This document shows positions 1-54,094 of a DNA stretch of 54,094 nt, piece by piece. The notes under the pieces are model-generated. The model did not search any database. It was not told where the DNA came from and was given only the letters and a program-made list of their open reading frames with translations. How positions within the stretch are numbered: position 1 is the first letter of the stretch; each line of letters opens with the position of its first letter. The stretch spans positions 1 to 54,094 of the forward strand of contig CABMIU010000025.1 of NCBI GenBank assembly GCA_902386385.1, in the 5' to 3' direction. The translations under genes were made by a program, and so were the position numbers. The DNA comes from an uncultured archaeon. GTDB lineage: Archaea; Iainarchaeota; Iainarchaeia; Iainarchaeales; Iainarchaeaceae.

Positions 1-627
1 AATGCCAATGGTGTTTTACTTGTCGCTATTACCTCAAGGGCAGGCGTGCCAAAAATTAAAACTGAAACCGAGGAAACTATGAAAAAGCTCGGAATTGACC
101 CGAAACTTTTCGCAGGCATAAAATACTGGCTATTAAGGCTAAAGCTGGAAATCTACACAGTTCCTGATTCCACAAACCTGATTCGCAGCATGAAAAGGGA
201 TTTCAGAGTTTCTGACGAGGAGCTCACACGGTTTTTCAAGTCACTAAAGGCAGAGCCTGCGGAAATCAGGAGGGAATTATTTCCCGCAGTCGTAAAAGCA
301 TTCCAGATACACGAAGTTATGAAAGCACGCGGAATAACCGCGAAAAATGCGATTATGGTTGGTGACAACCCGCTGATTGACCTAGCTGCAGCGAGGCTGC
401 TCGGAATACAGCACGCATCCGCGAATTTTGACAAGTACAGTTTCCGTCCTTTCGAAAATACAATTGGGGCAAAAAGGCGGATTTCACTGGGTGATGCATC
501 GAAAGCCAGCCGAAAAAGGCAGTTGCAAACAACCGTGGCAAAAAAAACGGGCATTCATAGAAGCCCACAGGACCTCGGAATAAGGTGGCATAGGCAAAAA
601 GCAATAAAGGCTTTTTTAAGGCGGTAA
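1..627 (+). CDS. HAD-superfamily hydrolase, 5'-truncated by the window edge
   Basis: Frame 1 is open from nt 1. It contains GVLLVAITSRAG (HAD motif II-like) and AIMVGDNPLIDLAAARLLG (the GDxxxD motif). The stop is TAA at 625-627. The last ~60 aa are basic and low-complexity, which is atypical for the family. Confidence 0.6.
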   Translation, partial: NANGVLLVAITSRAGVPKIKTETEETMKKLGIDPKLFAGIKYWLLRLKLEIYTVPDSTNLIRSMKRDFRVSDEELTRFFKSLKAEPAEIRRELFPAVVKAFQIHEVMKARGITAKNAIMVGDNPLIDLAAARLLGIQHASANFDKYSFRPFENTIGAKRRISLGDASKASRKRQLQTTVAKKTGIHRSPQDLGIRWHRQKAIKAFLRR

Positions 628-628
628 T

Positions 629-1195
629 TCACATATCCATTCCGAGCAGCATTTTGTGCATAAAAAAATTCTTCTCTGTTTCCGGGTGGAATGTTCCAAC
701 GAGGACATTTCCTTCGCACACAAGCACAGGATGCCCCTCGAATTCCGCCAGAACTTCCACTTCCTTGCCGATTTTTCTTATAACCGGCGCCCTGATGAAA
801 ATGCCATTCAGCCTGCCATGGCCCTTCACATCAAGCCCTGTCTCGAACGAGTCAACCTGCCGCCCGTATGCGTTGCGCCCGATTTCGATGTCAATCAGCC
901 CAAGAGGCCTGAACCTTTTCTCGCCTGCAACCTTTTTCGCGGCGAGGATTGCCCCCGCACAGGTTCCGTAGAAAGGCATCCCTTTTGAAACGCGCTTTTT
1001 TATTTCCTTTGCGAGGCCGGAGGTTTCCAGCAGCTTTGCAATTGTAGTGCTCTCCCCGCCAGGGATTATCAGGCAGGTGCACTTCTGCAAATCCGCAATT
1101 GAGCGCACCTCTATTGCGGGAATGAATTTTTCCTTCAGCAGGGCAAGGTGCTCCCTGAAATCGCCCTGCAGTGCGAGCACGCCTACAAGAACCAT
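629..1195 (-). CDS. pdxT: Pyridoxal 5'-phosphate synthase glutaminase subunit PdxT
   Basis: 188 aa with MVLVGVLALQGDFREH.. and ..FYGTCAGAIL.. (class I glutamine amidotransferase Cys). It lies downstream of pdxS on the same strand. Stop is TGA. Confidence 0.9.
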   Translation of the reverse strand: MVLVGVLALQGDFREHLALLKEKFIPAIEVRSIADLQKCTCLIIPGGESTTIAKLLETSGLAKEIKKRVSKGMPFYGTCAGAILAAKKVAGEKRFRPLGLIDIEIGRNAYGRQVDSFETGLDVKGHGRLNGIFIRAPVIRKIGKEVEVLAEFEGHPVLVCEGNVLVGTFHPETEKNFFMHKMLLGMDM

Positions 1196-1358
1196 GCAAC
1201 CGAACTCTCCATTTGCTAATTTTCACTCAAGCGACCTGCGCCGCTCCGTAGCACCCCGTGAAAACGCAGGGGGCAGTATTGTGGTGGAATAAACAAGCTT
1301 TGCCCTTTTGGCGACAGGGGCTTTTGCCCTGCCATGGGTTTTCTTTTTTTCCTGCAAT

Positions 1359-2255
1359 TCACCAGCCCCTTTCCTGCATCCTAGTTTCAAGCTTTGAAAT
1401 CTCGATGCCCTGCATCGCTTCCCCAATGCCGGTGGAGACCTTGACAAGGAGCTTCGGGTCGCTGTAATGGCTCGTCGCCTCGACAATAGCGCGGGCGAAT
1501 TTTCCGGGGCTATTGGACTTGAAAATGCCGGAGCCGACAAATATGCCGTCAACCCCGAGCTGCATCATCAGTGCCGCATCAGCAGGAGTGGCAATCCCCC
1601 CGGCTGCAAAATTCACGACAGGAAGCCTCCCGAGGCTTATTGTTTTCTTGACCAAATCAAGCGGCACCCTGAATTTCGAGGCGGCTGCATCGAGCCGGTC
1701 GAGATGGGCGAATTTCAGGTCATCAATCTGCTGGTTCACTGTACGCACATGCCTCACTGCCTATATCACGTTGCCTGTCCCGGCCTCCCCTTTTGTCCTT
1801 ATCATCGCTGCGCCTTCATTAATCCTGCGCAAGGCTTCCCCCAAATCCCTGCAGCCGCACACGAAAGGAACCGAAAACTTCCGTTTGTCAACGTGGAACT
1901 GCGCATCCGCGGGAGTGAGGACCTCGCTTTCATCTATGAAGTCAACGCCCATCTCCTGCAGGAGCTGCGCCTCGGCAAAATGCCCAATCCTGCATTTTGC
2001 CATCACCGGAACGGAAACGGCTTTCATTATTTCCCTTATTTTCCCGGGGTCAGCCATGCGTGCGACGCCCCCGGCTGCGCGGATGTCCGCCGGGACCCTC
2101 TCAAGGGCCATCACCGCGCATGCGCCGGCCTTCTCCGCTATTTTAGCCTGCTTTGCATTAATGACATCCATTATTACGCCGCCCTTGAGCATTTCCGCAA
2201 AGCCCTCCTTGAGCCTGAAGGTTCCCTTCAATGCCTTTTTCCCCGAAACAGCCAT
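1359..2255 (-). pseudogene. pdxS: Pyridoxal 5'-phosphate synthase lyase subunit PdxS, interrupted by one in-frame TAG (1761-1763)
   Basis: Two same-frame ORFs (1761..2279 and 1359..1757) together give a full-length PdxS, with motifs ..KGGVIMDV.., ..[19 protein letters not shown].. and ..[20 protein letters not shown]... The probable start is the ATG at 2255 ([11 protein letters not shown]..). Confidence 0.85.
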
Positions 2256-2370
2256 AAAAACCACTCGCCGACAAAGCAAAAAAATGCAATTTCCAGTAAA
2301 ACTATTGCTCCAATTAGTAATTAAAAGGTTATTAAAGGAAACCTCCCACCTACTTGTAAAAAATAAATTT

Positions 2371-2919
2371 TTATAGCATGCCCCCGATAAGCAGAATAAT
2401 GAAAATTCCCGCGGTATTCAGGACATAGGAAATCATGGCAAAGCGCCCAATCGAAATGTTTCTTGATGCCGCTAGAAGGGAAACCCCGATTTCGTCCGGA
2501 AGCGGCGAGGCAATTATAATGCCTGCAAAAACCGGCACCAGGTATTTTTTCAGCAGGCCTGGCGTGCAGCGGTTTATGCCAGACATTATCCTTTCCCTGG
2601 AAAATTCCTCGATTTCGTCAGCAAATGAGTAGCGTATGAACCTGAATATTAGATAGTCACTCACCAAGGCCCCAAAACCCCCCAGAAAACCGGCAAGGAA
2701 AATGTTCTGCCCTTTTGCAAGCATAAGCAAAGCGGCAGTTGCAGGCCCGGCGGTGAAGCCATAAGCGAAAAATGCGCCGGCAATGAACGTGCCCGCATAG
2801 CCGGACGACAGGACATAAGCCCTGAACGGGGCAAAGACGCTTCCAGAAAAAAGAAGGTAAGAAAGCGAAAATGTCAGCAGCAGCAAAAGCAGCTTCGGGT
2901 ACTTGATAAGCACAGCCAT
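2371..2919 (-). CDS. Integral membrane protein, function unknown
   Basis: 182 aa counted from the internal ATG at 2919 ([17 protein letters not shown]..), with several hydrophobic helices. The upstream part of the 267-aa ORF does not look protein-like. Confidence 0.5.
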
Positions 2920-3263
2920 AACCAATGTAAAATAAGATTTCAGAAAATATAAATGCAAAGGTTTAGCCTTGAACCGGGACAGGCTCAACACGCACAAAAA
3001 AATCCAGCGATTTGAACAAAGGACTGGCCAGGGTTGCAATGCAATGTCTGAACATTGACATGGAACGCGTGATGCCCCCTCATGCTTTTTATGGCCAATG
3101 TAAGCCAAATCAACCATATTTTGACATGCCCTCGCCAGTTGCCGGCGCGCTGCGGGATAAACACAGGGCAGCAATCTCTTTCAAAATGCCATTTTTTTCA
3201 TTTTGGGGACTTTCCGTAGGATTATATATTTTTCTTCCTCTATTGAAGCAGGAGGGCTGCAAA

Positions 3264-3485
3264 ATGGGTTTAGGTGAAGCGGTACAAATAGGCACTATGC
3301 TGACAGTGACAGCGATTTCTTCGGTATTATTGATTGTTCTTGGCGTAATTTACTTTGCAGTAAGCCTCGTGATAATAAAGGTTTCCGCGGGGCTGGTGGG
3401 ATACTCGGCGGTTTCGGCAGAAACCGCGGTCCTGAGCGCCGCTATATTGAGCGCTGCCTCGCTTGTGGCAAGCAACAGGAAATGA
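3264..3485 (+). CDS. Small (73 aa) two-helix membrane protein, hypothetical
   Basis: The ATG at 3264 is preceded by GGAGGG (3251-3256). The product (MGLGEAVQIGTMLTVTAISSVLLIVLGVIYFAV..) is hydrophobic. Its 3' end overlaps the convergent gpgP-like gene by 44 nt. Confidence 0.35.
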   Translation: MGLGEAVQIGTMLTVTAISSVLLIVLGVIYFAVSLVIIKVSAGLVGYSAVSAETAVLSAAILSAASLVASNRK

Positions 3486-4278
3486 TGGCATCATCCGGGC
3501 CGGCCAGAATGCCTGCAATTATTTCAATCCATCCTTTCTGACCCTTTGCCTTGGCCTTTTTGAATTTTTTCGATGCATACCCCCCGTCCGGTTTCCTCAC
3601 CAAGTAAGCGTCGTCTGCCGCGGCCAGCATTGCAATGTCGTTCTCGCTGTCGCCTATTGCAATTGAGTTGATTTGCCCGAACTCCTTTTTGTAAAGGTAT
3701 GCCAGTTTTTTAACGGCCTTGCCCTTGTCGTGGCCGATGCAAAGGTGGCAAAAACCCCCCCCCATCAAAAAAATAAGCCCTTTTTTCCTGGCAATTTTTG
3801 CAAGTTCTTTTGCACTTCCAGAATGGAGCAGGAAGCATTCGTCAAATTCCCTTTTCTTTGCCTTTGCTGCAAGTGCCCTGCCCATGCCGGTTAGCTCCAT
3901 TGCCCTCTGCAGGCCCATTTCCGAAAGCGATTCAGTTTCAAAGCCTTTTTTTCGCATTTCCGCGAGGAATTTTCTTGGCTTGGAAACCCCCTTTGACAAT
4001 TTTATTTCAAGCAACCTGCCGGCAGAAACAGCCCCGCTGGCCTTGAAGCTGAAATATTTTTTCGGGATGAAAATCGCGGCACCGTTCTCGCTGATGAATG
4101 GGCCATGCAGCCCCAGCTTTCTCTGCCAGTATTCAAGCTCGGCCCTTGTTTTGCTGGAAACCGGGACAACCGGGATTTTTTTATTTCTGAGCATCGCCAG
4201 CGAAGCCTTTGCGCCATCTGAAGGACCCTGGCCATTTTCAAGCAGGGTTCCGTCAAGGTCTGTGAATACCACCTTCAT
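3442..4278 (-). CDS. gpgP: HAD-IIB glucosyl/mannosyl-3-phosphoglycerate phosphatase family protein
   Basis: MKVVFTDLDGTLL.. (DxDGT nucleophile motif), ..VVPVSSKT.. and ..IAIGDSENDIAML... The start overlaps the stop of the upstream GT81 synthase gene (ATGA). Stop is TAG. Confidence 0.75.
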   Translation of the reverse strand: MKVVFTDLDGTLLENGQGPSDGAKASLAMLRNKKIPVVPVSSKTRAELEYWQRKLGLHGPFISENGAAIFIPKKYFSFKASGAVSAGRLLEIKLSKGVSKPRKFLAEMRKKGFETESLSEMGLQRAMELTGMGRALAAKAKKREFDECFLLHSGSAKELAKIARKKGLIFLMGGGFCHLCIGHDKGKAVKKLAYLYKKEFGQINSIAIGDSENDIAMLAAADDAYLVRKPDGGYASKKFKKAKAKGQKGWIEIIAGILAGPDDAIISCCLPQARQRSI

Positions 4279-5273
4279 TTTGACGCCTCTTGCCAGCCCA
4301 TGAATTTTTCGCGGTACTCTTTTATTGTAACCATCGGCGGCCTGTGCTTGATCAGGAATAGCTTCTTTGCCAATGCGTATTCTATTTTCTCACCGCTCAA
4401 TTTTGGCTCGATGAGGGTGTACATCTGGTTGATTTTATCGAGATTCACGAAAACGCCGAGGGAATTGGATTTTTCGGAAAAAGCCTGGAGGATTTCAAAC
4501 GACATTTTGCTCAGGTCATTCAATGGCCTGTTCCTGTGTTCCCTTGTCTCAAGGTCGACCTGTGCCATGGAGTCCAGGCCAAAACTCCTTTCAAGGTCAA
4601 TAAGCAGCCCCATTTCAACGCCATAGCCAGTGAAGAAAGGGACTTTTTCAAGGACTTCGCGGGTGCCGGCATATTCCCCGCTCAGAGGCTGTATGAATCC
4701 CGCGAGCTGCGGGAAATAGGCGTTGTAAAGCGGCCTCATAAGAAGTTCTGTGACCCTGCCGCCTTCGAGGTTTTTCAGGCCACCCCCCACATCAAGCGGC
4801 CGCTGGTAAAAAGCCTTTGAAAAATTAATGTTTCTGTACTTTAGAATCGGGCCTACAAGGCCATAAACGAATTTCGGGTTTATGTTCTTTATGTCTGCAT
4901 CAACCCAGCAGATTATGTCCCCTGCCGAGACAAAAAGGCTTTTCCAGAGGTTCTCCCCCTTCCCTTTCGCATATCCTTCGCCCGGCAATATATCCTTGGC
5001 GTAATAAAAAAGCGCACCGGCTTCCTCCGCAACCTTTTTCGTGTTGTCTCTTGACCCGGAATCTATTACAATTATCTCGTCAATCAGCCTTGTTTTTTTC
5101 ATTAGCGTATCCCTGAGCTCACGGATGACATTGCCAACAGTGACCTCTTCATTAAGCGTCGGGATTACGCACGAGATTCTCTTTTTTTGCTTTTTCTTTA
5201 TGTCCACGAGCTCATCCAGCGAAAAATCCGTTGCAATGAACCGGTTCTTTTCAAACCACTTTTCAACATCCAT
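4275..5273 (-). CDS. gpgS: Glucosyl-3-phosphoglycerate synthase (GT81 glycosyltransferase)
   Basis: 332 aa with ..ISCVIPTLNEE.., ..IIVIDSGSRDNT.., ..GKGENLWKSL.. and ..ICWVDADI... This resembles the GpgS/MpgS family, and the gene is coupled to a HAD-IIB phosphatase gene. Confidence 0.8.
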   Translation of the reverse strand: MDVEKWFEKNRFIATDFSLDELVDIKKKQKKRISCVIPTLNEEVTVGNVIRELRDTLMKKTRLIDEIIVIDSGSRDNTKKVAEEAGALFYYAKDILPGEGYAKGKGENLWKSLFVSAGDIICWVDADIKNINPKFVYGLVGPILKYRNINFSKAFYQRPLDVGGGLKNLEGGRVTELLMRPLYNAYFPQLAGFIQPLSGEYAGTREVLEKVPFFTGYGVEMGLLIDLERSFGLDSMAQVDLETREHRNRPLNDLSKMSFEILQAFSEKSNSLGVFVNLDKINQMYTLIEPKLSGEKIEYALAKKLFLIKHRPPMVTIKEYREKFMGWQEASK

Positions 5274-5445
5274 GCCAAAAAAAGAAACAGACCAATCATT
5301 AAAAACATTTATTTTTTGCTGAAAAACTGGTTTTTACGCCGATTGTCCAGCATTAAGTAATGCCTGCATTTTGGCCGGAACAACTCTCGCTATGGCCAAA
5401 CAGGCAGGGTTCGGCATTTGCCCCAATTGTTAATTAAAGGCTATT

Positions 5446-6285
5446 GTGGAAAAGTCTGTAATGCTGACGCAGGAAATCGAGGAAAGGCTCATGGACTACC
5501 TGAAAGAGGATTTCGGGACAGGCGACATCACCTCCGCAATTACCCCTTCAAGGGAATGCCTCGCGTCGATAAATGTAAACGAACCATGCACGCTCGCGGG
5601 AATGGAGGAAGTCTCATTCCTGATGCGCTACATGGGCCTGAAAGTGAAACCCCTGAAGGCTGACGGCGAGGCAGTGAAAAAAAGGGAAAAAGTGCTGGAA
5701 GCTTACGGCGAAAGCAGGAAAATCCTTTCAGCCGAGCGCGTCTGCCTAAACATACTCGGCAGGATGAGCGGCGTTGCATCAATGTGCGCCAAGGCGAGAA
5801 AAATCTGCGTGAAAGAAACAATCGCCTTGACGCGCAAAACAGTCCCCGGCTTCCAGCTGCTGGATAAGAAAGCCGGCCAGGCAGCAGGGGCATGGACACA
5901 CAGGAAAAATCTCGCGGAAATGATGCTGCTCAAGGACAACCACCTGAGATTCTTCGCCGGTTCCATTGAGGCGGCAAAAACCGCAAAGGCCTCAGGAAAG
6001 ATGTTCGAAATAGAGGCAGAGAACGCTGAGGACGCCCTCGCGGTTTTGCAGGCAAATCCTGACATGATAATGCTGGACAACTTCAATCCACAGGATGCGA
6101 AGAAGACAATCTCAAAACTCAGGAAAGCCGGGTTCCATGGAAAGATTGAACTCTCGGGCGGAATTACCTTAAAAAACCTGAAAACATATTGCAATATGGG
6201 CGCTGACATAATTTCGATGGGCGAGCTGACGAAAAAGGCGAGAATTGTTGATTTCAGCCTCGACATCACAGATATTAAGGCTTAA
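5446..6285 (+). CDS. nadC: Nicotinate-nucleotide pyrophosphorylase (quinolinate phosphoribosyltransferase)
   Basis: 279 aa with ..DFGTGDITS.., ..ERVCLNILGRMSGVA.., ..LKDNH.. and ..IMLDNF... The start may instead be the ATG five codons downstream. Confidence 0.9.
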   Translation: MEKSVMLTQEIEERLMDYLKEDFGTGDITSAITPSRECLASINVNEPCTLAGMEEVSFLMRYMGLKVKPLKADGEAVKKREKVLEAYGESRKILSAERVCLNILGRMSGVASMCAKARKICVKETIALTRKTVPGFQLLDKKAGQAAGAWTHRKNLAEMMLLKDNHLRFFAGSIEAAKTAKASGKMFEIEAENAEDALAVLQANPDMIMLDNFNPQDAKKTISKLRKAGFHGKIELSGGITLKNLKTYCNMGADIISMGELTKKARIVDFSLDITDIKA

Positions 6286-6315
6286 ACAACAATTAATTCC
6301 AAAAAGGGCGATGTC

Positions 6316-6834
6316 TTGAAACGGGGACTTTTTGTAGGGCGATTCCAGCCGTACCACAGCGGCCACCACAACGCGCTGAAGAACGCGCTGAAAGAAGTAG
6401 ATGAAATGGTTATCGTCGTCGGCTCGGCGAAGGAAAGCTTCCAGCTCGAAAACCCATTCACTTCAGGGGAGCGCATTGAAATGACAGGCCTCGCGCTGAA
6501 GGAGGACAAAATATTCGACAAATGCTATATTGTAGCGGTTGATGATATTTCAGAATTCGCCCTGTGGACGCAGCGCATAAGAGCCTATTGCCCTAAGTTC
6601 GACGTTGTTTACACTAACAACCCCCTTGTGAAGGAACTCTTCGAGGCAGACCATTGCCCTGTGAAAAAACTCGTGAGCAACAGCAGCGAAATCGATTCCA
6701 CAAGGATAAGGGAAAACATCGCAATCGGGGAAAGCATCTCAGGGATGGTGCCGAAAGCCGTTGAGAAGTTCCTCGAAAAGATAGACGCGCGGAAAAGGAT
6801 ACTTTCTATAACGCAGGACGAAGTCAAGCAGTAA
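6316..6834 (+). CDS. nadM: Nicotinamide-nucleotide adenylyltransferase, archaeal type
   Basis: 172 aa beginning MKRGLFVGRFQPYHSGHHNAL.. (the (H/T)xGH nucleotidyltransferase motif). TTG start. Confidence 0.85.
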   Translation: MKRGLFVGRFQPYHSGHHNALKNALKEVDEMVIVVGSAKESFQLENPFTSGERIEMTGLALKEDKIFDKCYIVAVDDISEFALWTQRIRAYCPKFDVVYTNNPLVKELFEADHCPVKKLVSNSSEIDSTRIRENIAIGESISGMVPKAVEKFLEKIDARKRILSITQDEVKQ

Positions 6835-6837
6835 AAC

Positions 6838-6941
6838 AACCTTTTCCTTTCTATTTAGAAGAGAAAGTAAAAGGTCCTTGTCCCTTTAGGGACGAGGTCT
6901 CATGCTCTTTAGGGCACAAGATAATCAAAAGGAAAGAGAAC
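6838..6941 (+). repeat. Structured intergenic element, copy A (pyrimidine tract, purine tract, two hairpins, second purine tract)
   Basis: CCTTTTCCTTTCT (6840-6852) pairs with GAAAGTAAAAGG (to 6874). A hairpin CCTTGTCCC-TTTA-GGGACGAGG spans 6876-6897, and a weaker hairpin with a TTTA loop spans 6898-6921. The element ends in AAAAGGAAAGAGAAC. It is related to 31247-31348. Confidence 0.6.
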
Positions 6942-6953
6942 AGCTTCGTAAAA

Positions 6954-8414
6954 ATGAAGATTATGCCAGAAAAATTTGATTTGATTGTAGTTGGCTCCGG
7001 GATTGCAGGCCTCAGCGCCGCCTTGGAGGCTGCAAAATCAAAGGGAAAATCCATCTGCCTCATTGACCGGTTCGATGAATCGCACTCTAACAGCTTCTGT
7101 GCACAGGGCGGAATTGCGTGCGCATTCGCTAAAAATGATTCATGGCAGAAGCATGCACAGGATACATTGGCGGCCGGAGCGGGCTTGTGCAACAATGAAA
7201 TAGTGAATCTTGTCACAAAAAAAGGGCCTGAGGCGATAAAAGAACTCATGGATTCGGGGCTTGAATTTGACGGCGGGAACGCGAAGCCCGAATTCGGGCT
7301 GGAAGGCGGTCACTCGGAGAAAAGGGTGCTGCACATCAAAGGCGACCAGACAGGGAAAGAGGTTACAAAATTCATGGCAAGGCTCGCAAAAGAACAAGGA
7401 AATATCCAAATCATCGGCAAGGCATTCATGGCAGGCATAGCGGCAGGCAACAATGGGTTTATTGGAATTGAGGCAATAGGCAAAGCCGATGCCATTTCAG
7501 GGAACGCTCTCGTAATTGCCACAGGCGGCTACGCAGCGTGCTTTGAAAAATCAACCAACCCTGAAACAACACTCGGAAGCGGGATTGCTGTTGCAGAGCA
7601 GGCCGGGTGCATCCTCGGGGGAATGGAATTCGTGCAGTTCCACCCCACAACCCTGCAATCAGCAATAGGCTCAAACTTTCTGGTGAGCGAGGCAGTGCGC
7701 GGCGAAGGCGGGAAAATAGTGGACGGAAACAACAGGGCGATAGTGAACCCACTGTGGACAAGGGACAAGGTAAGCATCGCCATTTATGAAGAGCTTGCGG
7801 CTGGAGGAAAAGTTTTTTTGGACGCCCGTGAGGTCAGGGCAGATTTTGCTGAACGGTTCCCTTCAATTTACGCAGAGCTGCTGAGGCACAAAATCAACCC
7901 TGAAACCGACCTGATACCCATTGAAGCCGCGGCACATTACACGATAGGAGGCATAAAAACCAATGAAAGGGCAATGGCAAGCATAAAGGGAATTTATGCC
8001 GCGGGAGAATGCTCCTGCTCCGGGCTGCACGGCGCGAACAGGCTTGCATCCAATTCGCTGCTAGAAGGCCTCGTGATGGGGAAGATTGCAGGGGCGAATG
8101 CCATTAGTGAAAAATCCGGCAAGCAAAGCCCCACAAAGCCAAATCTAAAAATTTCGCCTGAGAAGGGCGGCTTGTCCCAGGCAATTGCCCTGAAGCAGAT
8201 GAGGCAAGCAATGTGGGCAAATTGCGGAATCGTGCGCGAAACCGCAAAAATGGAAAGCGGACTCGCGAAAATAAAAATGCTTGAAAAAGAAATCGAAGTT
8301 TCTGAAACAATTGAAAATGCCGTTGCGCGGAACGCCTTGCTGGTTTCGCGAAGGACTTTTGAGGCGGCACTTGCAAGAAAAGGGAGCGTGGGATGCCATT
8401 GCAGGATAAACTAA
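6954..8414 (+). CDS. nadB: L-aspartate oxidase
   Basis: 486 aa with DLIVVGSGIAGLSAAL (FAD dinucleotide fold), ..HSNSFCAQGGIA.. and ..GLHGANRLASNSLLEG... Confidence 0.9.
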   Translation: MKIMPEKFDLIVVGSGIAGLSAALEAAKSKGKSICLIDRFDESHSNSFCAQGGIACAFAKNDSWQKHAQDTLAAGAGLCNNEIVNLVTKKGPEAIKELMDSGLEFDGGNAKPEFGLEGGHSEKRVLHIKGDQTGKEVTKFMARLAKEQGNIQIIGKAFMAGIAAGNNGFIGIEAIGKADAISGNALVIATGGYAACFEKSTNPETTLGSGIAVAEQAGCILGGMEFVQFHPTTLQSAIGSNFLVSEAVRGEGGKIVDGNNRAIVNPLWTRDKVSIAIYEELAAGGKVFLDAREVRADFAERFPSIYAELLRHKINPETDLIPIEAAAHYTIGGIKTNERAMASIKGIYAAGECSCSGLHGANRLASNSLLEGLVMGKIAGANAISEKSGKQSPTKPNLKISPEKGGLSQAIALKQMRQAMWANCGIVRETAKMESGLAKIKMLEKEIEVSETIENAVARNALLVSRRTFEAALARKGSVGCHCRIN

Positions 8415-8430
8415 AGTGAATTGGGATAAT

Positions 8431-9303
8431 TCACTTCCCTATTTCTATCATCCTGTCCAATGCCTTTTTCGCCTTTTCGCGGACATTCTCAGGCACCTTG
8501 ACCTCAAACATTTCCTTCTCAAGCGCCTCGAGCACATTCTCGAGCGTTATTTTCTTCATGTAGGGGCAGATGCTGCACGGCGTTATGAATTCCTTGTCAG
8601 GGAACCTCTCGCGCAGCAGGTCGGACATCCCGCATTCGGTCGCGATGAGGAAGCGCTTTTCCTTGCTCGCCGCGATGTAATTAATCATGTCAGTTGTTCC
8701 GCCCGCCATGTCCGCAAGCGAAACAACCTCGGGAAGGCACTCCGTATGAGCAAGCACTTTCAAGCCGGGATATGAGTGCCTATATTCCAATACCTGTTCC
8801 GCGGAGAATGAGTCGTGCACAATGCATTTCCCGCTCCAAGCGATTATTTTCTTTTTTGCCCTGGCCTGAAGGTTGGCAGCCATGAATTTGTCAGGCACGA
8901 AAATAACCTCGTTGCCGGGCATTGCCTCAATCACTTTGAGGGCATTCGCGCTTGTGCAGCAGACATCACATTCAGCCTTCACTTCCGCACTCGTGTTCAC
9001 ATAGCACACGGCAGGCACGCCAGGATGCTCTGACTTCAGTTGGCGGACATCCTTGGCAGTAATGCTTTCCGCGAGAGAGCAACCGGCCTCAAGGCTGGGA
9101 ATCAAGACTTTTTTCTGCGGATTCAGGATTTTGGCGGTTTCAGCCATGAAATGGACGCCGCAGAACGCGATGACATCGGCATCGGTTTTCCTGGCCTCGA
9201 CGCTGAGGCCGTAGCTGTCCCCCGCAAAGTCAGCTATGCCGAGCAGAATCTCCGGGCGTTGGTAATTGTGGCAGAGAATCACCGCGTTCTTCTGCTTCTT
9301 CAA
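8431..9303 (-). CDS. nadA: Quinolinate synthase
   Basis: 290 aa with ..AVILCHNYQ.., ..FCGVHFMAETAKIL.. and ..CSICPYMK... It is convergent with nadB. Confidence 0.9.
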   Translation of the reverse strand: MKKQKNAVILCHNYQRPEILLGIADFAGDSYGLSVEARKTDADVIAFCGVHFMAETAKILNPQKKVLIPSLEAGCSLAESITAKDVRQLKSEHPGVPAVCYVNTSAEVKAECDVCCTSANALKVIEAMPGNEVIFVPDKFMAANLQARAKKKIIAWSGKCIVHDSFSAEQVLEYRHSYPGLKVLAHTECLPEVVSLADMAGGTTDMINYIAASKEKRFLIATECGMSDLLRERFPDKEFITPCSICPYMKKITLENVLEALEKEMFEVKVPENVREKAKKALDRMIEIGK

Positions 9304-9534
9304 CCAGTTGATTTTAAGGGTGAGCGGGGCAAACTGGAGGCAATCATCTTAAGAATAGCCAATCTTCGACATTTTAGAGTGCAGTCGCCTTGCCTCCACT
9401 GCAATAACATCCTTGCTGCCCTGCCACGCCCCATCGCCTGGTCCGAAGGAGTCGTCCTGGAAAATGCCGCCACTTGCCATAAAAGTGTATTCTGCGGTTC
9501 AGGGTTATAAACGGATTGGGGCAAGAGCAGTAAT

Positions 9535-10176
9535 TCAGTGCTCGCGCATGAGAACTTCCACTTCGTGCCTCGAATGCCTTTTACCCAGGCCAAGGATTAC
9601 TGCAATCGCCTTCATGAGAAGGGCAACCACTCCAAAGAGGAAAACCGTTTTCCCGCTGACGGTTGTGAGAAAATAGCCGGACCTCAAAAAGGAGAGGTGA
9701 ATCAGCATGAACACGAGCGCAGCATACCCTATTGGCTGCAGGGATTTCCAGTTACCGAACCCAATTCTTTCAAGGTAATGCGGAAGCGATGCAATTGCGA
9801 GGCCGCAGAGGACTGCAAGGCCAAGCACCCAGAAAACCCATGCCAGAAAGTCAGGGTTCTGGGCAGAGAACATGAAAAGGAAATCAAGCTTGTATGCACC
9901 CACCGCAGCAATGCCAAAATAAAGCAGGGCAAACAATGTGCCTGCGTATGCAACCGGCTTCCTGTAAAGGAGGTCATGGCTGAACTTTTTCGGGAATACG
10001 CGCGACAAAGGGCCGAGGACAAGGGCAACCGAAACCATTATCATCGAGGCGACAAGCAGCGAGCGCCCTGTGTTTTCCCAGAAGCCGAAGCCGTTGCCGG
10101 AAATAAGGTTGAATGTCAGGAAAAAAAGCAGCACGAGGAACGAATTCACATAAGCCCTGAACTCGCCCCAGTACAT
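9535..10176 (-). CDS. Polytopic membrane protein, function unknown
   Basis: 213 aa with about 6 hydrophobic helices. I recognised no motif with confidence. Confidence 0.5.
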   Translation of the reverse strand: MYWGEFRAYVNSFLVLLFFLTFNLISGNGFGFWENTGRSLLVASMIMVSVALVLGPLSRVFPKKFSHDLLYRKPVAYAGTLFALLYFGIAAVGAYKLDFLFMFSAQNPDFLAWVFWVLGLAVLCGLAIASLPHYLERIGFGNWKSLQPIGYAALVFMLIHLSFLRSGYFLTTVSGKTVFLFGVVALLMKAIAVILGLGKRHSRHEVEVLMREH

Positions 10177-10384
10177 GCTGAAATTAATGGGAAAACGGAT
10201 ATTTATTACTTACTTTGCCTCCGTCCCCAACAAAAACAAAAAAATGCCCGAAGCCTCGCAAGGCAAAAAAGGACAATTGGCAAAATGGCCTTTTGATTTT
10301 GTGGTACAGCGAACTGGAATTTTGCCGAAGCTGCATTAGTGTTTTAATCTCTTCATCTTTCCATTCTTCCGCGGGCAGGGTGAC

Positions 10385-11167
10385 ATGCAGGGGCTTTCGG
10401 CTGCAAAACAGGAAATAGAGAAGGGCGTTCTGGCGAAGAGCATGCTGACCATAGTCGGCGACTGCTCTGTTGACTACTTAGGCAGGGCTACCTCCACCCT
10501 TGCGATGGGAAAGCGGCTCGTGCTTATAAAGGGCGACGGCTCGGTTTCAATCCACCAGAACAGGCTCGTTCGCCCCACGAATTACATGGTCGGGACAAAA
10601 ATATCCTGCGAGCTATGCAACGGGGGCAGCAATCTCGTGCTGAGGGCGAGCAAGCAAAGGCCAAAGGAAGACCTGACAATAATATTCAGCGGCATTGATG
10701 ACCTCAAGGCGTATGAAATGGAGATTGTGAATGACCTTAGGCTCAGCGGCTCCGAACGCGACCTAAACGAGATGCTGATGCAGGACCTTTCAATGATAGA
10801 GCCAGGCCTGAAACCGGTCAACCAGCAGCAGCATTTCCAGAAAGGGGTATGCGACATCATTGCGGAGGACAGGGAAGGCAATTTCGTCGTCATCGAGCTC
10901 AAGAGGAGGCAGGCGGATTACGCAGGTGTCACCCAGTTGCACCGTTACATGCATGAAGTGCAGAAAATGAAGGGCAGGAAAACAAGGGGAATCCTCCTTG
11001 CGCCAGATATAAGGAAGAACGCAAAGAATCTCCTCGAACAACTCGGATTGGAATTCGCGAAGCTCGACTTCGAGCTCACGCCGAGCGGGGAGGAAAAGGC
11101 GAAAATAAAGGGACTGGAGAGGAAACAGAGCAAAATCACGGAGCACATGCACCCGCAACAGGGTTGA
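10385..11167 (+). CDS. nucS: Endonuclease NucS (EndoMS)
   Basis: 260 aa. The N-terminal ..LTIVGDCSVDYLGRATSTLAMGKRLVLIKGDGSVSIHQ.. and C-terminal ..GVCDIIAEDREGNFVVIELKRRQADYAGVTQLHRY.. segments match the two NucS domains. Confidence 0.8.
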   Translation: MQGLSAAKQEIEKGVLAKSMLTIVGDCSVDYLGRATSTLAMGKRLVLIKGDGSVSIHQNRLVRPTNYMVGTKISCELCNGGSNLVLRASKQRPKEDLTIIFSGIDDLKAYEMEIVNDLRLSGSERDLNEMLMQDLSMIEPGLKPVNQQQHFQKGVCDIIAEDREGNFVVIELKRRQADYAGVTQLHRYMHEVQKMKGRKTRGILLAPDIRKNAKNLLEQLGLEFAKLDFELTPSGEEKAKIKGLERKQSKITEHMHPQQG

Positions 11168-11213
11168 TGCATTAGCAGAAACCAAGCGAGAATTGGATTT
11201 TATTCGGTTTTAT

Positions 11214-12482
11214 TTATTTTTTGAACTGGCTTTCGCCTGCAAACAATGCTTTCTTTCCAAGCGCTTCCTCAATCGCGAGAAGCCGGTTGTATTTCGCCGT
11301 GCGCTCGCCCCTCGCGGTTGCGCCGAACTTGCTCTGGCCCGCGCCAATGCCGACGCAGAAATCGGCAATGAAGGAATCCTCGGTTTCGCCGGAGCGGTGC
11401 GAAACAACGACTTTCCAGCCCGCTTTCGAGGCGAGCTTTGCGGCTTCAATCGACTCGGAAACGGTGCCTATCTGGTTCAGCTTGAGGAGGAGCGCATTGC
11501 ATGCTTCCATCCCAATGGCCTCCTTGATGCGATTTGGATTGGTAACCAGGAGGTCATCCCCGACAATCTGCACCTTCGCCCCGAGCCTTGAAGTGAGACC
11601 CATCCAGCCCTTCCAGTCGTCCTCCGCAAGGCCATCCTCGATTGAAATTATCCTGTGCCTGCTGGCAAGGTCGCTGTAAAAATCAATCAGCTCCCCTGAA
11701 GAAAATTGGGCGGATTCCACTTGGTATTTCTTGCCGTTGAAGAACTCGGAAGCTGCGCAATCAAGCCCCAAAAAAACCCTCCCTGAATAGCCCGCATCCT
11801 CAATTGCCTTTTCCATCATCACAAGGCGCTCCCCGAAAGCCAGGCCAGGGGCAAATCCCCCCTCGTCCGCGAGGTGCGTTCCTGCTGCCCCGAATTTGCC
11901 TTTCATCAGGCTCTTGAGGCAGTGATAGGATTCCACGGATGCCTGCAAGGCCCCCGAAAAAGAATTGAACTTCAGCGGAATGAACATGTGCTCCTGTATG
12001 TCGTTCTCCTTTCCGGCGTGCTTGCCGCCGTTGATTACATTAACCATCGGCACGGGCAGGGCAAATTTTTTGTTGCCGGAAATCTTCCCGATGCACTCAA
12101 ACAGCTCCGTTCCCTGTTCGGCCGCAATTGCGCGGGTGAATGCCATTGAAACCGAAAGGATTGCGTTCGCGCCGAGCTTTTCCTTGTTTTCGGTGCCGTC
12201 AAGGCAGATAAGGGAATCATCGAGCTCCTTCTGCGAAGCGAAATTTTTTCCCGATATTTTTTTTGCGATTGCGGTGTTCACGTTTGAAACAGCCTTAAGG
12301 ACGCCTTTGCCCATCCATTCCTTTGCATTGTCCCTCAGCTCATGGGCCTCATGGCTCCCTGTCGAGGCCCCGCTCGGGACCATCGCGGAAAAAATGCCTT
12401 CCCTTGTCGCGAGCCCGCACTGCACAGTCGGGAAGCCCCTGCTGTCCAGCACCTGAAGCGCATGAACGGATTTTATCTTCAT
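11214..12482 (-). CDS. eno: Enolase
   Basis: The start was moved to the ATG at 12482 (MKIKSVHALQVLDSRGFPTVQ..). Motifs include ..SGASTGSHEA.., ..VGDDL.. and ..SHRSGETED... Confidence 0.95.
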   Translation of the reverse strand: MKIKSVHALQVLDSRGFPTVQCGLATREGIFSAMVPSGASTGSHEAHELRDNAKEWMGKGVLKAVSNVNTAIAKKISGKNFASQKELDDSLICLDGTENKEKLGANAILSVSMAFTRAIAAEQGTELFECIGKISGNKKFALPVPMVNVINGGKHAGKENDIQEHMFIPLKFNSFSGALQASVESYHCLKSLMKGKFGAAGTHLADEGGFAPGLAFGERLVMMEKAIEDAGYSGRVFLGLDCAASEFFNGKKYQVESAQFSSGELIDFYSDLASRHRIISIEDGLAEDDWKGWMGLTSRLGAKVQIVGDDLLVTNPNRIKEAIGMEACNALLLKLNQIGTVSESIEAAKLASKAGWKVVVSHRSGETEDSFIADFCVGIGAGQSKFGATARGERTAKYNRLLAIEEALGKKALFAGESQFKK

Positions 12483-12639
12483 GGAAAGAAATTGCGCAGT
12501 CCAGTATTTATTGGTTTGCACTGCAAGCTGAGAATTATCACTCCAACAAAAACGCCAAGACAGAATCAAGACGTCTGACAATTTTGGTTTTGGCCATGAA
12601 TGTTTTTGGCAGATTAATTCATACAGAATACTGCAAAGT

Positions 12640-13365
12640 TCACGAGCTCCTTATTTCCCTAGCTTTTTCAGCTGCTTTTTTCACGATGCCGGAGAAGTCA
12701 ACATCCTTGAGCAGGACCCTCGCAATGCTGGAGGAAATGTGGCCCTGCAATGCGCTCGTGTCGGTCTCCGGCAGTTTCCCTGAAACCAGTTTTTTCAGCT
12801 CTTCCTCGGTGAAGGATATGTATTTCAGGCCCCGCAGGCGCAGTTCGGTCGGGCTGCCTTTCTCGCTCAGGATTTCTGAAACAAGGGCGAAATCTATTTT
12901 CGAGAACCGGGAAGTGTAAAAGGCGTCAAACATGAGGTCGCGGCCGAGGAGAATGCAGGATTCAGCCGAAACCCTGCCTGAAGCGATAAGGCCTTTTATT
13001 GCCTCCTGCTTGTAGTACTCGTCAACAAAGCCGGGGCTTTTCATTGACTCGAGAAGGCGGTTGCGGTCAAACTCCAGCTTGGAATTGATATATTCAGGAG
13101 TAAGGAAAATCGTGTTCTCGCCCCTGAAAAAACCACTTATGCCAAGTTCGCCAATCTTTGCCATTGCCTGCTCTTCCTTCTGCCCCGCAACCAAAAAAAG
13201 CTCAACAACGCCCTCTGACTCAAGCTTTGAAAGGCCTTGCATTGCCGCCAAGGCAGCGGCTGAAGCAGCCCCCTCGCCTTTCCCGCTTTCGCGCGGGAAG
13301 GATTCAGGCGTAAAAATCAATGCCTTCGTTGGGCTGTTTTTTTTGTACGGCGCCATAAGAATCAA
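12640..13365 (-). CDS. Hypothetical protein
   Basis: 241-aa ORF with protein-like composition and no recognised motif. It is divergent from prs. Confidence 0.45.
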   Translation of the reverse strand: MILMAPYKKNSPTKALIFTPESFPRESGKGEGAASAAALAAMQGLSKLESEGVVELFLVAGQKEEQAMAKIGELGISGFFRGENTIFLTPEYINSKLEFDRNRLLESMKSPGFVDEYYKQEAIKGLIASGRVSAESCILLGRDLMFDAFYTSRFSKIDFALVSEILSEKGSPTELRLRGLKYISFTEEELKKLVSGKLPETDTSALQGHISSSIARVLLKDVDFSGIVKKAAEKAREIRSS

Positions 13366-13394
13366 ATGCCCTGAAAAAAACAGGCTAAAAAAGG

Positions 13395-13402
13395 TTTATA
13401 TT
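13395..13402 (+). promoter_or_regulatory. TATA box candidate for prs
   Basis: AAAGGTTTATATTAAG. The same AAAGGTTTATAT core recurs at 14857-14869. Its position favours the ATG at 13432 over 13408 as the prs start. Confidence 0.4.
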
Positions 13403-13431
13403 AAGCCATGCCCAATAGTATATCGAGAAGC

Positions 13432-14373
13432 ATGAACAGCGAAAGCAGCATACTCCTTTTTTCCGGCAAAAGCAACCCCGGGCTGGCTTCCGAAGTCGCA
13501 AAGGACCTCAAAATACCCCTTGGAAAGGTCGAGTTGACAAAGTTTGCCGACGGCGAAACCTATGTCAATTACGGCGAGACACTGAGGGGAAGAGACGTTT
13601 ACATAATGCAGAGCACCTGCAACCCGCAGAATGACAACCTCATGGAAATGCTCATAATGGTTGATGCCGCGAAGCGCGCGGCGGCCCAGAGGATAACCTG
13701 CGTGATACCCTACTATGGCTATGCAAAGCAGGACAGGAAGGCTCATGACCGTGAGCCAATAACGGCAAAGCTCATTGCAAAGCTCATTCAGTCGGCAGGG
13801 GCTGACGCGGTCCTCACCATGGATTTGCATGCTGACCAGATTCAGGGCTTTTTCGACATCAGGGCGGATTTCCTCTATGCTTCCGGGGTGCTCACGAAAT
13901 ATTTCCTGCAGAAGGACCTGAAGGACATCATGGTTGTAGCGCCTGATGTGGGCAGCACAAAGAGGGCCCGCAAGTACGCGAAAATACTCGGAAGTGATTT
14001 GGCGATAATAGACAAGCGCAGGCCAAAGCCAAATGTGAGCGAGGTGGTCAACCTCATCGGGGATGTCAGCGGAAAAGTCTGCCTCATCGTGGATGATGAA
14101 ATCAATACTGGCGGGACAATAGTCAATGCCGCCGAGGCCCTGATAAAGAAAGGCGCAAAGGAAGTTTATGTCATGGCCTCGCACGCGGTTTTTGCGGGAG
14201 AAGCAATCGGGAAGATAGAGAAAAGCAGCATTAAGGAAATCATTGTCACAAACAGCATACCTGCGCGCTCTGAAAGCCGTAAGATTAAAGTTGTTTCAGT
14301 CGCCCGCCTCTTTGCGGATGCGATAAGATGCATGCACACAAACAAATCCCTGTCCGAACTACTCGGAAGGTAA
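13432..14373 (+). CDS. prs: Ribose-phosphate pyrophosphokinase
   Basis: MNSESSILLFSGKSNPGLASEVAKDL.., ..YYGYAKQDRK.. and ..LIVDDEINTGGT.. (PRPP-binding loop). An alternative start lies at 13408. Confidence 0.9.
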   Translation: MNSESSILLFSGKSNPGLASEVAKDLKIPLGKVELTKFADGETYVNYGETLRGRDVYIMQSTCNPQNDNLMEMLIMVDAAKRAAAQRITCVIPYYGYAKQDRKAHDREPITAKLIAKLIQSAGADAVLTMDLHADQIQGFFDIRADFLYASGVLTKYFLQKDLKDIMVVAPDVGSTKRARKYAKILGSDLAIIDKRRPKPNVSEVVNLIGDVSGKVCLIVDDEINTGGTIVNAAEALIKKGAKEVYVMASHAVFAGEAIGKIEKSSIKEIIVTNSIPARSESRKIKVVSVARLFADAIRCMHTNKSLSELLGR

Positions 14374-14525
14374 TCATCCAAGGCTGACCGAAGGCCACCT
14401 CCCTTCCGATAAGCTCCCGGATTGGACAAATGACGTCCTTGCAGGGTTTTGCAAGGCAAATTTCCAAAAGCCCTTAACCTTTTCACCGGATTAACTTTGA
14501 AACGCGCCATAGTTCCAGAAAGTAA

Positions 14526-14534
14526 TTTATATAA
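14526..14534 (+). promoter_or_regulatory. TATA box candidate with no long ORF downstream
   Basis: AATTTATATAAG. The expected transcription start, near 14555, precedes a structured segment at 14590-14662. Confidence 0.3.
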
Positions 14535-14861
14535 GAAAGGGTCCAGATGGAAAATGAGGTGATGATAGAGACAAGGTCTATCAAACTTCGATGGCGTTGG
14601 GGTCAGGCTCACTCGGCTTTGAGAGGAGAACTGCTAAGAGTTCTATGTGATCCCAACCCATCACTCTTATCCTGCTTTCCGAAATACCCCGCTCTTTCAG
14701 ACCATTAGGCATTGCCCTAATGATTTCAAAAAAGGCTTATTTTCCAGCGCCTGGATTTATTGCATGAAATACCTCCTGATGATTGTCATGGCAGTCGTAA
14801 TCACCATTGTGCAATGGCGCCTTTCAGCAGGGTAGAGGCTCCGAAAAGCCATATGGAAAGG

Positions 14862-14869
14862 TTTATATA
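14862..14869 (+). promoter_or_regulatory. TATA box candidate upstream of a 27-codon ORF
   Basis: AAAGGTTTATATAGGG, with the same core as the prs promoter candidate. Confidence 0.3.
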
Positions 14870-14975
14870 GGGTTGCCAGGAGGAGTACTTCAGAAAGAAG
14901 ATAAAATGCAATAACAGAGCGATTCTGGAAATCATTCTATTTCTTTCAATATCCAAAAAATCAGAGGTGAATTCA

Positions 14976-15059
14976 ATGATACAATTCAAGTACTGCAGGC
15001 AGTGCCACGAAGTGACACAGGAACCTGCAAACGCGTCAGAGCAGCACAAATGCTTCTGA
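14976..15059 (+). CDS. Candidate micro-protein (27 aa, MIQFKYCRQCHEVTQEPANASEQHKCF)
   Basis: The ATG is preceded by GAGGTGA (14964-14970) at Shine-Dalgarno distance. The product has CxxC plus a C-terminal HxC. It is too short to appear in the ORF track. Confidence 0.2.
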   Translation: MIQFKYCRQCHEVTQEPANASEQHKCF

Positions 15060-15240
15060 AGCCGGCCTTGAAAGGCCATTATATTTGGAAGGCATGATGG
15101 GCAATCACAACTACACGGGGCCCAATGCTTTACAAAAGCTGCCCGCCAATCAAAATGAACGGGGGCGGGCGGCAAAAAATAAATTTATTTCTCCAGCGAG
15201 CCACGCTTTTATTCTTGGCACAGCTTTTCAGCGAAGCTGA

Positions 15241-15293
15241 CACTTTTCTTTTTGGTAAAGCTTTTTCTTTTCGTGTCAACGAAAAGAAAAAGG
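15241..15293 (-). repeat. 53-nt repeat, copy 1 (3' trailer of tRNA-Pro); contains the hairpin CTTTTTCTTTTCG-tgtcaa-CGAAAAGAAAAAG
   Basis: 47 of 53 positions are identical to 15412-15464, and only the central 6-nt linker differs. The oligo-T runs directly after the tRNA 3' end could also act as the terminator. Confidence 0.8.
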
Positions 15294-15330
15294 TTTGGGG
15301 TCGGGAGGATTTGAACCCCCGCCGCAGCGT

Positions 15331-15468
15331 CATTCGCAGCCTTTTTCTTTTTCTTGATAAGAAAAAGAAAAACGCTGGCGAAAAAGAAAAAGAACAGCCC
15401 ATAGGGCATTACACTTTTCTTTTTCCCCAGGCTTTTTCTTTTCGTGTCAACGAAAAGAAAAAGGCTGA
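15331..15468 (-). other. tRNA-Pro intron (BHB type, 138 nt)
   Basis: The BHB reads CAGCG/CGCTG, then a 4-bp TTCG/CGAA helix flanked by the 3-nt bulges GGT and TGA, then CAGCC/GGCTG. Confidence 0.8.
15412..15464 (-). repeat. 53-nt repeat, copy 2 (5' part of the tRNA-Pro intron)
   Basis: See copy 1 at 15241-15293. Confidence 0.8.
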
Positions 15469-15660
15469 CCCGAACGCTGAATCCTACCAGGCTAGACTAC
15501 GACCCCGAACAACAATATTCAAAATATTTGACTTCTATGCCCGTCATTTTAGGCAGAAACTTTTGCGGTGGGCATGACAAGGAAAATTTTGCATGAAAGG
15601 CTTAAATACCCGAAGGGGCTAATGTTTTAATTTGATTTCAGGGGAGTGGGGGAATAATTT

Positions 15661-17370
15661 TTGGACGAGAAGTTCCTTGCGAGCATAAGCGACAAGTCCA
15701 GCGGCGAGCATTTTTCGGCTTTTCCTGAAGGGTATGAGAAGGGCAGGACAAAATTCGTTATAATCACCGGTTCCGTGATGAGCGGCATAGGGAAAGGCAT
15801 TTTTTCCTCCGCATTGGGTAAGACCCTGCAGGACAGGAACCTGAAGGTCGCGCCGATAAAGGTCGAGGCTTACCTCAACATCGATTCAGGCACCCTGAGT
15901 CCTTACAGGCATGGCGAAGTATTCGTGCTCGACGATGGCACTGAAACCGATATGGACCTCGGCAGCTACGAGAGGTTCCTTGACATGGAGCTTTCAAGGG
16001 ACAATTTCACCACTCACGGCCAGATTTACAAGAGGATTATTGAAAAGGAGAGGGCGGGCTTTTACCAGGGAAGGGATGTGCAGTACATTCCGCATGTCAC
16101 TGGCGAGACGAAGATGGTGCTCAGGAACCTCGCGATGAAGTCGAAGGCGGATATTGTGCTCATTGAAATCGGGGGCACTGTGGGCGACTACGAGAATCTG
16201 TTTGCGATGGAGAGCGTGAGGGAGCTAATTTATGAGGAAGGAGCACAGAATTGCTGCTTTGTCAACCTCACATACATCCTTGAGCCGCACCACCTCGGCG
16301 AGTTCAAGAGCAAGGCAGCGCAGATAGGCCTGAGGCAGCTCATGGGCCTGGGGCTCCAGCCAGACCTGATTGTGTGCAGGAGCGAGCACCCCATAACGAG
16401 GACAGTGAAGGAAAAAATTTCAATGAATGCGAATGTTCCTATCGAGAGGGTTTTCAACACTTATGATGTCGGCAACATTTACGAACTCCCTCTGTTCTAC
16501 AGGGAACAGGGCGTTGACGAGGCAATACTGCAGGTGCTCGGCATGGAGAAGAAGTTCAAGGTGAACGGCAGCAGGAGCCTGAGGGATTGGACGGAGAAGA
16601 ACATCCTGAAACCTGAAAAGGAAGTGACTATCGGGGTTGCCGGAAAATATACTGGAACAAGCGACACTTATATCAGCATTGTAAAGGCATTGGAGCACTG
16701 CTCGGCAGTGCTGAACGCAAAGGTTAACGTGAAGTGGATTGAAGCCACTGATGTCGAGAACGGCAAGAGCAGGATTGAGGAGGAAATGCAGGGCGTGGAC
16801 GGGGTAATCGTGCCTGGCGGATTCGGAACGCGCGGGGTAGAAGGAAAAATTGCGTGCGTCAAATACCTGCGTGAGAACAAGGTGCCTTTCCTCGGGATTT
16901 GCTACGGGTTCCAGATGGCGGTTATCGAATTCTGCCGCAGCATCTGCGGGGTAAAGAATGCCAACACAGAGGAAGTGAAGAAGGATTCCGAGAATAATGT
17001 AATATGCATACTGCCGGAGCAGGAAGAGGTAGAAGGCCTCGGGGGAACGCTCCGCCTCGGCGGGTTTGACATAAAGGTGAAGAAAGGGACCCTGGCATAC
17101 GAGCTTTACGGTAAAAAGGACAAGGTGCGCGAGAGGTTCAGGCACAGGTTCAATGTGAACACAAAGTTCATTGACCTGATTGAAAAGAACGGCATGGTAT
17201 TTTCAGGGATGGCTCCGCAGAAGAGGATAATGCAAATCCTTGAATTGCCGGGGCATCCTTTCTTTGTCGGGACGCAGTATCACGCGGAATTCACCTCAAG
17301 GCCCCTGAAGCCGAACCCTGTGTACCTAGGGTTCGTGAAAGCTGCGCTGAAGAAGAAGTACGGGAAATGA
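15661..17370 (+). CDS. pyrG: CTP synthase
   Basis: 569 aa with ..FVIITGSVMSGIGKG.. and ..PFLGICYGFQMAV.. (GATase Cys). TTG start. The N-terminus is about 28 aa longer than in typical PyrG proteins. Confidence 0.95.
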   Translation: MDEKFLASISDKSSGEHFSAFPEGYEKGRTKFVIITGSVMSGIGKGIFSSALGKTLQDRNLKVAPIKVEAYLNIDSGTLSPYRHGEVFVLDDGTETDMDLGSYERFLDMELSRDNFTTHGQIYKRIIEKERAGFYQGRDVQYIPHVTGETKMVLRNLAMKSKADIVLIEIGGTVGDYENLFAMESVRELIYEEGAQNCCFVNLTYILEPHHLGEFKSKAAQIGLRQLMGLGLQPDLIVCRSEHPITRTVKEKISMNANVPIERVFNTYDVGNIYELPLFYREQGVDEAILQVLGMEKKFKVNGSRSLRDWTEKNILKPEKEVTIGVAGKYTGTSDTYISIVKALEHCSAVLNAKVNVKWIEATDVENGKSRIEEEMQGVDGVIVPGGFGTRGVEGKIACVKYLRENKVPFLGICYGFQMAVIEFCRSICGVKNANTEEVKKDSENNVICILPEQEEVEGLGGTLRLGGFDIKVKKGTLAYELYGKKDKVRERFRHRFNVNTKFIDLIEKNGMVFSGMAPQKRIMQILELPGHPFFVGTQYHAEFTSRPLKPNPVYLGFVKAALKKKYGK

Positions 17371-17403
17371 GTATACTGCAGATAATCCGGCGAAGCGCAG
17401 AAT

Positions 17404-17985
17404 TCAGCTTTTTCCGAGAGCCTCATTGAACAGGCCGGAAGTTTCCTTGTTTTTGAAATTCATGCTGCTTACAATTACTTTCCCTTTTTCCGAAAGGCGG
17501 CGGTACATGAATCTTATCTTGTGCAGGGCTTTTTCCCTGCCGTTCCGTTCAAGGTAGAAAGGGATATTGTATTCCATGAAAGCAAGGCTGTCGGCTTCCA
17601 TGAGCAGGTTGGAGTCATCATTCCCGCCGGATTCATGCCGTTCAACTGCGTTGGCCATCCGGCTTATTTCTTCGTGGCTGAAGCCGTGCTTTTCCATCAT
17701 TTGGCTGAGGATGCCAGCCGACCTTTTCGCGTGCTCTCTTTTGAACTCTTCGTACCCCGAAAATCCATCGAGGCCTTTTTCGGTTATTCCGGTTACTGCT
17801 CTTTCGATGTCATGGCCAAAGGCGGCGATTTTCATTGCGTCCCCGCAGCCAGGGCTGAGTTTTATGAGCCATTTAAGCACGAGTTTTGCGTGGCAAAGCT
17901 CGTTCTTCAGCGGGGAACGCGGAAGAGTGCCCTCGATTTCCTTCTTTATCGCATTAAAGCCAGCCATAAGCAAAAAGCCATGCAA
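17404..17985 (-). CDS. HD-domain-like protein of unknown function
   Basis: 193 aa with ..IAAFGHDIERAV.. (HD dyad) and ..ERHESGG... Confidence 0.55.
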   Translation of the reverse strand: MHGFLLMAGFNAIKKEIEGTLPRSPLKNELCHAKLVLKWLIKLSPGCGDAMKIAAFGHDIERAVTGITEKGLDGFSGYEEFKREHAKRSAGILSQMMEKHGFSHEEISRMANAVERHESGGNDDSNLLMEADSLAFMEYNIPFYLERNGREKALHKIRFMYRRLSEKGKVIVSSMNFKNKETSGLFNEALGKS

Positions 17986-18003
17986 TGGAAATGGCGGGTT
18001 AAT

Positions 18004-18945
18004 TCATTTTTCCTTGTACTTCCACTTGCCCTCGCCGAGGCCCATGAACCTGCCCTGGCCTGATGAATCCTGCCCGCTGCTTAGCGGCAGGCCGTGCTCA
18101 TCCTTCTGCGCATAGATGCTGGATTCACCCATTTTCTGGCGGATGAATTGCGCGGAGAAAAGGAAAATGACTATTACAAGGACAACCCCGATGAGGTACA
18201 TCATAGGCGTTGCCGCACCGGAGGCAAGGCTCACGAATGCTGCTGCAGGGGCATCGTTCTTTTTGTTTGCCATGCCGCTCACCTGGGCCTGCTGCAGCTC
18301 ATAAATCTTCGAGGCAATTGACTGCGCGCCTGAAAGCTGCTCCGAAAGCGATGAAACCTTGGAATCGAAGTAGCGCGACTTGCCTATGAGGAAGGACACC
18401 TTGTTCGAGTCATCCGCTATCTTGCGCCACATGGTGTTCCTGTCTGCATCGTTGCCGGAAAGGCGAGAATCTACCTCGGAGAATTTTTCCTCAGCCTTCA
18501 GGCCGAATGACTCGTCAAGGGAGGTGAATGATATAACCGTCTTTGAATCTGAGCCTGATTCGGATGAAACGGATATTGAATGCTCGCCCTTGCCCAGTCC
18601 CATGTGCGAAACATAAAGCACGAGGCCGCCAGTGGAATTCGTGTTCTCATCCGCGAGGAATGCCTTGATTGCGAACTGGCCGTTGTAAGGGTCTGTTGTT
18701 ATTGTGCCGTTGGAGTAAACATCTAGAAGGGATGCATTGTCCACCTTTACAGTCGCCCTTGACCATGACTCGGTCGGGTCAAGCACAACCTTGAAGCCCC
18801 ATGAGACATTTTCAGGGACAGCGGCAGGCGCCTCGACTGAAATTGAATACGCAGGGCATGCAATAATCAGCAGGGCAAATGCCGCTAGGGCAGCCTCGGC
18901 GAGTAGGCTGTTGCCCGGCCCAGGTTTAATCAGCGGTATCATCAT
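18004..18945 (-). CDS. Secreted protein with a C-terminal membrane anchor, hypothetical
   Basis: It has an N-terminal signal-like segment (..AALAAFALLIIACPAYS..), N-x-S/T sites, one C-terminal helix (..MMYLIGVVLVIVIFLFSAQFI..) and a short cytoplasmic tail. Confidence 0.5.
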   Translation of the reverse strand: MMIPLIKPGPGNSLLAEAALAAFALLIIACPAYSISVEAPAAVPENVSWGFKVVLDPTESWSRATVKVDNASLLDVYSNGTITTDPYNGQFAIKAFLADENTNSTGGLVLYVSHMGLGKGEHSISVSSESGSDSKTVISFTSLDESFGLKAEEKFSEVDSRLSGNDADRNTMWRKIADDSNKVSFLIGKSRYFDSKVSSLSEQLSGAQSIASKIYELQQAQVSGMANKKNDAPAAAFVSLASGAATPMMYLIGVVLVIVIFLFSAQFIRQKMGESSIYAQKDEHGLPLSSGQDSSGQGRFMGLGEGKWKYKEK

Positions 18946-19071
18946 GGAAATAAGCGGTCAGATGTTAATAAAACGGATACAGGTAGTTTTCGCTGGTGGC
19001 TGATTCCTGCCCCTGGCATTTGCCTGAAAATTGCGTCCATTTTAAAAGGGAAATATGGGGAAATCTATCCG

Positions 19072-20232
19072 ATGCCGATCGAAAGGGTTAAGTTCGGAGA
19101 AAAGGAGATACTCCTCCTCGGAACGGCGCACATTTCAAAAGCCAGCACCGATGAAGTCAAGGAAGCCATCGAAAATGAGAAGCCGGACATTGTAGGGGTC
19201 GAGCTTGACATCAAGAGGTTCGAGCAGCTGCGCAACGGCGAGCGCTGGCAGAACATGAACATCGGCGACGTCATTTCATCGGGGCAGACATACCTTTTCC
19301 TGCTAACGGTTCTCCTAACAAACCTCCAGAGGTCCCTCGGCCAGCAGCTCGGCGTGAAGCCGGGCTCGGAAATGATACAGGCGATTAATGCAGCGGAGCA
19401 GAAAGGCATCCCCGTTGCGCTCCTGGACAGGGACGTGAATATCACCCTGAAAAGGGCGATGCAGAAAATGAGCATTGGCGAAAAACTGCATTTCGGGATA
19501 TCCGCAATAGCTGGGTTTTTCCCTGATGAGAGAAAGGCCCTTGACTCTGAAGCGGTTGAGAAGCTGAAGGAAAAGGACCTGCTGAGCGAGCTTATGAAGC
19601 AGCTCGCAAAGGAGCTACCTTCCGTTAAGTCAGTGCTCGTGGATGAGAGGGACGCTTACATCGCGAACAGCATCGCGAGCGCGCCGGGAAAAAAAGTGCT
19701 TGCAATCGTTGGCGCTGGCCATATCGAGGGGATAAAGGAATCCATTGGCAGGCCTGTTGACATCGAGGCCATTTCAAGAGTGGAAAAAAGCAGGGGCATT
19801 GACTGGGCAAAAATAATCCAGTGGGCAATCCCTGTTTCCTTCGTAATCCTCCTCGGCAGCCTTTTCCTTGCAAAAGGGCTGAACGTGACTCTGACCGCAA
19901 TGGTTTATTGGTTCCTTTCAACCGGATTGCTTGCAGCCCTAGGAACCTTTATTGCGGGAGGCCACCCGCTTTCTGTCCTTGCGGCATTCCTCGCAGCGCC
20001 GTTCACAACTCTGCACCCGCTCCTCGCAGCGGGCTGGGTAGCGGGATATGTCGAGGCAAAAATCAGGAACCCCAAGGTCAGGGATTTCGAGGGACTGGCG
20101 AACCTGAATTCCTTTGGCGATTTCACCAGGAACCAGGTGACAAGGATACTGCTCGTTGTCGGGTTGGCGAATATCGGCGCGACAATCGGCGTGATAATAG
20201 GGCTGCCGCTGGTGGCGTCGCTGCTGGGGTAA
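19072..20232 (+). CDS. TraB/PrgY-family protein
   Basis: 386 aa. The N-terminal ..ILLLGTAHISKASTDEV.. and ..IVGVELD.. motifs, followed by a C-terminal polytopic membrane domain, are typical of the TraB family. Confidence 0.75.
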   Translation: MPIERVKFGEKEILLLGTAHISKASTDEVKEAIENEKPDIVGVELDIKRFEQLRNGERWQNMNIGDVISSGQTYLFLLTVLLTNLQRSLGQQLGVKPGSEMIQAINAAEQKGIPVALLDRDVNITLKRAMQKMSIGEKLHFGISAIAGFFPDERKALDSEAVEKLKEKDLLSELMKQLAKELPSVKSVLVDERDAYIANSIASAPGKKVLAIVGAGHIEGIKESIGRPVDIEAISRVEKSRGIDWAKIIQWAIPVSFVILLGSLFLAKGLNVTLTAMVYWFLSTGLLAALGTFIAGGHPLSVLAAFLAAPFTTLHPLLAAGWVAGYVEAKIRNPKVRDFEGLANLNSFGDFTRNQVTRILLVVGLANIGATIGVIIGLPLVASLLG

Positions 20233-20239
20233 AATCGCG

Positions 20240-20872
20240 TCACTTTTTCTTCAGGTAAGGCAGCACCGTGCCTGCCTTCTCCGCCTCTTCAATCAGCTTC
20301 TTCGCATACAAAATCCTTTGCACCGAGCCGATTAGTGCCACAATTGCAATAGCCAACAAAAATATTTCAAGGCCTTTAATTCCAGCAATCGAAACAGAGA
20401 AAACCGAGGCAAGCAGGCCAAGCAGGAGCAGTATCATCCGCTCCGCGTGCTCTCCGATTGCCGGCCAGTCGCGGTTGTCGGTTATTATCACCAAGCCAAC
20501 GCGCGGCTTTGCGTAGGAATTAAGCATCGAAAAGCCGAGGGCGCAGGAAGCCGCAACAGGGTACATGAATGCGCATGCAATGAAGAGGATTATTTCCACG
20601 ACCTTGTCAACCATTGTCTCGAAATAATTCCCGAAAAGGGATTCCTTCTCCTGCAGGCGCGCAACCGCACCGTCAAAGAGGTCGATTGAGACAGCGAGAC
20701 AGGAGAAGATGAATGCAAAAAGGAAATTTTGCGAAGCGATGAAATATGCCGCGATTATTGCAAGCGGGATGGCAAGGAAGCTGAAGATGTTCGGATTGAT
20801 TCCAAGGGCCGCGAAAGGCTTTGCGACAGCTTCCGCGAAATGCCTTGTACCTTGCCTGATTTTGCCGAGCAT
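20240..20872 (-). CDS. CDP-alcohol phosphatidyltransferase family protein
   Basis: It contains ..DLFDGAVARLQ.. (the D-x2-DG-x2-AR signature) and is a polytopic membrane protein. The start was set at the ATG at 20872 (MLGKIRQG..). Confidence 0.8.
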   Translation of the reverse strand: MLGKIRQGTRHFAEAVAKPFAALGINPNIFSFLAIPLAIIAAYFIASQNFLFAFIFSCLAVSIDLFDGAVARLQEKESLFGNYFETMVDKVVEIILFIACAFMYPVAASCALGFSMLNSYAKPRVGLVIITDNRDWPAIGEHAERMILLLLGLLASVFSVSIAGIKGLEIFLLAIAIVALIGSVQRILYAKKLIEEAEKAGTVLPYLKKK

Positions 20873-20932
20873 ATGGTTCAAAATTAACAATGCACTAACA
20901 CACTTAAAAGGAAATAAGTGCATTTTACTACC

Positions 20933-21934
20933 ATGAAAATATCCTTCTTCGAGACCGAAAAGTGGGAGCAGGAGTATCTAGAGGAAAGGCTAAGTGGGCA
21001 TACCCTTTCTTTTTCCGCTAAAAATCTCGGCCCAAGCCAGGCAAAAAAAATCAGCGATGCTGAAGCGCTTGGCATTTTTATCTATTCCCCGATAGACAAG
21101 AAGGCCCTTGATGCCTTGCCAAGGCTCAAGCTTGTCACGACAATGTCCACTGGTTACAACCACATTGACCTGAAGGAATGCGCAAAGAGGGGCATAACAG
21201 TCTGCAACGTGCCGACATACGGCGAGAACACCGTTGCAGAGCACACCTTTGCGCTGCTGCTGGCCCTGTCGCGCAGGATACACCAGTCTTATGAGCGCAC
21301 AAGCAGGGCGGATTTCAGCGCAATCGGCCTGCGCGGCTTTGACCTCAAGGGCAAGACGATAGGGGTGGTTGGATGCGGGCACATCGGCAGGCACGTCGTG
21401 AGAATCGCGAAAGGCTTTGAAATGAATGTTATCGCCTATGAGAGGTTCCCTGACAGGAAACTCGAGAAAGAGCTCGGCTTCGCGCATGTTTCGCTCGAAG
21501 AACTTTACAGGCAATCGGATATAATTACATTTCATGTGCCGCTGAATGACGGCACACGGCACATGTTCGATGCAGATTCCCTAAAAAAAGTGAAAAAAGG
21601 CGTGACAATCCTAAATACTTCACGGGGGGAAATCATTGACACAAATGCGCTCATAAAAGGGCTTGAAAGCAAGGCAATCGGCAGCGCCGGCCTTGATGTC
21701 CTTGAGGGAGAATGCTTAATCCGCGAGGAAAAGCAGGTCATTGACCAGAATTTCAAGAAAGAATGCGACCTGCGGCAGGTGTTGCGGAACCACGTCCTCC
21801 TGAAGATGCAGAACGTGCTTATAACGCCACACAATGCATTCAACAGCCAGGAGGCGCTTGAAAGGATACTGAATACGACAATTGAGAACATTGAGGCATT
21901 TGCAAAGGGAATGCCGGTTAACATTGCCAAGTAA
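20933..21934 (+). CDS. D-isomer-specific 2-hydroxyacid dehydrogenase
   Basis: It contains ..GKTIGVVGCGHIGRHV.. (NAD fold) and ..ILNTSRGEIID.., and the catalytic His context ..ITPHNAF.. is present. Confidence 0.85.
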   Translation: MKISFFETEKWEQEYLEERLSGHTLSFSAKNLGPSQAKKISDAEALGIFIYSPIDKKALDALPRLKLVTTMSTGYNHIDLKECAKRGITVCNVPTYGENTVAEHTFALLLALSRRIHQSYERTSRADFSAIGLRGFDLKGKTIGVVGCGHIGRHVVRIAKGFEMNVIAYERFPDRKLEKELGFAHVSLEELYRQSDIITFHVPLNDGTRHMFDADSLKKVKKGVTILNTSRGEIIDTNALIKGLESKAIGSAGLDVLEGECLIREEKQVIDQNFKKECDLRQVLRNHVLLKMQNVLITPHNAFNSQEALERILNTTIENIEAFAKGMPVNIAK

Positions 21935-22045
21935 GGCGGGCGGCTTAAAAAAAACAAATTGATAATAATTAATTTTAATTGGAGTGGTAAGTTGATTATT
22001 ATATTGAAATCATTTTGAACGGTATAGTTTGTGAAGTGAGCAAAA

Positions 22046-23014
22046 ATGGTTGTCTGCATTATTGCCCTGTTTGTTTTCGGCATCCTGAGCATTTTCTCTG
22101 CGACGCACAGGCCGTTGTTCAAGGAGGCACTGGACTGCGTTTTCAGGAAAGCCACCTTGCGGCCATGCAACACAGGCCTCGACAGGCGCCTGAAGATGCT
22201 TGTTTCGGTAAAGGTGATGAAACGCAATGAAGGCCTAGGCAAATTCATCAACAAGCACTTTGAATCAATCTCAACATTGTTCACGCTCATTTTCATCGGC
22301 AGCATTGCATTCACCGGAATCGGCCTCTACAATTTCTGGGCTTACGGCAACTGCAACGGCCCGAACACGAACGCATTCTGCCCGCTGAGCCCTGAAACAT
22401 ATTCAGGGACAAACCCCCTTGAATGGCTTTTCCCTCCCTCGCCGGGGCAGGTAAAGATGGTTCCATTCGAAGGCCTCCCGATGAAAGGGAACGCGGATGC
22501 GCAAGTGAAGATTATCGAAGTCGGGTGCTTCACCTGCCCCTACACAAAGTCAACGGAATACCTTGTCCAGGAGGTTCTTGACAATTACAACGGGGCGGAT
22601 GGCAAAGGCGGGAAAGTTGCGCTTTATTTCAAGTACTTCCCCCTGCCAACGCACAATTATTCCTTCAAGGCGGCGGAGGCGGCGGAATGCGCGAGGGACC
22701 AGGGCAAGTTCTGGGAATACAAGGATTTGCTTTTCAAGAGGCAGCTCGAATGCACCCAAACCCCGGATGAAAGCCAGCTGCTGCAGCACTACAAGGGATT
22801 CGCCGCTGACCTGAACCTCGACACAACGTCGTTCAACGCATGTCTTGATTCAGGCAAGTATACGCAGCACGTGCAGCAACAGAAGCAGGAATCCATAAAC
22901 GCGGGCATCTACGGCACGCCGACATTCTTCATCAACGGAAAAGTGCTTGTCGCGCCGAAAACCATCGAGGAATTCTCTGCAGTGATTGACGCGGAACTGG
23001 CGAAGGCGAAATAA
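22046..23014 (+). CDS. Membrane-anchored DsbA-like thiol:disulfide oxidoreductase
   Basis: Two N-terminal helices are followed by a thioredoxin-fold domain with CFTC (..IIEVGCFTCPYT..) and a ..GTPTFFING.. cis-Pro loop. Extra Cys pairs occur at C31/C41 and C103/C112. Confidence 0.7.
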   Translation: MVVCIIALFVFGILSIFSATHRPLFKEALDCVFRKATLRPCNTGLDRRLKMLVSVKVMKRNEGLGKFINKHFESISTLFTLIFIGSIAFTGIGLYNFWAYGNCNGPNTNAFCPLSPETYSGTNPLEWLFPPSPGQVKMVPFEGLPMKGNADAQVKIIEVGCFTCPYTKSTEYLVQEVLDNYNGADGKGGKVALYFKYFPLPTHNYSFKAAEAAECARDQGKFWEYKDLLFKRQLECTQTPDESQLLQHYKGFAADLNLDTTSFNACLDSGKYTQHVQQQKQESINAGIYGTPTFFINGKVLVAPKTIEEFSAVIDAELAKAK

Positions 23015-23040
23015 TTCGGCTGAGAGTTTTGGCATCCGAA

Positions 23041-23304
23041 TTAATGCTGCAGCTTGTACCAACATTCATATTCTTTGTGGCCGCCAACGAAGTAGAATCT
23101 CACTTCGTTCGCCTGCTCAAAAACCCTATAAATTATCCTGTGCTGCCCGACTTCACCGACAAAAAATCTTGCGCCAGCCATCAAATGCCTTTTTTGCGGA
23201 TGCTCCAGAATTTTCTGGATTTTCTTTCCGACACGAACCTGAAGCTCTTTCTCCAGTTTCCGGAAATGCCAATTCCATTCAGCTTCAAATACAGGCAAAT
23301 ACAT
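23041..23304 (-). CDS. RelE/ParE-family type II toxin
   Basis: 87 aa with ..KKIQKILEHPQ.. and ..GQHRIIYRVFEQANEVRFYFVGGHKEYE.., which fits the RelE/StbE pattern. It lies 6 nt downstream of a small RHH gene. Confidence 0.7.
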   Translation of the reverse strand: MYLPVFEAEWNWHFRKLEKELQVRVGKKIQKILEHPQKRHLMAGARFFVGEVGQHRIIYRVFEQANEVRFYFVGGHKEYECWYKLQH

Positions 23305-23309
23305 AAAAG

Positions 23310-23579
23310 TTATTTTTTCTTCAGGTATTTCGCATATTCACCCAAAGCTTCTTCTGCAGTGAGAAGCTTCCTCTTTCCCTCAGCGACTTCCCTGTCCATC
23401 TGGTCAAGCTTCCTGTTCACAAGCTCGGCCTCACTCAGGCGCTCCTTGCCAAAGTTAATGACCGCGAGCCTCACGGCCTCCGATTTGGTGTTCGCAAAGC
23501 CCTGGCGGACCATTTCATCGAGTATTTCCATCGATTTCCCCCTGAAAACCACATTCATAAAAGAATCACCAAAAACCAT
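23310..23579 (-). CDS. Ribbon-helix-helix antitoxin candidate
   Basis: It contains ..MEILDEMVRQGFANTKSEAVRLAVINF.. (RHH-like). The start is uncertain and could be 23579 or 23558. Confidence 0.55.
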   Translation of the reverse strand: MVFGDSFMNVVFRGKSMEILDEMVRQGFANTKSEAVRLAVINFGKERLSEAELVNRKLDQMDREVAEGKRKLLTAEEALGEYAKYLKKK

Positions 23580-23991
23580 TAACCCCACAAATGCTTTAAA
23601 TATGTGCATATTTGGAGCATAATTGGAACATAAATTCAAAATCACAAACACCACTACAATAATATTCGGCAATCAACGTAAAAAGGTTTTGGTTTTGGAT
23701 GCCAAAAACAAGCCAAGAAACAAGGTGGCGATTGGCCAAATGGATAAGTGAAGCACAAATAACTTTTTCTATTGCCTTGCACACCGATAGTACAATATGC
23801 TTCCGGTGCTTTCTCCCCTTGCTACAATGAAAAGGCAAATATGGAAAACCACATTGAAGAAGTGCACAAGCTGCAGAAAGAGGAGGCTATCTGACACTTT
23901 TTACTCATCGAGGATGGCAGAACTGATGGCTCGGCAAAAATGCGGTCCCGCAACCGCAACAATTAAACATTGAACTTTCTTTTACTTTTCC

Positions 23992-25209
23992 ATGATTTCC
24001 GAGAAAATCCGCCAGGAGTTTCCCGCGCTGCAGAACAACCCCGGCCTTGTTTACCTTGATAACGCCGCGACAACCCTCAAGCCCAAATGCGTAATCGATG
24101 CCGTGCGGTCGTATTACGAGGAGTTTCCGGCGAACGTGGGCAGGGGTTCACACAGGCTCGCGCGCAAGGCAACTGAGAAATACGAGGACGCGAGGGCAAC
24201 TGTCGCAGGCTTTGTCGGAGCAAAGGAAAATGAGTTAGTTTTCACTAGGAATGCGACCGAGAGCATTAACCTTGCCGCGGTGTCACTGGAAAGGATGGGA
24301 CATTTCAATGCAGGCGACGAGGTTTTGGTTTCTTTCCTCGAGCACCACGCGAACCTCCTGCCATGGCAGCAGCTGTGCGAAAGAACAGGCACAAAATTGA
24401 AAGTGGCGAAACTCAACCCGGATTATACTCTGGACATGGGGGACCTCGCCAAAAAAGTTTCACGCAAGACCAAAATTGTCGCAATAGCCCATGCCTCGAA
24501 TACCGTCGCATCAATCCAGCCGGTTTCGGAGATTGCGAAGATTTGCCATGACAACGGCGCATTTTTCCTCGTGGACGGTGCACAGTCTGTTCCGCACATG
24601 GAAGTTAACGTGAGGAGAATCAACGCCGATTTTTACGCTTTCTCCGGCCACAAGATGCTCGGCCCGACTGGGACCGGGGCCCTTTATGGAAAAGAGGATT
24701 TGCTCGCAAAAATGCCCCCTTACAATTACGGCGGCGGAATGATAAGGAAAGTCACGGTTGAAAGGACGGAATTCGGCGATGCACCGCAGAAGTTCGAGGC
24801 CGGGACTCCCGCAATAGCCGAAGCTATAGGGTTTGGCGAAGCCTGCAGTTTCCTGAGGAAGCTCGGGATGCAGGACGTGCGCAACCACGAGAAGCAGCTC
24901 ACCAGGCACGGCCTCGGCAAAATCAGCAGTATAAAAGGGGTGAAGGTCTACTGCCCGGCGGATGCGGAGAAGCAGGCAGGCATCGTGATGTTCGGCATTG
25001 ACGGCATTGATGCGGTGGATGTCGCGGCAGCCCTTGATGAATCAGGGAAAATCGCGGTGCGCTCTGGGATGCACTGCGCCGAGCCCATCGTGGGAAGCAT
25101 AAATCCGCACGGCCTTGTTCGCGCGAGCTTTTACATTTACAACACTGCCGCTGAAGTTGACCTGCTCTGCAGCGAAATTGAAACCATTTCAAGGGCATTC
25201 GGCAAGTGA
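23992..25209 (+). CDS. sufS: Cysteine desulfurase (class V aminotransferase, SufS/Csd-like)
   Basis: 405 aa with ..YLDNAATTLKP.., ..FSGHKMLGPTGTGALYG.. (PLP Lys) and ..RSGMHCAEP.. (active-site Cys). Confidence 0.9.
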   Translation: MISEKIRQEFPALQNNPGLVYLDNAATTLKPKCVIDAVRSYYEEFPANVGRGSHRLARKATEKYEDARATVAGFVGAKENELVFTRNATESINLAAVSLERMGHFNAGDEVLVSFLEHHANLLPWQQLCERTGTKLKVAKLNPDYTLDMGDLAKKVSRKTKIVAIAHASNTVASIQPVSEIAKICHDNGAFFLVDGAQSVPHMEVNVRRINADFYAFSGHKMLGPTGTGALYGKEDLLAKMPPYNYGGGMIRKVTVERTEFGDAPQKFEAGTPAIAEAIGFGEACSFLRKLGMQDVRNHEKQLTRHGLGKISSIKGVKVYCPADAEKQAGIVMFGIDGIDAVDVAAALDESGKIAVRSGMHCAEPIVGSINPHGLVRASFYIYNTAAEVDLLCSEIETISRAFGK

Positions 25210-25320
25210 ATCTGACTGGAAATCTGCAGGGCAAAAAACCCGGAATATCGGCAATCGGCATAAAAATCATTTTGAGACCGCGGGGGGTATTTATATATGT
25301 TCTGCACCGAGTCCTAACAA

Positions 25321-26280
25321 ATGGCAAGAGTCGACATTTCGAATCTTTTCGGCGCCGCGGGCATAAAGCACAGCGGCTTTGTCGACATCAGCGGAAAAAT
25401 GCCGCAGATAGAGGAAAATCCAAAAGAGGACTGGCTTTACCTCTCGCTGATTGCGTTCAGGAAAGCTGAAAGCCTTTTCGGAAATAGCATTTCAAGCGCG
25501 GCTGCAATCGGCAGCGGCAACGGTGTTGACGCGATTGCAATGCTGCGCACATTCAAAAATCTAAGGCGGCTTCAGGTGACGGACATCGTGCCAGAAATTC
25601 TGCCGAAAATAAGCCAGAACATAAAGAAGAATTCAGCAGACATTATAGAGGGCAGGGAAATATCATATAAGCCTGGCAGAGACTGCCTGCCAGTCGAAGG
25701 GAAAGTCGACCTGATATACGCAAACCTGCCTTTGATGATGGCGTCCGGAAAATCATTCGGCAGGCTGAATTCAAATGTAGCCCTTGCTGACATGGGCTGC
25801 TATTTCGGCCTTTCAAACGGTAAAGAGGACCTGCTTTACAGGTATTCCCTCCTGCCGCAGCTCGGTTTCCTGCTCTCTGCAGGGGACAAGCTCGGCAAAA
25901 ATGGCAGGGTACTTACAATGGTCGGGGGAAGGCTGCCTGGAAATGCATTGGACGAGTGCTTTTCAAGGGCAGGAATGAAATATGAAAAATTTGCCTGCGC
26001 GTTCAAGAGCCACAGCGACATCGCTTTCCTCGAGGAATACGCGAGGCACGAGGCGGAAAACGGCCTGAGCTTTGAATTTTATGACTATGAAAAGGCAAGG
26101 GACAGGATAAGGGAAAAAATTGGCGTTGAGCCTCCTGCGGCAATGGACAAGGTCAACTGCACTAAGATGAAACCAATGATTTCCAGCGCAAGGATAAATG
26201 CAGCCGAAGCCCTGGCTCTTCACAGGAAAGGCGGGAAGATAGGGCACATAGCGTATGCGCTGCTCGCCTGCAAAAAATGA
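25321..26280 (+). CDS. Putative SAM-dependent methyltransferase
   Basis: It contains ..AAIGSGNGVDAI.. (motif I-like) and ..VDLIYANLPLM.. (motif IV-like). The family assignment is tentative. Confidence 0.45.
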   Translation: MARVDISNLFGAAGIKHSGFVDISGKMPQIEENPKEDWLYLSLIAFRKAESLFGNSISSAAAIGSGNGVDAIAMLRTFKNLRRLQVTDIVPEILPKISQNIKKNSADIIEGREISYKPGRDCLPVEGKVDLIYANLPLMMASGKSFGRLNSNVALADMGCYFGLSNGKEDLLYRYSLLPQLGFLLSAGDKLGKNGRVLTMVGGRLPGNALDECFSRAGMKYEKFACAFKSHSDIAFLEEYARHEAENGLSFEFYDYEKARDRIREKIGVEPPAAMDKVNCTKMKPMISSARINAAEALALHRKGGKIGHIAYALLACKK

Positions 26281-26339
26281 AGATGGCAAAAGGAACAGCG
26301 AGTCAGTGACCGCTCAGCCAGCACTAAAAACCGGTTTGC

Positions 26340-26423
26340 ATTATACCCCCTCGAAGAGGGAACCTCCGTCGCTCCGAAGCGGCGAAAGGCTTCGCGGGCC
26401 TTTCCGCGCGGGAAACCTTTTTT
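26340..26423 (+). terminator. Three consecutive hairpins followed by T6
   Basis: The hairpins are CCCTC-gaa-GAGGG, CGTCGC-tccgaa-GCGGCG and GAAAGGC-ttcgcgg-GCCTTTC. TTTTTT follows at 26418-26423, downstream of the methyltransferase gene. Confidence 0.4.
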
Positions 26424-26448
26424 AATCTAACCCACGGCATGGTTTGTA

Positions 26449-26814
26449 ATGGATAGCGGGCATGGTGAGGGCCCGGAAATAATCAGGACTGGATTCCGGA
26501 TGCAGCCAGCGAAAGCTCTTTGCGCGAAAGGCGGAAAAAGCCGCGGTCTTTGCATGCGTGAGCGGGCTTCGCTCAGGGAATTTTCTGTTTCTTTTGTTCT
26601 CCTGCAGGCTTTCCCGCTTTTCCTGCTAGCGGCTTTTGCAGTAATTGCGGGGACAAAGCTCGGCGTAATCGGCATCAACAAGGGACTTGCAATAATGCTC
26701 GTGCTTCTTGCCGGCTTCTACACGATAATGCCAAAACTCATTTCAAGGGTTTTCGACGGAATAATCGCGCTCAGGGAGGCGAGGATTTCATCAAGGCAAA
26801 GGGGGGTTTTGTGA
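26449..26814 (+). CDS. Small two-helix membrane protein overlapping the atpH start, hypothetical
   Basis: The hydrophobic core is ..FVLLQAFPLFLLAAFAVIAG..GLAIMLVLLAGFYTIM... The stop TGA overlaps the atpH GTGATG start. The true start is uncertain. Confidence 0.35.
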   Translation: MDSGHGEGPEIIRTGFRMQPAKALCAKGGKSRGLCMRERASLREFSVSFVLLQAFPLFLLAAFAVIAGTKLGVIGINKGLAIMLVLLAGFYTIMPKLISRVFDGIIALREARISSRQRGVL

Positions 26815-27131
26815 TGGACGAGGACGGTTTTGCGGAAGAGCTCGCTGAAATAAGGGCCGCGGAAAAGGAAAAGGAGAAAATCATTGCGCAGGCCAAAAAA
26901 GAGGCGGAAGAGATTGTTGCCAAGGCAAACGCCGAAGCGAGGAAAATCGGCGAGAAGGCATCCGCAGAGGCGGCAGTCTCGGAGGCGCGCATGGTTGAAG
27001 AGGCAAGGAAAGGAATCGAGGATGAAGAAAAGAAAATCTTTGAGGCTGCGGCCAATGAATCAAAAAGGACAATGGAAATGACCGTGCCTTTGCCGTTTGC
27101 GAGGAAAGTGGCGGAGGAAATACTTGAATGA
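26811..27131 (+). CDS. atpH: A-type ATP synthase subunit H
   Basis: 106 aa, rich in Ala, Glu and Lys, predicted coiled coil. It is the first gene of the atp cluster. Confidence 0.7.
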   Translation: MMDEDGFAEELAEIRAAEKEKEKIIAQAKKEAEEIVAKANAEARKIGEKASAEAAVSEARMVEEARKGIEDEEKKIFEAAANESKRTMEMTVPLPFARKVAEEILE

Positions 27132-27208
27132 AGCCGGAATGGCGGGCGAATGCGGCATTTTGCCGGGCATGGCCATGATAAATAATTGAATGAAAAAAAG
27201 GCGATTGA

Positions 27209-29107
27209 ATGTTTTTCCCTGAAAAGATGTGCAAGGTAAGGGTGATAGAGCGCAAGGCCAGCCTTCGGAAGGCAATAGACTGCCTGGAGTCGTTCGGCGG
27301 CGCGGAGATAAAGAGGTTCAGTTCCGAGGAAATAGGGAACTGCCCTGCTCTCGAGGGCCTGCAGGCAGGCAACGAGAGGCTTGTGAGGCTTGATGCGATT
27401 CTTTCAGGCATGAAGGGCAATGGCCAGAGGCAGAAGCTTACAAGGAAGGAAGCAGCAGAGTTCCTGAAATCAGGGGAAGCACGACAGGCAGAGGAAAGAG
27501 CTATCGCGATAGGGATTGAGCTGGAGAAATTGCAGTCGGAAATTGACTCGGCAAAAGAGGACATTGCAAGGGTGCGTGAGTTTTCCTCTTTCGGGATAGA
27601 TTTCGGAAAAATCCAAAGCGGCAGCATTGAAATCATTGCAGGCACTGTGCAGAAAAAGGACGAGGCAAAATTCGAAAAGGCCCTCGGCCAGGAAGGGGTT
27701 CTGAAGCACACCCAGAAGCCGTCCATGAAAAATTCAGGGATGCACCTTGTTGCGGTTTTAAAAGGGGATGAGGCAACAATCCATGGCCTTTCAACGGCCG
27801 GCCTTGAGAGAATGCCAATGCCGAAAATAAACGGGACACCGCAGGCTGAAATAAAAGACGCGGAGAAAAGGATTGCCTCGCTGCAGGGAAAAATCGGAGC
27901 GCTCTCAAAAGAGCTTGCAAAAGCAGGGGAAAGGCACAGGGCACAGTTCGCGGCAGCGAGGGAGCATCTCTCAATAGAGGCGGAAAAGGCAGCGGCGCCG
28001 CAGAATTTCGGCAGCACCGGGCATTCCTTTGTCCTCGAGGCATACCTTCCGGAGAAAAATTACGGCGAATTCGAGAGAGCCGCGAGGGAAAGGATTGGGG
28101 AAAAAGTTTTCATCCAGAAGTTTTCAAGCAGCCATTTGGCGAGGCACCACGAGGAAGCCCCAACGCTCCTGAGCCACCATCCGCTGCTCGAGCCTTTCGA
28201 GTGGCTCACTAAATTCATGTCCGTGCCAAAGGGCAGCGAAATCGACCCAACAGTGATTTTCCTCATTTTCTTCCCGGTCTTTTACGGGATGATGGTGGGC
28301 GACTTCATTTACGGCATAATTTCATTCCTCATCGCGCGCTGGCTCATGCAGAAATTCCCGCCAGGCGGGATAATGAACCCTGTAGCGAAAATGTGGATGT
28401 GGAGCGCAATCCCGACAATAATATTCGGGGTCATATTCGACGAGTATGCCGGCATGAGCCACATGCACCTGCTTGAAAAGTTCGGGCTGCACGGTATCGA
28501 GCTATACACAGGAATCGAGAGGCTTACCAACATCAACCTACTGCTCACGGTGACAATCCTCGCAGGAGTATTCACAATGGCATTGGGATTCCTGCTTGGC
28601 TTCGTAAATGCGATGAAGCACGGGGAGAAAAAGCACGCGATTGCAAAGCTCGGCTGGTTCGGCATCGTGACATTCGGCACACTGGTAGTAAGCACTGCAA
28701 TGTTCAAGGCATTGCCTGAAGTCGTGCTGTTGCCCTCTGCCGCAATGTTCGTTGTTTCGCTCATTGCAATGGTGAAGCAGGAAGGCGTAATGGGGTTGAT
28801 TGAGCTTCCGGGGGTTATGGGCAACGTTCTTTCTTTTGCGCGAATACTGGCGGTTGGGCTTTCGGGAACTGTGATTGCACTTATCCTGAATGACATGGCG
28901 TTTCCCAGCCCAGACAAGGGGCTGATGGCATTGGTGCTACTGCCGCTTTTCATTTTCGGGCATGTCTTCAACGCGTTCCTCGCCATGTTTGAATCATTCA
29001 TACAGGGGGCGAGGCTCAATTACGTCGAATTTTACTCAAAATTTTTCGAGGGCGGCGGGAAGGAATTCACACCGTTCAAATTCGAGAGGAAATACCTGAA
29101 GGATTAA
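27209..29107 (+). CDS. atpI: A-type ATP synthase subunit I (a)
   Basis: 632 aa, beginning MFFPEKMCKVRVI.., with a soluble N-terminal half and a polytopic C-terminal half that includes ..LSFARILAVGL.. and ..RLNYVEFYSKF... Confidence 0.9.
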   Translation: MFFPEKMCKVRVIERKASLRKAIDCLESFGGAEIKRFSSEEIGNCPALEGLQAGNERLVRLDAILSGMKGNGQRQKLTRKEAAEFLKSGEARQAEERAIAIGIELEKLQSEIDSAKEDIARVREFSSFGIDFGKIQSGSIEIIAGTVQKKDEAKFEKALGQEGVLKHTQKPSMKNSGMHLVAVLKGDEATIHGLSTAGLERMPMPKINGTPQAEIKDAEKRIASLQGKIGALSKELAKAGERHRAQFAAAREHLSIEAEKAAAPQNFGSTGHSFVLEAYLPEKNYGEFERAARERIGEKVFIQKFSSSHLARHHEEAPTLLSHHPLLEPFEWLTKFMSVPKGSEIDPTVIFLIFFPVFYGMMVGDFIYGIISFLIARWLMQKFPPGGIMNPVAKMWMWSAIPTIIFGVIFDEYAGMSHMHLLEKFGLHGIELYTGIERLTNINLLLTVTILAGVFTMALGFLLGFVNAMKHGEKKHAIAKLGWFGIVTFGTLVVSTAMFKALPEVVLLPSAAMFVVSLIAMVKQEGVMGLIELPGVMGNVLSFARILAVGLSGTVIALILNDMAFPSPDKGLMALVLLPLFIFGHVFNAFLAMFESFIQGARLNYVEFYSKFFEGGGKEFTPFKFERKYLKD

Positions 29108-29180
29108 GTGAATATCTGAATGAGTATACAGATATTGCAGATATAATCGAAAGTAAACAAAGCATCGGAGGTGCAGAGAA

Positions 29181-29405
29181 ATGGTCGCAATAGAAACAGC
29201 AGGCATGGCGGCAATAGGCGCTGGCCTGGCAATAGCAGGAGGCGCGATAGGGACTGGAATGGCACAGGCCGCAATCGGTTCCAGCGCAATGGGAGTGATA
29301 GCAGAGAAGCCGGACCAGGCATCGAAGCTGATAATCTGGGTCGCAATCCCGGAAACAATCGTGATATTCGGCTTTGTCGTGTCACTGCTGCTGGTCCTGA
29401 AGTGA
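29181..29405 (+). CDS. atpK: A-type ATP synthase proteolipid subunit K (c)
   Basis: 74 aa helical hairpin with a Gly-rich helix 1 and ..AIPETIVIFGF.. (ion-binding Glu). GGAGGTG lies upstream. Confidence 0.9.
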   Translation: MVAIETAGMAAIGAGLAIAGGAIGTGMAQAAIGSSAMGVIAEKPDQASKLIIWVAIPETIVIFGFVVSLLLVLK

Positions 29406-29497
29406 GGCCGGTGGCCAATAATCAATCAAATAATTAAATATTAACCAAAAAATCAGATGAAAAAAGGGAATATGATTTCGGAAAAGGGGTAATTCAG

Positions 29498-30076
29498 ATG
29501 TCTCTGGAAGAACTCAGGAAAGGCCTACTGCAGGAAGGCAAAAGCGAGGCGGCAAAGGCAAAAAGCCTTGCTGAAAAGCGGGCCTCGGAAATAATCGGGG
29601 CTGCAATGCAGGAAGCCTCGAAATTGAAGGAAAAAGCTAAGGCGAGGGCCGAAGCCGCAATAGCTTCCGAGAGGAACGAGAGGATAGGGGCAGCACAGCT
29701 CAAGGCAAAGAAAATCGTGAGCGAGGCAAAGAACAGGGTCATAGAGCAGGCGCTCGAAAAAATATGGAAGGAATTCGGGGCTGTGCCGAACAACAGGGCT
29801 GGCTACGAGAAGCTCATGAAGGGAATAATCTCAAAGGCGGAGAGGGAACTCGGAAAAGGGGCTATCGTTTCCGTCAACGCGAGGGACAAAACCCTTGCAA
29901 AGAGGCTCGCAAAGAATGTTTCAGGAGAGAATGCGGACATAGAGGGCGGGGCAATCGTTTCCAACAGTGATGGCACGGTGGCAATTGACTGCTCGCTCGA
30001 ATCAATATTCGGCCAGGACAGCGAGAAGCTGAGGAAGCTCGTGTATTACGAGCTCTTCGGGAAGGGGAGGAAATGA
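29498..30076 (+). CDS. atpE: A-type ATP synthase subunit E
   Basis: 192 aa with an N-terminal coiled coil and a globular C-terminus. Operon position supports the call. Confidence 0.85.
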   Translation: MSLEELRKGLLQEGKSEAAKAKSLAEKRASEIIGAAMQEASKLKEKAKARAEAAIASERNERIGAAQLKAKKIVSEAKNRVIEQALEKIWKEFGAVPNNRAGYEKLMKGIISKAERELGKGAIVSVNARDKTLAKRLAKNVSGENADIEGGAIVSNSDGTVAIDCSLESIFGQDSEKLRKLVYYELFGKGRK

Positions 30077-30169
30077 AGCAGGTTGCAGGAGCCTTTGAGG
30101 CAAGGCGGGATAATACAAGGCGTGACGAGGCAATGCATTGAATGGAAGATTCAGGCAATTGGTGTTGTT

Positions 30170-31243
30170 ATGGGGATGAATCTGCGCTCTTCGCTGATGT
30201 ACAGGGTAATGGCTTTCGGCTATGCTAACGCGCGCGTCAAGGCAATGAAGCAGGGCCTCCTAAGCCAGAGGGAAATGGACACTCTGATGGCGGCAAAGGG
30301 CGTCGGGGAAGTGTTTGCTGCACTGGAGAAAACAAGCTACAGGCAGGACCTTGTCGCGAGTGCCCTGAGGGAAAAGAGCCTCGCGGACCAGATTGAACTT
30401 GCGGCAACAAAGAATTTCTCGGCAGTGCTTAGGAGGATAGTTAGGATAACCCCGAAGGAAGCAAAGGGAATGGTGCTCGCGCTCTTCGACAGGTATGAAA
30501 TCAACAACATCAAGATAGTGCTTCTCGCAAAGCATCTCGGCCAGAACAGGGAGCAGTACAACCAGTTCCTCATGGAGATAGGCATCCTCTCAAGGGGAAA
30601 ATTCGCGAAAATGCTCGAGGCAAAAGGCGTGAGGGAAACCGTCATTGAACTCGCGGGCACGCCTTATGGAAAGGTCCTTTCAAAGGCAATGAAGGAGTAT
30701 GAAAAGGACAGGGACACAGGCCATATGCTCTCCGCGTTGGACAATTATTATTACGCGAGGCTCTCGGGTGCCGGGGCAGGACCATTCTGGGACGAGAGGG
30801 CGATAATGAAAATGCTGAAGGCACAGGCTGATGCAAAGAACATTTCTAGCATACTCAGGTCAAAGAAAGAGGGCTTTGGCGAGGAAAGGATAATGAAGGG
30901 AGTAATGTTCACGGGAAACATGGGCCGGGAAAGGCTAAGGCAGGCCGCGGGGGCGAAGAATGTGGAGGAATCAGCAAAGCTCCTCGATAGGGGGCTAGGC
31001 CTTTCAAAGGCAATGGAGTCATTCAGGAAGACAGGCAGCCTGATTCCGGTAGAGACCGCCGCGGAAAAAGGCGTTGCAAAGAAAGGCCTCAAAATACTGA
31101 GGAACAGTGTTCTGTCAATCGGCGCAATAGTGGGCCTTGTCCTTCTCAAGGAGGAAGAGGTTTCAAACATACGGAAAATCGTGAGGGCAAAGGAATTCTC
31201 GCTTCCGATGGAACAGTTGCAGGAGATGATTGTACAAGTCTGA
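30170..31243 (+). CDS. atpC: A-type ATP synthase subunit C
   Basis: It contains ..YANARVKAMKQGLLSQREMDTLM... The start was set at the ATG at 30170; the ORF itself opens at 30083. Confidence 0.85.
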   Translation: MGMNLRSSLMYRVMAFGYANARVKAMKQGLLSQREMDTLMAAKGVGEVFAALEKTSYRQDLVASALREKSLADQIELAATKNFSAVLRRIVRITPKEAKGMVLALFDRYEINNIKIVLLAKHLGQNREQYNQFLMEIGILSRGKFAKMLEAKGVRETVIELAGTPYGKVLSKAMKEYEKDRDTGHMLSALDNYYYARLSGAGAGPFWDERAIMKMLKAQADAKNISSILRSKKEGFGEERIMKGVMFTGNMGRERLRQAAGAKNVEESAKLLDRGLGLSKAMESFRKTGSLIPVETAAEKGVAKKGLKILRNSVLSIGAIVGLVLLKEEEVSNIRKIVRAKEFSLPMEQLQEMIVQV

Positions 31244-31246
31244 TAC

Positions 31247-31348
31247 AAGCTTTTTCCTTTTCCCGGAAAGACCTTGTCCCCTTTGGTACGAGGCCTCGGC
31301 CCTCTAGGGCCGAGGAAAGTAAAAAGCTTGAGCAAAAAGGAAAAGAAC
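31247..31348 (+). repeat. Structured intergenic element, copy B
   Basis: The outer stem is AAGCTTTTTCCTTT (31247-31260) paired with AAAGTAAAAAGCTT (31316-31329). It encloses CCTTGTCCC..ACGAGG and a perfect 9-bp hairpin CCTCGGCCC-TCTA-GGGCCGAGG (31294-31315). The tract AAAAAGGAAAAGAAC follows at 31334-31348. Confidence 0.65.
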
Positions 31349-31356
31349 CGGGATGA

Positions 31357-31704
31357 ATGGTGTTTATGGAAAAAAACGATGTTGCACTCGTGAAGATTGT
31401 CGTCGTTGCAGACGGCCCCACTTGCACTGGCTTCAGACTTGCGGGCATACAGGAAATTTTTCCGAGGGAAGGCCGCGAAGCGGAGGCAAAAATAGAGGAG
31501 CTGCTGGGCACCGAAGACACAGGGATTATAATCACCAGCGAGGCAATAATGGAAAAGATGGATTGGCGCCTCAAGAAGCGCATTGAGAGGCAGGCCAAGC
31601 CGGTGGTGATAGCGGTGCCGGACAAGGGCGGGCCAGTTGCAGGGGAAGCGGACTCGCTGAAGAGCCAGATAAAGAAGGCACTGGGATTCGAGATTATGGC
31701 ATGA
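31357..31704 (+). CDS. atpF: A-type ATP synthase subunit F
   Basis: 115 aa with ..[18 protein letters not shown]... Its stop overlaps the atpA start (ATGA). Confidence 0.85.
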
Positions 31705-33491
31705 GCCAAGTGAGGGGAGAGGTGAAAAGAATGGGAGAACTGAGGAAGATAAGCGGCCCCGTCGTCATCGGGGAGAAAATGCTCGGCGCGAAAATGTACG
31801 ACGTTGTGAAGGTCGGCGAGCTGCAGCTAATAGGCGAAATAATAAAGCTCAGCGCTGACACCGCGACAATTCAGGTTTACGAGGACACTTCAGGCCTCAA
31901 GCCGGGCCAGGTAATCGAGAACACGGAAATGCCCCTCTCCGTGGAGCTCGGCCCAGGCCTGCTCGAGTCAATTTATGACGGAATACAGAGGCCCCTCAAC
32001 GAGATAATGCGGAAAACAGGCGGATTCATAGGCCGCGGAGTAACGGCAAATGCGCTTGACAGGCACAAGAAATGGGAATTCACCCCTACAGCAAAGAAAG
32101 GGGACAGCGTGCACGGCGGAGACATAATAGGTGAAGTCCAGGAAACCGAAATAATCACGCACAGGGTAATGGTGCCCCATGGGATAAAGGGCGAAATAGC
32201 CGAGATAAAGAAAGGCACCTATACTGTCGAGGACACCGTAGCAGTTGTAAAGGACGGCTCACAGAAGCATGAGATAAAGCTTATGCAGAAATGGGAAGTA
32301 AGGAGGCCGAGGCCGTGCAGGGAAAAGCTCGCGCCGACAACCCCGCTTGTAACGGGGCAGAGGATACTTGACACGTTCTTCCCGATTGCGAAGGGCGGGG
32401 TTGCAGCAATACCGGGGCCGTTCGGCTCGGGCAAGACTGTCACGCAGCAATCGCTCGCAAAGTGGAGCGACGCGCAGATAATTGTCTACATCGGCTGCGG
32501 CGAGCGCGGCAACGAAATGACCGAAGTGCTCACGGAATTCCCGGAACTCATTGACCCGAAGACAAAGAAGCCGCTGATGCAGAGGACCGTGCTCATTGCA
32601 AACACCTCGAACATGCCGGTCGCTGCGCGCGAAGCTTCTGTTTACACAGGAATAACAATCGCGGAATATTACAGGGACATGGGGTATGACGTGGCGCTCA
32701 TGGCTGATTCCACCTCAAGGTGGGCAGAGGCGATGAGGGAGATTTCAGGAAGGATTGAAGAAATGCCAGGGGAAGAGGGGTATCCCGCATACCTCGCGAG
32801 GCGCCTCGCGGAATTTTACGAGCGGGCAGGAAGGGTAATCTGCCTCTCAAAGAAGGAAAGGTTCGGCTCCGTGTCGGTCATTGGGGCGGTTTCCCCGCCA
32901 GGGGGGGACATCTCGGAGCCTGTTTCGCAGAACACCCTGCGTGTCACAAAGGTGTTCTGGGCGCTTGACGCAAAGCTCGCGCAGAGAAGGCATTTCCCCG
33001 CAATCAACTGGCTGAAGAGCTATTCGCTATACACCGACTCGCTTGACGCGACATACGCAAAGAACGTTTCAAAGGAATGGGCGGACAACAGGAAAAGGGC
33101 GATGGCATTGCTCCAGAAGGAAGCCGAGCTGCAGGAAATCGTGCAGCTTGTAGGGCCGGACGCCCTGCCTGAAAAGGAGCAGGCAATCCTCGACGCGACA
33201 AGGATGATAAGGGAGGATTTCCTCCAGCAGTCGGCATACAGCGATGTCGACGCTTCCTCATCGCTGGAAAAGCAGTTCCTGATGCTTGGAAAAATCCTTG
33301 TCTTCCATGACAGGGGCCTCAGGTGCCTTGAAGCAGGAGCCCAGCTGAAGGCAATAACTGGCCTCAAGGTAAGGGAAGAGATTGCGAGGATGAAGGAAGT
33401 GCCTGAAAAGGACATGGAAAAGAGGGCGATAGAGATTGAAAAGGAAATGAATTCACAGTTCGATAAAATAACAAGCGAGGCAAAAAGGTGA
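31701..33491 (+). CDS. atpA: A-type ATP synthase catalytic subunit A
   Basis: 596 aa with ..[10 protein letters not shown].. (P-loop) and ..[12 protein letters not shown]... Confidence 0.97.
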
Positions 33492-33495
33492 GCAC

Positions 33496-34893
33496 ATGGC
33501 AGGGATGATAAAGGAGTACCAGACAGTGAAGAGCGTCGAGGGCCCGATCGTCTTCGTGGAAAAAGTCGAGAACGTGGGCTACAACGAGATAGTTGAAGTG
33601 AAACTCCCCAACGGGGAAAAGAGGAAAGGCCAAGTGCTCGAGACCTCGAAAGGCCTCGTGGTGATACAGATATTCGGGGTGACAACCGGCCTTGATGTAC
33701 AGAAGACCAAGGTAAAGTTCCTCGGCGAGACGATGAGGCTCGGTGTTTCGGAGGAAATGCTCGGAAGGGTATTCAACGGCCTCGGGGAGCCGATAGACAA
33801 GGGGCCGCCCGTGATTGCCGAGAAGAAAATAGACATCAACGGCGCCGCGATAAACCCTGTCGCGCGAATCAAGCCATCTGATTTCATACAGACCGGAATG
33901 AGCACGATAGACGGCCTGAATACGCTGGTGAGGGGCCAGAAGCTCCCTATATTCTCCGGGGCGGGACTGCCGCACAACGAGCTAGCGGTGCAGATTGCTA
34001 GGCAGGCAAAGGTCAAGGCAAAAGGCGAGAGCTTTGCAGTTGTCTTTGCGGCGGTCGGGATAACGCATGAAGAGGCAAGCTTCTTCATGAAGGACTTTGA
34101 AAGGACAGGCGCCCTCGAAAGGAGCGTGCTTTTCCTCAACCTCGCGGATGACCCGAGCGTCGAGAGGATAATCACGCCGAGGATGGCGCTCACGACAGCG
34201 GAATACCTCGCTTTCGAGAAGAACATGCACGTGCTCGTCATAATAACGGACATGACGAACTACTGCGAAGCCCTGCGCGAAATCGCAGGGGCAAGGAAAG
34301 AGGTGCCCGGAAGGCGCGGCTATCCCGGGTACATGTACACGGACCTTTCGACAATATATGAGAGGGCGGGAATGATAAAAGGCAAGAAAGGCTCGGTGAC
34401 ACAGTTCCCGATACTGACAATGCCCTCGGATGACATCACTCACCCGATACCTGACCTCACGGGGTATATCACAGAAGGCCAAATCGTCGTTTCGAGGGAA
34501 CTGCACAGGAAAGGAATCTACCCGCCGATTGACGTGCTGCCTTGCCTCTCGAGGCTGATGAACCTCGGCATTGGCAAGGAAAAAACCCGCGAGGACCACC
34601 GCGGGGTCGCTGACCAGCTTTATGCAGCATACGCGACAGGAAGGGACCTCCGGAGTCTGAGCGCAATCGTTGGCGAGGAAGCGCTCGGGGAAACCGACAG
34701 GAAATACCTGAAATTCGCGGATGAATTCGAGAAGCGCTTCATAAGGCAGGCAAAGGACGAGGACAGGACAATAGAGCAGACGCTCGACCTCGGATGGGAA
34801 CTCTTCGCGATGCTGCCTGAAAAGGAGCTCAAGAGGGTGAAGCTCGAATACATAGAGAAATATGGAAAGAAGTACAGGAAAGAGGAGAAGTAA
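33496..34893 (+). CDS. atpB: A-type ATP synthase subunit B
   Basis: 465 aa with ..[13 protein letters not shown].. and ..[14 protein letters not shown]... Confidence 0.97.
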
Positions 34894-34985
34894 TCTGGGC
34901 AGGATAAAACCCAAAACCAAAAAAGTCAGACGCCCGACGGCTTGCGACCTCGGGCAAATTTTGGGCATAGGCAAAGCGGTTAGGC

Positions 34986-35630
34986 GTGATTTGGATGGCT
35001 GAAGACGTCAAGACAACGCGATTGGAGCTCATAGAGACTCGCAACAAAATCCGCCTCGCCGAGAACGGCCACAAGCTGCTCAAGCAGAAGCGCGATGTCC
35101 TCGTGCTGGAGTTTTTCAAGATACTCAAGGAGGCAAAGGACCAGCGCAAGGAACTGAATGGAAGGATGCAGAACGCATTCAATGCCCTCGCGGTCGCGCA
35201 GGCGCACCACGGCGTGCTAGAGGTAGAAAGCATCGCAATGTCGGTGAAGCGCGCACCACTCATCGATGTCAAGCCAAAGAATGTCATGGGCGTCCACATC
35301 CCAGCGATAAAAGGCGAATACGTCTCGAAAACTCTCAGCCAGCGCGGCTACAGCATTGCCGGCTCATCAGCGAAAATAGACGAGGCCGCGGAAGGCTTCG
35401 AGAAGGCGCTGGAGATAATACTCAAGCTCGCTGAAACCGAGAACGCGCTCAAGAGGCTCATAAAGGAAATCGAGAAAACCAAGAGGCGCGTGAACGCGCT
35501 CGACTATGTCATGATTCCCAACCTGAAAAGCACGGCGAAGTACATAATAATGCGCCTAGAGGAAATGGAGCGCGAATCATTCATCTCACTCAAGACAATA
35601 AAAGCCAGGCTCGAAAAGGAAACGGCCTGA
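34986..35630 (+). CDS. atpD: A-type ATP synthase subunit D
   Basis: 214 aa with ..TRLELIETRNKIRLAENGHKLLKQKRDVLV... The start may be the ATG at 34995. Confidence 0.9.
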   Translation: MIWMAEDVKTTRLELIETRNKIRLAENGHKLLKQKRDVLVLEFFKILKEAKDQRKELNGRMQNAFNALAVAQAHHGVLEVESIAMSVKRAPLIDVKPKNVMGVHIPAIKGEYVSKTLSQRGYSIAGSSAKIDEAAEGFEKALEIILKLAETENALKRLIKEIEKTKRRVNALDYVMIPNLKSTAKYIIMRLEEMERESFISLKTIKARLEKETA

Positions 35631-35656
35631 GCACCTGCCGAGAACCAATAGCATAT

Positions 35657-36496
35657 TCAGCTGGTTTTTTTGGAAACCTGCCACAGCATCTCAAAATACT
35701 TCCTGTAAGCATCAGCAATATCCTTGTTTACCATGACAAAGCAGAGCGGGTAATCGCCTTTCCAGAGTACGTTCACTACCCTGTCGCCGAAAATATTGAT
35801 TACCGCGGGGTTGGAAATATGCGGTGGCAGGAACCTGCTTTCAGCATGATAAGGCCTCTTTGCCATTGGCGAGTTTTTTGCATCCGCCTTGTAAAGAATT
35901 CTTATTTTAATCCCGAGCCTTTTTCTCTCGCTATTCCATTTCTCAAAGAACACAGGCAGTACCTTGTCCTCGCGTGCAATGGCGCCAATCATCAGGTGCT
36001 CGCCCTTCGCATGCTTGAGCAAATCCCGCCTCATCGCCTTGAAACCCTCAACGCCCTGTAATATGTATGCCTCCGCAGTAGGTTTTGTTTCGCGGAATTT
36101 GTTCAGTTCAGGAATATGCCCCCTAATTTTTGTTATTTTATTTTCAAGCGAAATCTTTTCCTCTTCCAGGACATCAACTATCTTCTCGGAGGAGGTTGCC
36201 TCGAAATATGTGACATTCCCCTTTTTCACGAAGCTCACAAGCCCCTTTTCCACGAGCCGATTTAGCCCCTCATACACCCTTGAGCGGTGAAGACCGGTTT
36301 CAAAGGTTATCCTGCCTGAAGCAGCGGAGCCGAGCATAAGCAGGGCCGAATAAATCTTTATCTCGTTCTGCGTAAGCCCAAGTTCCTGCAAAAAACCAAA
36401 GTCCACGCCAATATAACAATCCGCCAAAATTATAAATCTTGCTTTTGTGTCCTCCTCAAAAAGGAAGACACACATATATGAATCGCCGCACTGCAT
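35657..36496 (-). CDS. TrmB-family transcriptional regulator
   Basis: It contains ..LQELGLTQNEIKIYSALLMLGSAASGRITFETGLHRSRVYEGLNRLVEKGLV.. (winged helix). The start is uncertain (36475 ATG or 36406 GTG). It is divergent from the ABC transporter. Confidence 0.75.
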   Translation of the reverse strand: MQCGDSYMCVFLFEEDTKARFIILADCYIGVDFGFLQELGLTQNEIKIYSALLMLGSAASGRITFETGLHRSRVYEGLNRLVEKGLVSFVKKGNVTYFEATSSEKIVDVLEEEKISLENKITKIRGHIPELNKFRETKPTAEAYILQGVEGFKAMRRDLLKHAKGEHLMIGAIAREDKVLPVFFEKWNSERKRLGIKIRILYKADAKNSPMAKRPYHAESRFLPPHISNPAVINIFGDRVVNVLWKGDYPLCFVMVNKDIADAYRKYFEMLWQVSKKTS

Positions 36497-36517
36497 TCAT
36501 TGCAGGGGGATTGAAAA

Positions 36518-37516
36518 ATGGATGAACTGTCAAAAATCACAGTGTTGCTTTCACTTGCAATTTTTGCAATTATAATCGGCTTTGGTGGATGCACTTCACA
36601 GCAGAATCCGCAGGAAAACAGCCAGGCAAGCGGTAGCCATGTGCTTATCGGGCTGCAGATGACTCCTGCCAGTACCTTGGTGCAGGTCGCAGATGAAAAA
36701 GGCTTTTTCAAGAAGAACGGGATTGACGTTGAAATAAAGGAATTCACCGCGGGAAAATTCGCTTTTCAGGCACTCCTAGCGAACAGCGTGGACTTTGCTG
36801 TTGTCGGGGACATCCCTGTGGCGCTAGCTAAAATGCAGGGCAATGAGTTTTATGTTGTGTCCGAAGTTGGAGGAAACCGCAATGAGGCTCCGCTCCTTGT
36901 TGCGGATGACAACTCGAAAACAATGGAGGAATTCTTTTCAAAGAAAAGGAAAATAGCCACTTCTATAGGCGGAACGCCAGAATTTTCCCTTTACCTGAAC
37001 TTAAAGGAGCACAATGTAAGCAAAGAAAATGTGGAAATCATTTCCCAGAAGCCTGAGGAAATGATTGGAGCTTTTTCAAATGGGTCTGTTGACGGCATAA
37101 ACATTTTCGAGCCATACCCAACAATTGCGGAGGAAAAAAGCGGTAGGCAAACAAAAAGATTTGCCCTTCCAGCAGAAATTTACACTGCAAGATACCTCTT
37201 GACTTCCAGAAAAGACCTTGCCGACAAGAATCCGGAAACTGTGAAGGCAGTCCTCAAGTCTCTCAAAGAAGCTGAAACATTTGTCAGGGAAAATCCTGAA
37301 GAGGCAAAAGCATTAGTGTCTAAGCGTACAAAGTTCGATAGGGCGATAATAGAAAAAATATGGGGCGACTTTGACTTCAGCGTTCCAATCACCGAACAGT
37401 TATCCAAAAACCTTGAAATGGAAAGCAAATGGGCAGTTGAAACCGGAAAAGCAAAGCCGGGAAACACCGATTTCTCGCCAATAATGCGGAAGGACCTGCT
37501 TGCAGGCGCAGGCTGA
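36518..37516 (+). CDS. ABC transporter substrate-binding protein (NMT1/THI5-like, NitT/TauT family)
   Basis: It has a lipobox-like N-terminus (..IIIGFGGCTSQ..) and SsuA/ThiY-like periplasmic-domain features (..VDFAVVGDIPV..). Confidence 0.75.
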   Translation: MDELSKITVLLSLAIFAIIIGFGGCTSQQNPQENSQASGSHVLIGLQMTPASTLVQVADEKGFFKKNGIDVEIKEFTAGKFAFQALLANSVDFAVVGDIPVALAKMQGNEFYVVSEVGGNRNEAPLLVADDNSKTMEEFFSKKRKIATSIGGTPEFSLYLNLKEHNVSKENVEIISQKPEEMIGAFSNGSVDGINIFEPYPTIAEEKSGRQTKRFALPAEIYTARYLLTSRKDLADKNPETVKAVLKSLKEAETFVRENPEEAKALVSKRTKFDRAIIEKIWGDFDFSVPITEQLSKNLEMESKWAVETGKAKPGNTDFSPIMRKDLLAGAG

Positions 37517-37517
37517 G

Positions 37518-38273
37518 ATGGTTCGGATGAAAATCAACTGGAAGGCCGCTGCCTCCCTCGCTATCGCCATTCTTTTATGGGCCGCAATCTCAGATGTTGG
37601 GATAGTGCAGAAGAGCCTTTTTCCCGGGCCGGAAAAGGTACTTGATGCCGCCATTGAATGGTGCGCTGGAGGAAGGATGGCAGAAGATGTTTTCAGCAGC
37701 CTTTGGAGAATAACTGCAGGTATAATAATCGGCTCTGTCATTGGCGTGGGCGCCGGCCTACTTACAGGCAGGATTGTCTTGTTGGAGGAATCTGTTGGCC
37801 CTCTTTTTCACATGCTAAGGGCTTTCCCGCCAGTTGCAATGGTCCCGCTGGTCATCTTGTGGTTCGGGATAGGCGACACAGCAAAAGTGTTCTCAATATC
37901 TTTTGCAGTATTTTTCACTGCATGGCTGAGCGCATTAATCGGCACAAAAGCCATTAATTCCGACTACATTAAAACCGCTAAGGTTTTCTCCAAATCCGCA
38001 AAGGAAACATATGAAAAAGTCATTTTCCCGGCAATTGTCCCTTTCATTGTGAATGGTATAAGGGTCTGGATAGGAACTACTTACACTCTTGTTTTTGTCA
38101 GCGAAATGGCCGGCGCATCTTCGGGAATAGGCTACCAGATTGCAATCTCGCAGATAACTTACCGCGCTGACATGATGATTGCCGGACTCCTTGTGCTTGG
38201 AATCCTAGCTTATTCTACAGACTTCTTTTTCGTGGCTCTTTCAAGAAGGGTTTTCCACTGGGCTGATTTGTAA
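37518..38273 (+). CDS. ABC transporter permease (NitT/TauT family)
   Basis: It is a polytopic protein with an EAA-like loop (..FVSEMAGASSGIGYQI..). The ORF opens at 37500 (TTG). Confidence 0.85.
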   Translation: MVRMKINWKAAASLAIAILLWAAISDVGIVQKSLFPGPEKVLDAAIEWCAGGRMAEDVFSSLWRITAGIIIGSVIGVGAGLLTGRIVLLEESVGPLFHMLRAFPPVAMVPLVILWFGIGDTAKVFSISFAVFFTAWLSALIGTKAINSDYIKTAKVFSKSAKETYEKVIFPAIVPFIVNGIRVWIGTTYTLVFVSEMAGASSGIGYQIAISQITYRADMMIAGLLVLGILAYSTDFFFVALSRRVFHWADL

Positions 38274-38959
38274 TGGCAAAAGAGCATGTTTCAGTAAAGG
38301 GGCTCGCAGTGGAATTTAACGAACGGGTCCTTGAGGATGTGTTCCTGCAAATGAGGAAAGGGGAATTCGTATCAATTGTCGGTAAAAGCGGCTCAGGAAA
38401 AACGACTTTCCTTAACGCGCTCGCAGGATTGGTTCCTGTAAAAGGTGAAATAAGGAGGCCTAAACAACTGGCAATGGTTTTCCAGAACTACTCGCTTTTC
38501 CCGTGGATGAATATAAAAGAAAATATAGCATTCGGGCTGAAAGAAAATGATGAAAAAAAAGCGCAGGAAATAATTGAGAAAATAGGCCTGTGTGGGAAGG
38601 AATATTTTTACCCGAAGCAGCTTTCAGGCGGGCAGCAGCAAAGAGTCGCAATAGGGAGGGCAATTGCTGCAAAACCGGAGCTGATTCTGCTTGACGAGCC
38701 ATTTGCAAACCTCGACAGCTTCTCAAGGATGCAGATGCAGGACTGGCTGAACGGAATCGCGAATGAAAGCAAAACCACGACAATACTCGTGACTCATGAT
38801 GTTGACGAGGCAATACTGCTGAGCGACAGGGTGTTCGTTCTGAAAGACAAATCCCTACAGCAGGAATTCACAATCCCATTCACAAAGCCAAGGAAAAATG
38901 AGATAAGATACGACCAGCTTTTCCAGGAACTGAAAAAAGAAATAATAAAGTCCATTTGA
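38273..38959 (+). CDS. ABC transporter ATP-binding protein
   Basis: It has Walker A (GKSGSGKTT), the signature LSGGQQQRV and Walker B (LILLDEP). Its start overlaps the permease stop. Confidence 0.9.
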   Translation: MAKEHVSVKGLAVEFNERVLEDVFLQMRKGEFVSIVGKSGSGKTTFLNALAGLVPVKGEIRRPKQLAMVFQNYSLFPWMNIKENIAFGLKENDEKKAQEIIEKIGLCGKEYFYPKQLSGGQQQRVAIGRAIAAKPELILLDEPFANLDSFSRMQMQDWLNGIANESKTTTILVTHDVDEAILLSDRVFVLKDKSLQQEFTIPFTKPRKNEIRYDQLFQELKKEIIKSI

Positions 38960-38975
38960 AAATGCATTGCCAAAA

Positions 38976-39422
38976 TTACTTCCTGATGTCCTCTAAAGAA
39001 ATGTCTTCCACGCACTCCATAATCTCAAGCACCTTTATTTTCATGAGGTGCCGCGGGTCCCCTCCTCCGCATACCACTTCATCCTTCTCCGAAACAGCCT
39101 TGTCCATTATTGTCTTGATACCGTAAATTGAAATCGGGGGCACGCCGCCGATTTCATAACCGGTGATTTCAATAACTTCCTTGGGCTGGCAGAGGCGCAC
39201 ATCCGCAACACCGAGGATTTTTTTTATTTTCGCGAAGTCGGCCCTGTCCTTGCCGAGCATGATTACGAGCAGGGGGCTTTGGTTCGAGTCAATTAGCACA
39301 ATTGATTTTGCCACTGCTTCCTCGTCCCCAGTGAATTTCATGGCCTTTGCAGCTGTGTGGGCATCATCACAGGGGAAAATAGTCGCGGAAAGCCTGTTGA
39401 CCTTGATAAAGTCATCGAGCAT
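38976..39422 (-). CDS. YbaK/ProX-type aminoacyl-tRNA deacylase domain protein
   Basis: 148 aa with ..KSIVLIDSNQSPLLVIMLGKDRADFAKIKK.. and ..GYEIGGVPPI... Confidence 0.75.
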   Translation of the reverse strand: MLDDFIKVNRLSATIFPCDDAHTAAKAMKFTGDEEAVAKSIVLIDSNQSPLLVIMLGKDRADFAKIKKILGVADVRLCQPKEVIEITGYEIGGVPPISIYGIKTIMDKAVSEKDEVVCGGGDPRHLMKIKVLEIMECVEDISLEDIRK

Positions 39423-39493
39423 GGAAAAAAGCCCCAGAAAACCAATTTTGACCTGTGTGTTGAAACCATGGCTTTGGCCTTAATCCGGGTTTT

Positions 39494-39850
39494 TTACCCT
39501 ACCATTTTTCCCGGGTGGTTTTCCCTCGCGAAAGCCTCTTCCGCACTGCCGGGCTTCCTCTTCTGGCCGAGGTAATCCTTCATCTTCTGCCAGAGCTTTT
39601 TGCCCTTCGCCTCGCTAAGGATTGCGGAAACCTCGTGCTTCGGAACCGGGGCGCCGCCTACTGCCACGGGCGAGTAATCAACAATAACAATGTCATTCGG
39701 CTTTACGGCTTTTGCTATTTCAGGCGAAACCGAGAAAATAATCATGTTCTCGTCCCACATCTCGACCAGCGCATGCGTCGAGGCAGAGCTGAACTTCGAG
39801 CCTTTCTCCTCCGGAGACATTACTTCAAGAACCTTTGCGACATGATACAA
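39494..39850 (-). CDS. Hypothetical protein
   Basis: 118-aa ORF with protein-like composition and no recognised motif. Confidence 0.4.
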   Translation of the reverse strand: MYHVAKVLEVMSPEEKGSKFSSASTHALVEMWDENMIIFSVSPEIAKAVKPNDIVIVDYSPVAVGGAPVPKHEVSAILSEAKGKKLWQKMKDYLGQKRKPGSAEEAFARENHPGKMVG

Positions 39851-39950
39851 GCGACCACCGACAATAGATGTAAACCGACATTAATTTATTATAGAAAGTC
39901 AGCCAAGCCTGAAGCCACACAAAAATTATTTTGGGCGCAGCATGAAAAAT

Positions 39951-40334
39951 TTAATGCCTCACCTTCAGTTTTTCTTTGGCAACCCTAACCAGCCTTTCCA
40001 TCTCTGCCAAACGTGCATGCGCTTCTACAAGCTCTACAAGATGGCCTACAGTATAAGTCTCAACCGATTCAAGTTGGCTAATTCTTTCCTGAATCTGCTT
40101 AATCATGCGCTCCCCGGCATAGTGCCGCAAGCCCAAAGGAGCCTTTTCATAAAGCACTCTCATCTTGTCAAATTCAACTGTTTTTCTGCTCATGAGCGCG
40201 TCAATTTCTGAAAAAAAATTTGGGGCGTCTTTAGGCGCCAAATGCACGAGCTTTTTTCTGCCCCTTGACAAAGCCAAAACAGCGGCCCTGTGCGGAAGGC
40301 CCCTTTTGCGCAGAGTATGTTTTATTCTTGCCAT
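39951..40334 (-). CDS. Hypothetical basic, coiled-coil protein
   Basis: The start was set at the ATG at 40334 (MARIKHTLRKRGLPHR..). A TATA-like TTATATAC lies upstream on the minus strand. Confidence 0.4.
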   Translation of the reverse strand: MARIKHTLRKRGLPHRAAVLALSRGRKKLVHLAPKDAPNFFSEIDALMSRKTVEFDKMRVLYEKAPLGLRHYAGERMIKQIQERISQLESVETYTVGHLVELVEAHARLAEMERLVRVAKEKLKVRH

Positions 40335-40470
40335 GATTCTCAAGTAACTTGGCTTCAAGAAAACACCATTTAGATTAGGCAAAACTAGTATATAATCAAT
40401 ACTCAATTCTGAGCATCGCGGACTAAAGCCCGCGGGACAGGAGATTTAAAAAAAAATGAAAAAGAAGCGG

Positions 40471-41646
40471 CTACTTCAAGCCGGCTTCCTTCGCTGCCTT
40501 TTTCAGTTCCTCGGCCTTGTCGGCCTTTTCCCATGTGAAGTCTGGGTCATCCCTCCCGAAGTGGCCATAGGAAGCGGTTTTCCTGAAGATAGGCCTCTTG
40601 AGATTCAGGTGCTTTATTATCTGGCTGGGCCTGAAGTCAAATACCCTCTGAACGATTTCCTCTAGCTTCTCGTCAGGCAATTTCCCCGTTCCGAAGGTGT
40701 TCACATAAACCGAAACAGGCTTCGAGATTCCGATTGCATAGGCGACCTGTATCTCGCACCGGTCAGCGAGCCCTGCTGCCACGATGTTCTTTGCGACGTA
40801 GCGCCCGAAGTATGCGGCGCTCCTGTCAACCTTGCTCGGGTCCTTCCCTGAAAAGGATCCCCCGCCGTGGTGCCCCACGCCCCCATAGGTGTCAACGATT
40901 ATTTTCCTTCCAGTGAGGCCTGAATCGCCCACAGGGCCGCCGATGACGAACCTTCCTGTCGGGTTAATGAAATATTTTGTGCCCTTGTCGAGCCACTTGC
41001 CGCAGACAGGCTTGACTATTTTTTCAATCACGGTTTTCTCAATCTCATCATGCTCAACTTCAGGGCCGTGCTGTGTGCTTATCACGACCGCATCAACCCT
41101 CTTCGGGACGCCGTCAGCGTATTCAACAGTAACCTGGCTCTTGCCGTCAGGCCTGAGCCACTTGATTTCGCCCTTCTTCCTGGCTTCCGCGAGCCTCATC
41201 GTGAGCCTGTGCGCGAGAGTTATTGAAAGGGGCATCATTTCAGGGGTTTCGTTTGTAGCGTAGCCGAACATCATTCCCTGGTCTCCGGCCCCCTGCTCCT
41301 TGTCGATGCCGGAGCCTTCGTTCACGCCTAGAGCGATGTCGCCACTCTGCTCCGAAAGCGAAATCAGCACCGAGCAGGCGTCCGCATCAAAGCCGTACTC
41401 AGGGTTCGCATACCCTATTTCCCTCACTGTTTCCCTCACCGTTTTCTGGATGTCGACGTAAGTCTTTGTCGTCACCTCGCCTATCACAAGTATAAGGCCT
41501 GTTTTTGTCGAGCACTCGACGGCAACCCTCGAATTCGGGTCGCCTTCAAGCATCTTGTCGAGTATTGCGTCAGCCACCTGGTCACACAACTTGTCGGGAT
41601 GCCCTTCAGTTACTGATTCAGACGTGAAAAAATACTTCCTTGCCAT
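40471..41646 (-). CDS. metK: S-adenosylmethionine synthetase, bacterial/eukaryotic type
   Basis: [30 protein letters not shown].., ..[12 protein letters not shown].. and ..[19 protein letters not shown]... The protein ends ..EAGLK followed by TAG. Confidence 0.95.
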
Positions 41647-41749
41647 GAACAATACCTCCGAAAAAACTGCTTTCTATAAAGCAAGGCGGAAAGGTTAATA
41701 ATAATTACTGCTTTATATATTCCTATAAGAATATAGCGATTCCGGCTGC

Positions 41750-42394
41750 ATGGATTCTGGCTGCAAAACTGCCAATGCCGGAAAAAGCCAACTCAAAAAA
41801 AAGGTGATGGCAATGCTCCCTGAGCTTTCAGAGATCCCGGTGAAGAGGCGGCGACTCGGCCTAACGCAGGCGCAGCTCTCGGAAAAGGCAGGGGTGAGCC
41901 AGTCCCTCATAGCGAAGATTGAAGGCGGGAAAGCCATGCCTTCATATGACAACGCGAAGAGGATTTTCGGCTTCTTCGAGGCTGCGAGCATGCAGAGCCT
42001 GCTTAAGGCGAGCGATTTCATGACCTCAAAAGTCATTTTCATAGGGCCGGACATGACCCTGAAGGAAGCGGCGCGCTGCATGAAGAAGGCCTCTGTCTCA
42101 CAGCTGCCTGTGTTAGAGGACGGCAGGAATGTCGGCACGATCTCCGAAAAAATCGTCCTGGATGCGCTGAACAGCGCAAAGGACATGAAGGACGTGAAGG
42201 AAATCAAGGTCAGCGAAGTTATGGCAGAGGCAATGCCCGTTGTAAGGGAAGACACGCCTTTCAAGGCAGTGAGCGCCCTGCTTGAGCTGAATTCCGGAGT
42301 CCTCGTGGCGAGGAAGGGAAAAACCGCCGGGATAATCACTAAGGCGGACCTGCTCAACGCAGTGCTCGAGAAGGGCAATGAAACAAAAGCCTGA
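41750..42394 (+). CDS. XRE-type HTH plus CBS-pair domain protein
   Basis: It contains ..RRRLGLTQAQLSEKAGVSQSLIAKIEGG.. followed by two CBS-like motifs (..VSQLPVLEDGRNVGTISE.. and ..VLVARKGKTAGIITKADL..). A TATA-like CTTTATATATTCC lies around 41712-41724. Confidence 0.75.
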   Translation: MDSGCKTANAGKSQLKKKVMAMLPELSEIPVKRRRLGLTQAQLSEKAGVSQSLIAKIEGGKAMPSYDNAKRIFGFFEAASMQSLLKASDFMTSKVIFIGPDMTLKEAARCMKKASVSQLPVLEDGRNVGTISEKIVLDALNSAKDMKDVKEIKVSEVMAEAMPVVREDTPFKAVSALLELNSGVLVARKGKTAGIITKADLLNAVLEKGNETKA

Positions 42395-42512
42395 TTTTCG
42401 CCCAAAAAAGCCTACAATAAAACCACTTATTTTGCCTATTTGACACAGTTTAAGCCACTTTAAGCCGAAAATGACTCTTAGCTCGCCGAAACAATACTAT
42501 TAAATATTCTGA

Positions 42513-45197
42513 ATGTCACTATATAATAGTAATGAATTAATTTTGGGGGTTGCTTTAATGTCTTCCAGTTTTTTGTATAAGGGATTGCTTTCGGGCAAGG
42601 CTTTTTCAGTGGCATTGATTGCCTTTTTCATGGCTTTTTTCTGCTTCCCTGTTTTTGGGGATAGCCCTGCATTCAGCACAATACCGGAGTTGAGAGTAAG
42701 CCAGACTGCTGGCCCGACAATCAACGCGGTTGACCTCTGGCAATATGCCTCTGATGCCGAAGACACGGATGCAAACCTCACTTTTTCCATGAGCCAGAGC
42801 GACAGCACCCTGATTAATTGCTATATCCAGAATGATGCATCTTCAAAAAATCGCTACATAGGATGCTCCAGCCCTTCACCCGGCAGGACAGGCATAAACA
42901 CGATTACCGCCAGGGCAATTGACACAAACGGGCAAAGCGCAACTGCAACTTTCAATGCCGTGATTTTCGCTGACGTGAACCCGAACACTAGCCCTGCAAT
43001 TTCAGGCCTGCCGGACCTCGCATTCCGGGATGATGTGGGAACACAGGCAAGACTTATCGACCTTCACAATTATGCAAGCGATTCCCAGTCGCCAAAGGAG
43101 CAGCTAACCTTCACCAGGGCACAGTCAAACCCCGGACTCATAAATTGCTTCATTGAAGGCGGCCGCTATTTCAGCTGCGATGCCCCGCAAAGGAACGGAA
43201 GCGGGACAAGCACAATAACGATAGAAGCAAGGGACCCGCAGGGAGCGACAGCAAGCGACTCATTCACGGTGACAATCTACAGGAGCGGGCACTACGGCGA
43301 TTATTACAATGGAGATTACTACGACAACCACTATTACGATGATTATTACGGGAATGGCAGTGCGCCTTCGCTCAGCGGCCTGCCGGATATAAGCATCGGC
43401 ATGAACGCGAGATACAGGTCAGGACTAATCGACCTCTGGGCAAATGCATACGACAGCGAGGACAACCCGGAAGACCTGCGGTACACTGTTGAAAGCCAGT
43501 CTAACACCTCGCTCATTTTCTGCAGGATAACTGACAACCGCTACTTCGAGTGCGAAGCCCCTGCAAGGGACCGCGAAGGCATCAGCGAAGTCACGATAAT
43601 GGCCAGGGACAGGAGCAACCGGACAGATTCCGAAACAATAGAAGTGCGCGTGGGCGACAACGGCGGAAATTACGGAAGCTGCGCGAATCTGGACGTGTCA
43701 ACAAGGACAATATACATGTCAGGCAACGAAACAAAGAGGGTTTCATTCGACGTACACAACAACGCCAGAAGGGACATGAGGATACGCAACGTCGAAGTTT
43801 CGGGGGACAACAGCCCTTATTTCAGTGCAAGGCTGGTTGACTATGACTCATATATAAATTCAGGGAGCTATGGCAACATTGAAATGGAACTCAGCTCAAA
43901 CAATTACAGCGGCTATCGCGAGGCGACTGTTTACATCGATATAAGCGGAGAAAGCGCGAGCACGAGCGGCTCATATTACAATGATTACTACAATGACTAT
44001 GGCCATTACAACGGAAGCTACTGCAGCAACGGCACGAGGACGGAATCGTTCAAAGTAGTGATTTCCGGATACAGCTCAGGCTCTTACGGCACATGCGGCG
44101 AAACAAGGCTCAGCGCATCAGACATCGAAGTGCCTGAAAAATCGAGGCAGGAACAGCGCGTCACGATAAGGAACAACAGCTACCGCGATTTCCAGGTTGA
44201 CACAGTCATAGTGAACGAGTCCAACATATATTTCAGCGCCTCGGTCGACAGCAGGCCTTCAGTCGTCCCCGCCAACGGCAGTGCCGACATAATCCTTTCA
44301 ATAAATTCAGATGCAGTTAGCGGCAACAAAAGCGGCAATGTAAACGTGAGCGTTGCGGGAAGGTACAGCAACGGCAATTACTGCTCAACCGCAGCGATAT
44401 ACCGCGACTTCAAAGTGACGGTGAAAGACACCTCTGCAGGCTACGGAAGCGGTTACGGGACAGGAAACGATGGCCAGGCTGCGGAAGACATAGACATTTC
44501 ATTCTCCGATTCATTTGTACAACTCGAGCAGGGCCAGTCAAAGAACGTGAAGGCGGCAATAACAAACAACACTTACTCCAGGAAATGTATCGGCCTCGAA
44601 GTGACGGGCGGCAGGGCATTCGATGCAAGCATTTCAAAAACCAATGCCTGCATTGACGCAGGCACAAGCATGGATGCCACAATCACGATAAAGGCAAATA
44701 CCCCTGGCTCAGGAAGCGCAGAACTGAAGGCAGCCTACGGAAACGCCTCGAAATCTAAATTCATTTCGGTAGAGGTCAGGGAAAGCCAGGCAAAGCTGGA
44801 TTTCGCGGTAACCTCAAAGGAATCGCAGGAAGGGAAGGCAACCCTCATCGTGGAGAACACCGGAAGCGACCTTACAAACGCGAAAATAACGGTTGAAAGC
44901 CCGGACAGCAGGGTGCAGTTTGAAGACGTTATAAAAGGATTCTGGAAGAATGGCGAGCAGGTCACTATAGAGGGAAAGGCATACGGCAACGCAATTGTAA
45001 CAGGCAATGTGAAAGTCTCAAGCGCCCTTGGCGACAAATCCGCCCCGTTCGAGCTTGAAATCAAGGGACAGGGCCAGGACATTAATGCGGGCCAGACAGG
45101 CCTTGCCGGCCTCGCAACAACAGCGGCAATGGCTGTTGCCCTTGTCGCAATACTCGGCCTCGCAGTAGTCGGCATAATGTCAATCATAGGCAGATAG
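42513..45197 (+). CDS. Large secreted surface protein with three ~95-aa Cys-containing Ig/cadherin-like repeats, Tyr-rich linkers, beta-sandwich repeats and a C-terminal anchor
   Basis: 894 aa. A signal-like segment (..VALIAFFMAFFCFPVFG..) is followed by the repeats ..DLWQYASDAEDTDANLTF.., ..DLHNYASDSQSPKEQLTF.. and ..DLWANAYDSEDNPEDLRY... The protein ends in a C-terminal TM helix. The start may be the ATG at 42558. Confidence 0.75.
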   Translation: MSLYNSNELILGVALMSSSFLYKGLLSGKAFSVALIAFFMAFFCFPVFGDSPAFSTIPELRVSQTAGPTINAVDLWQYASDAEDTDANLTFSMSQSDSTLINCYIQNDASSKNRYIGCSSPSPGRTGINTITARAIDTNGQSATATFNAVIFADVNPNTSPAISGLPDLAFRDDVGTQARLIDLHNYASDSQSPKEQLTFTRAQSNPGLINCFIEGGRYFSCDAPQRNGSGTSTITIEARDPQGATASDSFTVTIYRSGHYGDYYNGDYYDNHYYDDYYGNGSAPSLSGLPDISIGMNARYRSGLIDLWANAYDSEDNPEDLRYTVESQSNTSLIFCRITDNRYFECEAPARDREGISEVTIMARDRSNRTDSETIEVRVGDNGGNYGSCANLDVSTRTIYMSGNETKRVSFDVHNNARRDMRIRNVEVSGDNSPYFSARLVDYDSYINSGSYGNIEMELSSNNYSGYREATVYIDISGESASTSGSYYNDYYNDYGHYNGSYCSNGTRTESFKVVISGYSSGSYGTCGETRLSASDIEVPEKSRQEQRVTIRNNSYRDFQVDTVIVNESNIYFSASVDSRPSVVPANGSADIILSINSDAVSGNKSGNVNVSVAGRYSNGNYCSTAAIYRDFKVTVKDTSAGYGSGYGTGNDGQAAEDIDISFSDSFVQLEQGQSKNVKAAITNNTYSRKCIGLEVTGGRAFDASISKTNACIDAGTSMDATITIKANTPGSGSAELKAAYGNASKSKFISVEVRESQAKLDFAVTSKESQEGKATLIVENTGSDLTNAKITVESPDSRVQFEDVIKGFWKNGEQVTIEGKAYGNAIVTGNVKVSSALGDKSAPFELEIKGQGQDINAGQTGLAGLATTAAMAVALVAILGLAVVGIMSIIGR

Positions 45198-45269
45198 GGG
45201 CAGTAAAAGCATGGAGCCTGAACCGGAAAAACCGGCAAACCCACCTCCAAGGCCTGAAGCGAAAAAAAT

Positions 45270-46133
45270 GTGAAGCATATGCAACCGAAAATGAAAACAT
45301 GGATGGCAGTAATATTCGCGGCCCTGATGCCGTGCCTTGCATCGGCATTCGTGGAAGGGCAGTCATACATCAGCATAGGCGAGACGCCTTATGATTACGC
45401 ATTCACTGTCGAAAACGCCTCAAGCCAGAAGAAAGCGCTGGAGGTTTCATTCTCAATGCCCGTAAAATACGAGGCCAATGATGTGCCACAGTGGGTAATG
45501 CCGGATTCAAAGGAAGAAGTCAAAATCCGCATTTTCCCTGAAACCGGCTTTGAAGGCACAACCTACGCCGCAAAAATCAGCATAAGCCTCGGCGGGGATG
45601 TTGCAGAGAAAACACTCAACATCACTTTTGCAAATGAGAACGGCTGTCCCGTCACCGCGAAAATAACCGGCACGACAAGCGGCAATAACGGCAAAAATAC
45701 AGCATCATTTGAATTCATGAACAAGTCATACAAGCCAAAAGAAGTCAAAATATCCGGTGTCGCGGCAGGCGGCTTCGAGACCACCGGAGCACAGGAAAAA
45801 CTAGCCCTCGGGCCTTTCGAAACAAGGCCTTTCGAGGCAATACTTGAAGGCGACAAAAGCTATGAAGGCATGGCTGAATTCACCCTTGAATGCGCGGGCT
45901 CTGCCGAAAAGGCGAAGGCGATTGGGAAGGTCAAGCTCGAAGGCAAAGCGGGCTTCATTGCAAGCGGGCTTGCATTGCTCTCCGGGATAGGCAACGCGTC
46001 AGGCGGGGCCGCAAAAGGAAATCCAGGGCTTGTCGAAACCACGGTTGACGTTTTCCTCGCCGCAATTGCGGCAATACTTCTCATAGCGTTCATAGCAAGG
46101 CTGGTTAAGTTCACGAAAAAAGGGGTGCAGTGA
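45270..46133 (+). CDS. Secreted protein with a C-terminal anchor
   Basis: 287 aa with a signal peptide (..MAVIFAALMPCLASAFVEG..) and a C-terminal helix followed by KFTKKGVQ. The stop overlaps the next gene's start (GTGATG). Confidence 0.6.
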   Translation: MKHMQPKMKTWMAVIFAALMPCLASAFVEGQSYISIGETPYDYAFTVENASSQKKALEVSFSMPVKYEANDVPQWVMPDSKEEVKIRIFPETGFEGTTYAAKISISLGGDVAEKTLNITFANENGCPVTAKITGTTSGNNGKNTASFEFMNKSYKPKEVKISGVAAGGFETTGAQEKLALGPFETRPFEAILEGDKSYEGMAEFTLECAGSAEKAKAIGKVKLEGKAGFIASGLALLSGIGNASGGAAKGNPGLVETTVDVFLAAIAAILLIAFIARLVKFTKKGVQ

Positions 46134-48085
46134 TGCAGGGCGAAACCAACAAGAATGCGAATGGAAACCGGCCGCACAAAGGCGGAAAAGGCAGTGCGGC
46201 AGGCAAAGGCAAATACGCGGGCATCGCGAGCAGGGCAGGCAACGCAATATTGAAATTTTTCGCCCCTATGCTCATTGCATTCATCCTTCTGGCAGTACTC
46301 CCCGGCTCGGCTTCCGCGGAAATTTCCAACGCCGACGTGAATTTTTCCGCAGGAACTGATTTCCTGTCCCTCGAGCCAGGGCAGGACACTGGCGTTATGC
46401 TTTCAATCAGCAACAACACCTTTGACAGGCATTGCTACCGCATAGAGGCAAGCCTCGGCGGCAATGATGCGAAACAAAGCATCGAAATGAGCAGGCCTGG
46501 GCCATTCTGCCTGAATGGAAAGGAGACAACAAGGTTCAGCGTAATTGCAACAGCGAAAAGGGACGCCTTCTTCGGCAATTACACTATAAGCCTTGCCCTT
46601 GAAAGCGATAACGGCAGCACGCTTGCATCGGAAACAATTGCAGCCACAATCGACAGCCCCGCAACACCGATAGAAATCGAGAGGGGCGGCCAATATTACA
46701 TCTGCAATGAGCCCTATACAAAGGAAGTGCCTGTAATCGTTTACAATGGCTCTTCAGGCCAGATTGACGTGTCAAAACTCACGGCTGAAAACAGCGCCCT
46801 GATGCCTGAATTCGAGGATGCTGGAACAACTATTCCGGCAAATTCCTCAAAGGAACTCACAATGAAGATACATTTGAACGATACGACGCCCGCGGGCGAC
46901 TACCGGATCTCTGTTTCCGCTTTTTCGCAGGGCAGGGAAACGAAATCTGAAATAACACTTGGGCTGCAGGACTGCCTCGAAAGCTCATACCGCATTTCCG
47001 TAACCCCGGAAAAAAGGCAGATGAAGAGGGGCGAGTCAAGGGAATACAATATAAGGGTTTACAATGAAACAGACAAGGAGCAGGAAATCCTGCTCGGGGC
47101 CGAAGGGCCAGCAGGAATAAATGCTGAGCTTGGCTCCGAAAGGCTTTTCATTGCGCCGAATGGCGCCAGGGAAACGACCCTCACCGTGACCGCATCAGAC
47201 AACGCGGAATTCGGGAAACAGGAAATAACCCTGATTGCTTCAGGCCGGAAAGGGGAGAAAACCAAAAAAATAAATGTTGAAATAACGAGGGAACATGTGC
47301 TGAGCCTTTACGCAAAGGACAACAGTTTTGACCTCAGGCAGTGCTCTGTTTCCGCGAGCGAAGCATTCGAAGTCGAAATAAGCAACAGCGGCGGATACAC
47401 CGAAACAGTGTACTTCAGCACGGACAACCCAGACCCGAAGATAAACGCAAGGCTTTCGGACAGCACAATGACCCTCCTGAAAGGAGAGACGAAAAAAATC
47501 TATGTTTTCGTCGTGCCGGGCCAGGAGGCAAAAATCGGGACTCATTATGTAACGCTGGTCGCTAAGGCTTCCGGGGAAGAGGAAAGGCTGGACCTCAAGT
47601 TCAGGGTCATAGCCGCCCAAGTCCCAGGCATTATTGAAATCACTTCATACCCAAAGGAAATTTCCGTTGATGCCGGCACCGACAAGCAAATCATGTTCAC
47701 CATTGCAAACAGGGGAAGCGAAAAGCTGCAGAACGTCAGGCTGAAAATGAAAGGAGCGGGAAACGGCATTTATTTCTTCCCGAACGACGGCATTTCAATC
47801 GAGGCGGGGCAGAGCGCAGAGATAAGGGCAAAAGTGCATGCTGTCGATACAAATGAAAACTCCACGAGCTTTGCATCGGTCGAGGCAACTTCCGGCGATG
47901 CAAAGGACTCAAAGGGCGTGACAATGAAAACAATCGGCACGGGCCAGTCGGGCGCCCAGCCTGGAAACGGCAGCCTGATAACTGGTCTCCTTAACCTCAC
48001 AGGCTCATCGCTCACTGCAGTAGCAATTATAATTGTTCTCGCAACAGCATTATTCGTGGCTTACGTTGCGGGAACCAGGAAATAG
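46130..48085 (+). CDS. Secreted multi-beta-sandwich (CARDB/NEW3-like) surface protein with a C-terminal anchor
   Basis: 651 aa with a basic N-terminus and a TM/signal segment. It has repeated ..S(I/V)xxxNxGxxxxxY.. style domains and ends ..ITGLLNLTGSSLTAVAIIIVLATALFVAYVAGTRK. Confidence 0.7.
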   Translation: MMQGETNKNANGNRPHKGGKGSAAGKGKYAGIASRAGNAILKFFAPMLIAFILLAVLPGSASAEISNADVNFSAGTDFLSLEPGQDTGVMLSISNNTFDRHCYRIEASLGGNDAKQSIEMSRPGPFCLNGKETTRFSVIATAKRDAFFGNYTISLALESDNGSTLASETIAATIDSPATPIEIERGGQYYICNEPYTKEVPVIVYNGSSGQIDVSKLTAENSALMPEFEDAGTTIPANSSKELTMKIHLNDTTPAGDYRISVSAFSQGRETKSEITLGLQDCLESSYRISVTPEKRQMKRGESREYNIRVYNETDKEQEILLGAEGPAGINAELGSERLFIAPNGARETTLTVTASDNAEFGKQEITLIASGRKGEKTKKINVEITREHVLSLYAKDNSFDLRQCSVSASEAFEVEISNSGGYTETVYFSTDNPDPKINARLSDSTMTLLKGETKKIYVFVVPGQEAKIGTHYVTLVAKASGEEERLDLKFRVIAAQVPGIIEITSYPKEISVDAGTDKQIMFTIANRGSEKLQNVRLKMKGAGNGIYFFPNDGISIEAGQSAEIRAKVHAVDTNENSTSFASVEATSGDAKDSKGVTMKTIGTGQSGAQPGNGSLITGLLNLTGSSLTAVAIIIVLATALFVAYVAGTRK

Positions 48086-48232
48086 CCGGAAATGAGGCAT
48101 CACAAATACAAAAAAATCCAAGGCCGTTAGCCAAGACGCCAAGGCAAATTGAAATAATGCAGATATGCAACCAATACAAAGTCCAATATAGAGAATCAAT
48201 GCCAAGGGCAACAGGAAGGGGGGTGTGGGAAA

Positions 48233-51200
48233 TTGAAGCCAGCAATAATAATGTCAGGTATACTCTTGGTCTTGCTGGGCATATACGCCCACAGCGTCGA
48301 ACTCGAAGGCAGCTTCGAGGCAAAGGCACTGCAGTGTGAACTATCAGCAACAGGGCTGCAGGTGCGCAACACTTCAAACAGCACAGCCACTTATGCGCTT
48401 GGAGTTTCAGGCGCGGAAACCAACTGGTTCAGCGTGATTCCGGGTTCCGTAACTTTAGGGCCGGGAGATTCGGCAACTGCAAGGGTTTTCGCAATAGCGG
48501 GCTGCTATGCTTCACCCGGGAATTATTCTGCGGACATATTCGTCTCCGGGAACGGCGAAAAGGCCACAAGGAAATTCAGCCTTGAGCTGGAGCAAGGCCA
48601 CTTTGTCGGCATCAGGCTGCTCGAGGCAAGTCAATCAGCAACGCAGGGCGAGGAGAAAATTTATGCTGTCGAACTCACTAACAACACCCTTGTACCGAAC
48701 CAGTCCATCGAGAGGGTTGACCTCAGCGTCCATGGCCTTCCAAGCACATGGTATTCAATTGACGAGCCAAGGGTGCTTGTCGAAAAAGGGAACCCGAAAC
48801 AGGCGAAGATACGGGTAAAGGCACCGATAGATGCGGAACTGGGGGATTATGAATTCACGGCAAGGGCTTCGCTGCCAAATCCGGAATTCTACTCGGAGAC
48901 AAAGGCAACCCATTCCATAAGGCAGGGGCAGGAATTCAGGGCAATCCTGCCGGAAGAAGCTGTCGGTGGCACTGTAAGCGCGTGCCTCGAGGAAAAAACA
49001 AAGGCGATAGTAAAAGTCCAGAACGCAGGAAAGCAGGACGACAACCTAAAGCTCAAGCTCGAAGGCCCTAAGTTTGTCTCGCTGGGACAGAATAATGTCT
49101 CAATCGGGAAAGGAAAAGAAAGCCAGATAGGGGTACTGATTGACCCGGAAGGGGAAAAAGCAGGGGACTATAATTTCACGGTCAGGATTGAAAGCGCGGT
49201 TTACGATTACTCGGCATCAAAAGAATTCAATGTGAAGCTCCTTGACTGCTACGGGGTTGAAGTTGAAAAGCTCGAGGGCAGTGAAAATGCATGCACAGGG
49301 GAAACACCGGTATATAGATTTAGGCTAAACAATGACAGGGCAAAGCCGATTGAGCTCAATGCAAGCCTGACGGGCATCAGCGGAAAGGTCGAGCCTGAAA
49401 AAATCACTATCCAGAACGGTGCGCAGGCGGAACTTAAGGCGACCCTTGACGTGAACGGCTACGCAAAGGAAGCAAAGGCGGGGCGCAGCGACCTCGCGGC
49501 AGAGCTGATTATAGACACTTCTGGCTCGATGTCGGAAAAGCAAGGCAGCGTCCAAAAGATGGAAATAGCGCGTTCGGAAATAATAAAGCTGGTGAACAGC
49601 ATAAGCGCAATTGATTTCGGCATGAGGGTAATAGGCCAGGGAAGCCTGTGCGAGCCTTCTGAACTCGTTGTGCCGCTGAAAAAACTCGACATTGCAGCAG
49701 TGGCCAAAAAAATTTCAATGCTGGAGCCCAGAGGCAAAACCCCCCTTGTCCAGGGCCTGAGTGCTGCTGCGAATGATTTTCCCCCCGGAAAGGAAAAAGC
49801 CATAATACTCGTGAGCGACGGCAAGGAAACCTGCGACGGGAACATTGAAAGCACGGCAAGCGAGCTGGCAAAAAAAGGCATTGCAGTTTACGCGATAGGG
49901 TTTGACATCGACAGGGAAGGAAAGGCACAGCTGGAAAAAATCGCGGGTGCGACAAAAGGCGGATACTTCGAGGCGCAGGATTCAAACCAGCTTTCTTCCG
50001 TGCTAGCGGAAGTATCAAAGGAACTTGACATTGCAGCGGGCAGCAAAGGCAGGCGCACATTCACGATATCCCTCGAATCCGAAAAATTCAGTTTCGAAAA
50101 AGATTATAGCATGGAGGTCAGCGACTGCCACAATGCTGCAATGGCCCTGCCGGAATTATACATCTGCCCCGGGGCTGAAAAAAACGACACGATAACAATA
50201 GCAAACCTAGGCACGCAGCAGCAGGAATTCGCATTAGCATATTCCCCGAAATGGGTGAGCGGACCTGCAAGCGTTTCCGTCGGCCCGAACTCAAAGAAAT
50301 CCATCCAGATAAAGGCAAGCCTGCCAAAAGGCGATTCAAGGCAGCGGCAGGCAAACCTTGTCGTGAATGCCGCCTCGCAGGGGCTTTCAGTATCCAGGGA
50401 AGCGCCCATACATTATCTCCAGGACGCCATATGCTATGGCATTGACCTCCTTCTGCCGGAATCTGAAATCGATGCGGCTGCATGCGAAGGCAAGAGGCAG
50501 AAGCTTTACATAGAGAACAGGGGGATGGTGGAACAGGAAGTTTCCCTCAGCACGGACAAGGCATACACAAAGCTTACGGAAGGCACGATAAATGTCGGGC
50601 CGGGCGAAAGGAAGGAAGTGGACTTCTTTGTGACTCCGCCGTTCGACCTGCCTGAAACGACTTTCATAACAATCAGCGCGGAAACAAACAACGGCTTTTC
50701 AACAGAGGCAAAGGCAAAGCTTGTCGTGAAAGGCAACCAGGATTCCTTCGGGACTTGGCAGCCCGACATAAGAGTAAGGGACCTGAACGTATCCACGCCA
50801 AAGGGCCTGAATTACAATGCTGAAATTGAGATTGAGCTGTTCAATGACAGCAGCAAGCCAATGAAAGTTTTCAATGCGGTGGCAAAGGGATTCAATGCGG
50901 TTTTCCAGATGCCTGAAACGACAATCCCTTCGGGGAAAGCCGCGAATGCCAGGCTCCTTGTCGGGATGCCTGCAGACGCAAAATCCGGCAGCAAGACAAT
51001 CCCCCTCATGATTGAAACAAGCCTTGGCACTTTCACGAGGGACGTGGAATTCGATTACAATGCTGCAGGCAAAACAACAGACGCCAACAAAAATTCAAAG
51101 GACATCAATTCGCTTGTTTCGGACGCGGCATCAAAAAAGCAGCCGGATGAAAACAAGGCAGGCAAGCTAATTAATGACAGTAACGGCACAGGGCGGGCAG

Positions 51201-51397
51201 ACCAAAACGGAGAAATTGCCCAGAAGGAAAAGGCTAAAGAAAGGATTGTGGTCGGCACAGGCCTATTCAACCTCGCCGACTTCACGACAGCCGCACTCAT
51301 AGGCCTTGTCGCGCTGGTAATACTGCTGATAGGGCTGAGCGCATACAACGCCGTGCAGGAAGAGAAGGAAAAGGCGGAAAAAGAAGAAAAGGAATAG
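48233..51397 (+). CDS. Giant secreted surface protein with a central von Willebrand factor A domain and a C-terminal anchor
   Basis: 1054 aa. The vWA domain has a MIDAS-like ..IIDTSGSMSE.., ..GKTPLVQGL.. and ..IILVSDGKETCDG.. (about 49495-50020). It is flanked by beta-sandwich repeats and followed by a C-terminal helix and an EKEKAEKEEKE tail. Confidence 0.8.
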   Translation: MKPAIIMSGILLVLLGIYAHSVELEGSFEAKALQCELSATGLQVRNTSNSTATYALGVSGAETNWFSVIPGSVTLGPGDSATARVFAIAGCYASPGNYSADIFVSGNGEKATRKFSLELEQGHFVGIRLLEASQSATQGEEKIYAVELTNNTLVPNQSIERVDLSVHGLPSTWYSIDEPRVLVEKGNPKQAKIRVKAPIDAELGDYEFTARASLPNPEFYSETKATHSIRQGQEFRAILPEEAVGGTVSACLEEKTKAIVKVQNAGKQDDNLKLKLEGPKFVSLGQNNVSIGKGKESQIGVLIDPEGEKAGDYNFTVRIESAVYDYSASKEFNVKLLDCYGVEVEKLEGSENACTGETPVYRFRLNNDRAKPIELNASLTGISGKVEPEKITIQNGAQAELKATLDVNGYAKEAKAGRSDLAAELIIDTSGSMSEKQGSVQKMEIARSEIIKLVNSISAIDFGMRVIGQGSLCEPSELVVPLKKLDIAAVAKKISMLEPRGKTPLVQGLSAAANDFPPGKEKAIILVSDGKETCDGNIESTASELAKKGIAVYAIGFDIDREGKAQLEKIAGATKGGYFEAQDSNQLSSVLAEVSKELDIAAGSKGRRTFTISLESEKFSFEKDYSMEVSDCHNAAMALPELYICPGAEKNDTITIANLGTQQQEFALAYSPKWVSGPASVSVGPNSKKSIQIKASLPKGDSRQRQANLVVNAASQGLSVSREAPIHYLQDAICYGIDLLLPESEIDAAACEGKRQKLYIENRGMVEQEVSLSTDKAYTKLTEGTINVGPGERKEVDFFVTPPFDLPETTFITISAETNNGFSTEAKAKLVVKGNQDSFGTWQPDIRVRDLNVSTPKGLNYNAEIEIELFNDSSKPMKVFNAVAKGFNAVFQMPETTIPSGKAANARLLVGMPADAKSGSKTIPLMIETSLGTFTRDVEFDYNAAGKTTDANKNSKDINSLVSDAASKKQPDENKAGKLINDSNGTGRADQNGEIAQKEKAKERIVVGTGLFNLADFTTAALIGLVALVILLIGLSAYNAVQEEKEKAEKEEKE

Positions 51398-51578
51398 GCA
51401 ATACAACCGGCCATTTTATTTTTGCATGCCAAGGCCTTCAGCCAACCACCGCCCCAATCTTTCTCGAATGGCCCTTTGCCCAAAGCACCCCGACACCCCG
51501 CATCGGTTGCGGCAAAAGCAAAAAAAAGCCAGCTAGTCTAAAATAAAAATGCTTCTGCCTTTTTCTGGTTAGGATAAG

Positions 51579-52790
51579 ATGCACCCTATTCTGCCTGCAA
51601 GGCGAACAGCAGGAATCAAGCACGCTACCCGCGATGTTGTGCCTATTGCACAGCAGGTCGAGAAAAGCGGGAAGAAAGTGCTCTACCTGAACATCGGCGA
51701 CCCGATGGTCTATGATTACAGGACGCCGGAACACCTGTGGCAGGCAATGAACGACAACCGCAAAAAAGCCGAAGGCTACTCCGATTCTCTCGGAACAGCC
51801 GGCGCAAGGCAGGCTGTTGCAGATTATGCCAAGAGAATGGGCGTCCAAGGCGTAGCAAAGGAAGACGTGATGACCTTTGTGGGGGGCAGCGAGGCGATAA
51901 TGCTCGCAATGCAGGGCCTTTTCAACCCGAAGGAAAACTGCCTCATGCCCTGCCCAGTTTATTCAATATTCACTGGCGAACTCTCGTTCCTCGAAGCTGA
52001 ATCTAACGAATATTACCTTGACGAGGAAAACGGGTGGCAGCCGGAGACAGAGGACATTGAAAAGAAAATAAACGAAAAGACCAGGGCAATCGTGGTCATC
52101 AACCCGAACAACCCGACAGGCTCGGTTTCCTCGAAGGCGACGCTCAAGAAAATCATTGACATCGCGGGCTCGCACAACCTTGTCGTGTATGCAGACGAAA
52201 CCTACGACCAGCTGCTCTTTGACCGCGAGAAATTCACGCCGATGGCCTCGATAGCGGATGACGTGCCAATGCTCTGCTTCGGCAGCATATCAAAGAACTA
52301 CCTCGCCCCGGGATTCAGGGGAGGATGGATTTACAGGCACGACCCGCAGAACCTCATGAAAGATTACTGGGAAGCGATACAGAAATTCTCGCGCCTCAGG
52401 CTATCGACCGTCGCCCCCGTGCAGTACGCGATGGAAGCCGCCCTCAACGGGCCACAGGACCATTTCATGGAACTCGTGCCAAAGCTCCAGAAAAGAAGGG
52501 ACCTGACTTACAGGAGGCTGAACGAAATAGAGGGACTGAGCTGCGTAAAGCCCAAAGGCGCATTCTATGCCTACCCCCGCATAAATTTCCCCCTTCCGAA
52601 CGATTCAGACAGGGAATTCGTGATAGACCTTTTAAAGGAAAAAGGGGTGCTCTGCGTCTACGGCGAAGGCTTCGGCCAGAAGAAAGGAACGCACCACTTC
52701 CGCATAGTGTTCCTGCCGCCAGAGGAAATCCTCTCGGAAGCATTCGACAAAATCGAGGAATTCGTGAAAGAAAAATATTTGCGCAAATGA
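51579..52790 (+). CDS. Class I/II pyridoxal-phosphate aminotransferase (alanine/aspartate aminotransferase-like)
   Basis: 403 aa with ..LNIGDP.., ..NPNNPTGS.. and ..GSISKNYLAPGFRGGW.. (PLP Lys). Confidence 0.9.
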   Translation: MHPILPARRTAGIKHATRDVVPIAQQVEKSGKKVLYLNIGDPMVYDYRTPEHLWQAMNDNRKKAEGYSDSLGTAGARQAVADYAKRMGVQGVAKEDVMTFVGGSEAIMLAMQGLFNPKENCLMPCPVYSIFTGELSFLEAESNEYYLDEENGWQPETEDIEKKINEKTRAIVVINPNNPTGSVSSKATLKKIIDIAGSHNLVVYADETYDQLLFDREKFTPMASIADDVPMLCFGSISKNYLAPGFRGGWIYRHDPQNLMKDYWEAIQKFSRLRLSTVAPVQYAMEAALNGPQDHFMELVPKLQKRRDLTYRRLNEIEGLSCVKPKGAFYAYPRINFPLPNDSDREFVIDLLKEKGVLCVYGEGFGQKKGTHHFRIVFLPPEEILSEAFDKIEEFVKEKYLRK

Positions 52791-53056
52791 ACGCCAGCCC
52801 CCCCCTCAGCGCCGCTCCAAAAAAAATAAATTGCGTATCCATCGCCTCGCCTATACCGCACGAACCAGCCGGTTAGCCAAACAAAAAACGCCAAATGCCG
52901 AAAAAACAACCCGCACGAAAAAAGTTTTGGAAAATTATTGCACAAAAATATTCCTTCGGGAATTTTTTCCAGAAAACAGAAAAAGATATTTAAAGAGAAG
53001 CAGTGCATATTGCTACTGCGTATTGGGAGTTAAGGGGGTAAGCCATACTGCAAACG

Positions 53057-53131
53057 GTGGGGGAAACATCGGCTCGTTTGCAAAGGCGAGTGAGCAGTTC
53101 CCTGGCTTACCTTCTTTCACTTATTCTAACT
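53057..53131 (+). ncRNA. Candidate structured RNA (nested helices), identity unknown
   Basis: GGTAAGCCA (53057-53065) pairs with TGGCTTACC (53123-53131). This stem encloses TGCAAACG (53069-53076) paired with CGTTTGCA (53095-53102). A TATA-like ATATTTAAAG lies around 53006-53015. Confidence 0.25.
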
Positions 53132-53245
53132 TTAATCCCGCCCCGGACAGCCCCTTTTCGAGGTTCCGACAAGCCTTTTTAACCTTAACACGGGGATTTT
53201 CTATCGGAAAGGAAAAGGCAGCCGGCTATTTTCGCCGAAGGCAGG

Positions 53246-53299
53246 CTCTTTTTCTTTTTGGTTCAGCTTTTTCTTTTTCTCTCCGAGAAAAAGAAAAAG
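53246..53299 (+). repeat. Mirror-repeat pyrimidine tract plus a perfect 15-bp polypyrimidine/polypurine hairpin in the tRNA-Ser 5' leader
   Basis: The sequence reads CTCTTTTTCTTTTT (53246-53259), ggttcag, CTTTTTCTTTTTCTC (53267-53281), tcc, GAGAAAAAGAAAAAG (53285-53299). The element ends 4 nt before tRNA position 1. Confidence 0.85.
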
Positions 53300-53303
53300 G
53301 TGA

Positions 53304-53520
53304 GCGGGGATGGCAGAGCGGTCTAATGCGCACGCCTGGAATAACCCTTTTCTTTCTCTTGCGAGAGAAAGAAAAGCGTTAGCGGAAAAGAAAGAGAAGC
53401 TGGCAAGGCTTTCTTTTCTTTTTTCGCCAACGTTTTTTCTTTTCTTCGCGAAGAAAAGAAAAAAGGTTGCGGCCAGCGTGTTCCTTCACAGGAGCATGGG
53501 TTCGAATCCCATTCCCCGCG
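53304..53520 (+). tRNA. tRNA-Ser (anticodon GGA, class II) with a 133-nt intron at 37/38
   Basis: The 5' exon (53304-53341) is GCGGGGATGGCAGAGCGGTCTAATGCGCACGCCTGGAA. The 3' exon (53475-53520) is AGCGTGTTCCTTCACAGGAGCATGGGTTCGAATCCCATTCCCCGCG. The acceptor stem is GCGGGGA/TCCCCGC, a long variable arm is present, the T-arm is ATGGG-TTCGAAT-CCCAT, and the discriminator is G. Confidence 0.85.
53342..53474 (+). other. tRNA-Ser intron (BHB type, 133 nt)
   Basis: The BHB reads CACGC/GCGTG, then a central CTGG/GCGG helix (3 of 4 positions pair) flanked by the 3-nt bulges AAT and CCA, then AACC/GGTT. Confidence 0.75.
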
Positions 53521-53642
53521 TCCCGTTTGCGTCCGGGAATAACGCGAACGTCCAGCCCATCGCAAGCGATGGGCCATAAATTGAAAACAAGCAGGGGGAA
53601 AATAAGCAACTAATAAAAAGAGATAGCTGCCGAATAGTTTTT

Positions 53643-54094
53643 ATGGCCACAAAGGTTCCGACAAAGAGGATTAAGAGGGAAATCCGCACGCTCCGGAGGG
53701 GGCTAAAGCAGGAAAAGAAAAAGGCTATTACGCTCAAGAAAGGGATAGCCGCGGTAAGGAAAAAGTCAGTGAACACCGCTAGGGCGGCTGCAGCAAGGAC
53801 CGCAAACCTCCGCAGCGAAATGGAGAGGCTCAAGGCGAACATCACGCAACTGGCCAACAATAAAACCCCTAAAAAGCAGCTTTCCGAGTACAACCTGTTC
53901 ATGAGGCGCCAGCTCAAGGCGGGAAAGAGTTTTGCCCAGGCAGTGAGGCTATGGAAGGCATACCGCAGGGGAATGGCAGTCATTAAGACAAGGGTTGCGA
54001 GGAAAATAATTGCGAAGCCCGTTACAAGGGTGCGCACAGTCATAAGGCGCGTTCCTGTCACGAAGGCAAGGACAATAATCAAAAGGGTCCCGGT
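53643..54094 (+). CDS. Lys/Arg-rich hypothetical protein, 3'-truncated by the window edge
   Basis: The ATG at 53643 opens a frame that runs off the window end (150 codons, MATKVPTKRIKREIRTLRRGLKQEKKKAI..LSEYNLFMRRQLKAGKSFAQAVRLWKAYRRG..). It is missing from the ORF track because it has no stop. The listed antisense ORF 53486..54082 overlaps the tRNA and looks like a shadow. Confidence 0.45.
   Translation, partial: MATKVPTKRIKREIRTLRRGLKQEKKKAITLKKGIAAVRKKSVNTARAAAARTANLRSEMERLKANITQLANNKTPKKQLSEYNLFMRRQLKAGKSFAQAVRLWKAYRRGMAVIKTRVARKIIAKPVTRVRTVIRRVPVTKARTIIKRVP

Follow-up and report, generated by a model that had tools for sequence, protein, structure and literature searches.

The hairpins at two tRNA loci of an archaeal contig are, with high confidence, the duplex parts of larger fold-back units. 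Each unit is A/U-rich and has three arms: a pyrimidine arm (Y), a purine arm (R) that is its Watson-Crick partner, and a third that mirrors the adjacent arm. The sequence-only reading of the window (the whole 54,094-nt stretch analysed) had described a plain hairpin module. The hairpins proved real, but their key structural feature, the third arm in mirror register, had been overlooked. The units are found in the apical part of a canonical bulge-helix-bulge (BHB) intron at position 37/38 that is older than they are, and at sites 3–7 nt beside mature tRNA ends. On balance, we lean to the view that they are RNA domains that fold on their own, are inherited and duplicated locally, and are removed in normal tRNA processing.

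Two tRNA genes with long introns

With introns allowed, ARAGORN called a tRNA-Pro(CGG) gene at 15296–15506 on the minus strand and a tRNA-Ser(GGA) gene at 53304–53520 on the plus strand. The former comprises exon 1 (about 15470–15506), an intron of 138 nt at position 37/38 (about 15332–15469) and exon 2 (15296–15331). The latter comprises exon 1 (53304–53341), an intron of 133 nt, also at position 37/38 (53342–53474), and exon 2 (53475–53520). The length of the Ser intron was 126 nt by ARAGORN and 133 nt when read from the anticodon stem CACGC/GCGUG. Both genes escaped default ARAGORN and Rfam at the gathering score. This suggested that DPANN genomes probably have more tRNA genes than are annotated. 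The nearest named relatives of the source lineage are 'Candidatus Diapherotrites' MAGs (DPANN).

Both introns displayed two 3-nt bulges and a 4-bp helix. By inspection, the Pro intron forms a canonical hBHBh' motif, with UUCG/CGAA as the central helix, GGU and UGA as the bulges and CAGCC/GGCUG as h'. The Ser motif is slightly relaxed: its helix, CUGG/GCGG, contains one G.G mismatch, with the bulges AAU and CCA, and AACC/GGUU as h'. The h' helix of the orthologous Pro introns showed compensatory changes (AACC/GGTT, AGCC/GGCT and GACC/GGTC). A C/D-box or other guide RNA was sought by eye in the intron centres, and its boxes were absent.

Three-armed units in the window

Matches to AAAAGAAAAAG with at most one mismatch numbered 28, against 6.3 ± 2.8 expected from shuffling, and 15 of the 28 lay inside the two tRNA loci. 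All six hairpins in the 54 kb with stems of at least 10 bp were located there, as had been claimed earlier for the strict hairpins. They are perfect pyrimidine/purine stems of 12–15 bp. One lies in the Pro 3' flank (15261–15292), 3–4 nt from the tRNA end, and two lie in the Pro intron (15342–15372 and 15432–15463). Another (53267–53299) ends 4–5 nt before the 5' end of tRNA-Ser, and the last two lie in the Ser intron (53347–53376 and 53433–53464). The earlier count of three hairpins per intron held for two perfect ones in each. The 'third' resolved into two single arms able to pair with each other over 10–13 bp (15380–15394 with 15414–15428 in Pro; 53384–53399 with 53409–53425 in Ser).

At 4–9 nt from each tRNA-locus hairpin there is a mirror-symmetric third arm (15243–15253, 15380–15394, 15414–15428, 53246–53259, 53384–53399 and 53409–53425). 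The Pro 3'-trailer module (15241–15292, minus strand) reads Y-loop-R-spacer-R'-tail in the tRNA sense. Its hairpin has 12–13 bp and the loop GUUGACAC, and its R' (15243–15253) scored 11 in mirror register versus 9 in direct register. The Pro intron 5' module (15413–15464, minus strand; mirror 12 versus direct 10) follows immediately 3' of exon 1 in the order Y1-loop-R1-spacer-R2. Its arms and loop are identical to those of the trailer module, and the spacer is different. The Pro intron 3' module (15340–15394, minus strand; mirror 14 versus direct 12) reads Y2-spacer-Y3-loop-R3 in the tRNA sense, with a 14-bp hairpin at 15342–15372 and the mirror arm at 15380–15394.

The Ser 5'-leader module (53246–53300, plus strand; mirror 14/15 versus direct 12) reads Y'-spacer-Y-loop-R, with a Hoogsteen-type arm at 53246–53259 (CTCTTTTTCTTTTT) and a 15-bp hairpin at 53267–53299. 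This third arm is parallel-complementary to R at all 14 positions, the asymmetric CTC/GAG end among them. The Ser intron 5' module (53345–53399, plus strand) scored 13/13 in mirror versus 11 in direct register. It combines a 13-bp hairpin (53347–53376) with the mirror arm R2 (53384–53399), and its arm sequence is strongly asymmetric (AGAGAAAGAAAAG versus GAAAAGAAAGAGA). The Ser intron 3' module (53409–53466, plus strand; mirror 14/14 versus direct 11) begins with the mirror arm Y2 (53409–53425), followed by a hairpin of 14–15 bp (53433–53464). In every tRNA-associated unit, the hairpin side was toward the exon and the third arm pointed away.

Being simple A/G and C/T runs, the arms might be chance low-complexity sequence or an assembly artefact. 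This reading was refuted by the excess over shuffling, by a mirror covariation that was consistent across samples, and by the recurrence of the architecture in independent assemblies of relatives. We give it almost no credence.

The arms are promiscuous. The minimum-free-energy fold of the Pro intron was a plain rod that paired Y1 with R3, R1 with Y3 and R2 with Y2, and that of the Ser intron consisted of three hairpins. Ordinary secondary structure could therefore suffice. R2 and Y2 of the Pro intron (15414–15428 and 15380–15394) are mutually pairable over 11–13 bp, and inspection suggested an additional 10-bp Watson-Crick stem between R2 and Y2 of the Ser intron.

Pairing between R2 and Y2 might also have joined split tRNA half-genes, either relic or current. 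Each exon would then have kept a leader-type (Y'-Y-R) and a trailer-type (Y-R-R') unit of its own, with the intron representing a fused trailer and leader. Split tRNAs occur in another DPANN archaeon, Nanoarchaeum. In tRNA-Pro, exons 1 and 2 are followed by equal units; in tRNA-Ser, the unit before exon 2 resembles that before exon 1; and R2 and Y2 are complementary over 10–13 bp. On the other hand, a promoter-like box was not seen inside the introns by inspection, and relatives have a 31-nt intron or none at the equivalent site, with an identical h' helix. This indicated that the modules are later additions to an existing intron, and we regard the split-gene origin as highly improbable.

The third arm is in mirror register

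A sample of 125 distinct T5CT4 hairpins was chosen without any flank condition. The arm was mirror-only in 47, ambiguous in 19 and direct-only in 3. When the third element was left free (any 10 purines) in a metagenome scan, AAAAAGAAAA was present in nearly all of the 133 matches. Hairpins with an arm sequence unlike the search pattern gave 16 mirror versus 0 direct arms. The ratio of mirror to direct was about 19:2 at the archaeal loci, and all 6 of 6 in the window were mirror.

Y and R' covaried across the orthologous introns. Locus L241, for example, has CTTTTTCTTTCTCTTT together with GAAAAAGAAAGAGAAA. The arm covariation at tRNA exons showed that the three-strand register is under selection. 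The functional-strand test on the few imperfect stems gave 6 G.U versus 4 C.A. The loops of the tRNA units are 3–8 nt long and their spacers 7–9 nt, and structured inserts occurred in the loop or spacer only as closed stems (elements 6838 and 31247 of the window, the L241 intron, and locus L085).

Judging from the sequences, the third arm could run alongside the hairpin with one residue per base pair, which would form U.A-U and C+.G-C triples or A.A-U and G.G-C triples. Purine-motif RNA third strands are generally regarded as unfavourable. The sense-strand orientation of the units is mostly Y-R-R', with a purine third strand.

Association with tRNA genes and occurrence in bacteria

The tRNA association proved non-random, as previously stated, and recurred outside the window. 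Twenty of 31 hairpins lay in a tRNA gene or at most 12 nt from one, a zone that makes up 1.6% of the sequence; the archaeal loci were chosen for containing a hairpin, so this is not a genome-wide rate. In an unbiased hairpin scan of species genomes, the matches listed were mostly bacterial, and all five archaeal ones among them were in a tRNA intron, against a tRNA end or in the block at locus L098. This block has the tRNA-type module layout, and no tRNA was called there. The gap between hairpin and tRNA end at the archaeal loci was constant, at 3–7 nt, a fixed distance that a model of exon-orthogonal, self-folding passengers leaves unexplained.

The module had also been described as tied to tRNA genes. 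This does not hold in general, as the three-arm unit is also common in intergenic DNA of bacteria, where the neighbouring genes are unrelated. A common neighbouring gene was sought in the bacteria and rejected, the flanks being unrelated (DnaX, T2SS ATPase, asparaginase, porin, histidine kinase and nuclease). The hairpin side lay 2–20 nt past a stop codon in 24 of 56 bacterial cases, and the site was often between convergent genes. One arm design, with unrelated loops, extended from Bacteroidota to DPANN. Rfam contained nothing for the modules, either in gathering-score scans of the window and 14 loci or in E-value scans of the window and 13 loci. The sole matches in the E-value scans were far-sub-threshold plant miRNA precursors.

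These distributions bear on a protein-binding platform, that is, a lineage-specific processing or quality-control factor that recognizes the polypurine/polypyrimidine helix by the tRNA exons. The conservation of arm and loop sequences beyond pairing and the fixed distance to the exon ends are in its favour. However, no candidate protein was found, and the identical design in distant bacteria and in non-tRNA contexts speaks against a tRNA factor peculiar to this lineage. The mirror arm, too, is left unexplained by a protein that binds duplexes. We consider such a platform quite improbable.

Orthologous loci and duplicated copies

A comparison of orthologous loci, as proposed in the sequence-only reading, revealed presence/absence and size polymorphism at tRNA-Pro(CGG), and two intergenic elements were missing at the orthologous sites. 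Beside pyrG, the orthologous tRNA-Pro(CGG) genes have no intron, or one of 31, 52, 66, about 78, 123, 138 or 176 nt. Most of these introns contain a Y-R-R' unit on the 5' side. Near-identical copies of the module were present at different tRNAs: in the Pro trailer, in the Pro intron, after tRNA-Val (locus L176) and after tRNA-Ala (locus L157); another was found at locus L219. The unit in the orthologous Pro trailers of relatives was different or absent.

The same comparison bears on a miniature mobile element, which had been one of the original suggestions. A non-autonomous repeat might be copied into the introns and flanks of tRNA genes and the 3' ends of further RNA genes, and tolerated since RNA processing removes the copies. 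The near-identical copies and the polymorphism at tRNA-Pro and at the two intergenic elements agree with this. Locus L162 has 3–4 tandem units, each composed of a tRNA-Ser 3' fragment and a module, and at L098 a 19-nt direct repeat of the 3' end of a C/D sRNA flanks the 290-nt module block. Known intrastrand triplex motifs are also associated with genome rearrangement (PMC4666352). Against mobility, the analysis found neither terminal inverted repeats nor, at the sites in the window, a target-site duplication, nor a transposase or integrase nearby. The intron unit is common to most orthologues, with covarying arms, which pointed to largely vertical descent. The arm design shared from Bacteroidota to DPANN agrees better with a structural optimum than with one mobile family. 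Viruses as carriers were rejected, with only 3 matches in 2.9 million viral contigs. We judge a mobile element an unlikely, though serious, candidate.

The two intergenic elements had been noted as looser relatives of the module. Both proved real, and they are homologues (75% identity over 56 nt) that have the Y...R...R' layout in common. The larger relative at 6838–6941 (plus strand) begins 5 nt past the stop codon of a gene resembling a cytidylyltransferase and lies upstream of a FAD-binding (PF00890) gene, which was taken to be nadB. It consists of Y1 (6840–6852), R1 (about 6857–6874), two small hairpins and the mirror arm R2 (6927–6940). The homologous element between atpC and atpF (31247–31348, plus strand) consists of Y1 (31250–31264), R1 (31314–31327) and the mirror arm R2 (31334–31347), with both small hairpins inside the Y1–R1 loop. 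The first was missing at the orthologous site of locus L245, where the spacer is 25 nt, and comparison of the filled and empty sites at 6838 found no target-site duplication. The second was missing in relatives, where the atpC–atpF gap is 8 nt or the genes overlap.

Position relative to stop codons and tRNA ends

The Y arm begins 3–7 nt past the tRNA 3' ends and 5–6 nt past the stop codons. This is where a terminator or insulator would lie, with the U5CU4 arm acting as an archaeal oligo-U terminator and the A-rich arms giving U-tracts on the opposite strand, thus making it bidirectional. In relatives that lack the unit, a plain T-tract takes its place (TTTTTTCTTTTT in L241), and the bacterial sites past stop codons and between convergent genes are also in line with termination. 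At the Pro trailer, a T-run of at least 5 directly follows the gene, and no sequence needed in that transcript lies beyond it; the Ser leader and the four intron units precede exon sequence. Against termination, these five of the eight window units come before exon sequence whose transcription is required. For termination, the C/G interruptions need not be in Watson-Crick or in mirror register, and direct repeats would do just as well, yet the mirror form prevailed by 16:0 and 47:3. Moreover, the E. coli PIT elements showed neither promoter nor terminator activity (PMC4666352). Termination as the function is distinctly unlikely in our estimate.

Loop-tail pairing

The tail of the Pro trailer, GUGUCA (about 15238–15243), is complementary to the loop UGACAC, so that a 6-bp pseudoknot is possible. 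A compensatory change was seen in locus L219, which has UUGCAC/GUGCAA in place of UGACAC/GUGUCA. Loop-tail complementarity averaged 2.93, versus 2.49 ± 0.06 after permutation, and pairing of at least 5 bp was present in 12% of the modules, versus 0% of the permuted ones; the share of copies with a loop-tail helix of this length is put at about 12–20%. The pairing amounted to only 3–4 bp in locus L176 and in the Pro intron copy. A putative H-type pseudoknot would be closed in some copies by pairing of the hairpin loop with the tail that follows the third arm.

A further reading is that the units are true RNA triple helices, partly pseudoknotted, that serve archaea and many bacteria as end-seals. 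We hold this to be unlikely. If it were true, RNase P, tRNase Z or the splicing endonuclease, cutting 3–7 nt from the hairpin, would leave the leader, trailer or intron with a terminus locked in a helix of 11–15 triples. The units would then be a prokaryotic counterpart of MALAT1/ENE, and would yield stable intron and flank RNAs, or precursors protected until processing. The sequence upstream of tRNA-Ser was examined for a structured RNA to be sealed by the leader module, and the idea was rejected (folding z-score only -1.4, and no homologue in the loci examined).

Discussion

The reading that we prefer, of self-folding domains removed during tRNA processing, may be pictured as follows, with lower confidence than the layout itself. 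The units would be transcribed within the precursor. Since arms made only of purines or only of pyrimidines cannot pair with the G+C-rich exons, the units would fold on themselves into very stable domains, and the cloverleaf and the BHB would stay free. RNase P, tRNase Z and the splicing endonuclease would then excise them. Their persistence may be attributed to vertical inheritance under structural selection, and their multiplication to local duplication or gene conversion between the low-complexity arms. The units might also benefit the host, for instance by sealing the ends of precursors or by-products against exonucleases. The low-complexity arms are likely hot spots of duplication and of mis-assembly. 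Catalogues of prokaryotic intrastrand triplex motifs go back 25 years, and no function has been assigned to them. The tRNA setting, which provides defined RNA ends and processing enzymes, makes folding and function directly testable.

The pseudoknotted copies resemble the H-type pseudoknots of telomerase RNA and of the SAM-II and preQ1 riboswitches, in which the loop pairs with a downstream tail and a connector runs along the stem with one residue per base pair. They differ from these in a stem of a full helical turn made almost only of A-U pairs, and no ligand or enzyme context is evident.

The Ser leader, alone among the units, shares with ENE/MALAT1 (generally known, and reviewed in PMC13541005) the order of a Hoogsteen U-rich arm, a Watson-Crick U-rich arm and an A-rich tract. 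It ends 4 nt before an RNase P site at a tRNA 5' end, and MALAT1 has an RNase P-processed tRNA-like 3' neighbour. About 14 U.A-U triples, with C+.G-C interruptions, would form from the leader sequence. In contrast to ENE/MALAT1, it has no U-rich internal loop in a longer stem, and most copies are of the opposite kind, with a purine third strand on the sense strand. A search for an ENE match in Rfam found none even at E-values up to 1, and the ENE internal loop was not found.

The introns resemble the long BHB introns of other archaea, such as those of the Thermoproteales and of ARMAN/Micrarchaeota with their broad-specificity endonuclease (PMC3239211), in the canonical 37/38 hBHBh' motif. They also recall the archaeal cases of intron 'transposition', in that the intron sequence is related to the flank and different tRNA genes carry related modules. 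They differ in being 120–180 nt long and built of triplex-type mirror modules; the ARMAN literature searched made no mention of repeats of this type.

The closest parallel is the intrastrand triplex (PIT/ITx) motif, classes II and IV (Hoyne/Maher 2000; ITxF database, Holder et al. NAR 2015, PMC4666352), which includes BoxC/TMECO of E. coli. With high confidence, the units have the layout of this class: Y-loop-R-spacer-R' or, on the opposite strand, Y'-spacer-Y-loop-R. All eight window units have three consecutive homopurine/homopyrimidine blocks on one strand. The first two are Watson-Crick partners, the third is in mirror register, and the connecting loops are short; the variants at 6838, 31247, L241 and L085 have long but self-closed inserts. 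As in the PIT motifs (PMC4666352), the three blocks on one strand combine an inverted repeat of blocks 1 and 2 with the third-strand register and short loops. Both are intergenic, abundant in prokaryotes and tied to local genome variability, and class II (Y-R-R') is the commonest in both. The E. coli PIT elements showed no stable triplex in vivo (PMC4666352). The units described here are A/T-rich (T5CT4 type), whereas the characterized TMECO is G/C-rich. Their stems have 12–15 bp (20 in one bacterial copy) versus the 8–9 typical in PMC4666352, and some have a loop-tail pseudoknot or structured inserts. Unlike the PIT motifs in the papers searched, they lie inside BHB introns and 3–7 nt from archaeal tRNA ends. 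Our literature search found no report of triplex-type modules in archaeal tRNA introns or against tRNA ends. Triplex-type modules are known from bacteria, and within the literature searched it is their setting in archaeal tRNA introns and at tRNA ends that is the new element.

Intron-bearing tRNA genes and their hairpins

The window was archaeal, had a G+C content of 50% and carried a V-type ATPase operon (about 27-35.6 kb). Its CTP synthase shared 85% identity with proteins from MAGs that bear the label 'Candidatus Diapherotrites archaeon', and the window was accordingly placed in DPANN. Neither ARAGORN at default nor Rfam at the gathering score called any tRNA in the window. With introns allowed, ARAGORN gave tRNA-Pro(CGG) at 15296-15506 (minus strand; intron of 138 nt) and tRNA-Ser(GGA) at 53304-53520 (plus strand). 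The program placed the Ser intron wrongly, and named the tRNA-Pro gene of a related locus, L257, as Leu. With the anticodon stem read as CACGC/GCGUG, the Ser intron spanned 53342-53474 (133 nt). Both introns lay at position 37/38, and their lengths of 133-138 nt accounted for the missed calls. Sequence reading and folding gave the Pro intron a textbook bulge-helix-bulge (central helix UUCG/CGAA, 3-nt bulges GGU and UGA, inner helix CAGCC/GGCUG) and the Ser intron a slightly relaxed one. The tRNA sets of such archaeal genomes are likely under-called.

Hairpins had been noticed in both introns and at both tRNA flanks, and these were confirmed as six perfect stems, 12-15 bp long, in which the 5' arm was all pyrimidine and the 3' arm all purine. 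There were two in each intron (units at 15413-15464 and 15340-15394 in Pro, 53345-53399 and 53409-53466 in Ser), one 3-4 nt 3' of the tRNA-Pro end (unit at 15241-15292) and one 4-5 nt 5' of tRNA-Ser (unit at 53246-53300). No further stem of this type of at least 10 bp was found in a scan of the whole 54 kb; all six lay at the two tRNA loci. The core word AAAAGAAAAAG, with at most one mismatch, occurred 28 times in the window (shuffles, 6.3 +/- 2.8), 15 of them within the two tRNA loci.

The looser relatives that had been listed were both present, at 6838-6941 (between cytidylyltransferase and putative nadB) and 31247-31348 (between atpC and atpF). These elements of about 105 nt, with Y...R...R' arms, were homologous to each other, and their arms surrounded the same two small hairpins (ccttgtccc-ttta-gggacgagg). 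They began 5-6 nt past stop codons. Orthologous sites lacked them: in L245 the spacer measured 25 nt, and in L248 and L249 the genes atpC and atpF overlapped or were separated by 8 nt.

A third arm in mirror register

At 4-9 nt from every hairpin lay a purine or pyrimidine run that mirrored the adjacent arm and was neither its repeat nor its complement. The Ser arms, being asymmetric, showed this clearly. In the Ser intron, R1 (AGAGAAAGAAAAG) was followed by the mirror arm GAAAAGAAAGAGA, and Y3 (TTTTTTCTTTTCTT) was preceded by TTCTTTTCTTTTTT. The R arm of the Ser leader (GAGAAAAAGAAAAA) matched the upstream CTCTTTTTCTTTTT in parallel at 14 of 14 positions. The mirror match exceeded the direct-repeat match in all six window hairpins. 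The sequence-only reading was right about the hairpins, but had taken the unit for a plain hairpin and overlooked the third arm.

With third arms flanking the hairpins, each intron reads [Y1-loop-R1]-spacer-R2 ... Y2-spacer-[Y3-loop-R3]. Two of the three hairpins claimed per intron were real, but the 'middle' one consisted of the R2 and Y2 third arms paired together over 10-13 bp. The minimum-free-energy fold of pre-tRNA-Pro was a single long rod (Y1:R3, R1:Y3 and R2:Y2; z = -7.5), and that of pre-tRNA-Ser had three local hairpins (z = -6.1). The arms are promiscuous in their pairing partners.

The register was examined in three samples. One genome per GTDB species was scanned for the bare hairpin CTTTTTCTTTT-N4-12-AAAAGAAAAAG with unconstrained flanks, which gave at least 125 distinct hairpins. 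Among the matches listed (125 hairpins, up to 30 nt searched), 47 had a perfect 10-mer in mirror register only, 3 in direct register only, and 19 fitted both. In a metagenome scan that left the third element free (any ten purines), AAAAAGAAAA appeared in nearly all of the 133 matches. A third sample, 46 distinct perfect A/T-rich hairpins with arms unlike the search pattern, gave 16 mirror, no direct and 4 tied cases, and included arms of 13, 14 and 20 nt with very different C/G spacing. The agreement of the three samples indicated that the third arm covaries with the hairpin in third-strand register.

Structured inserts in the loop or spacer (the 6838 and 31247 elements, the L241 intron and the locus L085) were all self-closed stems. 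With such an insert the third arm still begins at the hairpin foot, which fits a third-strand register. For the loop and the 4-8 nt that follow the third arm, the longest complementary match averaged 2.93, against 2.49 +/- 0.06 on permutation, and matches of at least 5 bp occurred in 12% of modules versus 0% after permutation. In the Pro trailer the loop and tail could pair as a 6-bp helix, UGACAC/GUGUCA, with a compensating pair, UUGCAC/GUGCAA, in one relative.

These results showed the units to be three-arm fold-back modules whose third-strand register is under selection. Their structural identity as triplex-type units we regard as highly probable. Chance low-complexity sequence or an assembly artefact was excluded by the shuffles, the mirror covariation across samples and the recurrence in orthologues.

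Inheritance and gain of units at orthologous tRNA-Pro loci

In relatives, pyrG adjoined tRNA-Pro(CGG), and its CTP synthase was 78-85% identical to that of the window. L247 had neither intron nor modules, and L245 and L246 had a 31-nt intron without modules. Longer introns carried a single degenerate unit (52 nt; L254, L256), one Y-R-R' unit together with one in the trailer (66 nt; L242-L244), a single unit of the window's family (about 78 nt; L257), two plain hairpins followed by one unit (123 nt; L249, L250), or a single unit carrying a structured insert (176 nt; L241). The window, with 138 nt, had two intron units and one in the trailer. The comparison of orthologous loci that had been proposed as a check thus revealed both presence/absence and size polymorphism, with introns of 0-176 nt.

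The bulge-helix-bulge and inner helix were kept across orthologues with compensatory changes (AACC/GGTT, AGCC/GGCT, GACC/GGTC), which placed the modules apically in a short intron older than they are. The Y-R-R' unit right after exon 1 was common to most orthologues, with covarying arms (in L241, Y CTTTTTCTTTCTCTTT and R' GAAAAAGAAAGAGAAA). This argued for descent under structural selection. In the window, the second unit of the intron and the copy in the trailer are additions. The trailer copy was identical to the intron unit in arms and loop and differed at 5 of 7 spacer positions. Units were thus shown to be inherited, yet also duplicated, gained and lost.

The suggestion of a miniature mobile element targeting tRNA genes could draw on this presence and absence at orthologous sites, and on the near-identity of paralogues across tRNAs. 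We consider it unlikely, since the elements had no terminal repeats, target duplications or transposase and the intron unit descends vertically.

With respect to pyrG, the tRNA-Pro(CGG) gene of some relatives (L249/L250 and L254/L256) had the opposite orientation to that in the window, L241, L242 and L245, and no examined relative had tRNA-Ser(GGA) beside the aminotransferase gene. The tRNA loci are therefore points of rearrangement.

Two other loci carried module arrays. At L162:2820-3450, 3-4 tandem units of 155-200 nt each comprised about the last 33 nt of tRNA-Ser(GGA), a Y-R-R' module and G+C-rich hairpins, an array that looks like the product of successive integrations or duplications at the 3' end of a tRNA. 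At L098:3650-4010, an apparent C/D-box sRNA (UGAUGA...CUGA...UGAAGA...CUGA) preceded a block of 290 nt that comprised several triplex-type modules and a conserved hairpin with an AAACCA end. A 19-nt direct repeat from the 3' end of the sRNA, GGGTAGCTGCTGATGGACA, flanked the block on both sides, and a related block lay at L165:1300-1800.

Association with tRNA genes

The matches listed from the hairpin scan were mostly bacterial (Bacteroidota, Clostridia, Gastranaerophilales and others) and intergenic, with unrelated flanking genes; the hairpin side frequently began 2-20 nt past a stop codon. All five archaeal loci among them (labelled mostly Micrarchaeota or Micrarchaeia) had the hairpin in a tRNA intron, next to a tRNA end, or within a block that shared the module layout but gave no tRNA call. 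Across 21 archaeal loci (about 250 kb), many picked for hairpin content and not for tRNA content, 20 of the 31 hairpins whose stems had at least 10 bp were located in an ARAGORN tRNA gene or no more than 12 nt from one, a zone that made up 1.6% of the sequence. The gap to the mature tRNA end was always 3-7 nt, with the hairpin toward the exon and the third arm away. The claimed non-random tie to tRNA genes thus held in archaea but not across all matches; what was shown is an enrichment at tRNA exon boundaries in this DPANN lineage.

The Pro trailer unit recurred after tRNA-Val (L176), after an rRNA-operon spacer tRNA-Ala (L157) and in L219. Its spacer varied, while the arms and the loop (GTTGACAC) were conserved, as was the TG that follows the third arm. 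At L157:7467-7590, within an archaeal rRNA operon, the tRNA-Ala between 16S and 23S was followed after 3 nt by the trailer module of the window's tRNA-Pro.

In seven gut or rumen Bacteroidales-like contigs (L128, L134, L156, L159, L166, L222 and L127), the module made up the 5' portion of a larger conserved element, with a loop-tail pseudoknot (e.g. GCCTTGA/TCAAGGC) and then about 60 nt terminating in GCAGGAACTCG. In those contigs the larger element had no Rfam match and no shared neighbouring gene.

Units as proposed passengers of tRNA precursors

Of the eight units in the window, five (the one in the Ser leader and all four in the introns) lay upstream of exon sequence that requires transcription. 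They must therefore belong to the precursors, and should not act as efficient terminators there. A bidirectional terminator or insulator would fit the trailer and post-stop-codon positions, and the plain T-tract found in relatives where the window has a Y arm, but it leaves the leader and intron units and the mirror register unexplained; we think it improbable. A role as protein platform seems more doubtful still, and a split-gene relic very improbable.

On balance we favour, by a small margin of belief, an overall explanation in which three-arm triplex-type units are passengers of tRNA precursors, inherited and duplicated. The passenger-domain mechanism itself is offered tentatively. All-purine and all-pyrimidine A/U-rich arms would be unable to pair with the G+C-rich exons, so the units could fold as autonomous domains, leaving cloverleaf and splice motif intact, and would be removed by splicing endonuclease, RNase P and tRNase Z. 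Duplication or gene conversion between many similar low-complexity arms would be the simplest explanation of their spread. Such spread fits the reported instability of the motif class, the L162 tandem array and the bracketed L098 block.

Comparison with known triplex elements

On the sense strand the majority of units were Y-R-R', whose purine third strand is regarded as unfavourable in RNA. The order Y'-Y-R, seen in two leaders and in the 3' units of the introns, would give U.A-U and C+.G-C triples, those of known RNA triple helices. In strand order, running from a Hoogsteen arm through a Watson-Crick arm and an A-rich tract to an RNase P site 4 nt further on, the Ser leader was similar to the 3' end of MALAT1. 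The 455 nt upstream of it (52791-53245) showed no sign of structured or conserved RNA (folding z = -1.4). That the units act as true RNA triple-helix end-seals appears unlikely on this analysis. The same interval, between the aminotransferase gene and the leader module, had a C/A-rich start and neither a convincing ORF nor a homologue in any of the loci compared.

In block layout the units corresponded to the 'potential intrastrand triplex' elements described by Hoyne and Maher (2000) and to the intrastrand triplex motifs of Holder et al. (2015, PMC4666352), so their general kind is already known. Class II consists of a pyrimidine block, a purine block and a reverse-Hoogsteen purine block, and class IV, its complementary strand, of Hoogsteen pyrimidine, pyrimidine and purine blocks (PMC4666352). 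Such motifs are numerous in prokaryotes, class II being the most frequent, and scrambled genomes never gave stems above 11 (PMC4666352). They have been linked to rearrangement of the local genome, and their E. coli member BoxC/TMECO had neither promoter nor terminator activity (PMC4666352). The searchable literature held no report of them in tRNA introns, at tRNA ends or in DPANN archaea. The window element belongs to a known class of unexplained function, but its context and architecture are new.

Follow-up and report, generated by a model that had tools for sequence, protein, structure and literature searches.

Results

An intron-bearing tRNA-Pro(CGG) gene

The window, that is, the whole 54,094-nt stretch of DNA analysed here, holds two tRNA genes, both interrupted in the anticodon loop by an intron built on the same design. 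The first one is a tRNA-Pro(CGG) gene with the following parts:

15296..15506, minus strand: tRNA-Pro(CGG) gene including the intron (ARAGORN with introns allowed), divergent from pyrG, as are its orthologues
15469..15506, minus strand: exon 1, 38 nt, with the 3′ end ...CAGCG TTCGGG (tRNA positions 27-37) (ARAGORN)
15331..15468, minus strand: intron, 138 nt, at the canonical 37/38 site with a motif of the bulge-helix-bulge (BHB) type (ARAGORN, motif reading and fold z-score)
15296..15330, minus strand: exon 2, 35 nt, beginning A38 CGCTG (ARAGORN)
15463..15474, minus strand: 5′ side of the BHB, with TTCG (15474-15471), bulge GGT (15470-15468) and CAGCC (15467-15463); same layout in 11 orthologues
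15330..15341, minus strand: 3′ side of the BHB, with GGCTG (15341-15337), CGAA (15336-15333) and bulge TGA (15332-15330)

A preliminary description made from the sequence had proposed this gene on the minus strand, a 138-nt intron at 37/38 and the spliced loop TTCGGGA, and had recommended an ARAGORN run. Every sequence element that it quoted was found in place and, once introns were allowed, ARAGORN called tRNA-Pro(CGG) at c[15296,15506] with an anticodon-loop intron of the same length. The 73-nt spliced product is likewise called tRNA-Pro(CGG), with a normal cloverleaf and the predicted 7-nt anticodon loop. The discriminator A lies at 15296 and CCA is not encoded, so it would be added post-transcriptionally. 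Default ARAGORN and Rfam at the gathering score returned no tRNA-Pro or tRNA-Ser match in the window because the introns break their models; the tRNA-Pro gene therefore escapes standard annotation, and the blank default calls are an annotation blind spot, not evidence of absence.

The anticodon stem CAGCG/CGCTG continues into the central helix TTCG/CGAA (4/4 pairs), which is flanked on opposite strands by the 3-nt bulges GGT and TGA and followed by the outer helix CAGCC/GGCTG, extendable to 12 bp. The textbook helix-bulge-helix-bulge-helix claimed earlier is complete: the two 3-nt bulges, the 4-bp helix between them and the helices on both sides of a canonical hBHBh′ are all there. Cleavage is predicted after G37 (15469), within bulge GGT, and after the G at 15331, the last intron base, within bulge TGA. 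Two inverted copies of a lineage-specific repeat, hereafter the module, form the outer helix with their outward-facing CC...GG ends and 3 further nt.

The only other tRNA gene of the window carries a module-pair intron like that of tRNA-Pro:

53304..53520, plus strand: tRNA-Ser(GGA); exon 1, 53304-53341; intron, 53342-53474, 133 nt, at 37/38; exon 2, 53475-53520

Its BHB comprises CTGG/GCGG (3/4 pairs), the bulges AAT and CCA and the outer helix AACC/GGTT, and the 84-nt spliced product is recognised as a canonical class II tRNA-Ser. ARAGORN parsed this intron as 126 nt, which we regard as a mis-parse; 133 nt is preferred on BHB and cloverleaf grounds.

A three-tract module at both tRNA loci

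The module is about 55 nt long and reads CC, T-rich tract, loop, A-rich tract, 8-nt turn and a second A-rich tract mirroring the first. In other words, a single strand holds a pyrimidine tract, its Watson-Crick purine partner, a short and often self-complementary turn and a mirror purine tract. The window contains six copies, all at the two tRNA loci, where none is expected:

15411..15465, minus strand: copy 1, tRNA-Pro intron, tRNA sense; CC-TTTTTCTTTTCGT-TGAC-ACGAAAAGAAAAAG-CCTGGGG-AAAAAGAAAAG-TGT; 12-bp stem, no mirror mismatches
15340..15397, plus strand: copy 2, tRNA-Pro intron, inverted; CC-TTTTTCTTTTTCTT-GAT-AAGAAAAAGAAAAA-CGCTGGCG-AAAAAGAAAAAGAA-C; 14-bp stem, mirror 14/14
15240..15294, minus strand: copy 3, tRNA-Pro 3′ trailer, beginning 2 nt past the discriminator; 91% identity to copy 1 over 54 nt
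53345..53399, plus strand: copy 4, tRNA-Ser intron, sense; CC-CTTTTCTTTCTCT-TGCG-AGAGAAAGAAAAG-CGTTAGCG-GAAAAGAAAGAGAAG; mirror non-periodic over 13 nt; read directly
53409..53466, minus strand: copy 5, tRNA-Ser intron, inverted; CC-TTTTTTCTTTTCTTCG-CGAAGAAAAGAAAAAA-CGTTGGCG-AAAAAAGAAAAGAAAG
53246..53300, minus strand: copy 6, stopping 4 nt 5′ of tRNA-Ser and facing away from the gene; 15-bp stem, one mirror mismatch

A strict scan for a hairpin plus mirror tract returned 4 sites in the window, all at these two loci, and none in 50 shuffles. Complementarity between loop and tail was dropped as a general feature of the module, since it is confined to the CGTTGACACG/GTGT subfamily, where it reaches 4 nt or more in 13 instances against 3.1 expected. 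As regards a MITE- or REP-like derivative of a DNA transposon, which would be marked by terminal inverted repeats with a target-site duplication or by an associated transposase, the module pair has inverted ends, no short target-site duplication was seen at the copies, and no transposase or integrase gene was found in the window.

Fold and length of the tRNA-Pro intron

That the intron body is not random, as had been asserted, is borne out by its fold (-62.3 kcal/mol against -30.3 ± 3.8 for 200 shuffles; z = -8.4, none of the 200 as good) and by the 31-mer of its first hairpin, which occurs twice exactly where no occurrence is expected. The three hairpins noted at that time are present as written, but they are not a design specific to the intron, because the same module also lies outside introns, in the tRNA-Pro trailer and upstream of tRNA-Ser; they are a module beside its own inverted copy. 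Folding the pre-tRNA, as had been suggested, kept the BHB in either structure, but in a nearest-neighbour model with cloverleaf and BHB imposed, the 64-nt inverted repeat pairs into one rod (-92.1 kcal/mol) that beats the three hairpins (-87.6 kcal/mol) by 4.5 kcal/mol.

Archaeal tRNA introns are mostly 12-40 nt long, and the tRNA-Trp intron that bears a box C/D RNA is about 100 nt. The length of the tRNA-Pro intron is thus unusual for archaea at large, as previously stated, but ordinary in this lineage, where the introns of orthologues span 36-196 nt. Among the metagenome matches listed, module-bearing introns measure 59-149 nt. As for a known RNA, the matches that an E-value scan of 15150-15650 against Rfam produced were all below threshold, being generic hairpins resembling miRNA precursors, and no snoRNA came near threshold. 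No box C/D motif was found in the intron, whose sequence lacks UGAUGA (box C, RUGAUGA; box D, CUGA). A known RNA family or box C/D RNA was rejected on these grounds.

Orthologous tRNA-Pro genes beside pyrG

The BHB is kept in 11 tRNA-Pro orthologues that adjoin pyrG in relatives of Candidatus Iainarchaeum, with 3-4 of 4 pairs in the central helix, both bulges 3 nt long and an outer helix that measures 3-12 bp and varies by compensatory changes (CAGCC/GGCTG, GACC/GGTC, CAACC/GGTTG, GGCC/GGCC, AACC/GGTT, GGCG/TGCC and others). The exons keep a perfect cloverleaf and the acceptor stems also change compensatorily. To judge from these sequences, the motif is maintained by selection on splicing, and from its conservation we infer that the tRNA-Pro intron of the window is spliced.

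The content of the intron is variable. Introns hold one module, two as a pair, or one together with an unrelated nested element, and three orthologues have no intron. Five introns carry the sense module alone, with nothing promoter-like before exon 2, and one (L016) is 36 nt long and free of the module. Beyond the tRNA-Pro introns of L006, L007 and L010, the nested second element was not found; a match to it at 31272 in the window is compatible with chance, as 5% of shuffles gave one. Two loci, L008 and L014, have flanks that are about 97% identical and differ in the intron itself: it is present in L008, and in L014 exons 1 and 2 are directly joined and followed by the former intron, now in the trailer, and then by a decayed exon 2. 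The window shows neither an exon-2 remnant downstream of the tRNA-Pro trailer module nor, upstream of the tRNA-Ser leader module, a remnant of exon 1, and therefore a history of the L014 type is not demonstrable there.

The module family in metagenomes

The preliminary description had proposed to look for the intron module in related genomes, and there it turned up in tRNA introns, in a 16S rRNA intron and at gene ends. The metagenome scan yielded at least 120 stretches, and the following counts refer to the matches listed. At least 15 copies lie inside ARAGORN-called introns, in at least a dozen tRNA species; the metagenome loci with the module include Val, His, Asn, Glu, Arg, Met, Gly, Ser, Ala, Leu and Cys. 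Most module-bearing introns hold the sense copy alone. T-loop and D-loop introns also carry the module; these were read by eye, since virtual splicing by brute force around every metagenome module (about 197,000 trial excisions submitted to ARAGORN) gave too much noise for non-canonical introns to be located. In the 16S rRNA intron, likewise read by eye, a module pair forms a perfect BHB (AAG/CTT, GCTG/CAGC, bulges AAA/AAA, CCAGCC/GGTTGG), whose removal restores GCTGAAACTTAAAGG.

Outside introns, at least 11 copies follow tRNA 3′ ends by 2-8 nt (11/11 in tRNA sense among the matches listed), and at least 7 closely precede a tRNA 5′ end, 6 of these pointing away from it at a distance of 2-6 nt. 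Other copies begin 0-2 nt past the stop codons of thermosome, PurN-like formyltransferase, ThiF-family and Lhr-like helicase genes. Direct repeats of tRNA 3′ ends (22-26 nt) flank some copies, L124 and L153 contain tandem arrays of a tRNA 3′ end plus module, and in L102 such units flank a 1.7-kb element that carries only a methylase-like ORF.

Matches with the linkers GGAAGCG or GGTGCGCG were discounted: they lie after ORFs, show no tRNA association and look like different elements of other organisms, and the search pattern itself imposes their mirror symmetry. Two viral-contig matches were treated as chance, and so was L129, where a capping enzyme of eukaryote- or virus-like type is encoded.

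A putative intrastrand triplex

The module shows, on one strand, the three-block order of class II (purine-motif) intrastrand triplexes, with the 4 strict sites in the window. Outside the positions fixed by the search pattern, mirror covariation amounts to 52.5% against 33 ± 1.8% (maximum 40%) in 5000 permutations, a value that shared descent may inflate. We read this covariation of the mirror tract with the hairpin as the signature of an intrastrand triplex. The DNA strand reading CC-Y-R-R would fold as a class II purine-motif triplex, and the complementary strand, or an RNA with the inverted copy, as the class IV pyrimidine motif (U.A-U, C+.G-C); read in the pre-tRNA, copy 2 runs from a Hoogsteen pyrimidine tract through the turn to the hairpin. 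Since RNA does not adopt the purine motif (PMC4666352), no triple helix can arise from the sense copy in the pre-tRNA.

The BoxC/PIT/TMECO repeats of E. coli and other bacteria are class II intrastrand triplex repeats that adopt triplexes in vitro and have been tied to instability of the genome (PMC4666352). BoxC/TMECO and the module share the order of pyrimidine stem, loop, purine stem, short loop and mirror purine stem on one strand (PMC4666352), and both families are dispersed, multicopy and accompanied by local rearrangement. However, the module does not match the G/C-rich BoxC/TMECO consensus CCCTCNCCC-N3-6-GGGNGAGGG-N3-GGGNGAGGG: it is A/T-rich (T5CT4 / A4GA5 / A5GA4), its second loop has 6-9 nt instead of 3, and, unlike BoxC/TMECO, it is archaeal and tightly tied to RNA-processing sites and gene ends. 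Judged by sequence, the module is an architectural analogue of these repeats and not a family member, since sequence homology is absent.

Discussion

The evidence points, with good probability, to a working tRNA-Pro(CGG) gene whose spliced BHB intron is built from a proliferating, recombination-prone repeat family of Iainarchaeota (DPANN). Transcription would run through the intron into the pre-tRNA, EndA would cut after G37 (15469) and after 15331, and RtcB would join the exons; genes for EndA and RtcB are absent from the 54-kb window. The excised intron would leave as a very stable linear or circular RNA, either rod or three hairpins, and its body would have no role in decoding. The sense strand of the intron includes three oligo-T tracts (T5CT4, T5CT5 and T5CT5CTT), which are expected to cause some premature termination by the archaeal RNA polymerase. 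As to origin, an ancestral short BHB intron, 36 nt long and module-free as in L016, would have been inflated by module copies. Through recombination, duplication or integration, the module would spread or be exchanged between trailer and intron positions. Where it lies at a gene end, its T5CT3-5 tract would most likely act as a leaky archaeal oligo-T termination signal.

How does this intron compare with known ones? With canonical hBHBh′ introns at 37/38, which EndA excises and whose exons RtcB ligates, it shares the bulges, the 4-bp helix, the position and a standard cloverleaf, whereas its 138 nt are several times the usual length and its body consists of two inverted copies of a genome-wide repeat, the ends of which supply the outer helix. 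The box C/D tRNA-Trp intron of Euryarchaeota (about 105 nt) is likewise long and at the canonical site, but the tRNA-Pro intron has no box C/D motif or Rfam match and its content is not conserved between orthologues. Similar introns occurring in different tRNAs and positions, together with the presence/absence polymorphism of L008 and L014, are features by which mobile introns are recognised. As far as the account given in PMC4033280 of a 2010 study goes, transposed BHB introns of the Thermoproteales type resemble module introns in occupying many tRNA species and non-canonical positions; by that account the differences lie in the host (DPANN Iainarchaeota), in the much greater length of module introns and in the shared unit, a structured three-tract module found also at gene ends and in 16S rRNA. 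The tRNA-disruption model drawn from Caldiarchaeum (PMC3293823) finds parallels in the L008/L014 intron difference with its displaced tRNA fragment and in the direct repeats of tRNA 3′ ends around inserted DNA in L102, L124 and L153, but the inserted units of Iainarchaeota are non-coding and about 100-150 bp, and no recombinase gene was identified.

Could the module be, in the first place, a host element of gene ends, such as a structured bidirectional terminator or insulator, that reached introns secondarily by trailer-intron exchange and not by selfish spread? This is conceivable, if doubtful. Copies follow tRNA 3′ ends by 0-8 nt and stop codons by 0-2 nt, always with the T-tract first (11/11 in tRNA sense among the matches listed); the T5CT3-5 tract fits the oligo-T signal of archaeal termination; the trailer copy of the window shares 91% identity with intron copy 1, and in L014 an intron became a trailer. 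However, the module also stands directly after exon 1 of single-copy tRNA genes and inside a 16S rRNA gene, which weakens this explanation because efficient termination there would be lethal. Besides, the outward-facing copies 5′ of tRNAs terminate nothing useful, the second element nested in the module resembles selfish DNA, and the E. coli analogue showed no terminator activity (PMC4666352).

It is rather unlikely that the three-tract module is a new archaeal mobile or recombinogenic element, recognised by its triplex fold, that creates, enlarges, moves and destroys BHB introns. Such an element would act either by integration duplicating the 3′ half of a tRNA, one copy being lost afterwards, or by exchange between trailer and intron. 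In a bolder variant, sense and inverted modules may be terminator- and promoter-proximal elements, respectively, and module-pair introns may be miniature intergenic spacers leading from intron-containing to split genes.

Very little weight is given to the possibility that the intron encodes a functional RNA freed by splicing, either a guide RNA or a stable circular RNA guarded by a U.A-U triple helix. In favour of it, the fold is very stable, circularisation of excised introns is frequent in archaea, and the inverted copy could, from its sequence, form 14 consecutive pyrimidine-motif triples in RNA (motif as defined in PMC4666352). Against it stand the absence of box C/D motifs and of an Rfam family, an intron content that is not conserved among orthologues (36-196 nt) and the sense copy, alone in most introns, which cannot form an RNA triplex.

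A pseudogene, with an anticodon loop inactivated by a palindromic repeat and an incidental BHB-like pairing, is highly improbable. Default tRNA finders make no call, the insert is repeat DNA with intergenic copies too, and tRNA-Pro(UGG) could read CCG by wobble, making the loss tolerable; but the BHB persists in 11 orthologues with compensatory outer-helix changes, the cloverleaf is intact, the acceptor stems are compensated, and like introns with the module interrupt tRNA-Ser(GGA) as well as the Met(CAT), His and Asn genes of relatives. Genes for these tRNAs are usually single-copy and indispensable in archaea.

The least credible alternative is a split tRNA gene, in which module 1 ends the exon-1 transcript, the inverted module provides promoter-like T-rich DNA for a separate exon-2 transcript and the adjacent halves pair through the modules and are trans-spliced at the BHB as in Nanoarchaeum: the sense module is placed like a gene end, inverted modules lie 2-6 nt 5′ of intact tRNAs (at least 6 metagenome loci) and 4 nt 5′ of tRNA-Ser, putting the T-rich tract at about -24 to -38, and split tRNAs are known in DPANN archaea (PMC4033280), but this tract poorly matches the archaeal TATA consensus, no TATA-like sequence was seen by eye in the spacer between the two tRNA-Pro modules, and five orthologous introns with the sense module alone have nothing promoter-like ahead of exon 2, which makes read-through necessary there.

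A spliced intron built from a proliferating repeat remains our preferred reading, and it has several implications. No description of such modules in Iainarchaeota or other DPANN archaea was found in the literature and, to our knowledge, the module is the first link of an intrastrand-triplex-type repeat with RNA-processing sites. A single repeat family is common to gene ends, a 16S rRNA intron and tRNA introns at both canonical and non-canonical sites. DPANN genomes that seemingly lack some tRNAs may simply carry introns of the module type. The lineage also gives snapshots of archaeal intron gain and loss, in an orthologous site occupied by 0-196 nt and in the intron-to-trailer conversion of L008/L014; if the module were indeed a new mobile or recombinogenic element, Iainarchaeota populations would hold live snapshots of both processes.

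The tRNA-Pro(CGG) gene and its intron

The preliminary description had reported a tRNA-Pro(CGG) interrupted at 37/38 by a 138-nt intron. Both identity and length were confirmed: when introns are permitted, ARAGORN finds a tRNA-Pro(CGG) at c[15296,15506] whose anticodon loop holds a 138-nt intron, and the 73-mer spliced in silico is again called tRNA-Pro(CGG). On the minus strand, positions 15506 to 15296 read GGGGTCG TA GTCT AGCCTGGTA GGAT T CAGCG TTCGGG (138 nt) A CGCTG CGGC GGGGG TTCAAAT CCTCC CGACCCC A. The helix-bulge-helix-bulge-helix (BHB) splice motif is laid out as had been described, with a central helix TTCG/CGAA, bulges GGT and TGA and an outer helix CAGCC/GGCTG; the predicted cuts lie immediately 3′ of 15469 and of 15331. 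Neither tRNA gene of the window is picked up by ARAGORN at its default settings or by Rfam at gathering score, both of which come back empty over its full length.

The intron folds at −62.3 kcal/mol, compared with −30.3±3.8 kcal/mol for shuffled sequences (z = −8.4), and in its entirety is an inverted repeat with 64-nt arms. The three hairpins originally noticed are present, although the energy model favours a single rod by 4.5 kcal/mol. The BHB motif is retained in both folds, each of which lies within 3.4–8 kcal/mol of the unconstrained minimum. Sequence reading and an Rfam scan ruled out a box C/D intron. In every respect that can be tested, this is an intron of the canonical BHB class, and we consider it likely that the insert is removed by splicing as a BHB intron composed of repeat modules. 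The initial finding is genuine and its interpretation right as far as it extended; of greater weight is the module family.

Orthologues and genomic setting

The divergent neighbour of tRNA-Pro (15661-17370, plus strand) encodes CTP synthase, whose nearest relatives (75–86% identity) come from MAGs and one single-cell genome of Candidatus Iainarchaeum/Diapherotrites (DPANN archaea). In Iainarchaeum relatives tRNA-Pro(CGG) occupies the same location, with introns of 176, 66, 92, 80, 76, 196, 139, 69, 123 or 36 nt; three of these loci (L014, L017 and L020) have no intron. The central helix (3–4 of 4 pairs), the two 3-nt bulges and an outer helix of 3–12 bp are kept in all 11 intron-bearing genes, while the outer-helix sequence varies by genome and compensatory changes are found in the acceptor stems too. 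This conservation is the strongest available evidence, at the sequence level, that the intron would be spliced and the gene functional. In three relatives (L003, L006 and L007) short GC stems whose loop is T6, such as CGCGCTTTTTTCCGCG and CCGAAGTTTTTTCGG, lie 20–45 nt upstream of tRNA-Pro; nothing comparable is present in the window.

Otherwise the window consists of ordinary chromosomal sequence (nadABC, NucS, enolase, PRPP synthase, an A-type ATPase operon, an ABC transporter), with no transposase or integrase among its genes. Outside Iainarchaeota, the CTP synthase has its kin mostly in Planctomycetota/Phycisphaerae (51–57% identity), together with two Woesearchaeota MAGs (55–58%). The S-adenosylmethionine synthetase (40471-41652, minus strand) has matches to all three MetK domain families (PF00438, PF02772 and PF02773), a type that we take to be bacterial/eukaryotic. 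The MetK domain type and the CTP synthase relatives suggest that these two genes may have been acquired from bacteria. At 42513-51397 (plus strand) very large proteins (894, 287, 651 and 1054 aa) are predicted one after another; they carry Ig-like, NEW3 and VWA domains and probably make up a cluster for the cell surface or adhesion.

The intron is built from a repeated module

The first 54 nt of the tRNA-Pro intron are repeated with 91% identity at 15240-15293, directly 3′ of the tRNA. The repeated module consists, in order, of CC, a T-rich tract (Y1), a 3–8-nt loop, a complementary A-rich tract (R1), a 6–9-nt linker and another A-rich tract (R2). In many copies the linker is CG-NNNN-CG or a similar self-complementary turn (CGTTAACG, CGCCGGCG, CCCCGGGG).

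Module copies and the second tRNA gene in the window
15465-15411, minus strand (tRNA sense): sense module in the tRNA-Pro intron
15340-15397, plus strand: inverted module in the tRNA-Pro intron
15240-15294, minus strand: trailer copy, beginning 2 nt past the tRNA-Pro 3′ end
53304-53520, plus strand: tRNA-Ser(GGA), the only other tRNA gene of the window
53246-53300, minus strand: leader copy, oriented away from tRNA-Ser and stopping 4 nt before its 5′ end

The 138-nt intron is thus a sense module followed by an inverted one. Its "central hairpin" is R2 of the first copy paired with its counterpart in the second, and the outer BHB helix consists of the copies' CC and GG ends together with three extra bases. 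The hairpin architecture is therefore that of the repeated module and not a design specific to this intron. Likewise, the 133-nt intron of tRNA-Ser(GGA) (53342-53474, at 37/38) is a module plus an inverted module, with a BHB of CTGG/GCGG, bulges AAT and CCA and outer helix AACC/GGTT; its removal leaves a canonical 84-nt class II product. The 126-nt intron parsed by ARAGORN for this gene is wrong. All six module copies of the 54-kb window lie at these two tRNA loci.

Mirror tracts and the possibility of a triplex

R2 is neither an inverted nor a direct copy of R1 but its mirror image, non-periodic variants included, as in the tRNA-Ser intron (R1 AGAGAAAGAAAAG, R2 GAAAAGAAAGAGA) and the trailer of the relative L003 (R1 GAGAAAGAAAAA, R2 AAAAAGAAAGAG). 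Among 131 unique instances in the matches listed, and using only positions free of search-pattern constraint, mirror identity was 52.5%, compared with 33±1.8% (maximum 40%) in 5000 permutations. A strict mirror-module finder gave 4 hits in the window and none in 50 shuffles. We know of no mutational process that generates mirror repeats.

Three matched tracts on one strand would define an intrastrand triplex, and we hold the case for a triplex fold to be evenly balanced. Of the intrastrand classes, Y-R-R is the class II purine motif and Hoogsteen Y, Y, R the class IV pyrimidine motif; in RNA, pyrimidine-motif triplexes form and purine-motif ones do not (PMC4666352). The module as written is class II and its complement class IV, so only the inverted copy could be a triple helix in the pre-tRNA, where TTCTTTTTCTTTTT parallel to AAGAAAAAGAAAAA could give 14 triples. 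The sense copy would form a triplex only as single-stranded DNA.

Distribution of the module

The module recurs at many tRNA loci in metagenomes. The pattern matched at least 120 metagenome stretches, whose contexts were assigned with ARAGORN and by position analysis. Among the matches listed, at least 15 copies lie inside called introns of 59–149 nt (in tRNA-Val, His, Asn, Glu, Arg, Met, Gly, Ser, Ala, Leu and Cys), at least 11 lie 2–8 nt past tRNA 3′ ends, every one in tRNA sense, and at least 7 lie just 5′ of tRNAs, 6 of the 7 facing away at 2–6 nt from the 5′ end. The CC/T-tract end always points toward the exon in these matches.

Many loci without an ARAGORN call are, read by eye, plainly disrupted tRNAs. 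In a tRNA-Val(GAC) (L103) and in L084, L105, L184 and L192 the module comes after GGTTCGAA of the T-loop; in L112, which resembles a tRNA-Ala holding at least three introns, it comes after the D-loop. In L149 (~10600-10830, minus strand) the 16S rRNA gene is split by a module pair that forms a perfect BHB (AAG/CTT, GCTG/CAGC, bulges AAA and AAA, CCAGCC/GGTTGG), and excising the pair restores GCTGAAACTTAAAGG; the spacer tRNA-Ala of this stretch has a 158-nt intron. Modules also begin 0–2 nt past the stop codons of thermosome, PurN-like formyltransferase, ThiF-family and Lhr-like helicase genes (L193 65-116; L150 12553-12600; L168 4622-4663; L125 13234-13283). Because it abuts the stop codons of real protein genes, the module behaves as a general gene-end element, beyond stable-RNA genes.

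Two further hairpin-plus-purine-tract elements (...CTTCCTTTTTCTTTG-loop-CAAAGAAAAAGGAAGCGAAAAAGAAAAACTTTTTG; GCACCTTTTTCTTTTCGGTGAAAAGAAAAAGGTGCGCGAAAAAGAAAAGC) recur 3′ of ORFs on seemingly unrelated contigs (L081, L083, L099, L101, L108, L116, L140 and others; L120, L137, L160, L169, L188).

Intron turnover

Two Ca. Iainarchaeum andersonii loci are ~97% identical around the tRNA-Pro gene and differ in its intron (L008 1786-1929 vs L014 2100-2321). L008 has exon 1, a 69-nt intron (TAACC + module ... CGAACG), exon 2 and then CTTGTTTTTTTGAGC. L014 has joined exons, TAACC + module + ~100 nt, a decayed exon 2 (ACGTAGTTTTTCTGAGGTTCTGAATCCTCTCTCCCA) and then CTTGTTTTTTTGAGC. Because the intron is common to 11 orthologues, the L014 arrangement is most simply read as derived: a new exon-2 copy would have landed at the 5′ splice site, converting intron to trailer. 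The presence of the module both at intron starts and in trailers would follow from such a conversion.

Units of a repeated tRNA 3′ end plus module occur in tandem (L124 ~830-1018; L153 ~5070-5295, with an exact 22-nt copy in L153), including arrays 3′ of tRNA-Cys and tRNA-Gln. In L102 such units (132-179 and 1869-1916) flank ~1.7 kb with a DNA-methylase-like ORF, much as att sites would border an integrated element. Nested in the module loop or linker is a further, unrelated repeat of two hairpins placed back to back (CCTKG-hairpin-AGGCCTCG-hairpin-CAAGG; L006 ~860-1000; L007 ~2750-2800; L010 ~2400-2470; L001; the L014 trailer), and the longest orthologous introns owe their length to it. Since the 36-nt intron of L016 has the BHB and no module, a short ancestral intron, later inflated, is suggested.

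Relation to known systems and proposed working

No description of the module was found in the full-text literature searched. In architecture the module is analogous to the BoxC/PIT/TMECO repeats; membership was rejected, as it fails their consensus. Module introns behave like the transposed introns reported for Thermoproteales (Fujishima 2010, via PMC4033280), and the polymorphisms of module loci resemble the integration-driven disruption model of Caldiarchaeum (PMC3293823). DPANN EndAs with an L3 loop have been linked to more tRNA disruption, with which the non-canonical sites of module introns fit (PMC5829648).

The gene, the BHB motif, its conservation and the repeat family with its contexts are observed. 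We infer that the pre-tRNA would be transcribed through the intron, EndA would cut at the two bulges and RtcB ligate the exons, with CCA added and a very stable intron RNA set free. At gene ends the T5CT3-5 tract would probably act as a leaky oligo-T terminator. The main tension in this mechanism is the presence of three oligo-T tracts inside an essential precursor. The triplex fold may be what a spreading mechanism recognises, or what makes the sites recombinogenic, as proposed for a bacterial triplex-repeat analogue (PMC4666352), and the intron body would be a passenger, drawn from a module family that proliferates and is prone to recombination.

Follow-up and report, generated by a model that had tools for sequence, protein, structure and literature searches.

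Short, structured repeats such as REP/BIME sequences and Correia-type MITEs are dispersed and co-transcribed in the operon spacers of bacteria, where their stem-loops can affect mRNA stability and processing. They are simple palindromes that come with a mobilising enzyme (RAYT or transposase), or else have terminal inverted repeats and target duplications. At the RNA level, triple helices are formed by an ENE and an A-rich tract, for example in MALAT1, the 3' end of which is made by RNase P beside the tRNA-like mascRNA. BoxC, PIT and TMECO are multi-copy, intergenic intrastrand-triplex repeats of bacteria with a class II/IV three-tract design, which vary between strains and have no demonstrated regulatory role (PMC4666352; Hoyne/Maher 2000; Holder et al. 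2015). The TMECO consensus is CCCTCNCCC-N3-6-GGGNGAGGG-N3-GGGNGAGGG, and according to literature quoted in the same paper, pyrimidine-motif intrastrand triplexes can form in RNA and purine-motif triplexes cannot (PMC4666352). H-DNA is described as a homopurine-homopyrimidine mirror repeat in duplex DNA (PMC11667243). No report of such elements in archaea, in DPANN or in archaeal tRNA introns was found in the literature. By analogy with these systems, the element analysed here, which lies between atpC and atpF of an archaeal atp operon, would most likely be a structured REP/BoxC-like repeat.

The window, that is the whole stretch of 54,094 nucleotides, contains an A-type ATPase operon assigned by Pfam as atpI (27209), K, E, C (30083-31243), F, A, B and D, and genes for NAD, pyridoxal, PRPP and CTP synthesis are also present. 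The closest outside matches to AtpC and NadB showed 63-66% identity and came from uncultured archaea, several of them labelled Candidatus Diapherotrites; judged by protein similarity, the host is a DPANN archaeon without a close sequenced relative in the searched collections. An exact look-up of the window AtpB gave no recorded match. The first-pass annotation had described the operon as otherwise tightly packed, which did not agree with the spacers of 73 nt at atpI-K and 92 nt at both K-E and B-D. It had also placed the end of the element 9 nt before atpF. Because GGTG lies just upstream of the ATG at 31366 (MEKND...) and AtpF of the relatives (108 aa) begins with MEN or MES, the gene probably starts at 31366 rather than at 31357, which makes this distance 17 nt. 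The window AtpA has 596 aa and no intein; AtpA of a relative (L004, 11470-14754; also L005) has 1094 aa and includes an intein that contains a LAGLIDADG domain.

The element in the atpC-atpF spacer, hereafter copy A, spans 31246-31349 on the + strand. It starts with a pyrimidine tract P (AAGCTTTTTCCTTTTCC, 31247-31263) and a remnant hairpin TTTC-CCG-GAAA to ~31269, followed by hairpin 1 (CCTTGTCCC-loop-(G)GTACGAGG, 31272-31293), hairpin 2 (CCTCGGCCC-TCTA-GGGCCGAGG, 31294-31315) and two purine tracts, R1 (AAAGTAAAAAGCTT, 31316-31329) and R2 (AAAAAGGAAAAGAAC, 31334-31348), all on the + strand, so that both hairpins lie inside the P-R1 loop. R1 is the Watson-Crick partner of P, with a U opposite one C of P, and R2 is complementary to P in parallel orientation and mirrors R1, with 12/15 matches and 10 full in-register triples. 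RNAfold of 31240-31365 gave an outer stem AAGCUUUUUCCUUU/AAAGUAAAAAGCUU, a P:R1 helix of 14 bp with one C.U mismatch, enclosing CCUUGU.CC/GG.ACGAGG and a perfect CCUCGGCCC-UCUA-GGGCCGAGG. A repeat search returned the same arms (31246-31266/31310-31330, 21 nt, 86%; 31294-31303/31306-31315, 100%), and the spacer sequence and fold are therefore as the first-pass annotation described them. The MFE was -43.0 kcal/mol (z = -2.3), and equally good folds were obtained in 5 of 200 shuffles. By energy alone the fold of copy A is only moderately unusual, and its non-randomness comes from recurrence. The motif CCTTGTCCC-N-ACGAGG occurred twice in the window, against 0 occurrences expected.

Rfam 15 gave no gathering-threshold match in the window, permissive Rfam scans of copies A and B had best E-values of 0.3-0.8, and an internal promoter in copy A was rejected, no TATA-like box being found there. 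A reading of copy A as a C/D-box or H/ACA sRNA was rejected, no box motifs being seen by eye, as was its reading as a bulge-helix-bulge (BHB) intron, with 0 strict BHB matches at its borders. The BHB scan recovered the true motifs of three tRNA-Pro genes as controls and returned many false matches in low-complexity tracts, so that its use was restricted to these controls and to the negative outcome for copy A.

A related copy had been proposed before nadB. BLAST of the atpC-atpF spacer against the window found no second copy, because the parts are rearranged there; a motif search recovered it as copy B at 6838-6941 (+), between a NMN-adenylyltransferase-like (nadM-like) gene and nadB. Copy B consists of P 6840-6852, R1 6862-6874, hairpin 1 6876-6897, hairpin 2 6898-6921 and R2 6927-6941 (+). 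R1 thus precedes both hairpins, which occupy the R1-R2 linker, whereas it follows them in copy A. The fold of copy B had -38.6 kcal/mol (z = -3.6). The two copies have hairpin 1 (CCTTGTCCC...ACGAGG) in common, each has a further hairpin, and their pyrimidine and purine tracts are similar. Hairpin 1 is invariant in sequence, being also found in a related genome (L007:8833), and contains a U.G wobble on the sense strand that corresponds to a C.A mismatch on the other strand. For hairpin 2 the structure and not the sequence is kept, its shape being preserved through four compensatory pairs among three copies (A, B and L007-1); hairpin 2 of copy B also has a U.G wobble workable on sense RNA only. 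The wobble of hairpin 1 and the compensatory pairs of hairpin 2 favour a hairpin module that would fold on the sense RNA, with the reservation that the copies are related by descent. Another candidate copy, at 9870-10020, proved to be coding sequence. The nadM-nadB site itself is variable, with copy B in the window, only 25 nt in L016, and in three other relatives an extra ORF of 148-327 aa without a Pfam domain (L013 3591-4574, L014 5019-5918, L017 9546-9992).

The relation among the tracts follows one rule: R1 is the reverse complement of P, and R2 mirrors R1, which amounts to being complementary to P in parallel orientation. Eight such triads were found in the window and six in two related genomes. 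The earlier idea of one pyrimidine tract with two purine tracts was borne out to this extent, as the three-tract logic is conserved and defines the family in all 14 copies. The triad finder made 11 overlapping calls on the window, which correspond to the eight triads, and not one on 40 dinucleotide shuffles of it. When the third tract was permuted, the mirror relation had p values from 5e-5 to 3e-3 in each of 11 copies (0.003 for copy A), with a summed log10 p of -41 over these copies, which are not all independent. The three strands could be aligned in register with 10-15 full triples per copy; the third tract showed 11-17 in-register matches (12 in copy A, the weakest of all) and the P:R1 helix 12-16. 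The tract sequences vary among the copies, and both pairwise relations are kept in every one of them. Asymmetric C spacings, e.g. 2-4-6 against 6-4-2 in the partner tract, imply a true mirror rather than a periodic artefact. To our knowledge, mirror repeats are the product of no duplication or inversion process. An intrastrand fold-back triplex is the economical physical reading.

Six of the window copies are minimal triads (T1-T6), with loops of 2-8 nt, linkers of 5-9 nt (~7) and no extra hairpins. The loops of copy A are 52 nt (two hairpins) and 4 nt, and the linker of copy B is 52 nt; relative to the 1-6 nt allowed for loops in the ITxF definition, copies A and B lie far outside and the minimal triads come close. 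The other features of an intrastrand-triplex motif (PMC4666352), a Watson-Crick tract pair and a third tract of (reverse) Hoogsteen polarity, were found. All copies lie in non-coding DNA. The gene-sense strand reads P - R1 - R2, an arrangement that Hoyne/Maher and Holder et al. call class II, and the opposite strand has, in this order, a Hoogsteen pyrimidine tract, a Watson-Crick pyrimidine tract and a purine tract (class IV). In the spacers of co-directional genes, 6/7 copies are class II in the sense direction, a bias that is not significant, and R2 ends 7-18 nt upstream of the start codon in copies A, B and L007-3. The shared orientation and the position of R2 near starts hint at selection at the transcript level, which would not be expected if the repeat were selfish or worked purely as DNA. 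In most intergenic copies (A, B, L007 8797-8895, L007 8935-8989, L010 9313-9362 and L014 8583-8638) the middle tract is defective at the central C/G, where it is mismatched (C.U or C.C) or bulged by 1 nt, and the outer tracts are perfectly matched. The tracts of the six tRNA-associated triads are perfect and have no such defect.

These six triads accompany the only tRNA genes of the window, tRNA-Pro(CGG) (15296-15506, - strand) and tRNA-Ser(GGA) (53304-53520, + strand), both of which ARAGORN missed with its defaults and recovered when long introns were allowed. The intron of tRNA-Pro is 138 nt long, at 37/38, with a canonical BHB; that of tRNA-Ser is ~126-133 nt. Each intron holds two oppositely oriented triads, and a third triad adjoins one end of each gene. 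Inside the tRNA-Pro intron are T2 on the + strand (15414-15464) and T6 on the - strand (15340-15394), with T1 (15243-15293, +) directly 3' of the gene. Inside the tRNA-Ser intron are T5 on the - strand (53345-53398) and T4 on the + strand (53411-53466), with T3 (53246-53299, +) ending 5 nt upstream of the tRNA 5' end. In the tRNA sense, the class IV triads T3, T4 and T6 end 5-9 nt before an exon, and the class II triads T5, T2 and T1 begin 1-4 nt after one. The outer helix of the tRNA-Pro BHB (CAGCC/GGCUG) is built from the terminal parts of the first and the last tract. By alignment, the architecture is shown to be conserved across copies with differing tracts, and the repeat to be scattered over operon spacers and over the introns and flanks of tRNA genes.

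Two further observations concern the tRNA-Pro locus. A 54-nt direct repeat, 91% identical, is formed by 15240-15293 (3' of tRNA-Pro, with T1) and 15411-15464 (in the intron beside the 5' exon, with T2); it brackets the 3' exon and T6, which suggests a local duplication. In many triads (window 6838, L007 8795, L010 9311) CA(A/G)CC precedes the T-tract, and the triad-free, ancestral-type tRNA-Pro intron of L016 (~19107, - strand) starts with CAACC, paired with GGTT in the outer BHB helix. These starts are a possible hint that the repeats might be derived from, or move as, intron sequences.

Relatives were sampled around atp, which biases the result toward an apparent association with the atp operon. 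A syntenic contig (L016/L004, 59-63% protein identity) had 0 triads in ~42 kb; its nadM-nadB and atpC-atpF spacers are 25 nt and 28 nt, and its orthologous tRNA-Pro intron is ~31 nt long, where the window has 138 nt and L014 has 70 nt. Relative to this triad-free relative with its short spacers and short intron, the copies are shown by sequence comparison to be insertions into tolerant non-coding sites, with empty and filled sites too diverged to align except at the tRNA-Pro intron. Five triads were present in GCA_040960315.1 (three in L007, two in L014). Its atpE-atpC spacer contains a hairpin-bearing copy collinear with copy B and one minimal copy; the others lie in the atpB-atpD spacer, upstream of nadA and, in degenerate form, in the 70-nt tRNA-Pro intron. 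A profile search found one triad in a third genome (L010), between atpK and atpE, ~85% identical to T2 of the window although the AtpC proteins are only 56% identical; near-identical triad subfamilies are shared by genomes with an AtpC identity of only 56-60%. Between atpC and atpF the element was absent in 5 of 5 related genomes with a readable spacer (17-nt overlap to 92 nt). The distribution is patchy, the sites in the atp operon differ by genome (C|F in the window, E|C and B|D in L007, K|E in L010), and at least one copy in sense orientation is present in the atp operons of three genomes.

Scans of genome-contig and viral-contig collections found no more copies, the source genome and its nearest triad-bearing relative apparently being outside them, and a scan of a metagenome collection gave three chance matches without flanking similarity. 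No transposase was detected among the 36 large window ORFs scanned against Pfam. At the ends of the copies, P and R2 give no more than a pseudo-inverted repeat, and no consistent flanking duplication was seen by eye. An IS110-family transposase gene (L014 41-1051) shares its contig with two triads, and nothing was seen that connects it to the repeats. A common ~27-nt module, CCGCTCACG(C/T)ATATACTTT..ATTAC.A, follows three of the triads in GCA_040960315.1 (L007 8898-8925 and 8992-9019; L014 8639-8667) and is absent from the window copies. It holds a TATA-like ATATAC, and these three triads may thus be promoter carriers.

The triads resemble BoxC, PIT and TMECO in having three consecutive tracts on the same strand in the order Y - R - (reverse) Hoogsteen (class II, with a class IV complement), and in being multi-copy, intergenic or within operons, patchy among close relatives, at variable sites and with no gene-specific function known. 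They differ from these repeats in their archaeal host, in their A/T-rich tracts of 13-17 nt with a 7-nt linker instead of G/C-rich tracts of 9 nt, in the copies located in tRNA introns and beside tRNA exons, and in the two extra hairpins in the loop of one subfamily, to which copy A belongs. Assignment to BoxC/TMECO proper was rejected, since the consensus CCCTCNCCC...GGGNGAGGG is absent and the tracts are T/A-rich (e.g. CTTTTCTTTCTCT): the repeat is of the same kind but not a member. With REP/BIME and Correia-type MITEs the triads share that they are short, structured and dispersed in intercistronic spacers; unlike those, they have a mirror-related third tract, and no mobilising enzyme, terminal inverted repeats or duplications were found. 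R1 and R2 with their linker (on the opposite strand, Y2-linker-Y1) make up a mirror repeat whose spacer is short, which is what H-DNA requires in sequence. H-DNA needs the mirror repeat alone; here the inverted-repeat partner P on the same strand makes a single strand sufficient for a triplex. Class IV triads are like the MALAT1 ENE in combining two U-rich strands with an A-rich strand with isolated C/G positions, and in ending a few nt upstream of tRNA exons, where the endonuclease would make a 3' end. In contrast to the U-rich internal loop of the ENE that clamps a tail, the triads would be simple fold-backs, and the atp copy is oppositely oriented. Six triads lie in or beside archaeal BHB introns of tRNA genes and tract ends contribute to the outer BHB helix, whereas the borders of copy A have no BHB motif, so that it is not an excisable intron of this kind.

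Several explanations were weighed for these observations. That the tracts are a mere by-product of low-complexity purine/pyrimidine runs has in its favour that coding strands are purine-rich (the window has 255 purine tracts of 11 nt or more) and that (T5C)n tracts are nearly self-mirror; but the empty shuffles, per-copy permutation values of at most 0.003 that include asymmetric tracts, the non-coding position of every copy and the near-identical subfamilies in diverged genomes refute it, and it is extremely improbable. The first-pass annotation had read the element as a switch, in which P pairs with R1 or R2 and thereby controls whether ribosomes reach the atpF start or the RNA is cleaved close to it. 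Its proposal that R2 is a second Watson-Crick partner of P held in part. A competing pair was found in copy A by the repeat search (31252-31261/31335-31344, TTTTCCTTTT/AAAAGGAAAA, 100%), and the RNA duplex energies of P:R2 and P:R1 are close in several copies (L7-1, -10.4 vs -10.8 kcal/mol; L7-3, -20.6 vs -20.8; T6, -15.0 vs -13.4). The positions of R2 shortly upstream of starts and the common sense orientation of 6/7 inter-gene copies agree with a switch, and in L007-3 R2 continues into an AGGT Shine-Dalgarno-like motif and the MFE structure pairs P with R2. However, R2 mirrors R1 rather than copying it, which is not expected from selection for an alternative Watson-Crick helix, and the alternative Watson-Crick relation of the third tract was only marginal against permuted tracts. 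Refolding of copy A without R1 was ~10.5 kcal/mol worse and did not use P:R2, and the MFE structure does not sequester the GGTG/ATG region of atpF. The orientation bias lacks significance, and the same triads occur within tRNA introns and flanks. An element acting on atpF would also be expected in the atp operons of relatives and not as a generic repeat at unrelated sites; the atpC-atpF spacer lacks it in five genomes, two of which have it in other atp spacers, and copies lie in or beside two tRNA genes in both orientations, so that these expectations largely failed. An atp-specific translational or processing switch is unsupported by these data, and such a mechanism is improbable. Copy A is probably not an atp-specific switch, though a local effect on atpF expression might still exist.

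A selected, REP/BIME-like RNA stabiliser or processing barrier between the genes, which would shield the atpIKEC or the atpFABD segment and set subunit ratios, would account for the strong sense-strand structures of copies A and B (-43 and -38.6 kcal/mol), for the wobbles workable on sense RNA only and the compensatory pairs of the hairpins, and for the sense-oriented copies in the atp operons of three genomes. The variable position in the operon (C|F, E|C, B|D or K|E), the relatives that mostly have no copy at all and the atp-centred sampling, which inflates the association, argue against it, and it leaves the mirror-related third tract unexplained; we consider it unlikely, if slightly less so than the switch. 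A function in tRNA biogenesis is as doubtful as the switch. Class IV triads 5' of exons would here cap the 3' ends made by RNase P or the splicing endonuclease as U.A-U/C+.G-C RNA triplexes, terminal tracts would build the outer BHB helix, and the operon copies would be spill-over insertions. Consistent with this are the placement of class IV triads shortly before and of class II triads shortly after exons, the outer helix of tRNA-Pro, the perfect tracts of tRNA-associated triads as opposed to the degraded intergenic ones, and the ability of pyrimidine-motif triplexes to form in RNA (PMC4666352). On the other hand, just two tRNA genes were seen, the orthologous tRNA-Pro of a relative has a 31-nt intron and no triad, and RNAfold explained the tRNA-Pro intron equally well by one long ordinary hairpin of the two inverted triads.

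The reading that we regard as fairly probable is that the atpC-atpF spacer holds one copy of a lineage-specific, dispersed triplex-type repeat, which would act as a generic stable intercistronic structure if anything, and not as an atpF switch. Against it stand the weak relation and long loop of copy A, the shared sense orientation with R2 near starts, the defective middle tracts of intergenic copies, and the searches that found no transposase (among the ORFs scanned), terminal inverted repeats or target duplications. Under this dispersed-repeat reading, we infer that the three-way relation is kept through a capacity for intrastrand fold-back, the triplex itself being predicted. The pyrimidine-rich strand could form a T.A-T/C+.G-C triplex in single-stranded or supercoiled DNA, or in RNA where it is transcribed (tRNA introns), and the sense DNA strand a purine-motif triplex. 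Since the purine motif does not form in RNA (PMC4666352), the sense atp mRNA (class II) could not use the triad as a triplex, and the class IV copies of the tRNA introns could. On the atp mRNA only the P:R1 stem and hairpins 1 and 2 would be able to form, and the role of copy A there, if any, might be that of an exonuclease barrier or of a pause site with its U-tract. A bolder model takes the triads for triple helices maintained by selection, which would be the first family of this sort in Archaea and would have 13-17 potential triples. As RNA, class IV triads just 5' of tRNA exons would cap the 3' ends that RNase P and the splicing endonuclease generate, in analogy to MALAT1/mascRNA, and as DNA, triplex-armed cruciforms would pause polymerases in operon spacers such as atpC|atpF. 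This model is tentative and on balance rather unlikely.

Because of the triads, default annotation overlooks tRNA genes and operon spacers become longer, so that the repeats can be mistaken for gene-specific regulators, as happened in the first-pass annotation. The host lineage is barely studied, and the tRNA-intron copies sit where an RNA-level triplex is chemically possible. If the three-way relation reflects a real triple helix, these repeats would be natural, evolutionarily maintained long intrastrand triplexes with built-in covariation, and covariation of this kind would be rare in vivo evidence for a triplex structure.

Follow-up and report, generated by a model that had tools for sequence, protein, structure and literature searches.

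The leader of the tRNA-Ser(GGA) gene in an uncultured DPANN archaeon related to Ca. Diapherotrites carries a pyrimidine (Y) tract that mirrors the Y arm of a perfect pyrimidine/purine (Y/R) hairpin, and this element is one copy of a repeated three-block cassette that sits against tRNA exon ends in DPANN archaea and keeps triple-helix complementarity as its sequence changes. The order of the cassette is Y tract, about 7 nt, Y arm, loop, R arm, 3-5 nt, and exon. Related copies form both ends of the long tRNA-Ser and tRNA-Pro introns as well as the tRNA-Pro trailer. The element was found on contig CABMIU010000025.1 (assembly GCA_902386385.1), whose whole stretch of 54,094 nt is referred to here as the window. 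The motif class is already known as potential intrastrand triplex (PIT) elements, here of class IV, but our literature searches found no description of it at archaeal tRNA boundaries, nor of the MALAT1-like layout in which a candidate triplex is followed by an expected RNase P site and a tRNA.

A repeated cassette in two tRNA loci

A previous sequence-only reading had pointed out that the tract matches the R arm position by position in parallel (C to G, T to A), and had cited an equivalent arrangement in the tRNA-Pro trailer. Direct inspection of the sequence confirms this observation, with 14 of 14 matching positions in the tRNA-Ser leader, and the tRNA-Pro arrangement is also present (Table 1). 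The pattern is not chance. The window contains six perfect Y/R hairpins with arms of at least 10 nt, all six carry a mirror third tract and all lie in the loci of the two intron-containing tRNA genes, while none of 100 dinucleotide-preserving shuffles gave any. In addition, shuffling the tract of the leader copy reaches the observed mirror run with p about 0.005. It must be noted, however, that the Y arm of this copy is (CTTTTT)2CTC, which is nearly self-mirror, so that the tract is also a 12/12 direct copy of the Y arm and a 12/12 antiparallel complement of the R arm. The leader copy alone separates mirror from direct register only by the CTC end (14 against 12), and the discrimination comes from related loci.

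Table 1. Coordinates of the cassettes and neighboring features in the window.
Position	Strand	Feature	Observations
53174..53181	+	TATA-like CTTTTTAA	Probable pre-tRNA-Ser promoter, inferred only from an alignment in which the homologous position in relatives reads TTTATAA; would place the cassette inside the transcribed leader
53205..53219	+	Purine-rich segment CGGAAAGGAAAAGGC	Predicted (MFE) Watson-Crick / G-U partner of the Y tract
53246..53259	+	Y tract CTCTTTTTCTTTTT of cassette M1 (tRNA-Ser leader)	Candidate Hoogsteen third strand; conserved with covariation in related loci L001, L002, L148 and L128
53260..53266	+	7-nt linker GGTTCAG	TCA pairs with TGA at 53301-53303 as an outer stem, with a G.G mismatch at the base of the Y/R helix (19-nt arms, 95% complementary; MFE structure); same layout in the other cassettes
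53267..53299	+	Perfect 15-bp Y/R hairpin of M1	Y arm 53267-53281 CTTTTTCTTTTTCTC, loop TCC 53282-53284, R arm 53285-53299 GAGAAAAAGAAAAAG; 15/15 Watson-Crick
53300..53303	+	GTGA tail	4 nt between the hairpin and tRNA nucleotide 1, the expected RNase P site
53304..53520	+	tRNA-Ser(GGA)	Anticodon-loop intron of about 133 nt (53342-53474 by our reading); ARAGORN with introns allowed; Rfam tRNA 38.6 bits with a 135-nt insertion
53347..53399	-	Cassette M2, tRNA-Ser intron 5' end	On the RNA strand: Y arm 53347-53359, loop, R arm 53364-53376, linker, purine tract 53384-53399; class II in the RNA sense, class IV on the minus strand; mirror 13, direct 7
53409..53469	+	Cassette M3, tRNA-Ser intron 3' end	Y tract 53409-53424, linker CGCCAACG, Y arm 53433-53446, loop CGCG, R arm 53451-53464, GGTTG; mirror 14, direct 11
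15243..15292	+	Cassette M4, tRNA-Pro trailer	Tract 15243-15253, linker GGTAAAG, Y arm 15261-15272, loop, R arm 15281-15292; ends 3 nt from the tRNA 3' end; class IV on the plus strand, class II in the RNA sense; mirror 11, direct 9
15296..15506	-	tRNA-Pro(CGG)	138-nt intron (15331-15468); ARAGORN with introns allowed
15342..15394	-	Cassette M5, tRNA-Pro intron 3' end	Plus-strand coordinates: hairpin 15342-15372, purine tract 15380-15394; class IV in the RNA sense; mirror 14, direct 12
15414..15463	+	Cassette M6, tRNA-Pro intron 5' end	Plus-strand coordinates: tract 15414-15424, Y arm 15432-15443, R arm 15452-15463; class II in the RNA sense; mirror 12, direct 9

The long introns make these tRNA genes invisible to default ARAGORN and to Rfam scans at gathering thresholds, which found no tRNA, and either allowing introns or using the E-value mode was needed to detect them. 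No RNase P RNA was found in the window. The possibility of a promoter inside the hairpin, which would give a leaderless tRNA, was rejected because no TATA-like sequence lies at about -26 and a conserved TATA-like box lies instead upstream of the tract, as is the case in several of the related loci. A dimeric protein site was also considered and rejected, since a mirror repeat is not dyad-symmetric.

Mirror complementarity in related loci

The absence of mirror symmetry from homologous loci had been set beforehand as a condition that would refute the idea, and this is not what is observed. In relatives (Ca. Diapherotrites, Micrarchaeota and others) the C/G interruptions move, but tract, Y arm and R arm move together. 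Among 34 unique archaeal cassettes, the mirror register was better than the direct register in 32, equal in 2 and worse in none. Over 43 cassettes and 529 arm positions, comprising 29 distinct arm sequences, 92.8% of positions matched in mirror register against 80.5% in direct register. These data support selection for Hoogsteen complementarity. Covariation is seen in the tRNA-Ser leaders homologous to the one described here (four tRNA-Ser(GGA) orthologues plus a tRNA-Ser(CGA) paralogue, locus L128). The first interruption sits at position 7 from the base in the window and L002, at position 8 in L001 and L128, and at position 6 in L148, shifting in all three blocks each time, while the apical triple is C.G-C in the window and L148 and T.A-T in L002 and L001. 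Irregular arms discriminate clearly between both registers, with mirror 13 against direct 9 in L148, 14 against 10 in L001, and 12 against 7 in the Ser-TGA locus L154. There are nevertheless departures from the rule. The position immediately 3' of the tract, where a mirror would predict C, is usually G, and in L151 and L154 an insertion of about 55 nt splits the linker, with the tract then matching at only 9 positions (9/10 in L151 and 9/11 in L154). This insertion contains two hairpins with compensatory changes, read by eye, suggesting a structured leader RNA.

The same architecture is found inside or next to tRNAs in Micrarchaeota, 'Nanoarchaeia' and unclassified archaeal MAGs, and in one locus (L127) it lies after a likely C/D-box sRNA, identified by a sub-threshold Rfam match and boxes read by eye. 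A scan of the genome collection with a hairpin-only pattern was intended to find relatives and then to serve as a negative control, but the bacterial loci that it recovered turned out to carry the same mirror tract, with mirror runs of up to 21 nt (bacterial loci L067, L093 and L109). They are not a clean null, and the dinucleotide shuffles and the direct-register comparison were used instead. The orientation of the bacterial cassettes relative to crude and unreliable ORF calls (11 sense class IV, 6 sense class II, 12 convergent and 2 divergent) showed no usable bias. Likewise, a relaxed hairpin search for G-U against A-C mismatches, aimed at separating RNA-level from DNA-level selection, returned only shifted registers of the perfect hairpins and was uninformative.

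Several features suggest that the cassettes are mobile or subject to conversion. The hairpin of the tRNA-Pro trailer is identical to that of the intron 5' end, and the L001 leader cassette closely resembles the intron 3' cassette of tRNA-Ser in the window. The introns of the window and L002 differ at only four positions, although the neighboring aminotransferase is 76% identical, whereas L001 is closer by protein (81%) yet has a different intron.

Possible structures and functions

The sequence-only reading proposed a parallel pyrimidine-motif triple helix in RNA, or H-DNA at the DNA level, compared it to the ENE elements of PAN and MALAT1, and stated that nothing comparable was known next to archaeal tRNAs. 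This interpretation is partly supported. The mirror relation is not an accident of this copy and the MALAT1 comparison is apt. On the other hand, the element is not a stand-alone leader feature but one of six copies in the window, three of them inverted, so that the RNA carries a hairpin plus a purine tract. That is a purine motif, reported not to form in RNA (Semerad and Maher 1994, as cited in PMC4666352), and an RNA-only reading cannot explain the family. The claim of novelty, in turn, holds only for archaeal tRNAs, since intrastrand triplex (PIT / BoxC) motifs have been catalogued in prokaryotes since 2000 (PMC4666352).

The explanation that we favor, although only tentatively, is that the 54-nt segment belongs to a family of three-block triplex cassettes placed hairpin-first against the ends of stable-RNA exons, in pre-tRNA leaders, at both ends of long bulge-helix-bulge (BHB) introns, in trailers and in the one sRNA locus. 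What the analysis establishes is that the cassette is repeated and non-random, that its orientation is fixed relative to the exon, and that the tract stays parallel-complementary to the R arm while the positions of the interruptions change. That the property being kept is the ability to form a Y.R-Y triple helix, that such a helix forms at all, and that it has any function are inferred from sequence alone. For the tRNA-Ser leader copy, which lies downstream of the TATA-like box and reads in the RNA-competent orientation, the 15-bp hairpin would form and the U-rich tract would then lie in its major groove, giving up to 14 U.A-U / C+.G-C triples and ending 4 nt before the expected RNase P site. 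The result would be a compact, self-contained leader resistant to exonucleases, in equilibrium with an alternative stem between the tract and the purine-rich segment at 53205-53219. As the inverted copies are not known to be able to do this as RNA, the cassette would also be copied or selected as DNA, most simply as the inverted terminal modules of mobile or convertible BHB introns. The A/T-rich composition with isolated C/G suits a pyrimidine motif rather than a purine motif (stability rules in PMC4666352). Intrastrand pyrimidine-motif triplexes form in RNA (Hoyne et al. 2000, NAR 28:770, as cited in PMC4666352), and an 11-triple U5CU5 / A5GA5 RNA triplex has been crystallized (PMC7102945).

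Several lines of evidence weigh against this view. About half of all copies, as in the window, are class II in the RNA sense, and their purine tracts mirror their hairpins as well as the class IV copies do, which RNA-level selection alone cannot explain. In the leader copy, the tract is predicted to be held in a 17-bp Watson-Crick / G-U stem with the upstream purine-rich segment, and freeing it costs 14.4 kcal/mol. Such a competitor is strong in the window, L001 (two leaders) and L148, intermediate in L128 (5.5 kcal/mol), and weak or absent in L136, L152, L002, L154 and L155 (0-4 kcal/mol). The intron tracts can also pair with each other. Three of the 14 triples need protonated C, and no natural RNA triplex with more than 6 consecutive triples was known in 2020, as the 10 triples of MALAT1 are interrupted by a C-G doublet (PMC7102945). 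The T5 runs in leader and intron might act as archaeal terminators, and PIT/BoxC elements in E. coli showed no promoter or terminator activity and no clear function (PMC4666352).

It is possible, although we regard it as rather unlikely, that the cassettes are DNA-level elements only, that is, A/T-rich members of the prokaryotic intrastrand-triplex / H-DNA repeat class (PIT, BoxC-like) that fold, if at all, as single-stranded or supercoiled DNA and persist as selfish or instability-promoting repeats in the dispensable parts of stable-RNA genes, being merely tolerated by the pre-tRNA. Both orientations occur and are equally well preserved, the complementary strand of class IV is class II by construction (Holder et al. 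2015, PMC4666352), and the Y tract plus Y arm is a classical H-DNA mirror repeat. Near-identical copies sit at different sites, the intron distribution is incongruent with protein similarity, and the same architecture is scattered in bacterial intergenic regions in both orientations relative to genes. Moreover, the hairpin arms are perfect Watson-Crick with almost no G-U pairs, as expected if both strands matter. However, a purely selfish DNA repeat does not predict the strict hairpin-proximal placement 3-5 nt from mature RNA ends, and the conservation of the leader position across divergent tRNA-Ser loci, the compensatory changes in L151 and L154, and a composition optimal for U.A-U triples also argue against it.

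Less likely still is that only secondary structure is at play, with leader and intron folding into stacked Y/R hairpins (tract with the upstream purine segment in the leader, tract with tract in the intron) that keep non-tRNA sequence from interfering with tRNA folding, and with the mirror relation arising as a by-product of low-complexity, near-periodic (CTTTTT)n sequence. MFE folds do pair every tract by Watson-Crick / G-U, with z-scores of -5.4 and -6.6, the linker CGCC/AACG can close two abutting helices, and in the leader copy the direct match is almost as good as the mirror match. Nonetheless, Watson-Crick constraints do not predict that the tract is the reverse of the Y arm, irregular arms still follow the mirror rule (up to 21 against 10 in bacteria), and a partner for the tract is weak or absent in the five loci listed above and in introns or trailers that carry class II cassettes only. 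In addition, the partners pair imperfectly (4 G-U of 17 pairs), whereas the mirror match is exact. Very unlikely, finally, is transcription punctuation, in which the T-runs of tract and arms would act as archaeal oligo-T terminators on both strands to insulate stable-RNA genes from read-through. T5-T7 runs directly follow the tRNA-Pro 3' end and the likely C/D sRNA in L127, and a Y/R palindrome gives T-runs on both strands. Nevertheless, the same T-runs lie between the TATA-like box and tRNA-Ser and inside introns that must be transcribed, termination requires neither mirror symmetry nor a perfect hairpin, and a scan found no bacterial-type terminator at the site, where the stem is A/T-rich rather than G+C-rich and is followed by GTGA plus the tRNA.

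The most far-reaching possibility, which is unlikely on present evidence, is that DPANN archaea use a MALAT1-like device, in which an RNA triple helix of 14 stacked triples (15 if the following G also stacks on the terminal G-C pair) would be the longest natural one known. Built from a portable cassette directly 5' of the RNase P site of real tRNAs and at the 3' ends of BHB introns, it would cap the released leader or intron RNA, and the same cassette, in inverted pairs, would form the termini of mobile tRNA introns. If the RNA triplex forms, the solution of placing a triple helix next to an RNase P site for RNA 3' ends, known only from vertebrate lncRNAs and some viral and transposon RNAs, would extend to Archaea, there would be a natural triplex far longer than the six consecutive triples seen so far, and the dozens of sequence variants of one cassette would be an unusually clean test bed for triple covariation. 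If the DNA reading is right instead, the cassettes give the function-less PIT / intrastrand-triplex class a defined genomic niche at stable-RNA exon boundaries, and offer a handle on how long BHB introns are gained and exchanged in DPANN genomes.

Comparison with known systems

Archaeal BHB introns share with the introns described here their length, their occurrence at canonical and non-canonical positions, the sharing of related sequence modules between introns and flanks, and a presence that varies between relatives. Intron/leader sequence sharing is reported in disrupted tRNA genes of Thermoproteales and Nanoarchaeum (Fujishima, Sugahara and colleagues; related literature PMC4033280 and PMC4090602). 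Our searches found no report of homopyrimidine/homopurine hairpins with mirror tracts as intron termini. Regarding MITE-like elements, the intron copies have terminal inverted repeats, as the tRNA-Pro intron ends form a 48-nt inverted repeat that is 75% complementary and the class II and class IV cassettes are reverse complements in design. Intron-less alleles of the same tRNA exist (L136, L148 and L152), and no target-site duplication is visible at the GGAA...AGCG boundaries. As for H-DNA, CTCTTTTTCTTTTT and CTTTTTCTTTTTCTC constitute a 14-15-nt homopyrimidine mirror repeat with a 7-nt spacer in duplex DNA, but H-DNA needs no third, Watson-Crick-complementary block on the same strand, which here is always present and perfect.

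The MALAT1 / MEN-beta 3' end (ENE plus A-rich tract, upstream of a tRNA-like RNase P substrate) has the same block order, namely U-rich Hoogsteen strand, U-rich Watson-Crick strand and A-rich tract, followed within a few nucleotides by an RNase P substrate, which in the archaeal element is an expected one, and the same U.A-U code with isolated C+.G-C triples, a correspondence that is established here at the sequence level only. The engineered variant MALAT1_th11, crystallized with 11 consecutive triples, uses the same U5CU5 / A5GA5 code as the archaeal element, with UUUUUCUUUUU twice plus ...AAAAAGAAAAA (PMC7102945). In contrast, the archaeal element, whose analogy to MALAT1 rests on layout and sequence alone, has a plain hairpin with a 7-nt linker and not an ENE internal loop with flanking stems and A-minor contacts, only L151 and L154 carrying the two-hairpin insertion between the two U-rich strands. 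There is no C-G doublet, the expected downstream substrate is a real tRNA that starts 4 nt after the R arm, no long upstream RNA to be stabilized is known, and inverted copies also exist.

The closest relatives are the PIT elements or intrastrand triplex motifs, including BoxC = TMECO of E. coli (Hoyne et al. 2000; Hoyne and Maher 2002; Holder et al. 2015, PMC4666352). Both have three consecutive blocks on one strand (Hoogsteen, Y and R) separated by short loops, with the complementary strand carrying the other motif class, and both are multi-copy, non-coding and of unknown function; PIT stems longer than 11 nt were never seen in scrambled genomes. The leader copy satisfies the sequence definition of class IV in the Hoyne/Maher scheme and in the ITxF search of Holder et al., with the 5' Hoogsteen pyrimidine, pyrimidine and purine blocks in the required order, and parallel T.A-T and C.G-C triplets at 14 of 14 positions, where a stem of at least 8 with at most 1 mismatch is demanded. 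Its second loop is 3 nt and its first loop is 7 nt, the latter within the limit of Hoyne (0-10 nt) and 1 nt beyond that of ITxF (1-6 nt). While the characterized PIT members are G/C-rich, 9-nt, purine-motif (class II) elements of Proteobacteria and Cyanobacteria, in a paper that does not mention tRNA (PMC4666352), the cassettes described here are A/T-rich and 10-15 nt (up to 26 nt in bacteria), which suits a pyrimidine motif, carry an extra 3-5 bp outer stem and, in DPANN archaea, abut tRNA or sRNA exon ends and form intron termini.

A triplex-type cassette at tRNA exon boundaries

The sequence-only reading placed a mirror-repeat pyrimidine (Y) tract upstream of a perfect pyrimidine/purine (Y/R) hairpin next to tRNA-Ser, and both the coordinates and the sequences of this observation are exact. 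The hairpin is 15/15 Watson-Crick and extends through a G.G mismatch into a 3-bp outer stem, while the tract matches the purine arm in parallel at 14/14 positions. Default ARAGORN and Rfam at gathering thresholds detect no tRNA in the window, because both of its tRNA genes carry very long anticodon-loop introns; they were identified by ARAGORN once introns were allowed, and tRNA-Ser(GGA) also by Rfam as a tRNA match of 38.6 bits with a 135-nt insertion. In consequence, tRNA counts for such genomes are likely to be underestimates.

Coordinates of the features described in the text (handles beginning with L designate loci on other contigs)
Locus	Position	Feature	Sequence or size
window	53246-53259	Y tract of the tRNA-Ser leader cassette	CTCTTTTTCTTTTT
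window		linker	GGTTCAG
window	53267-53281	Y arm	CTTTTTCTTTTTCTC
window		loop	TCC
window	53285-53299	R arm	GAGAAAAAGAAAAAG
window		segment between R arm and tRNA	GTGA
window	53304-53520	tRNA-Ser(GGA)	
window	53342-53474	tRNA-Ser intron	about 133 nt
window	complement 15296-15506	tRNA-Pro(CGG)	intron of 138 nt
window	53174-53181	TATA-like box	TTTATAA in relatives
window	53205-53219	predicted pairing partner of the Y tract	
window	52986-53125	conserved non-coding element	about 100 nt; GGGAGTTAAGGGGGTAAGCCATACTGCA ... CCCTGGCTTACC
window	31246-31347	Y and R tracts flanking two hairpins between ATPase genes	CTTTTTCCTTTTCC; AAAAAGGAAAAGAA
L002	13481-13613	tRNA-Ser intron	
L001	7537-7620	tRNA-Ser intron	84 nt
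L151	7480-7585	tRNA-Ser(GGA) leader with split linker	
L154	7515-7615	tRNA-Ser(GGA) leader with split linker	
L127	5965-6075	likely C/D-box sRNA followed by a class II cassette	CTTTTTTTCTTT / AAAGAAAAAAAG, then AAAAAAAGAAAA
L067 (Selenomonadaceae MAG)	2343-2556 and 4358-4434	bacterial cassettes	
L017 (Micrarchaeota MAG)	7940-7993	Y/R hairpin interrupting a tRNA, directly after the sequence shown	GGGCCCGTAGCTCAGCCTGG

The leader copy belongs to a family. A scan for perfect pyrimidine-arm/purine-arm hairpins found six in the 54-kb window, located in the tRNA-Ser leader, at both ends of the tRNA-Ser intron, at both ends of the tRNA-Pro intron and in the tRNA-Pro trailer, whereas none of 100 dinucleotide-preserving shuffles of the window produced even one such hairpin. 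On exactly one strand of each, a pyrimidine tract lies 5-12 nt upstream of the hairpin, and an exon end lies 3-5 nt away on the other side of the hairpin. The cassette therefore reads Y tract, linker, Y arm, loop, R arm and exon, with the hairpin always proximal to the exon. Upstream of an exon 5' boundary (leader, intron 3' end) the RNA carries tract plus hairpin, which is class IV (Hoogsteen Y block, Y block, R block) in the scheme used for intrastrand triplex motifs, while downstream of an exon 3' boundary (intron 5' end, trailer) it carries the reverse complement, hairpin plus purine tract, which is class II. The two intron ends are thus inverted copies, and the hairpin of the tRNA-Pro trailer is identical to that at the 5' end of its intron.

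Homologous leaders and mirror register

The neighboring aminotransferase has its best named relatives in Candidatus Diapherotrites MAGs. Syntenic contigs, as well as contigs sharing the tRNA-Ser 5' exon, were retrieved, and five leaders homologous to this one (four tRNA-Ser(GGA) orthologues and the tRNA-Ser(CGA) paralogue L128) were aligned.

Tracts and Y arms of five aligned tRNA-Ser leaders
Locus	Tract	Y arm	Distance of first interruption from helix base (positions)
window	CTCTTTTTCTTTTT	CTTTTTCTTTTTCTC	7
L002	TTCTTTTTCTTTTT	CTTTTTCTTTTTCTT	7
L001	TTCTTTTCTTTTTT	CTTTTTTCTTTTCTT	8
L148	CTCTTTTTCTTTT	CTTTTCTTTTTCTC	6
L128	TTTTCTTTTTT	CTTTTTTCTTTT	8

The first interruption moves in all three blocks together, and the apical triple switches between C.G-C (window, L148) and T.A-T (L002, L001). 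Further leaders behave in the same way, namely L136/L149, L152, L154 Ser-TGA, L155 and that of the second tRNA of L001. In two tRNA-Ser(GGA) leaders (L151 and L154), the linker between tract and hairpin is split by an insertion of about 55 nt that forms two small hairpins. Read by eye, without alignment or folding, these two loci show compensatory changes (GCAGG/CCTGC against GCACC/GGTGC). Their topology is closer to an ENE. The tract matches the hairpin at only 9 positions (9/10 in L151, 9/11 in L154).

Among 34 unique archaeal cassettes, the longest exact run in mirror register exceeds that in direct register in 32, equals it in 2 and is never shorter. Over 43 cassettes (529 arm positions, 29 different arm sequences), 92.8% of positions match in mirror register against 80.5% in direct register, both registers having been allowed their best offset. 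The window copy alone discriminates weakly (14 against 12, with a 12/12 direct alternative) because its arm is nearly periodic, while irregular arms discriminate strongly (13 against 9, 14 against 10, 12 against 7). Copies related by descent are not independent, so these counts are not probabilities, but the number of distinct sequence patterns makes chance or periodicity an inadequate explanation.

Distribution in other archaea and in bacteria

A hairpin-only pattern scan of species-representative genomes gave a partial and mostly bacterial list of loci, which nevertheless included Micrarchaeota, 'Nanoarchaeia' and unclassified archaeal MAGs. In those, the cassette again sits in or beside tRNA genes, including what look, by eye, like non-canonical intron positions in the D-loop and T-loop regions. 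In L017, a Y/R hairpin interrupts a tRNA in the D-loop region and so looks like a non-canonical intron, and two further loci (L097 and L112) show cassettes abutting T-loop sequence. In L127, a class II cassette starts 8 nt after the D box of a likely C/D-box sRNA (Rfam sR1 37 bits, below the gathering score of 45; C, D', C' and D boxes read by eye), and the association may therefore be with stable-RNA boundaries in general.

The bacterial loci, which had been intended as negative controls, carry the same mirror tract. In Selenomonadaceae MAGs (L067, L093, L109), mirror runs of 19-21 nt accompany irregular arms of 22-26 nt, and the cassettes lie upstream of ribosome-binding sites, including a divergent pair in front of divergent genes. 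In Clostridiales RUG MAGs (L062, L030, L050, L057 and others), several different covarying cassettes per contig lie between genes, the purine tract lying directly against an AGGAAGG-like ribosome-binding site on the sense strand. In the bacteria, both orientations relative to genes occur.

Two other non-coding elements were observed in the window. The conserved element upstream of tRNA-Ser forms a long stem with a variable apical domain and is preceded by a TATA-like ATTTAAA; it is present upstream of tRNA-Ser in L001 and L002, and on its own after the aminotransferase gene in another locus, L157, and it has no Rfam match. In the 113-nt gap between the genes for A-type ATPase subunit C (AC39) and subunit F, a pyrimidine and a purine tract that are parallel-complementary at 12 of 13 positions flank two G+C-rich hairpins, with a fold z-score of only -1.75.

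Possible mode of action and inheritance

The analysis shows that the cassette is repeated and non-random, that it is oriented relative to exon ends and that it keeps Hoogsteen-type complementarity through sequence change, while it is an inference that triplex formation is the conserved property. For the leader copy, a conserved TATA-like box lies upstream of the tract, which is therefore probably transcribed as part of a leader of about 100 nt, in the orientation in which RNA can form the triplex. The geometry would be that of a 'paperclip' triplex whose last triple lies next to a short outer stem ending 1-4 nt before tRNA nucleotide 1. RNase P cleavage would then leave a leader whose 3' end is buried at a duplex/triplex junction, as in MALAT1. 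On the other hand, ViennaRNA pairs the tract with the upstream segment 53205-53219 in a 17-bp stem that includes four G-U pairs, and freeing the tract costs 14.4 kcal/mol. Comparable partners exist in L001 and L148, but they are weak or absent in L136, L152, L002, L154 and L155 (0-4 kcal/mol), and L128 is intermediate (5.5). That stem is therefore not the conserved feature, although in this genome it is a serious competitor. In the introns the two tracts can pair with each other, whereas introns and trailers that carry only a class II cassette leave the purine tract without a partner.

The main obstacle to an RNA-only account is that the class II copies are as well preserved as the class IV copies. 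Their purine tracts mirror their hairpins equally well, and in L154 a shorter hairpin goes with a correspondingly shorter tract. Between the window and L002, one triple-compensated change occurs in the class IV leader cassette and one uncompensated change in the class II intron cassette, a sample too small to weigh. We conclude that the cassette is also inherited or selected as DNA. Copying or exchange of cassettes and introns is suggested by identical copies at different sites, by a leader cassette in L001 that matches an intron cassette in the window, and by the intron distribution. The tRNA-Ser introns of the window and L002 differ at only four positions although the adjacent aminotransferase is only 76% identical, L001, which is closer by that protein (81%), has a different, unrelated intron, and L136, L148 and L152 have intron-less alleles. 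No target-site duplication is visible. Taken together, the triple-helix interpretation of the sequence-only reading is partly supported, since comparative evidence sustains it as a sequence property while as a structure and a function it remains unproven, and its picture of an isolated leader element was too narrow.

Relation to known triplex motifs

Searches of the literature on archaeal tRNA introns found nothing comparable, and two reviews of RNA triple helices list no such prokaryotic element. The three-block architecture itself is already known as the 'potential intrastrand triplex' (PIT) element of Hoyne, Maher and colleagues, also called the intrastrand triplex motif of Holder et al. 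2015 (PMC4666352), a paper in which tRNA is not mentioned; no description of it at archaeal tRNA boundaries was found. The authors note that one class on one strand implies the other class on the complement, and they report that stems longer than 11 nt never occur in scrambled genomes. They also state that pyrimidine-type intrastrand triplexes form in RNA whereas purine-motif ones do not. For the E. coli element (BoxC/TMECO), no promoter or terminator activity was found, only an association with genomic rearrangement. On the RNA side, Ruszkowska et al. 2020 (PMC7102945), who state that no natural RNA triplex with more than six consecutive triples was known, crystallized an 11-triple RNA helix built from UUUUUCUUUUU strands and an A5GA5-containing tract, the same code as that found here.
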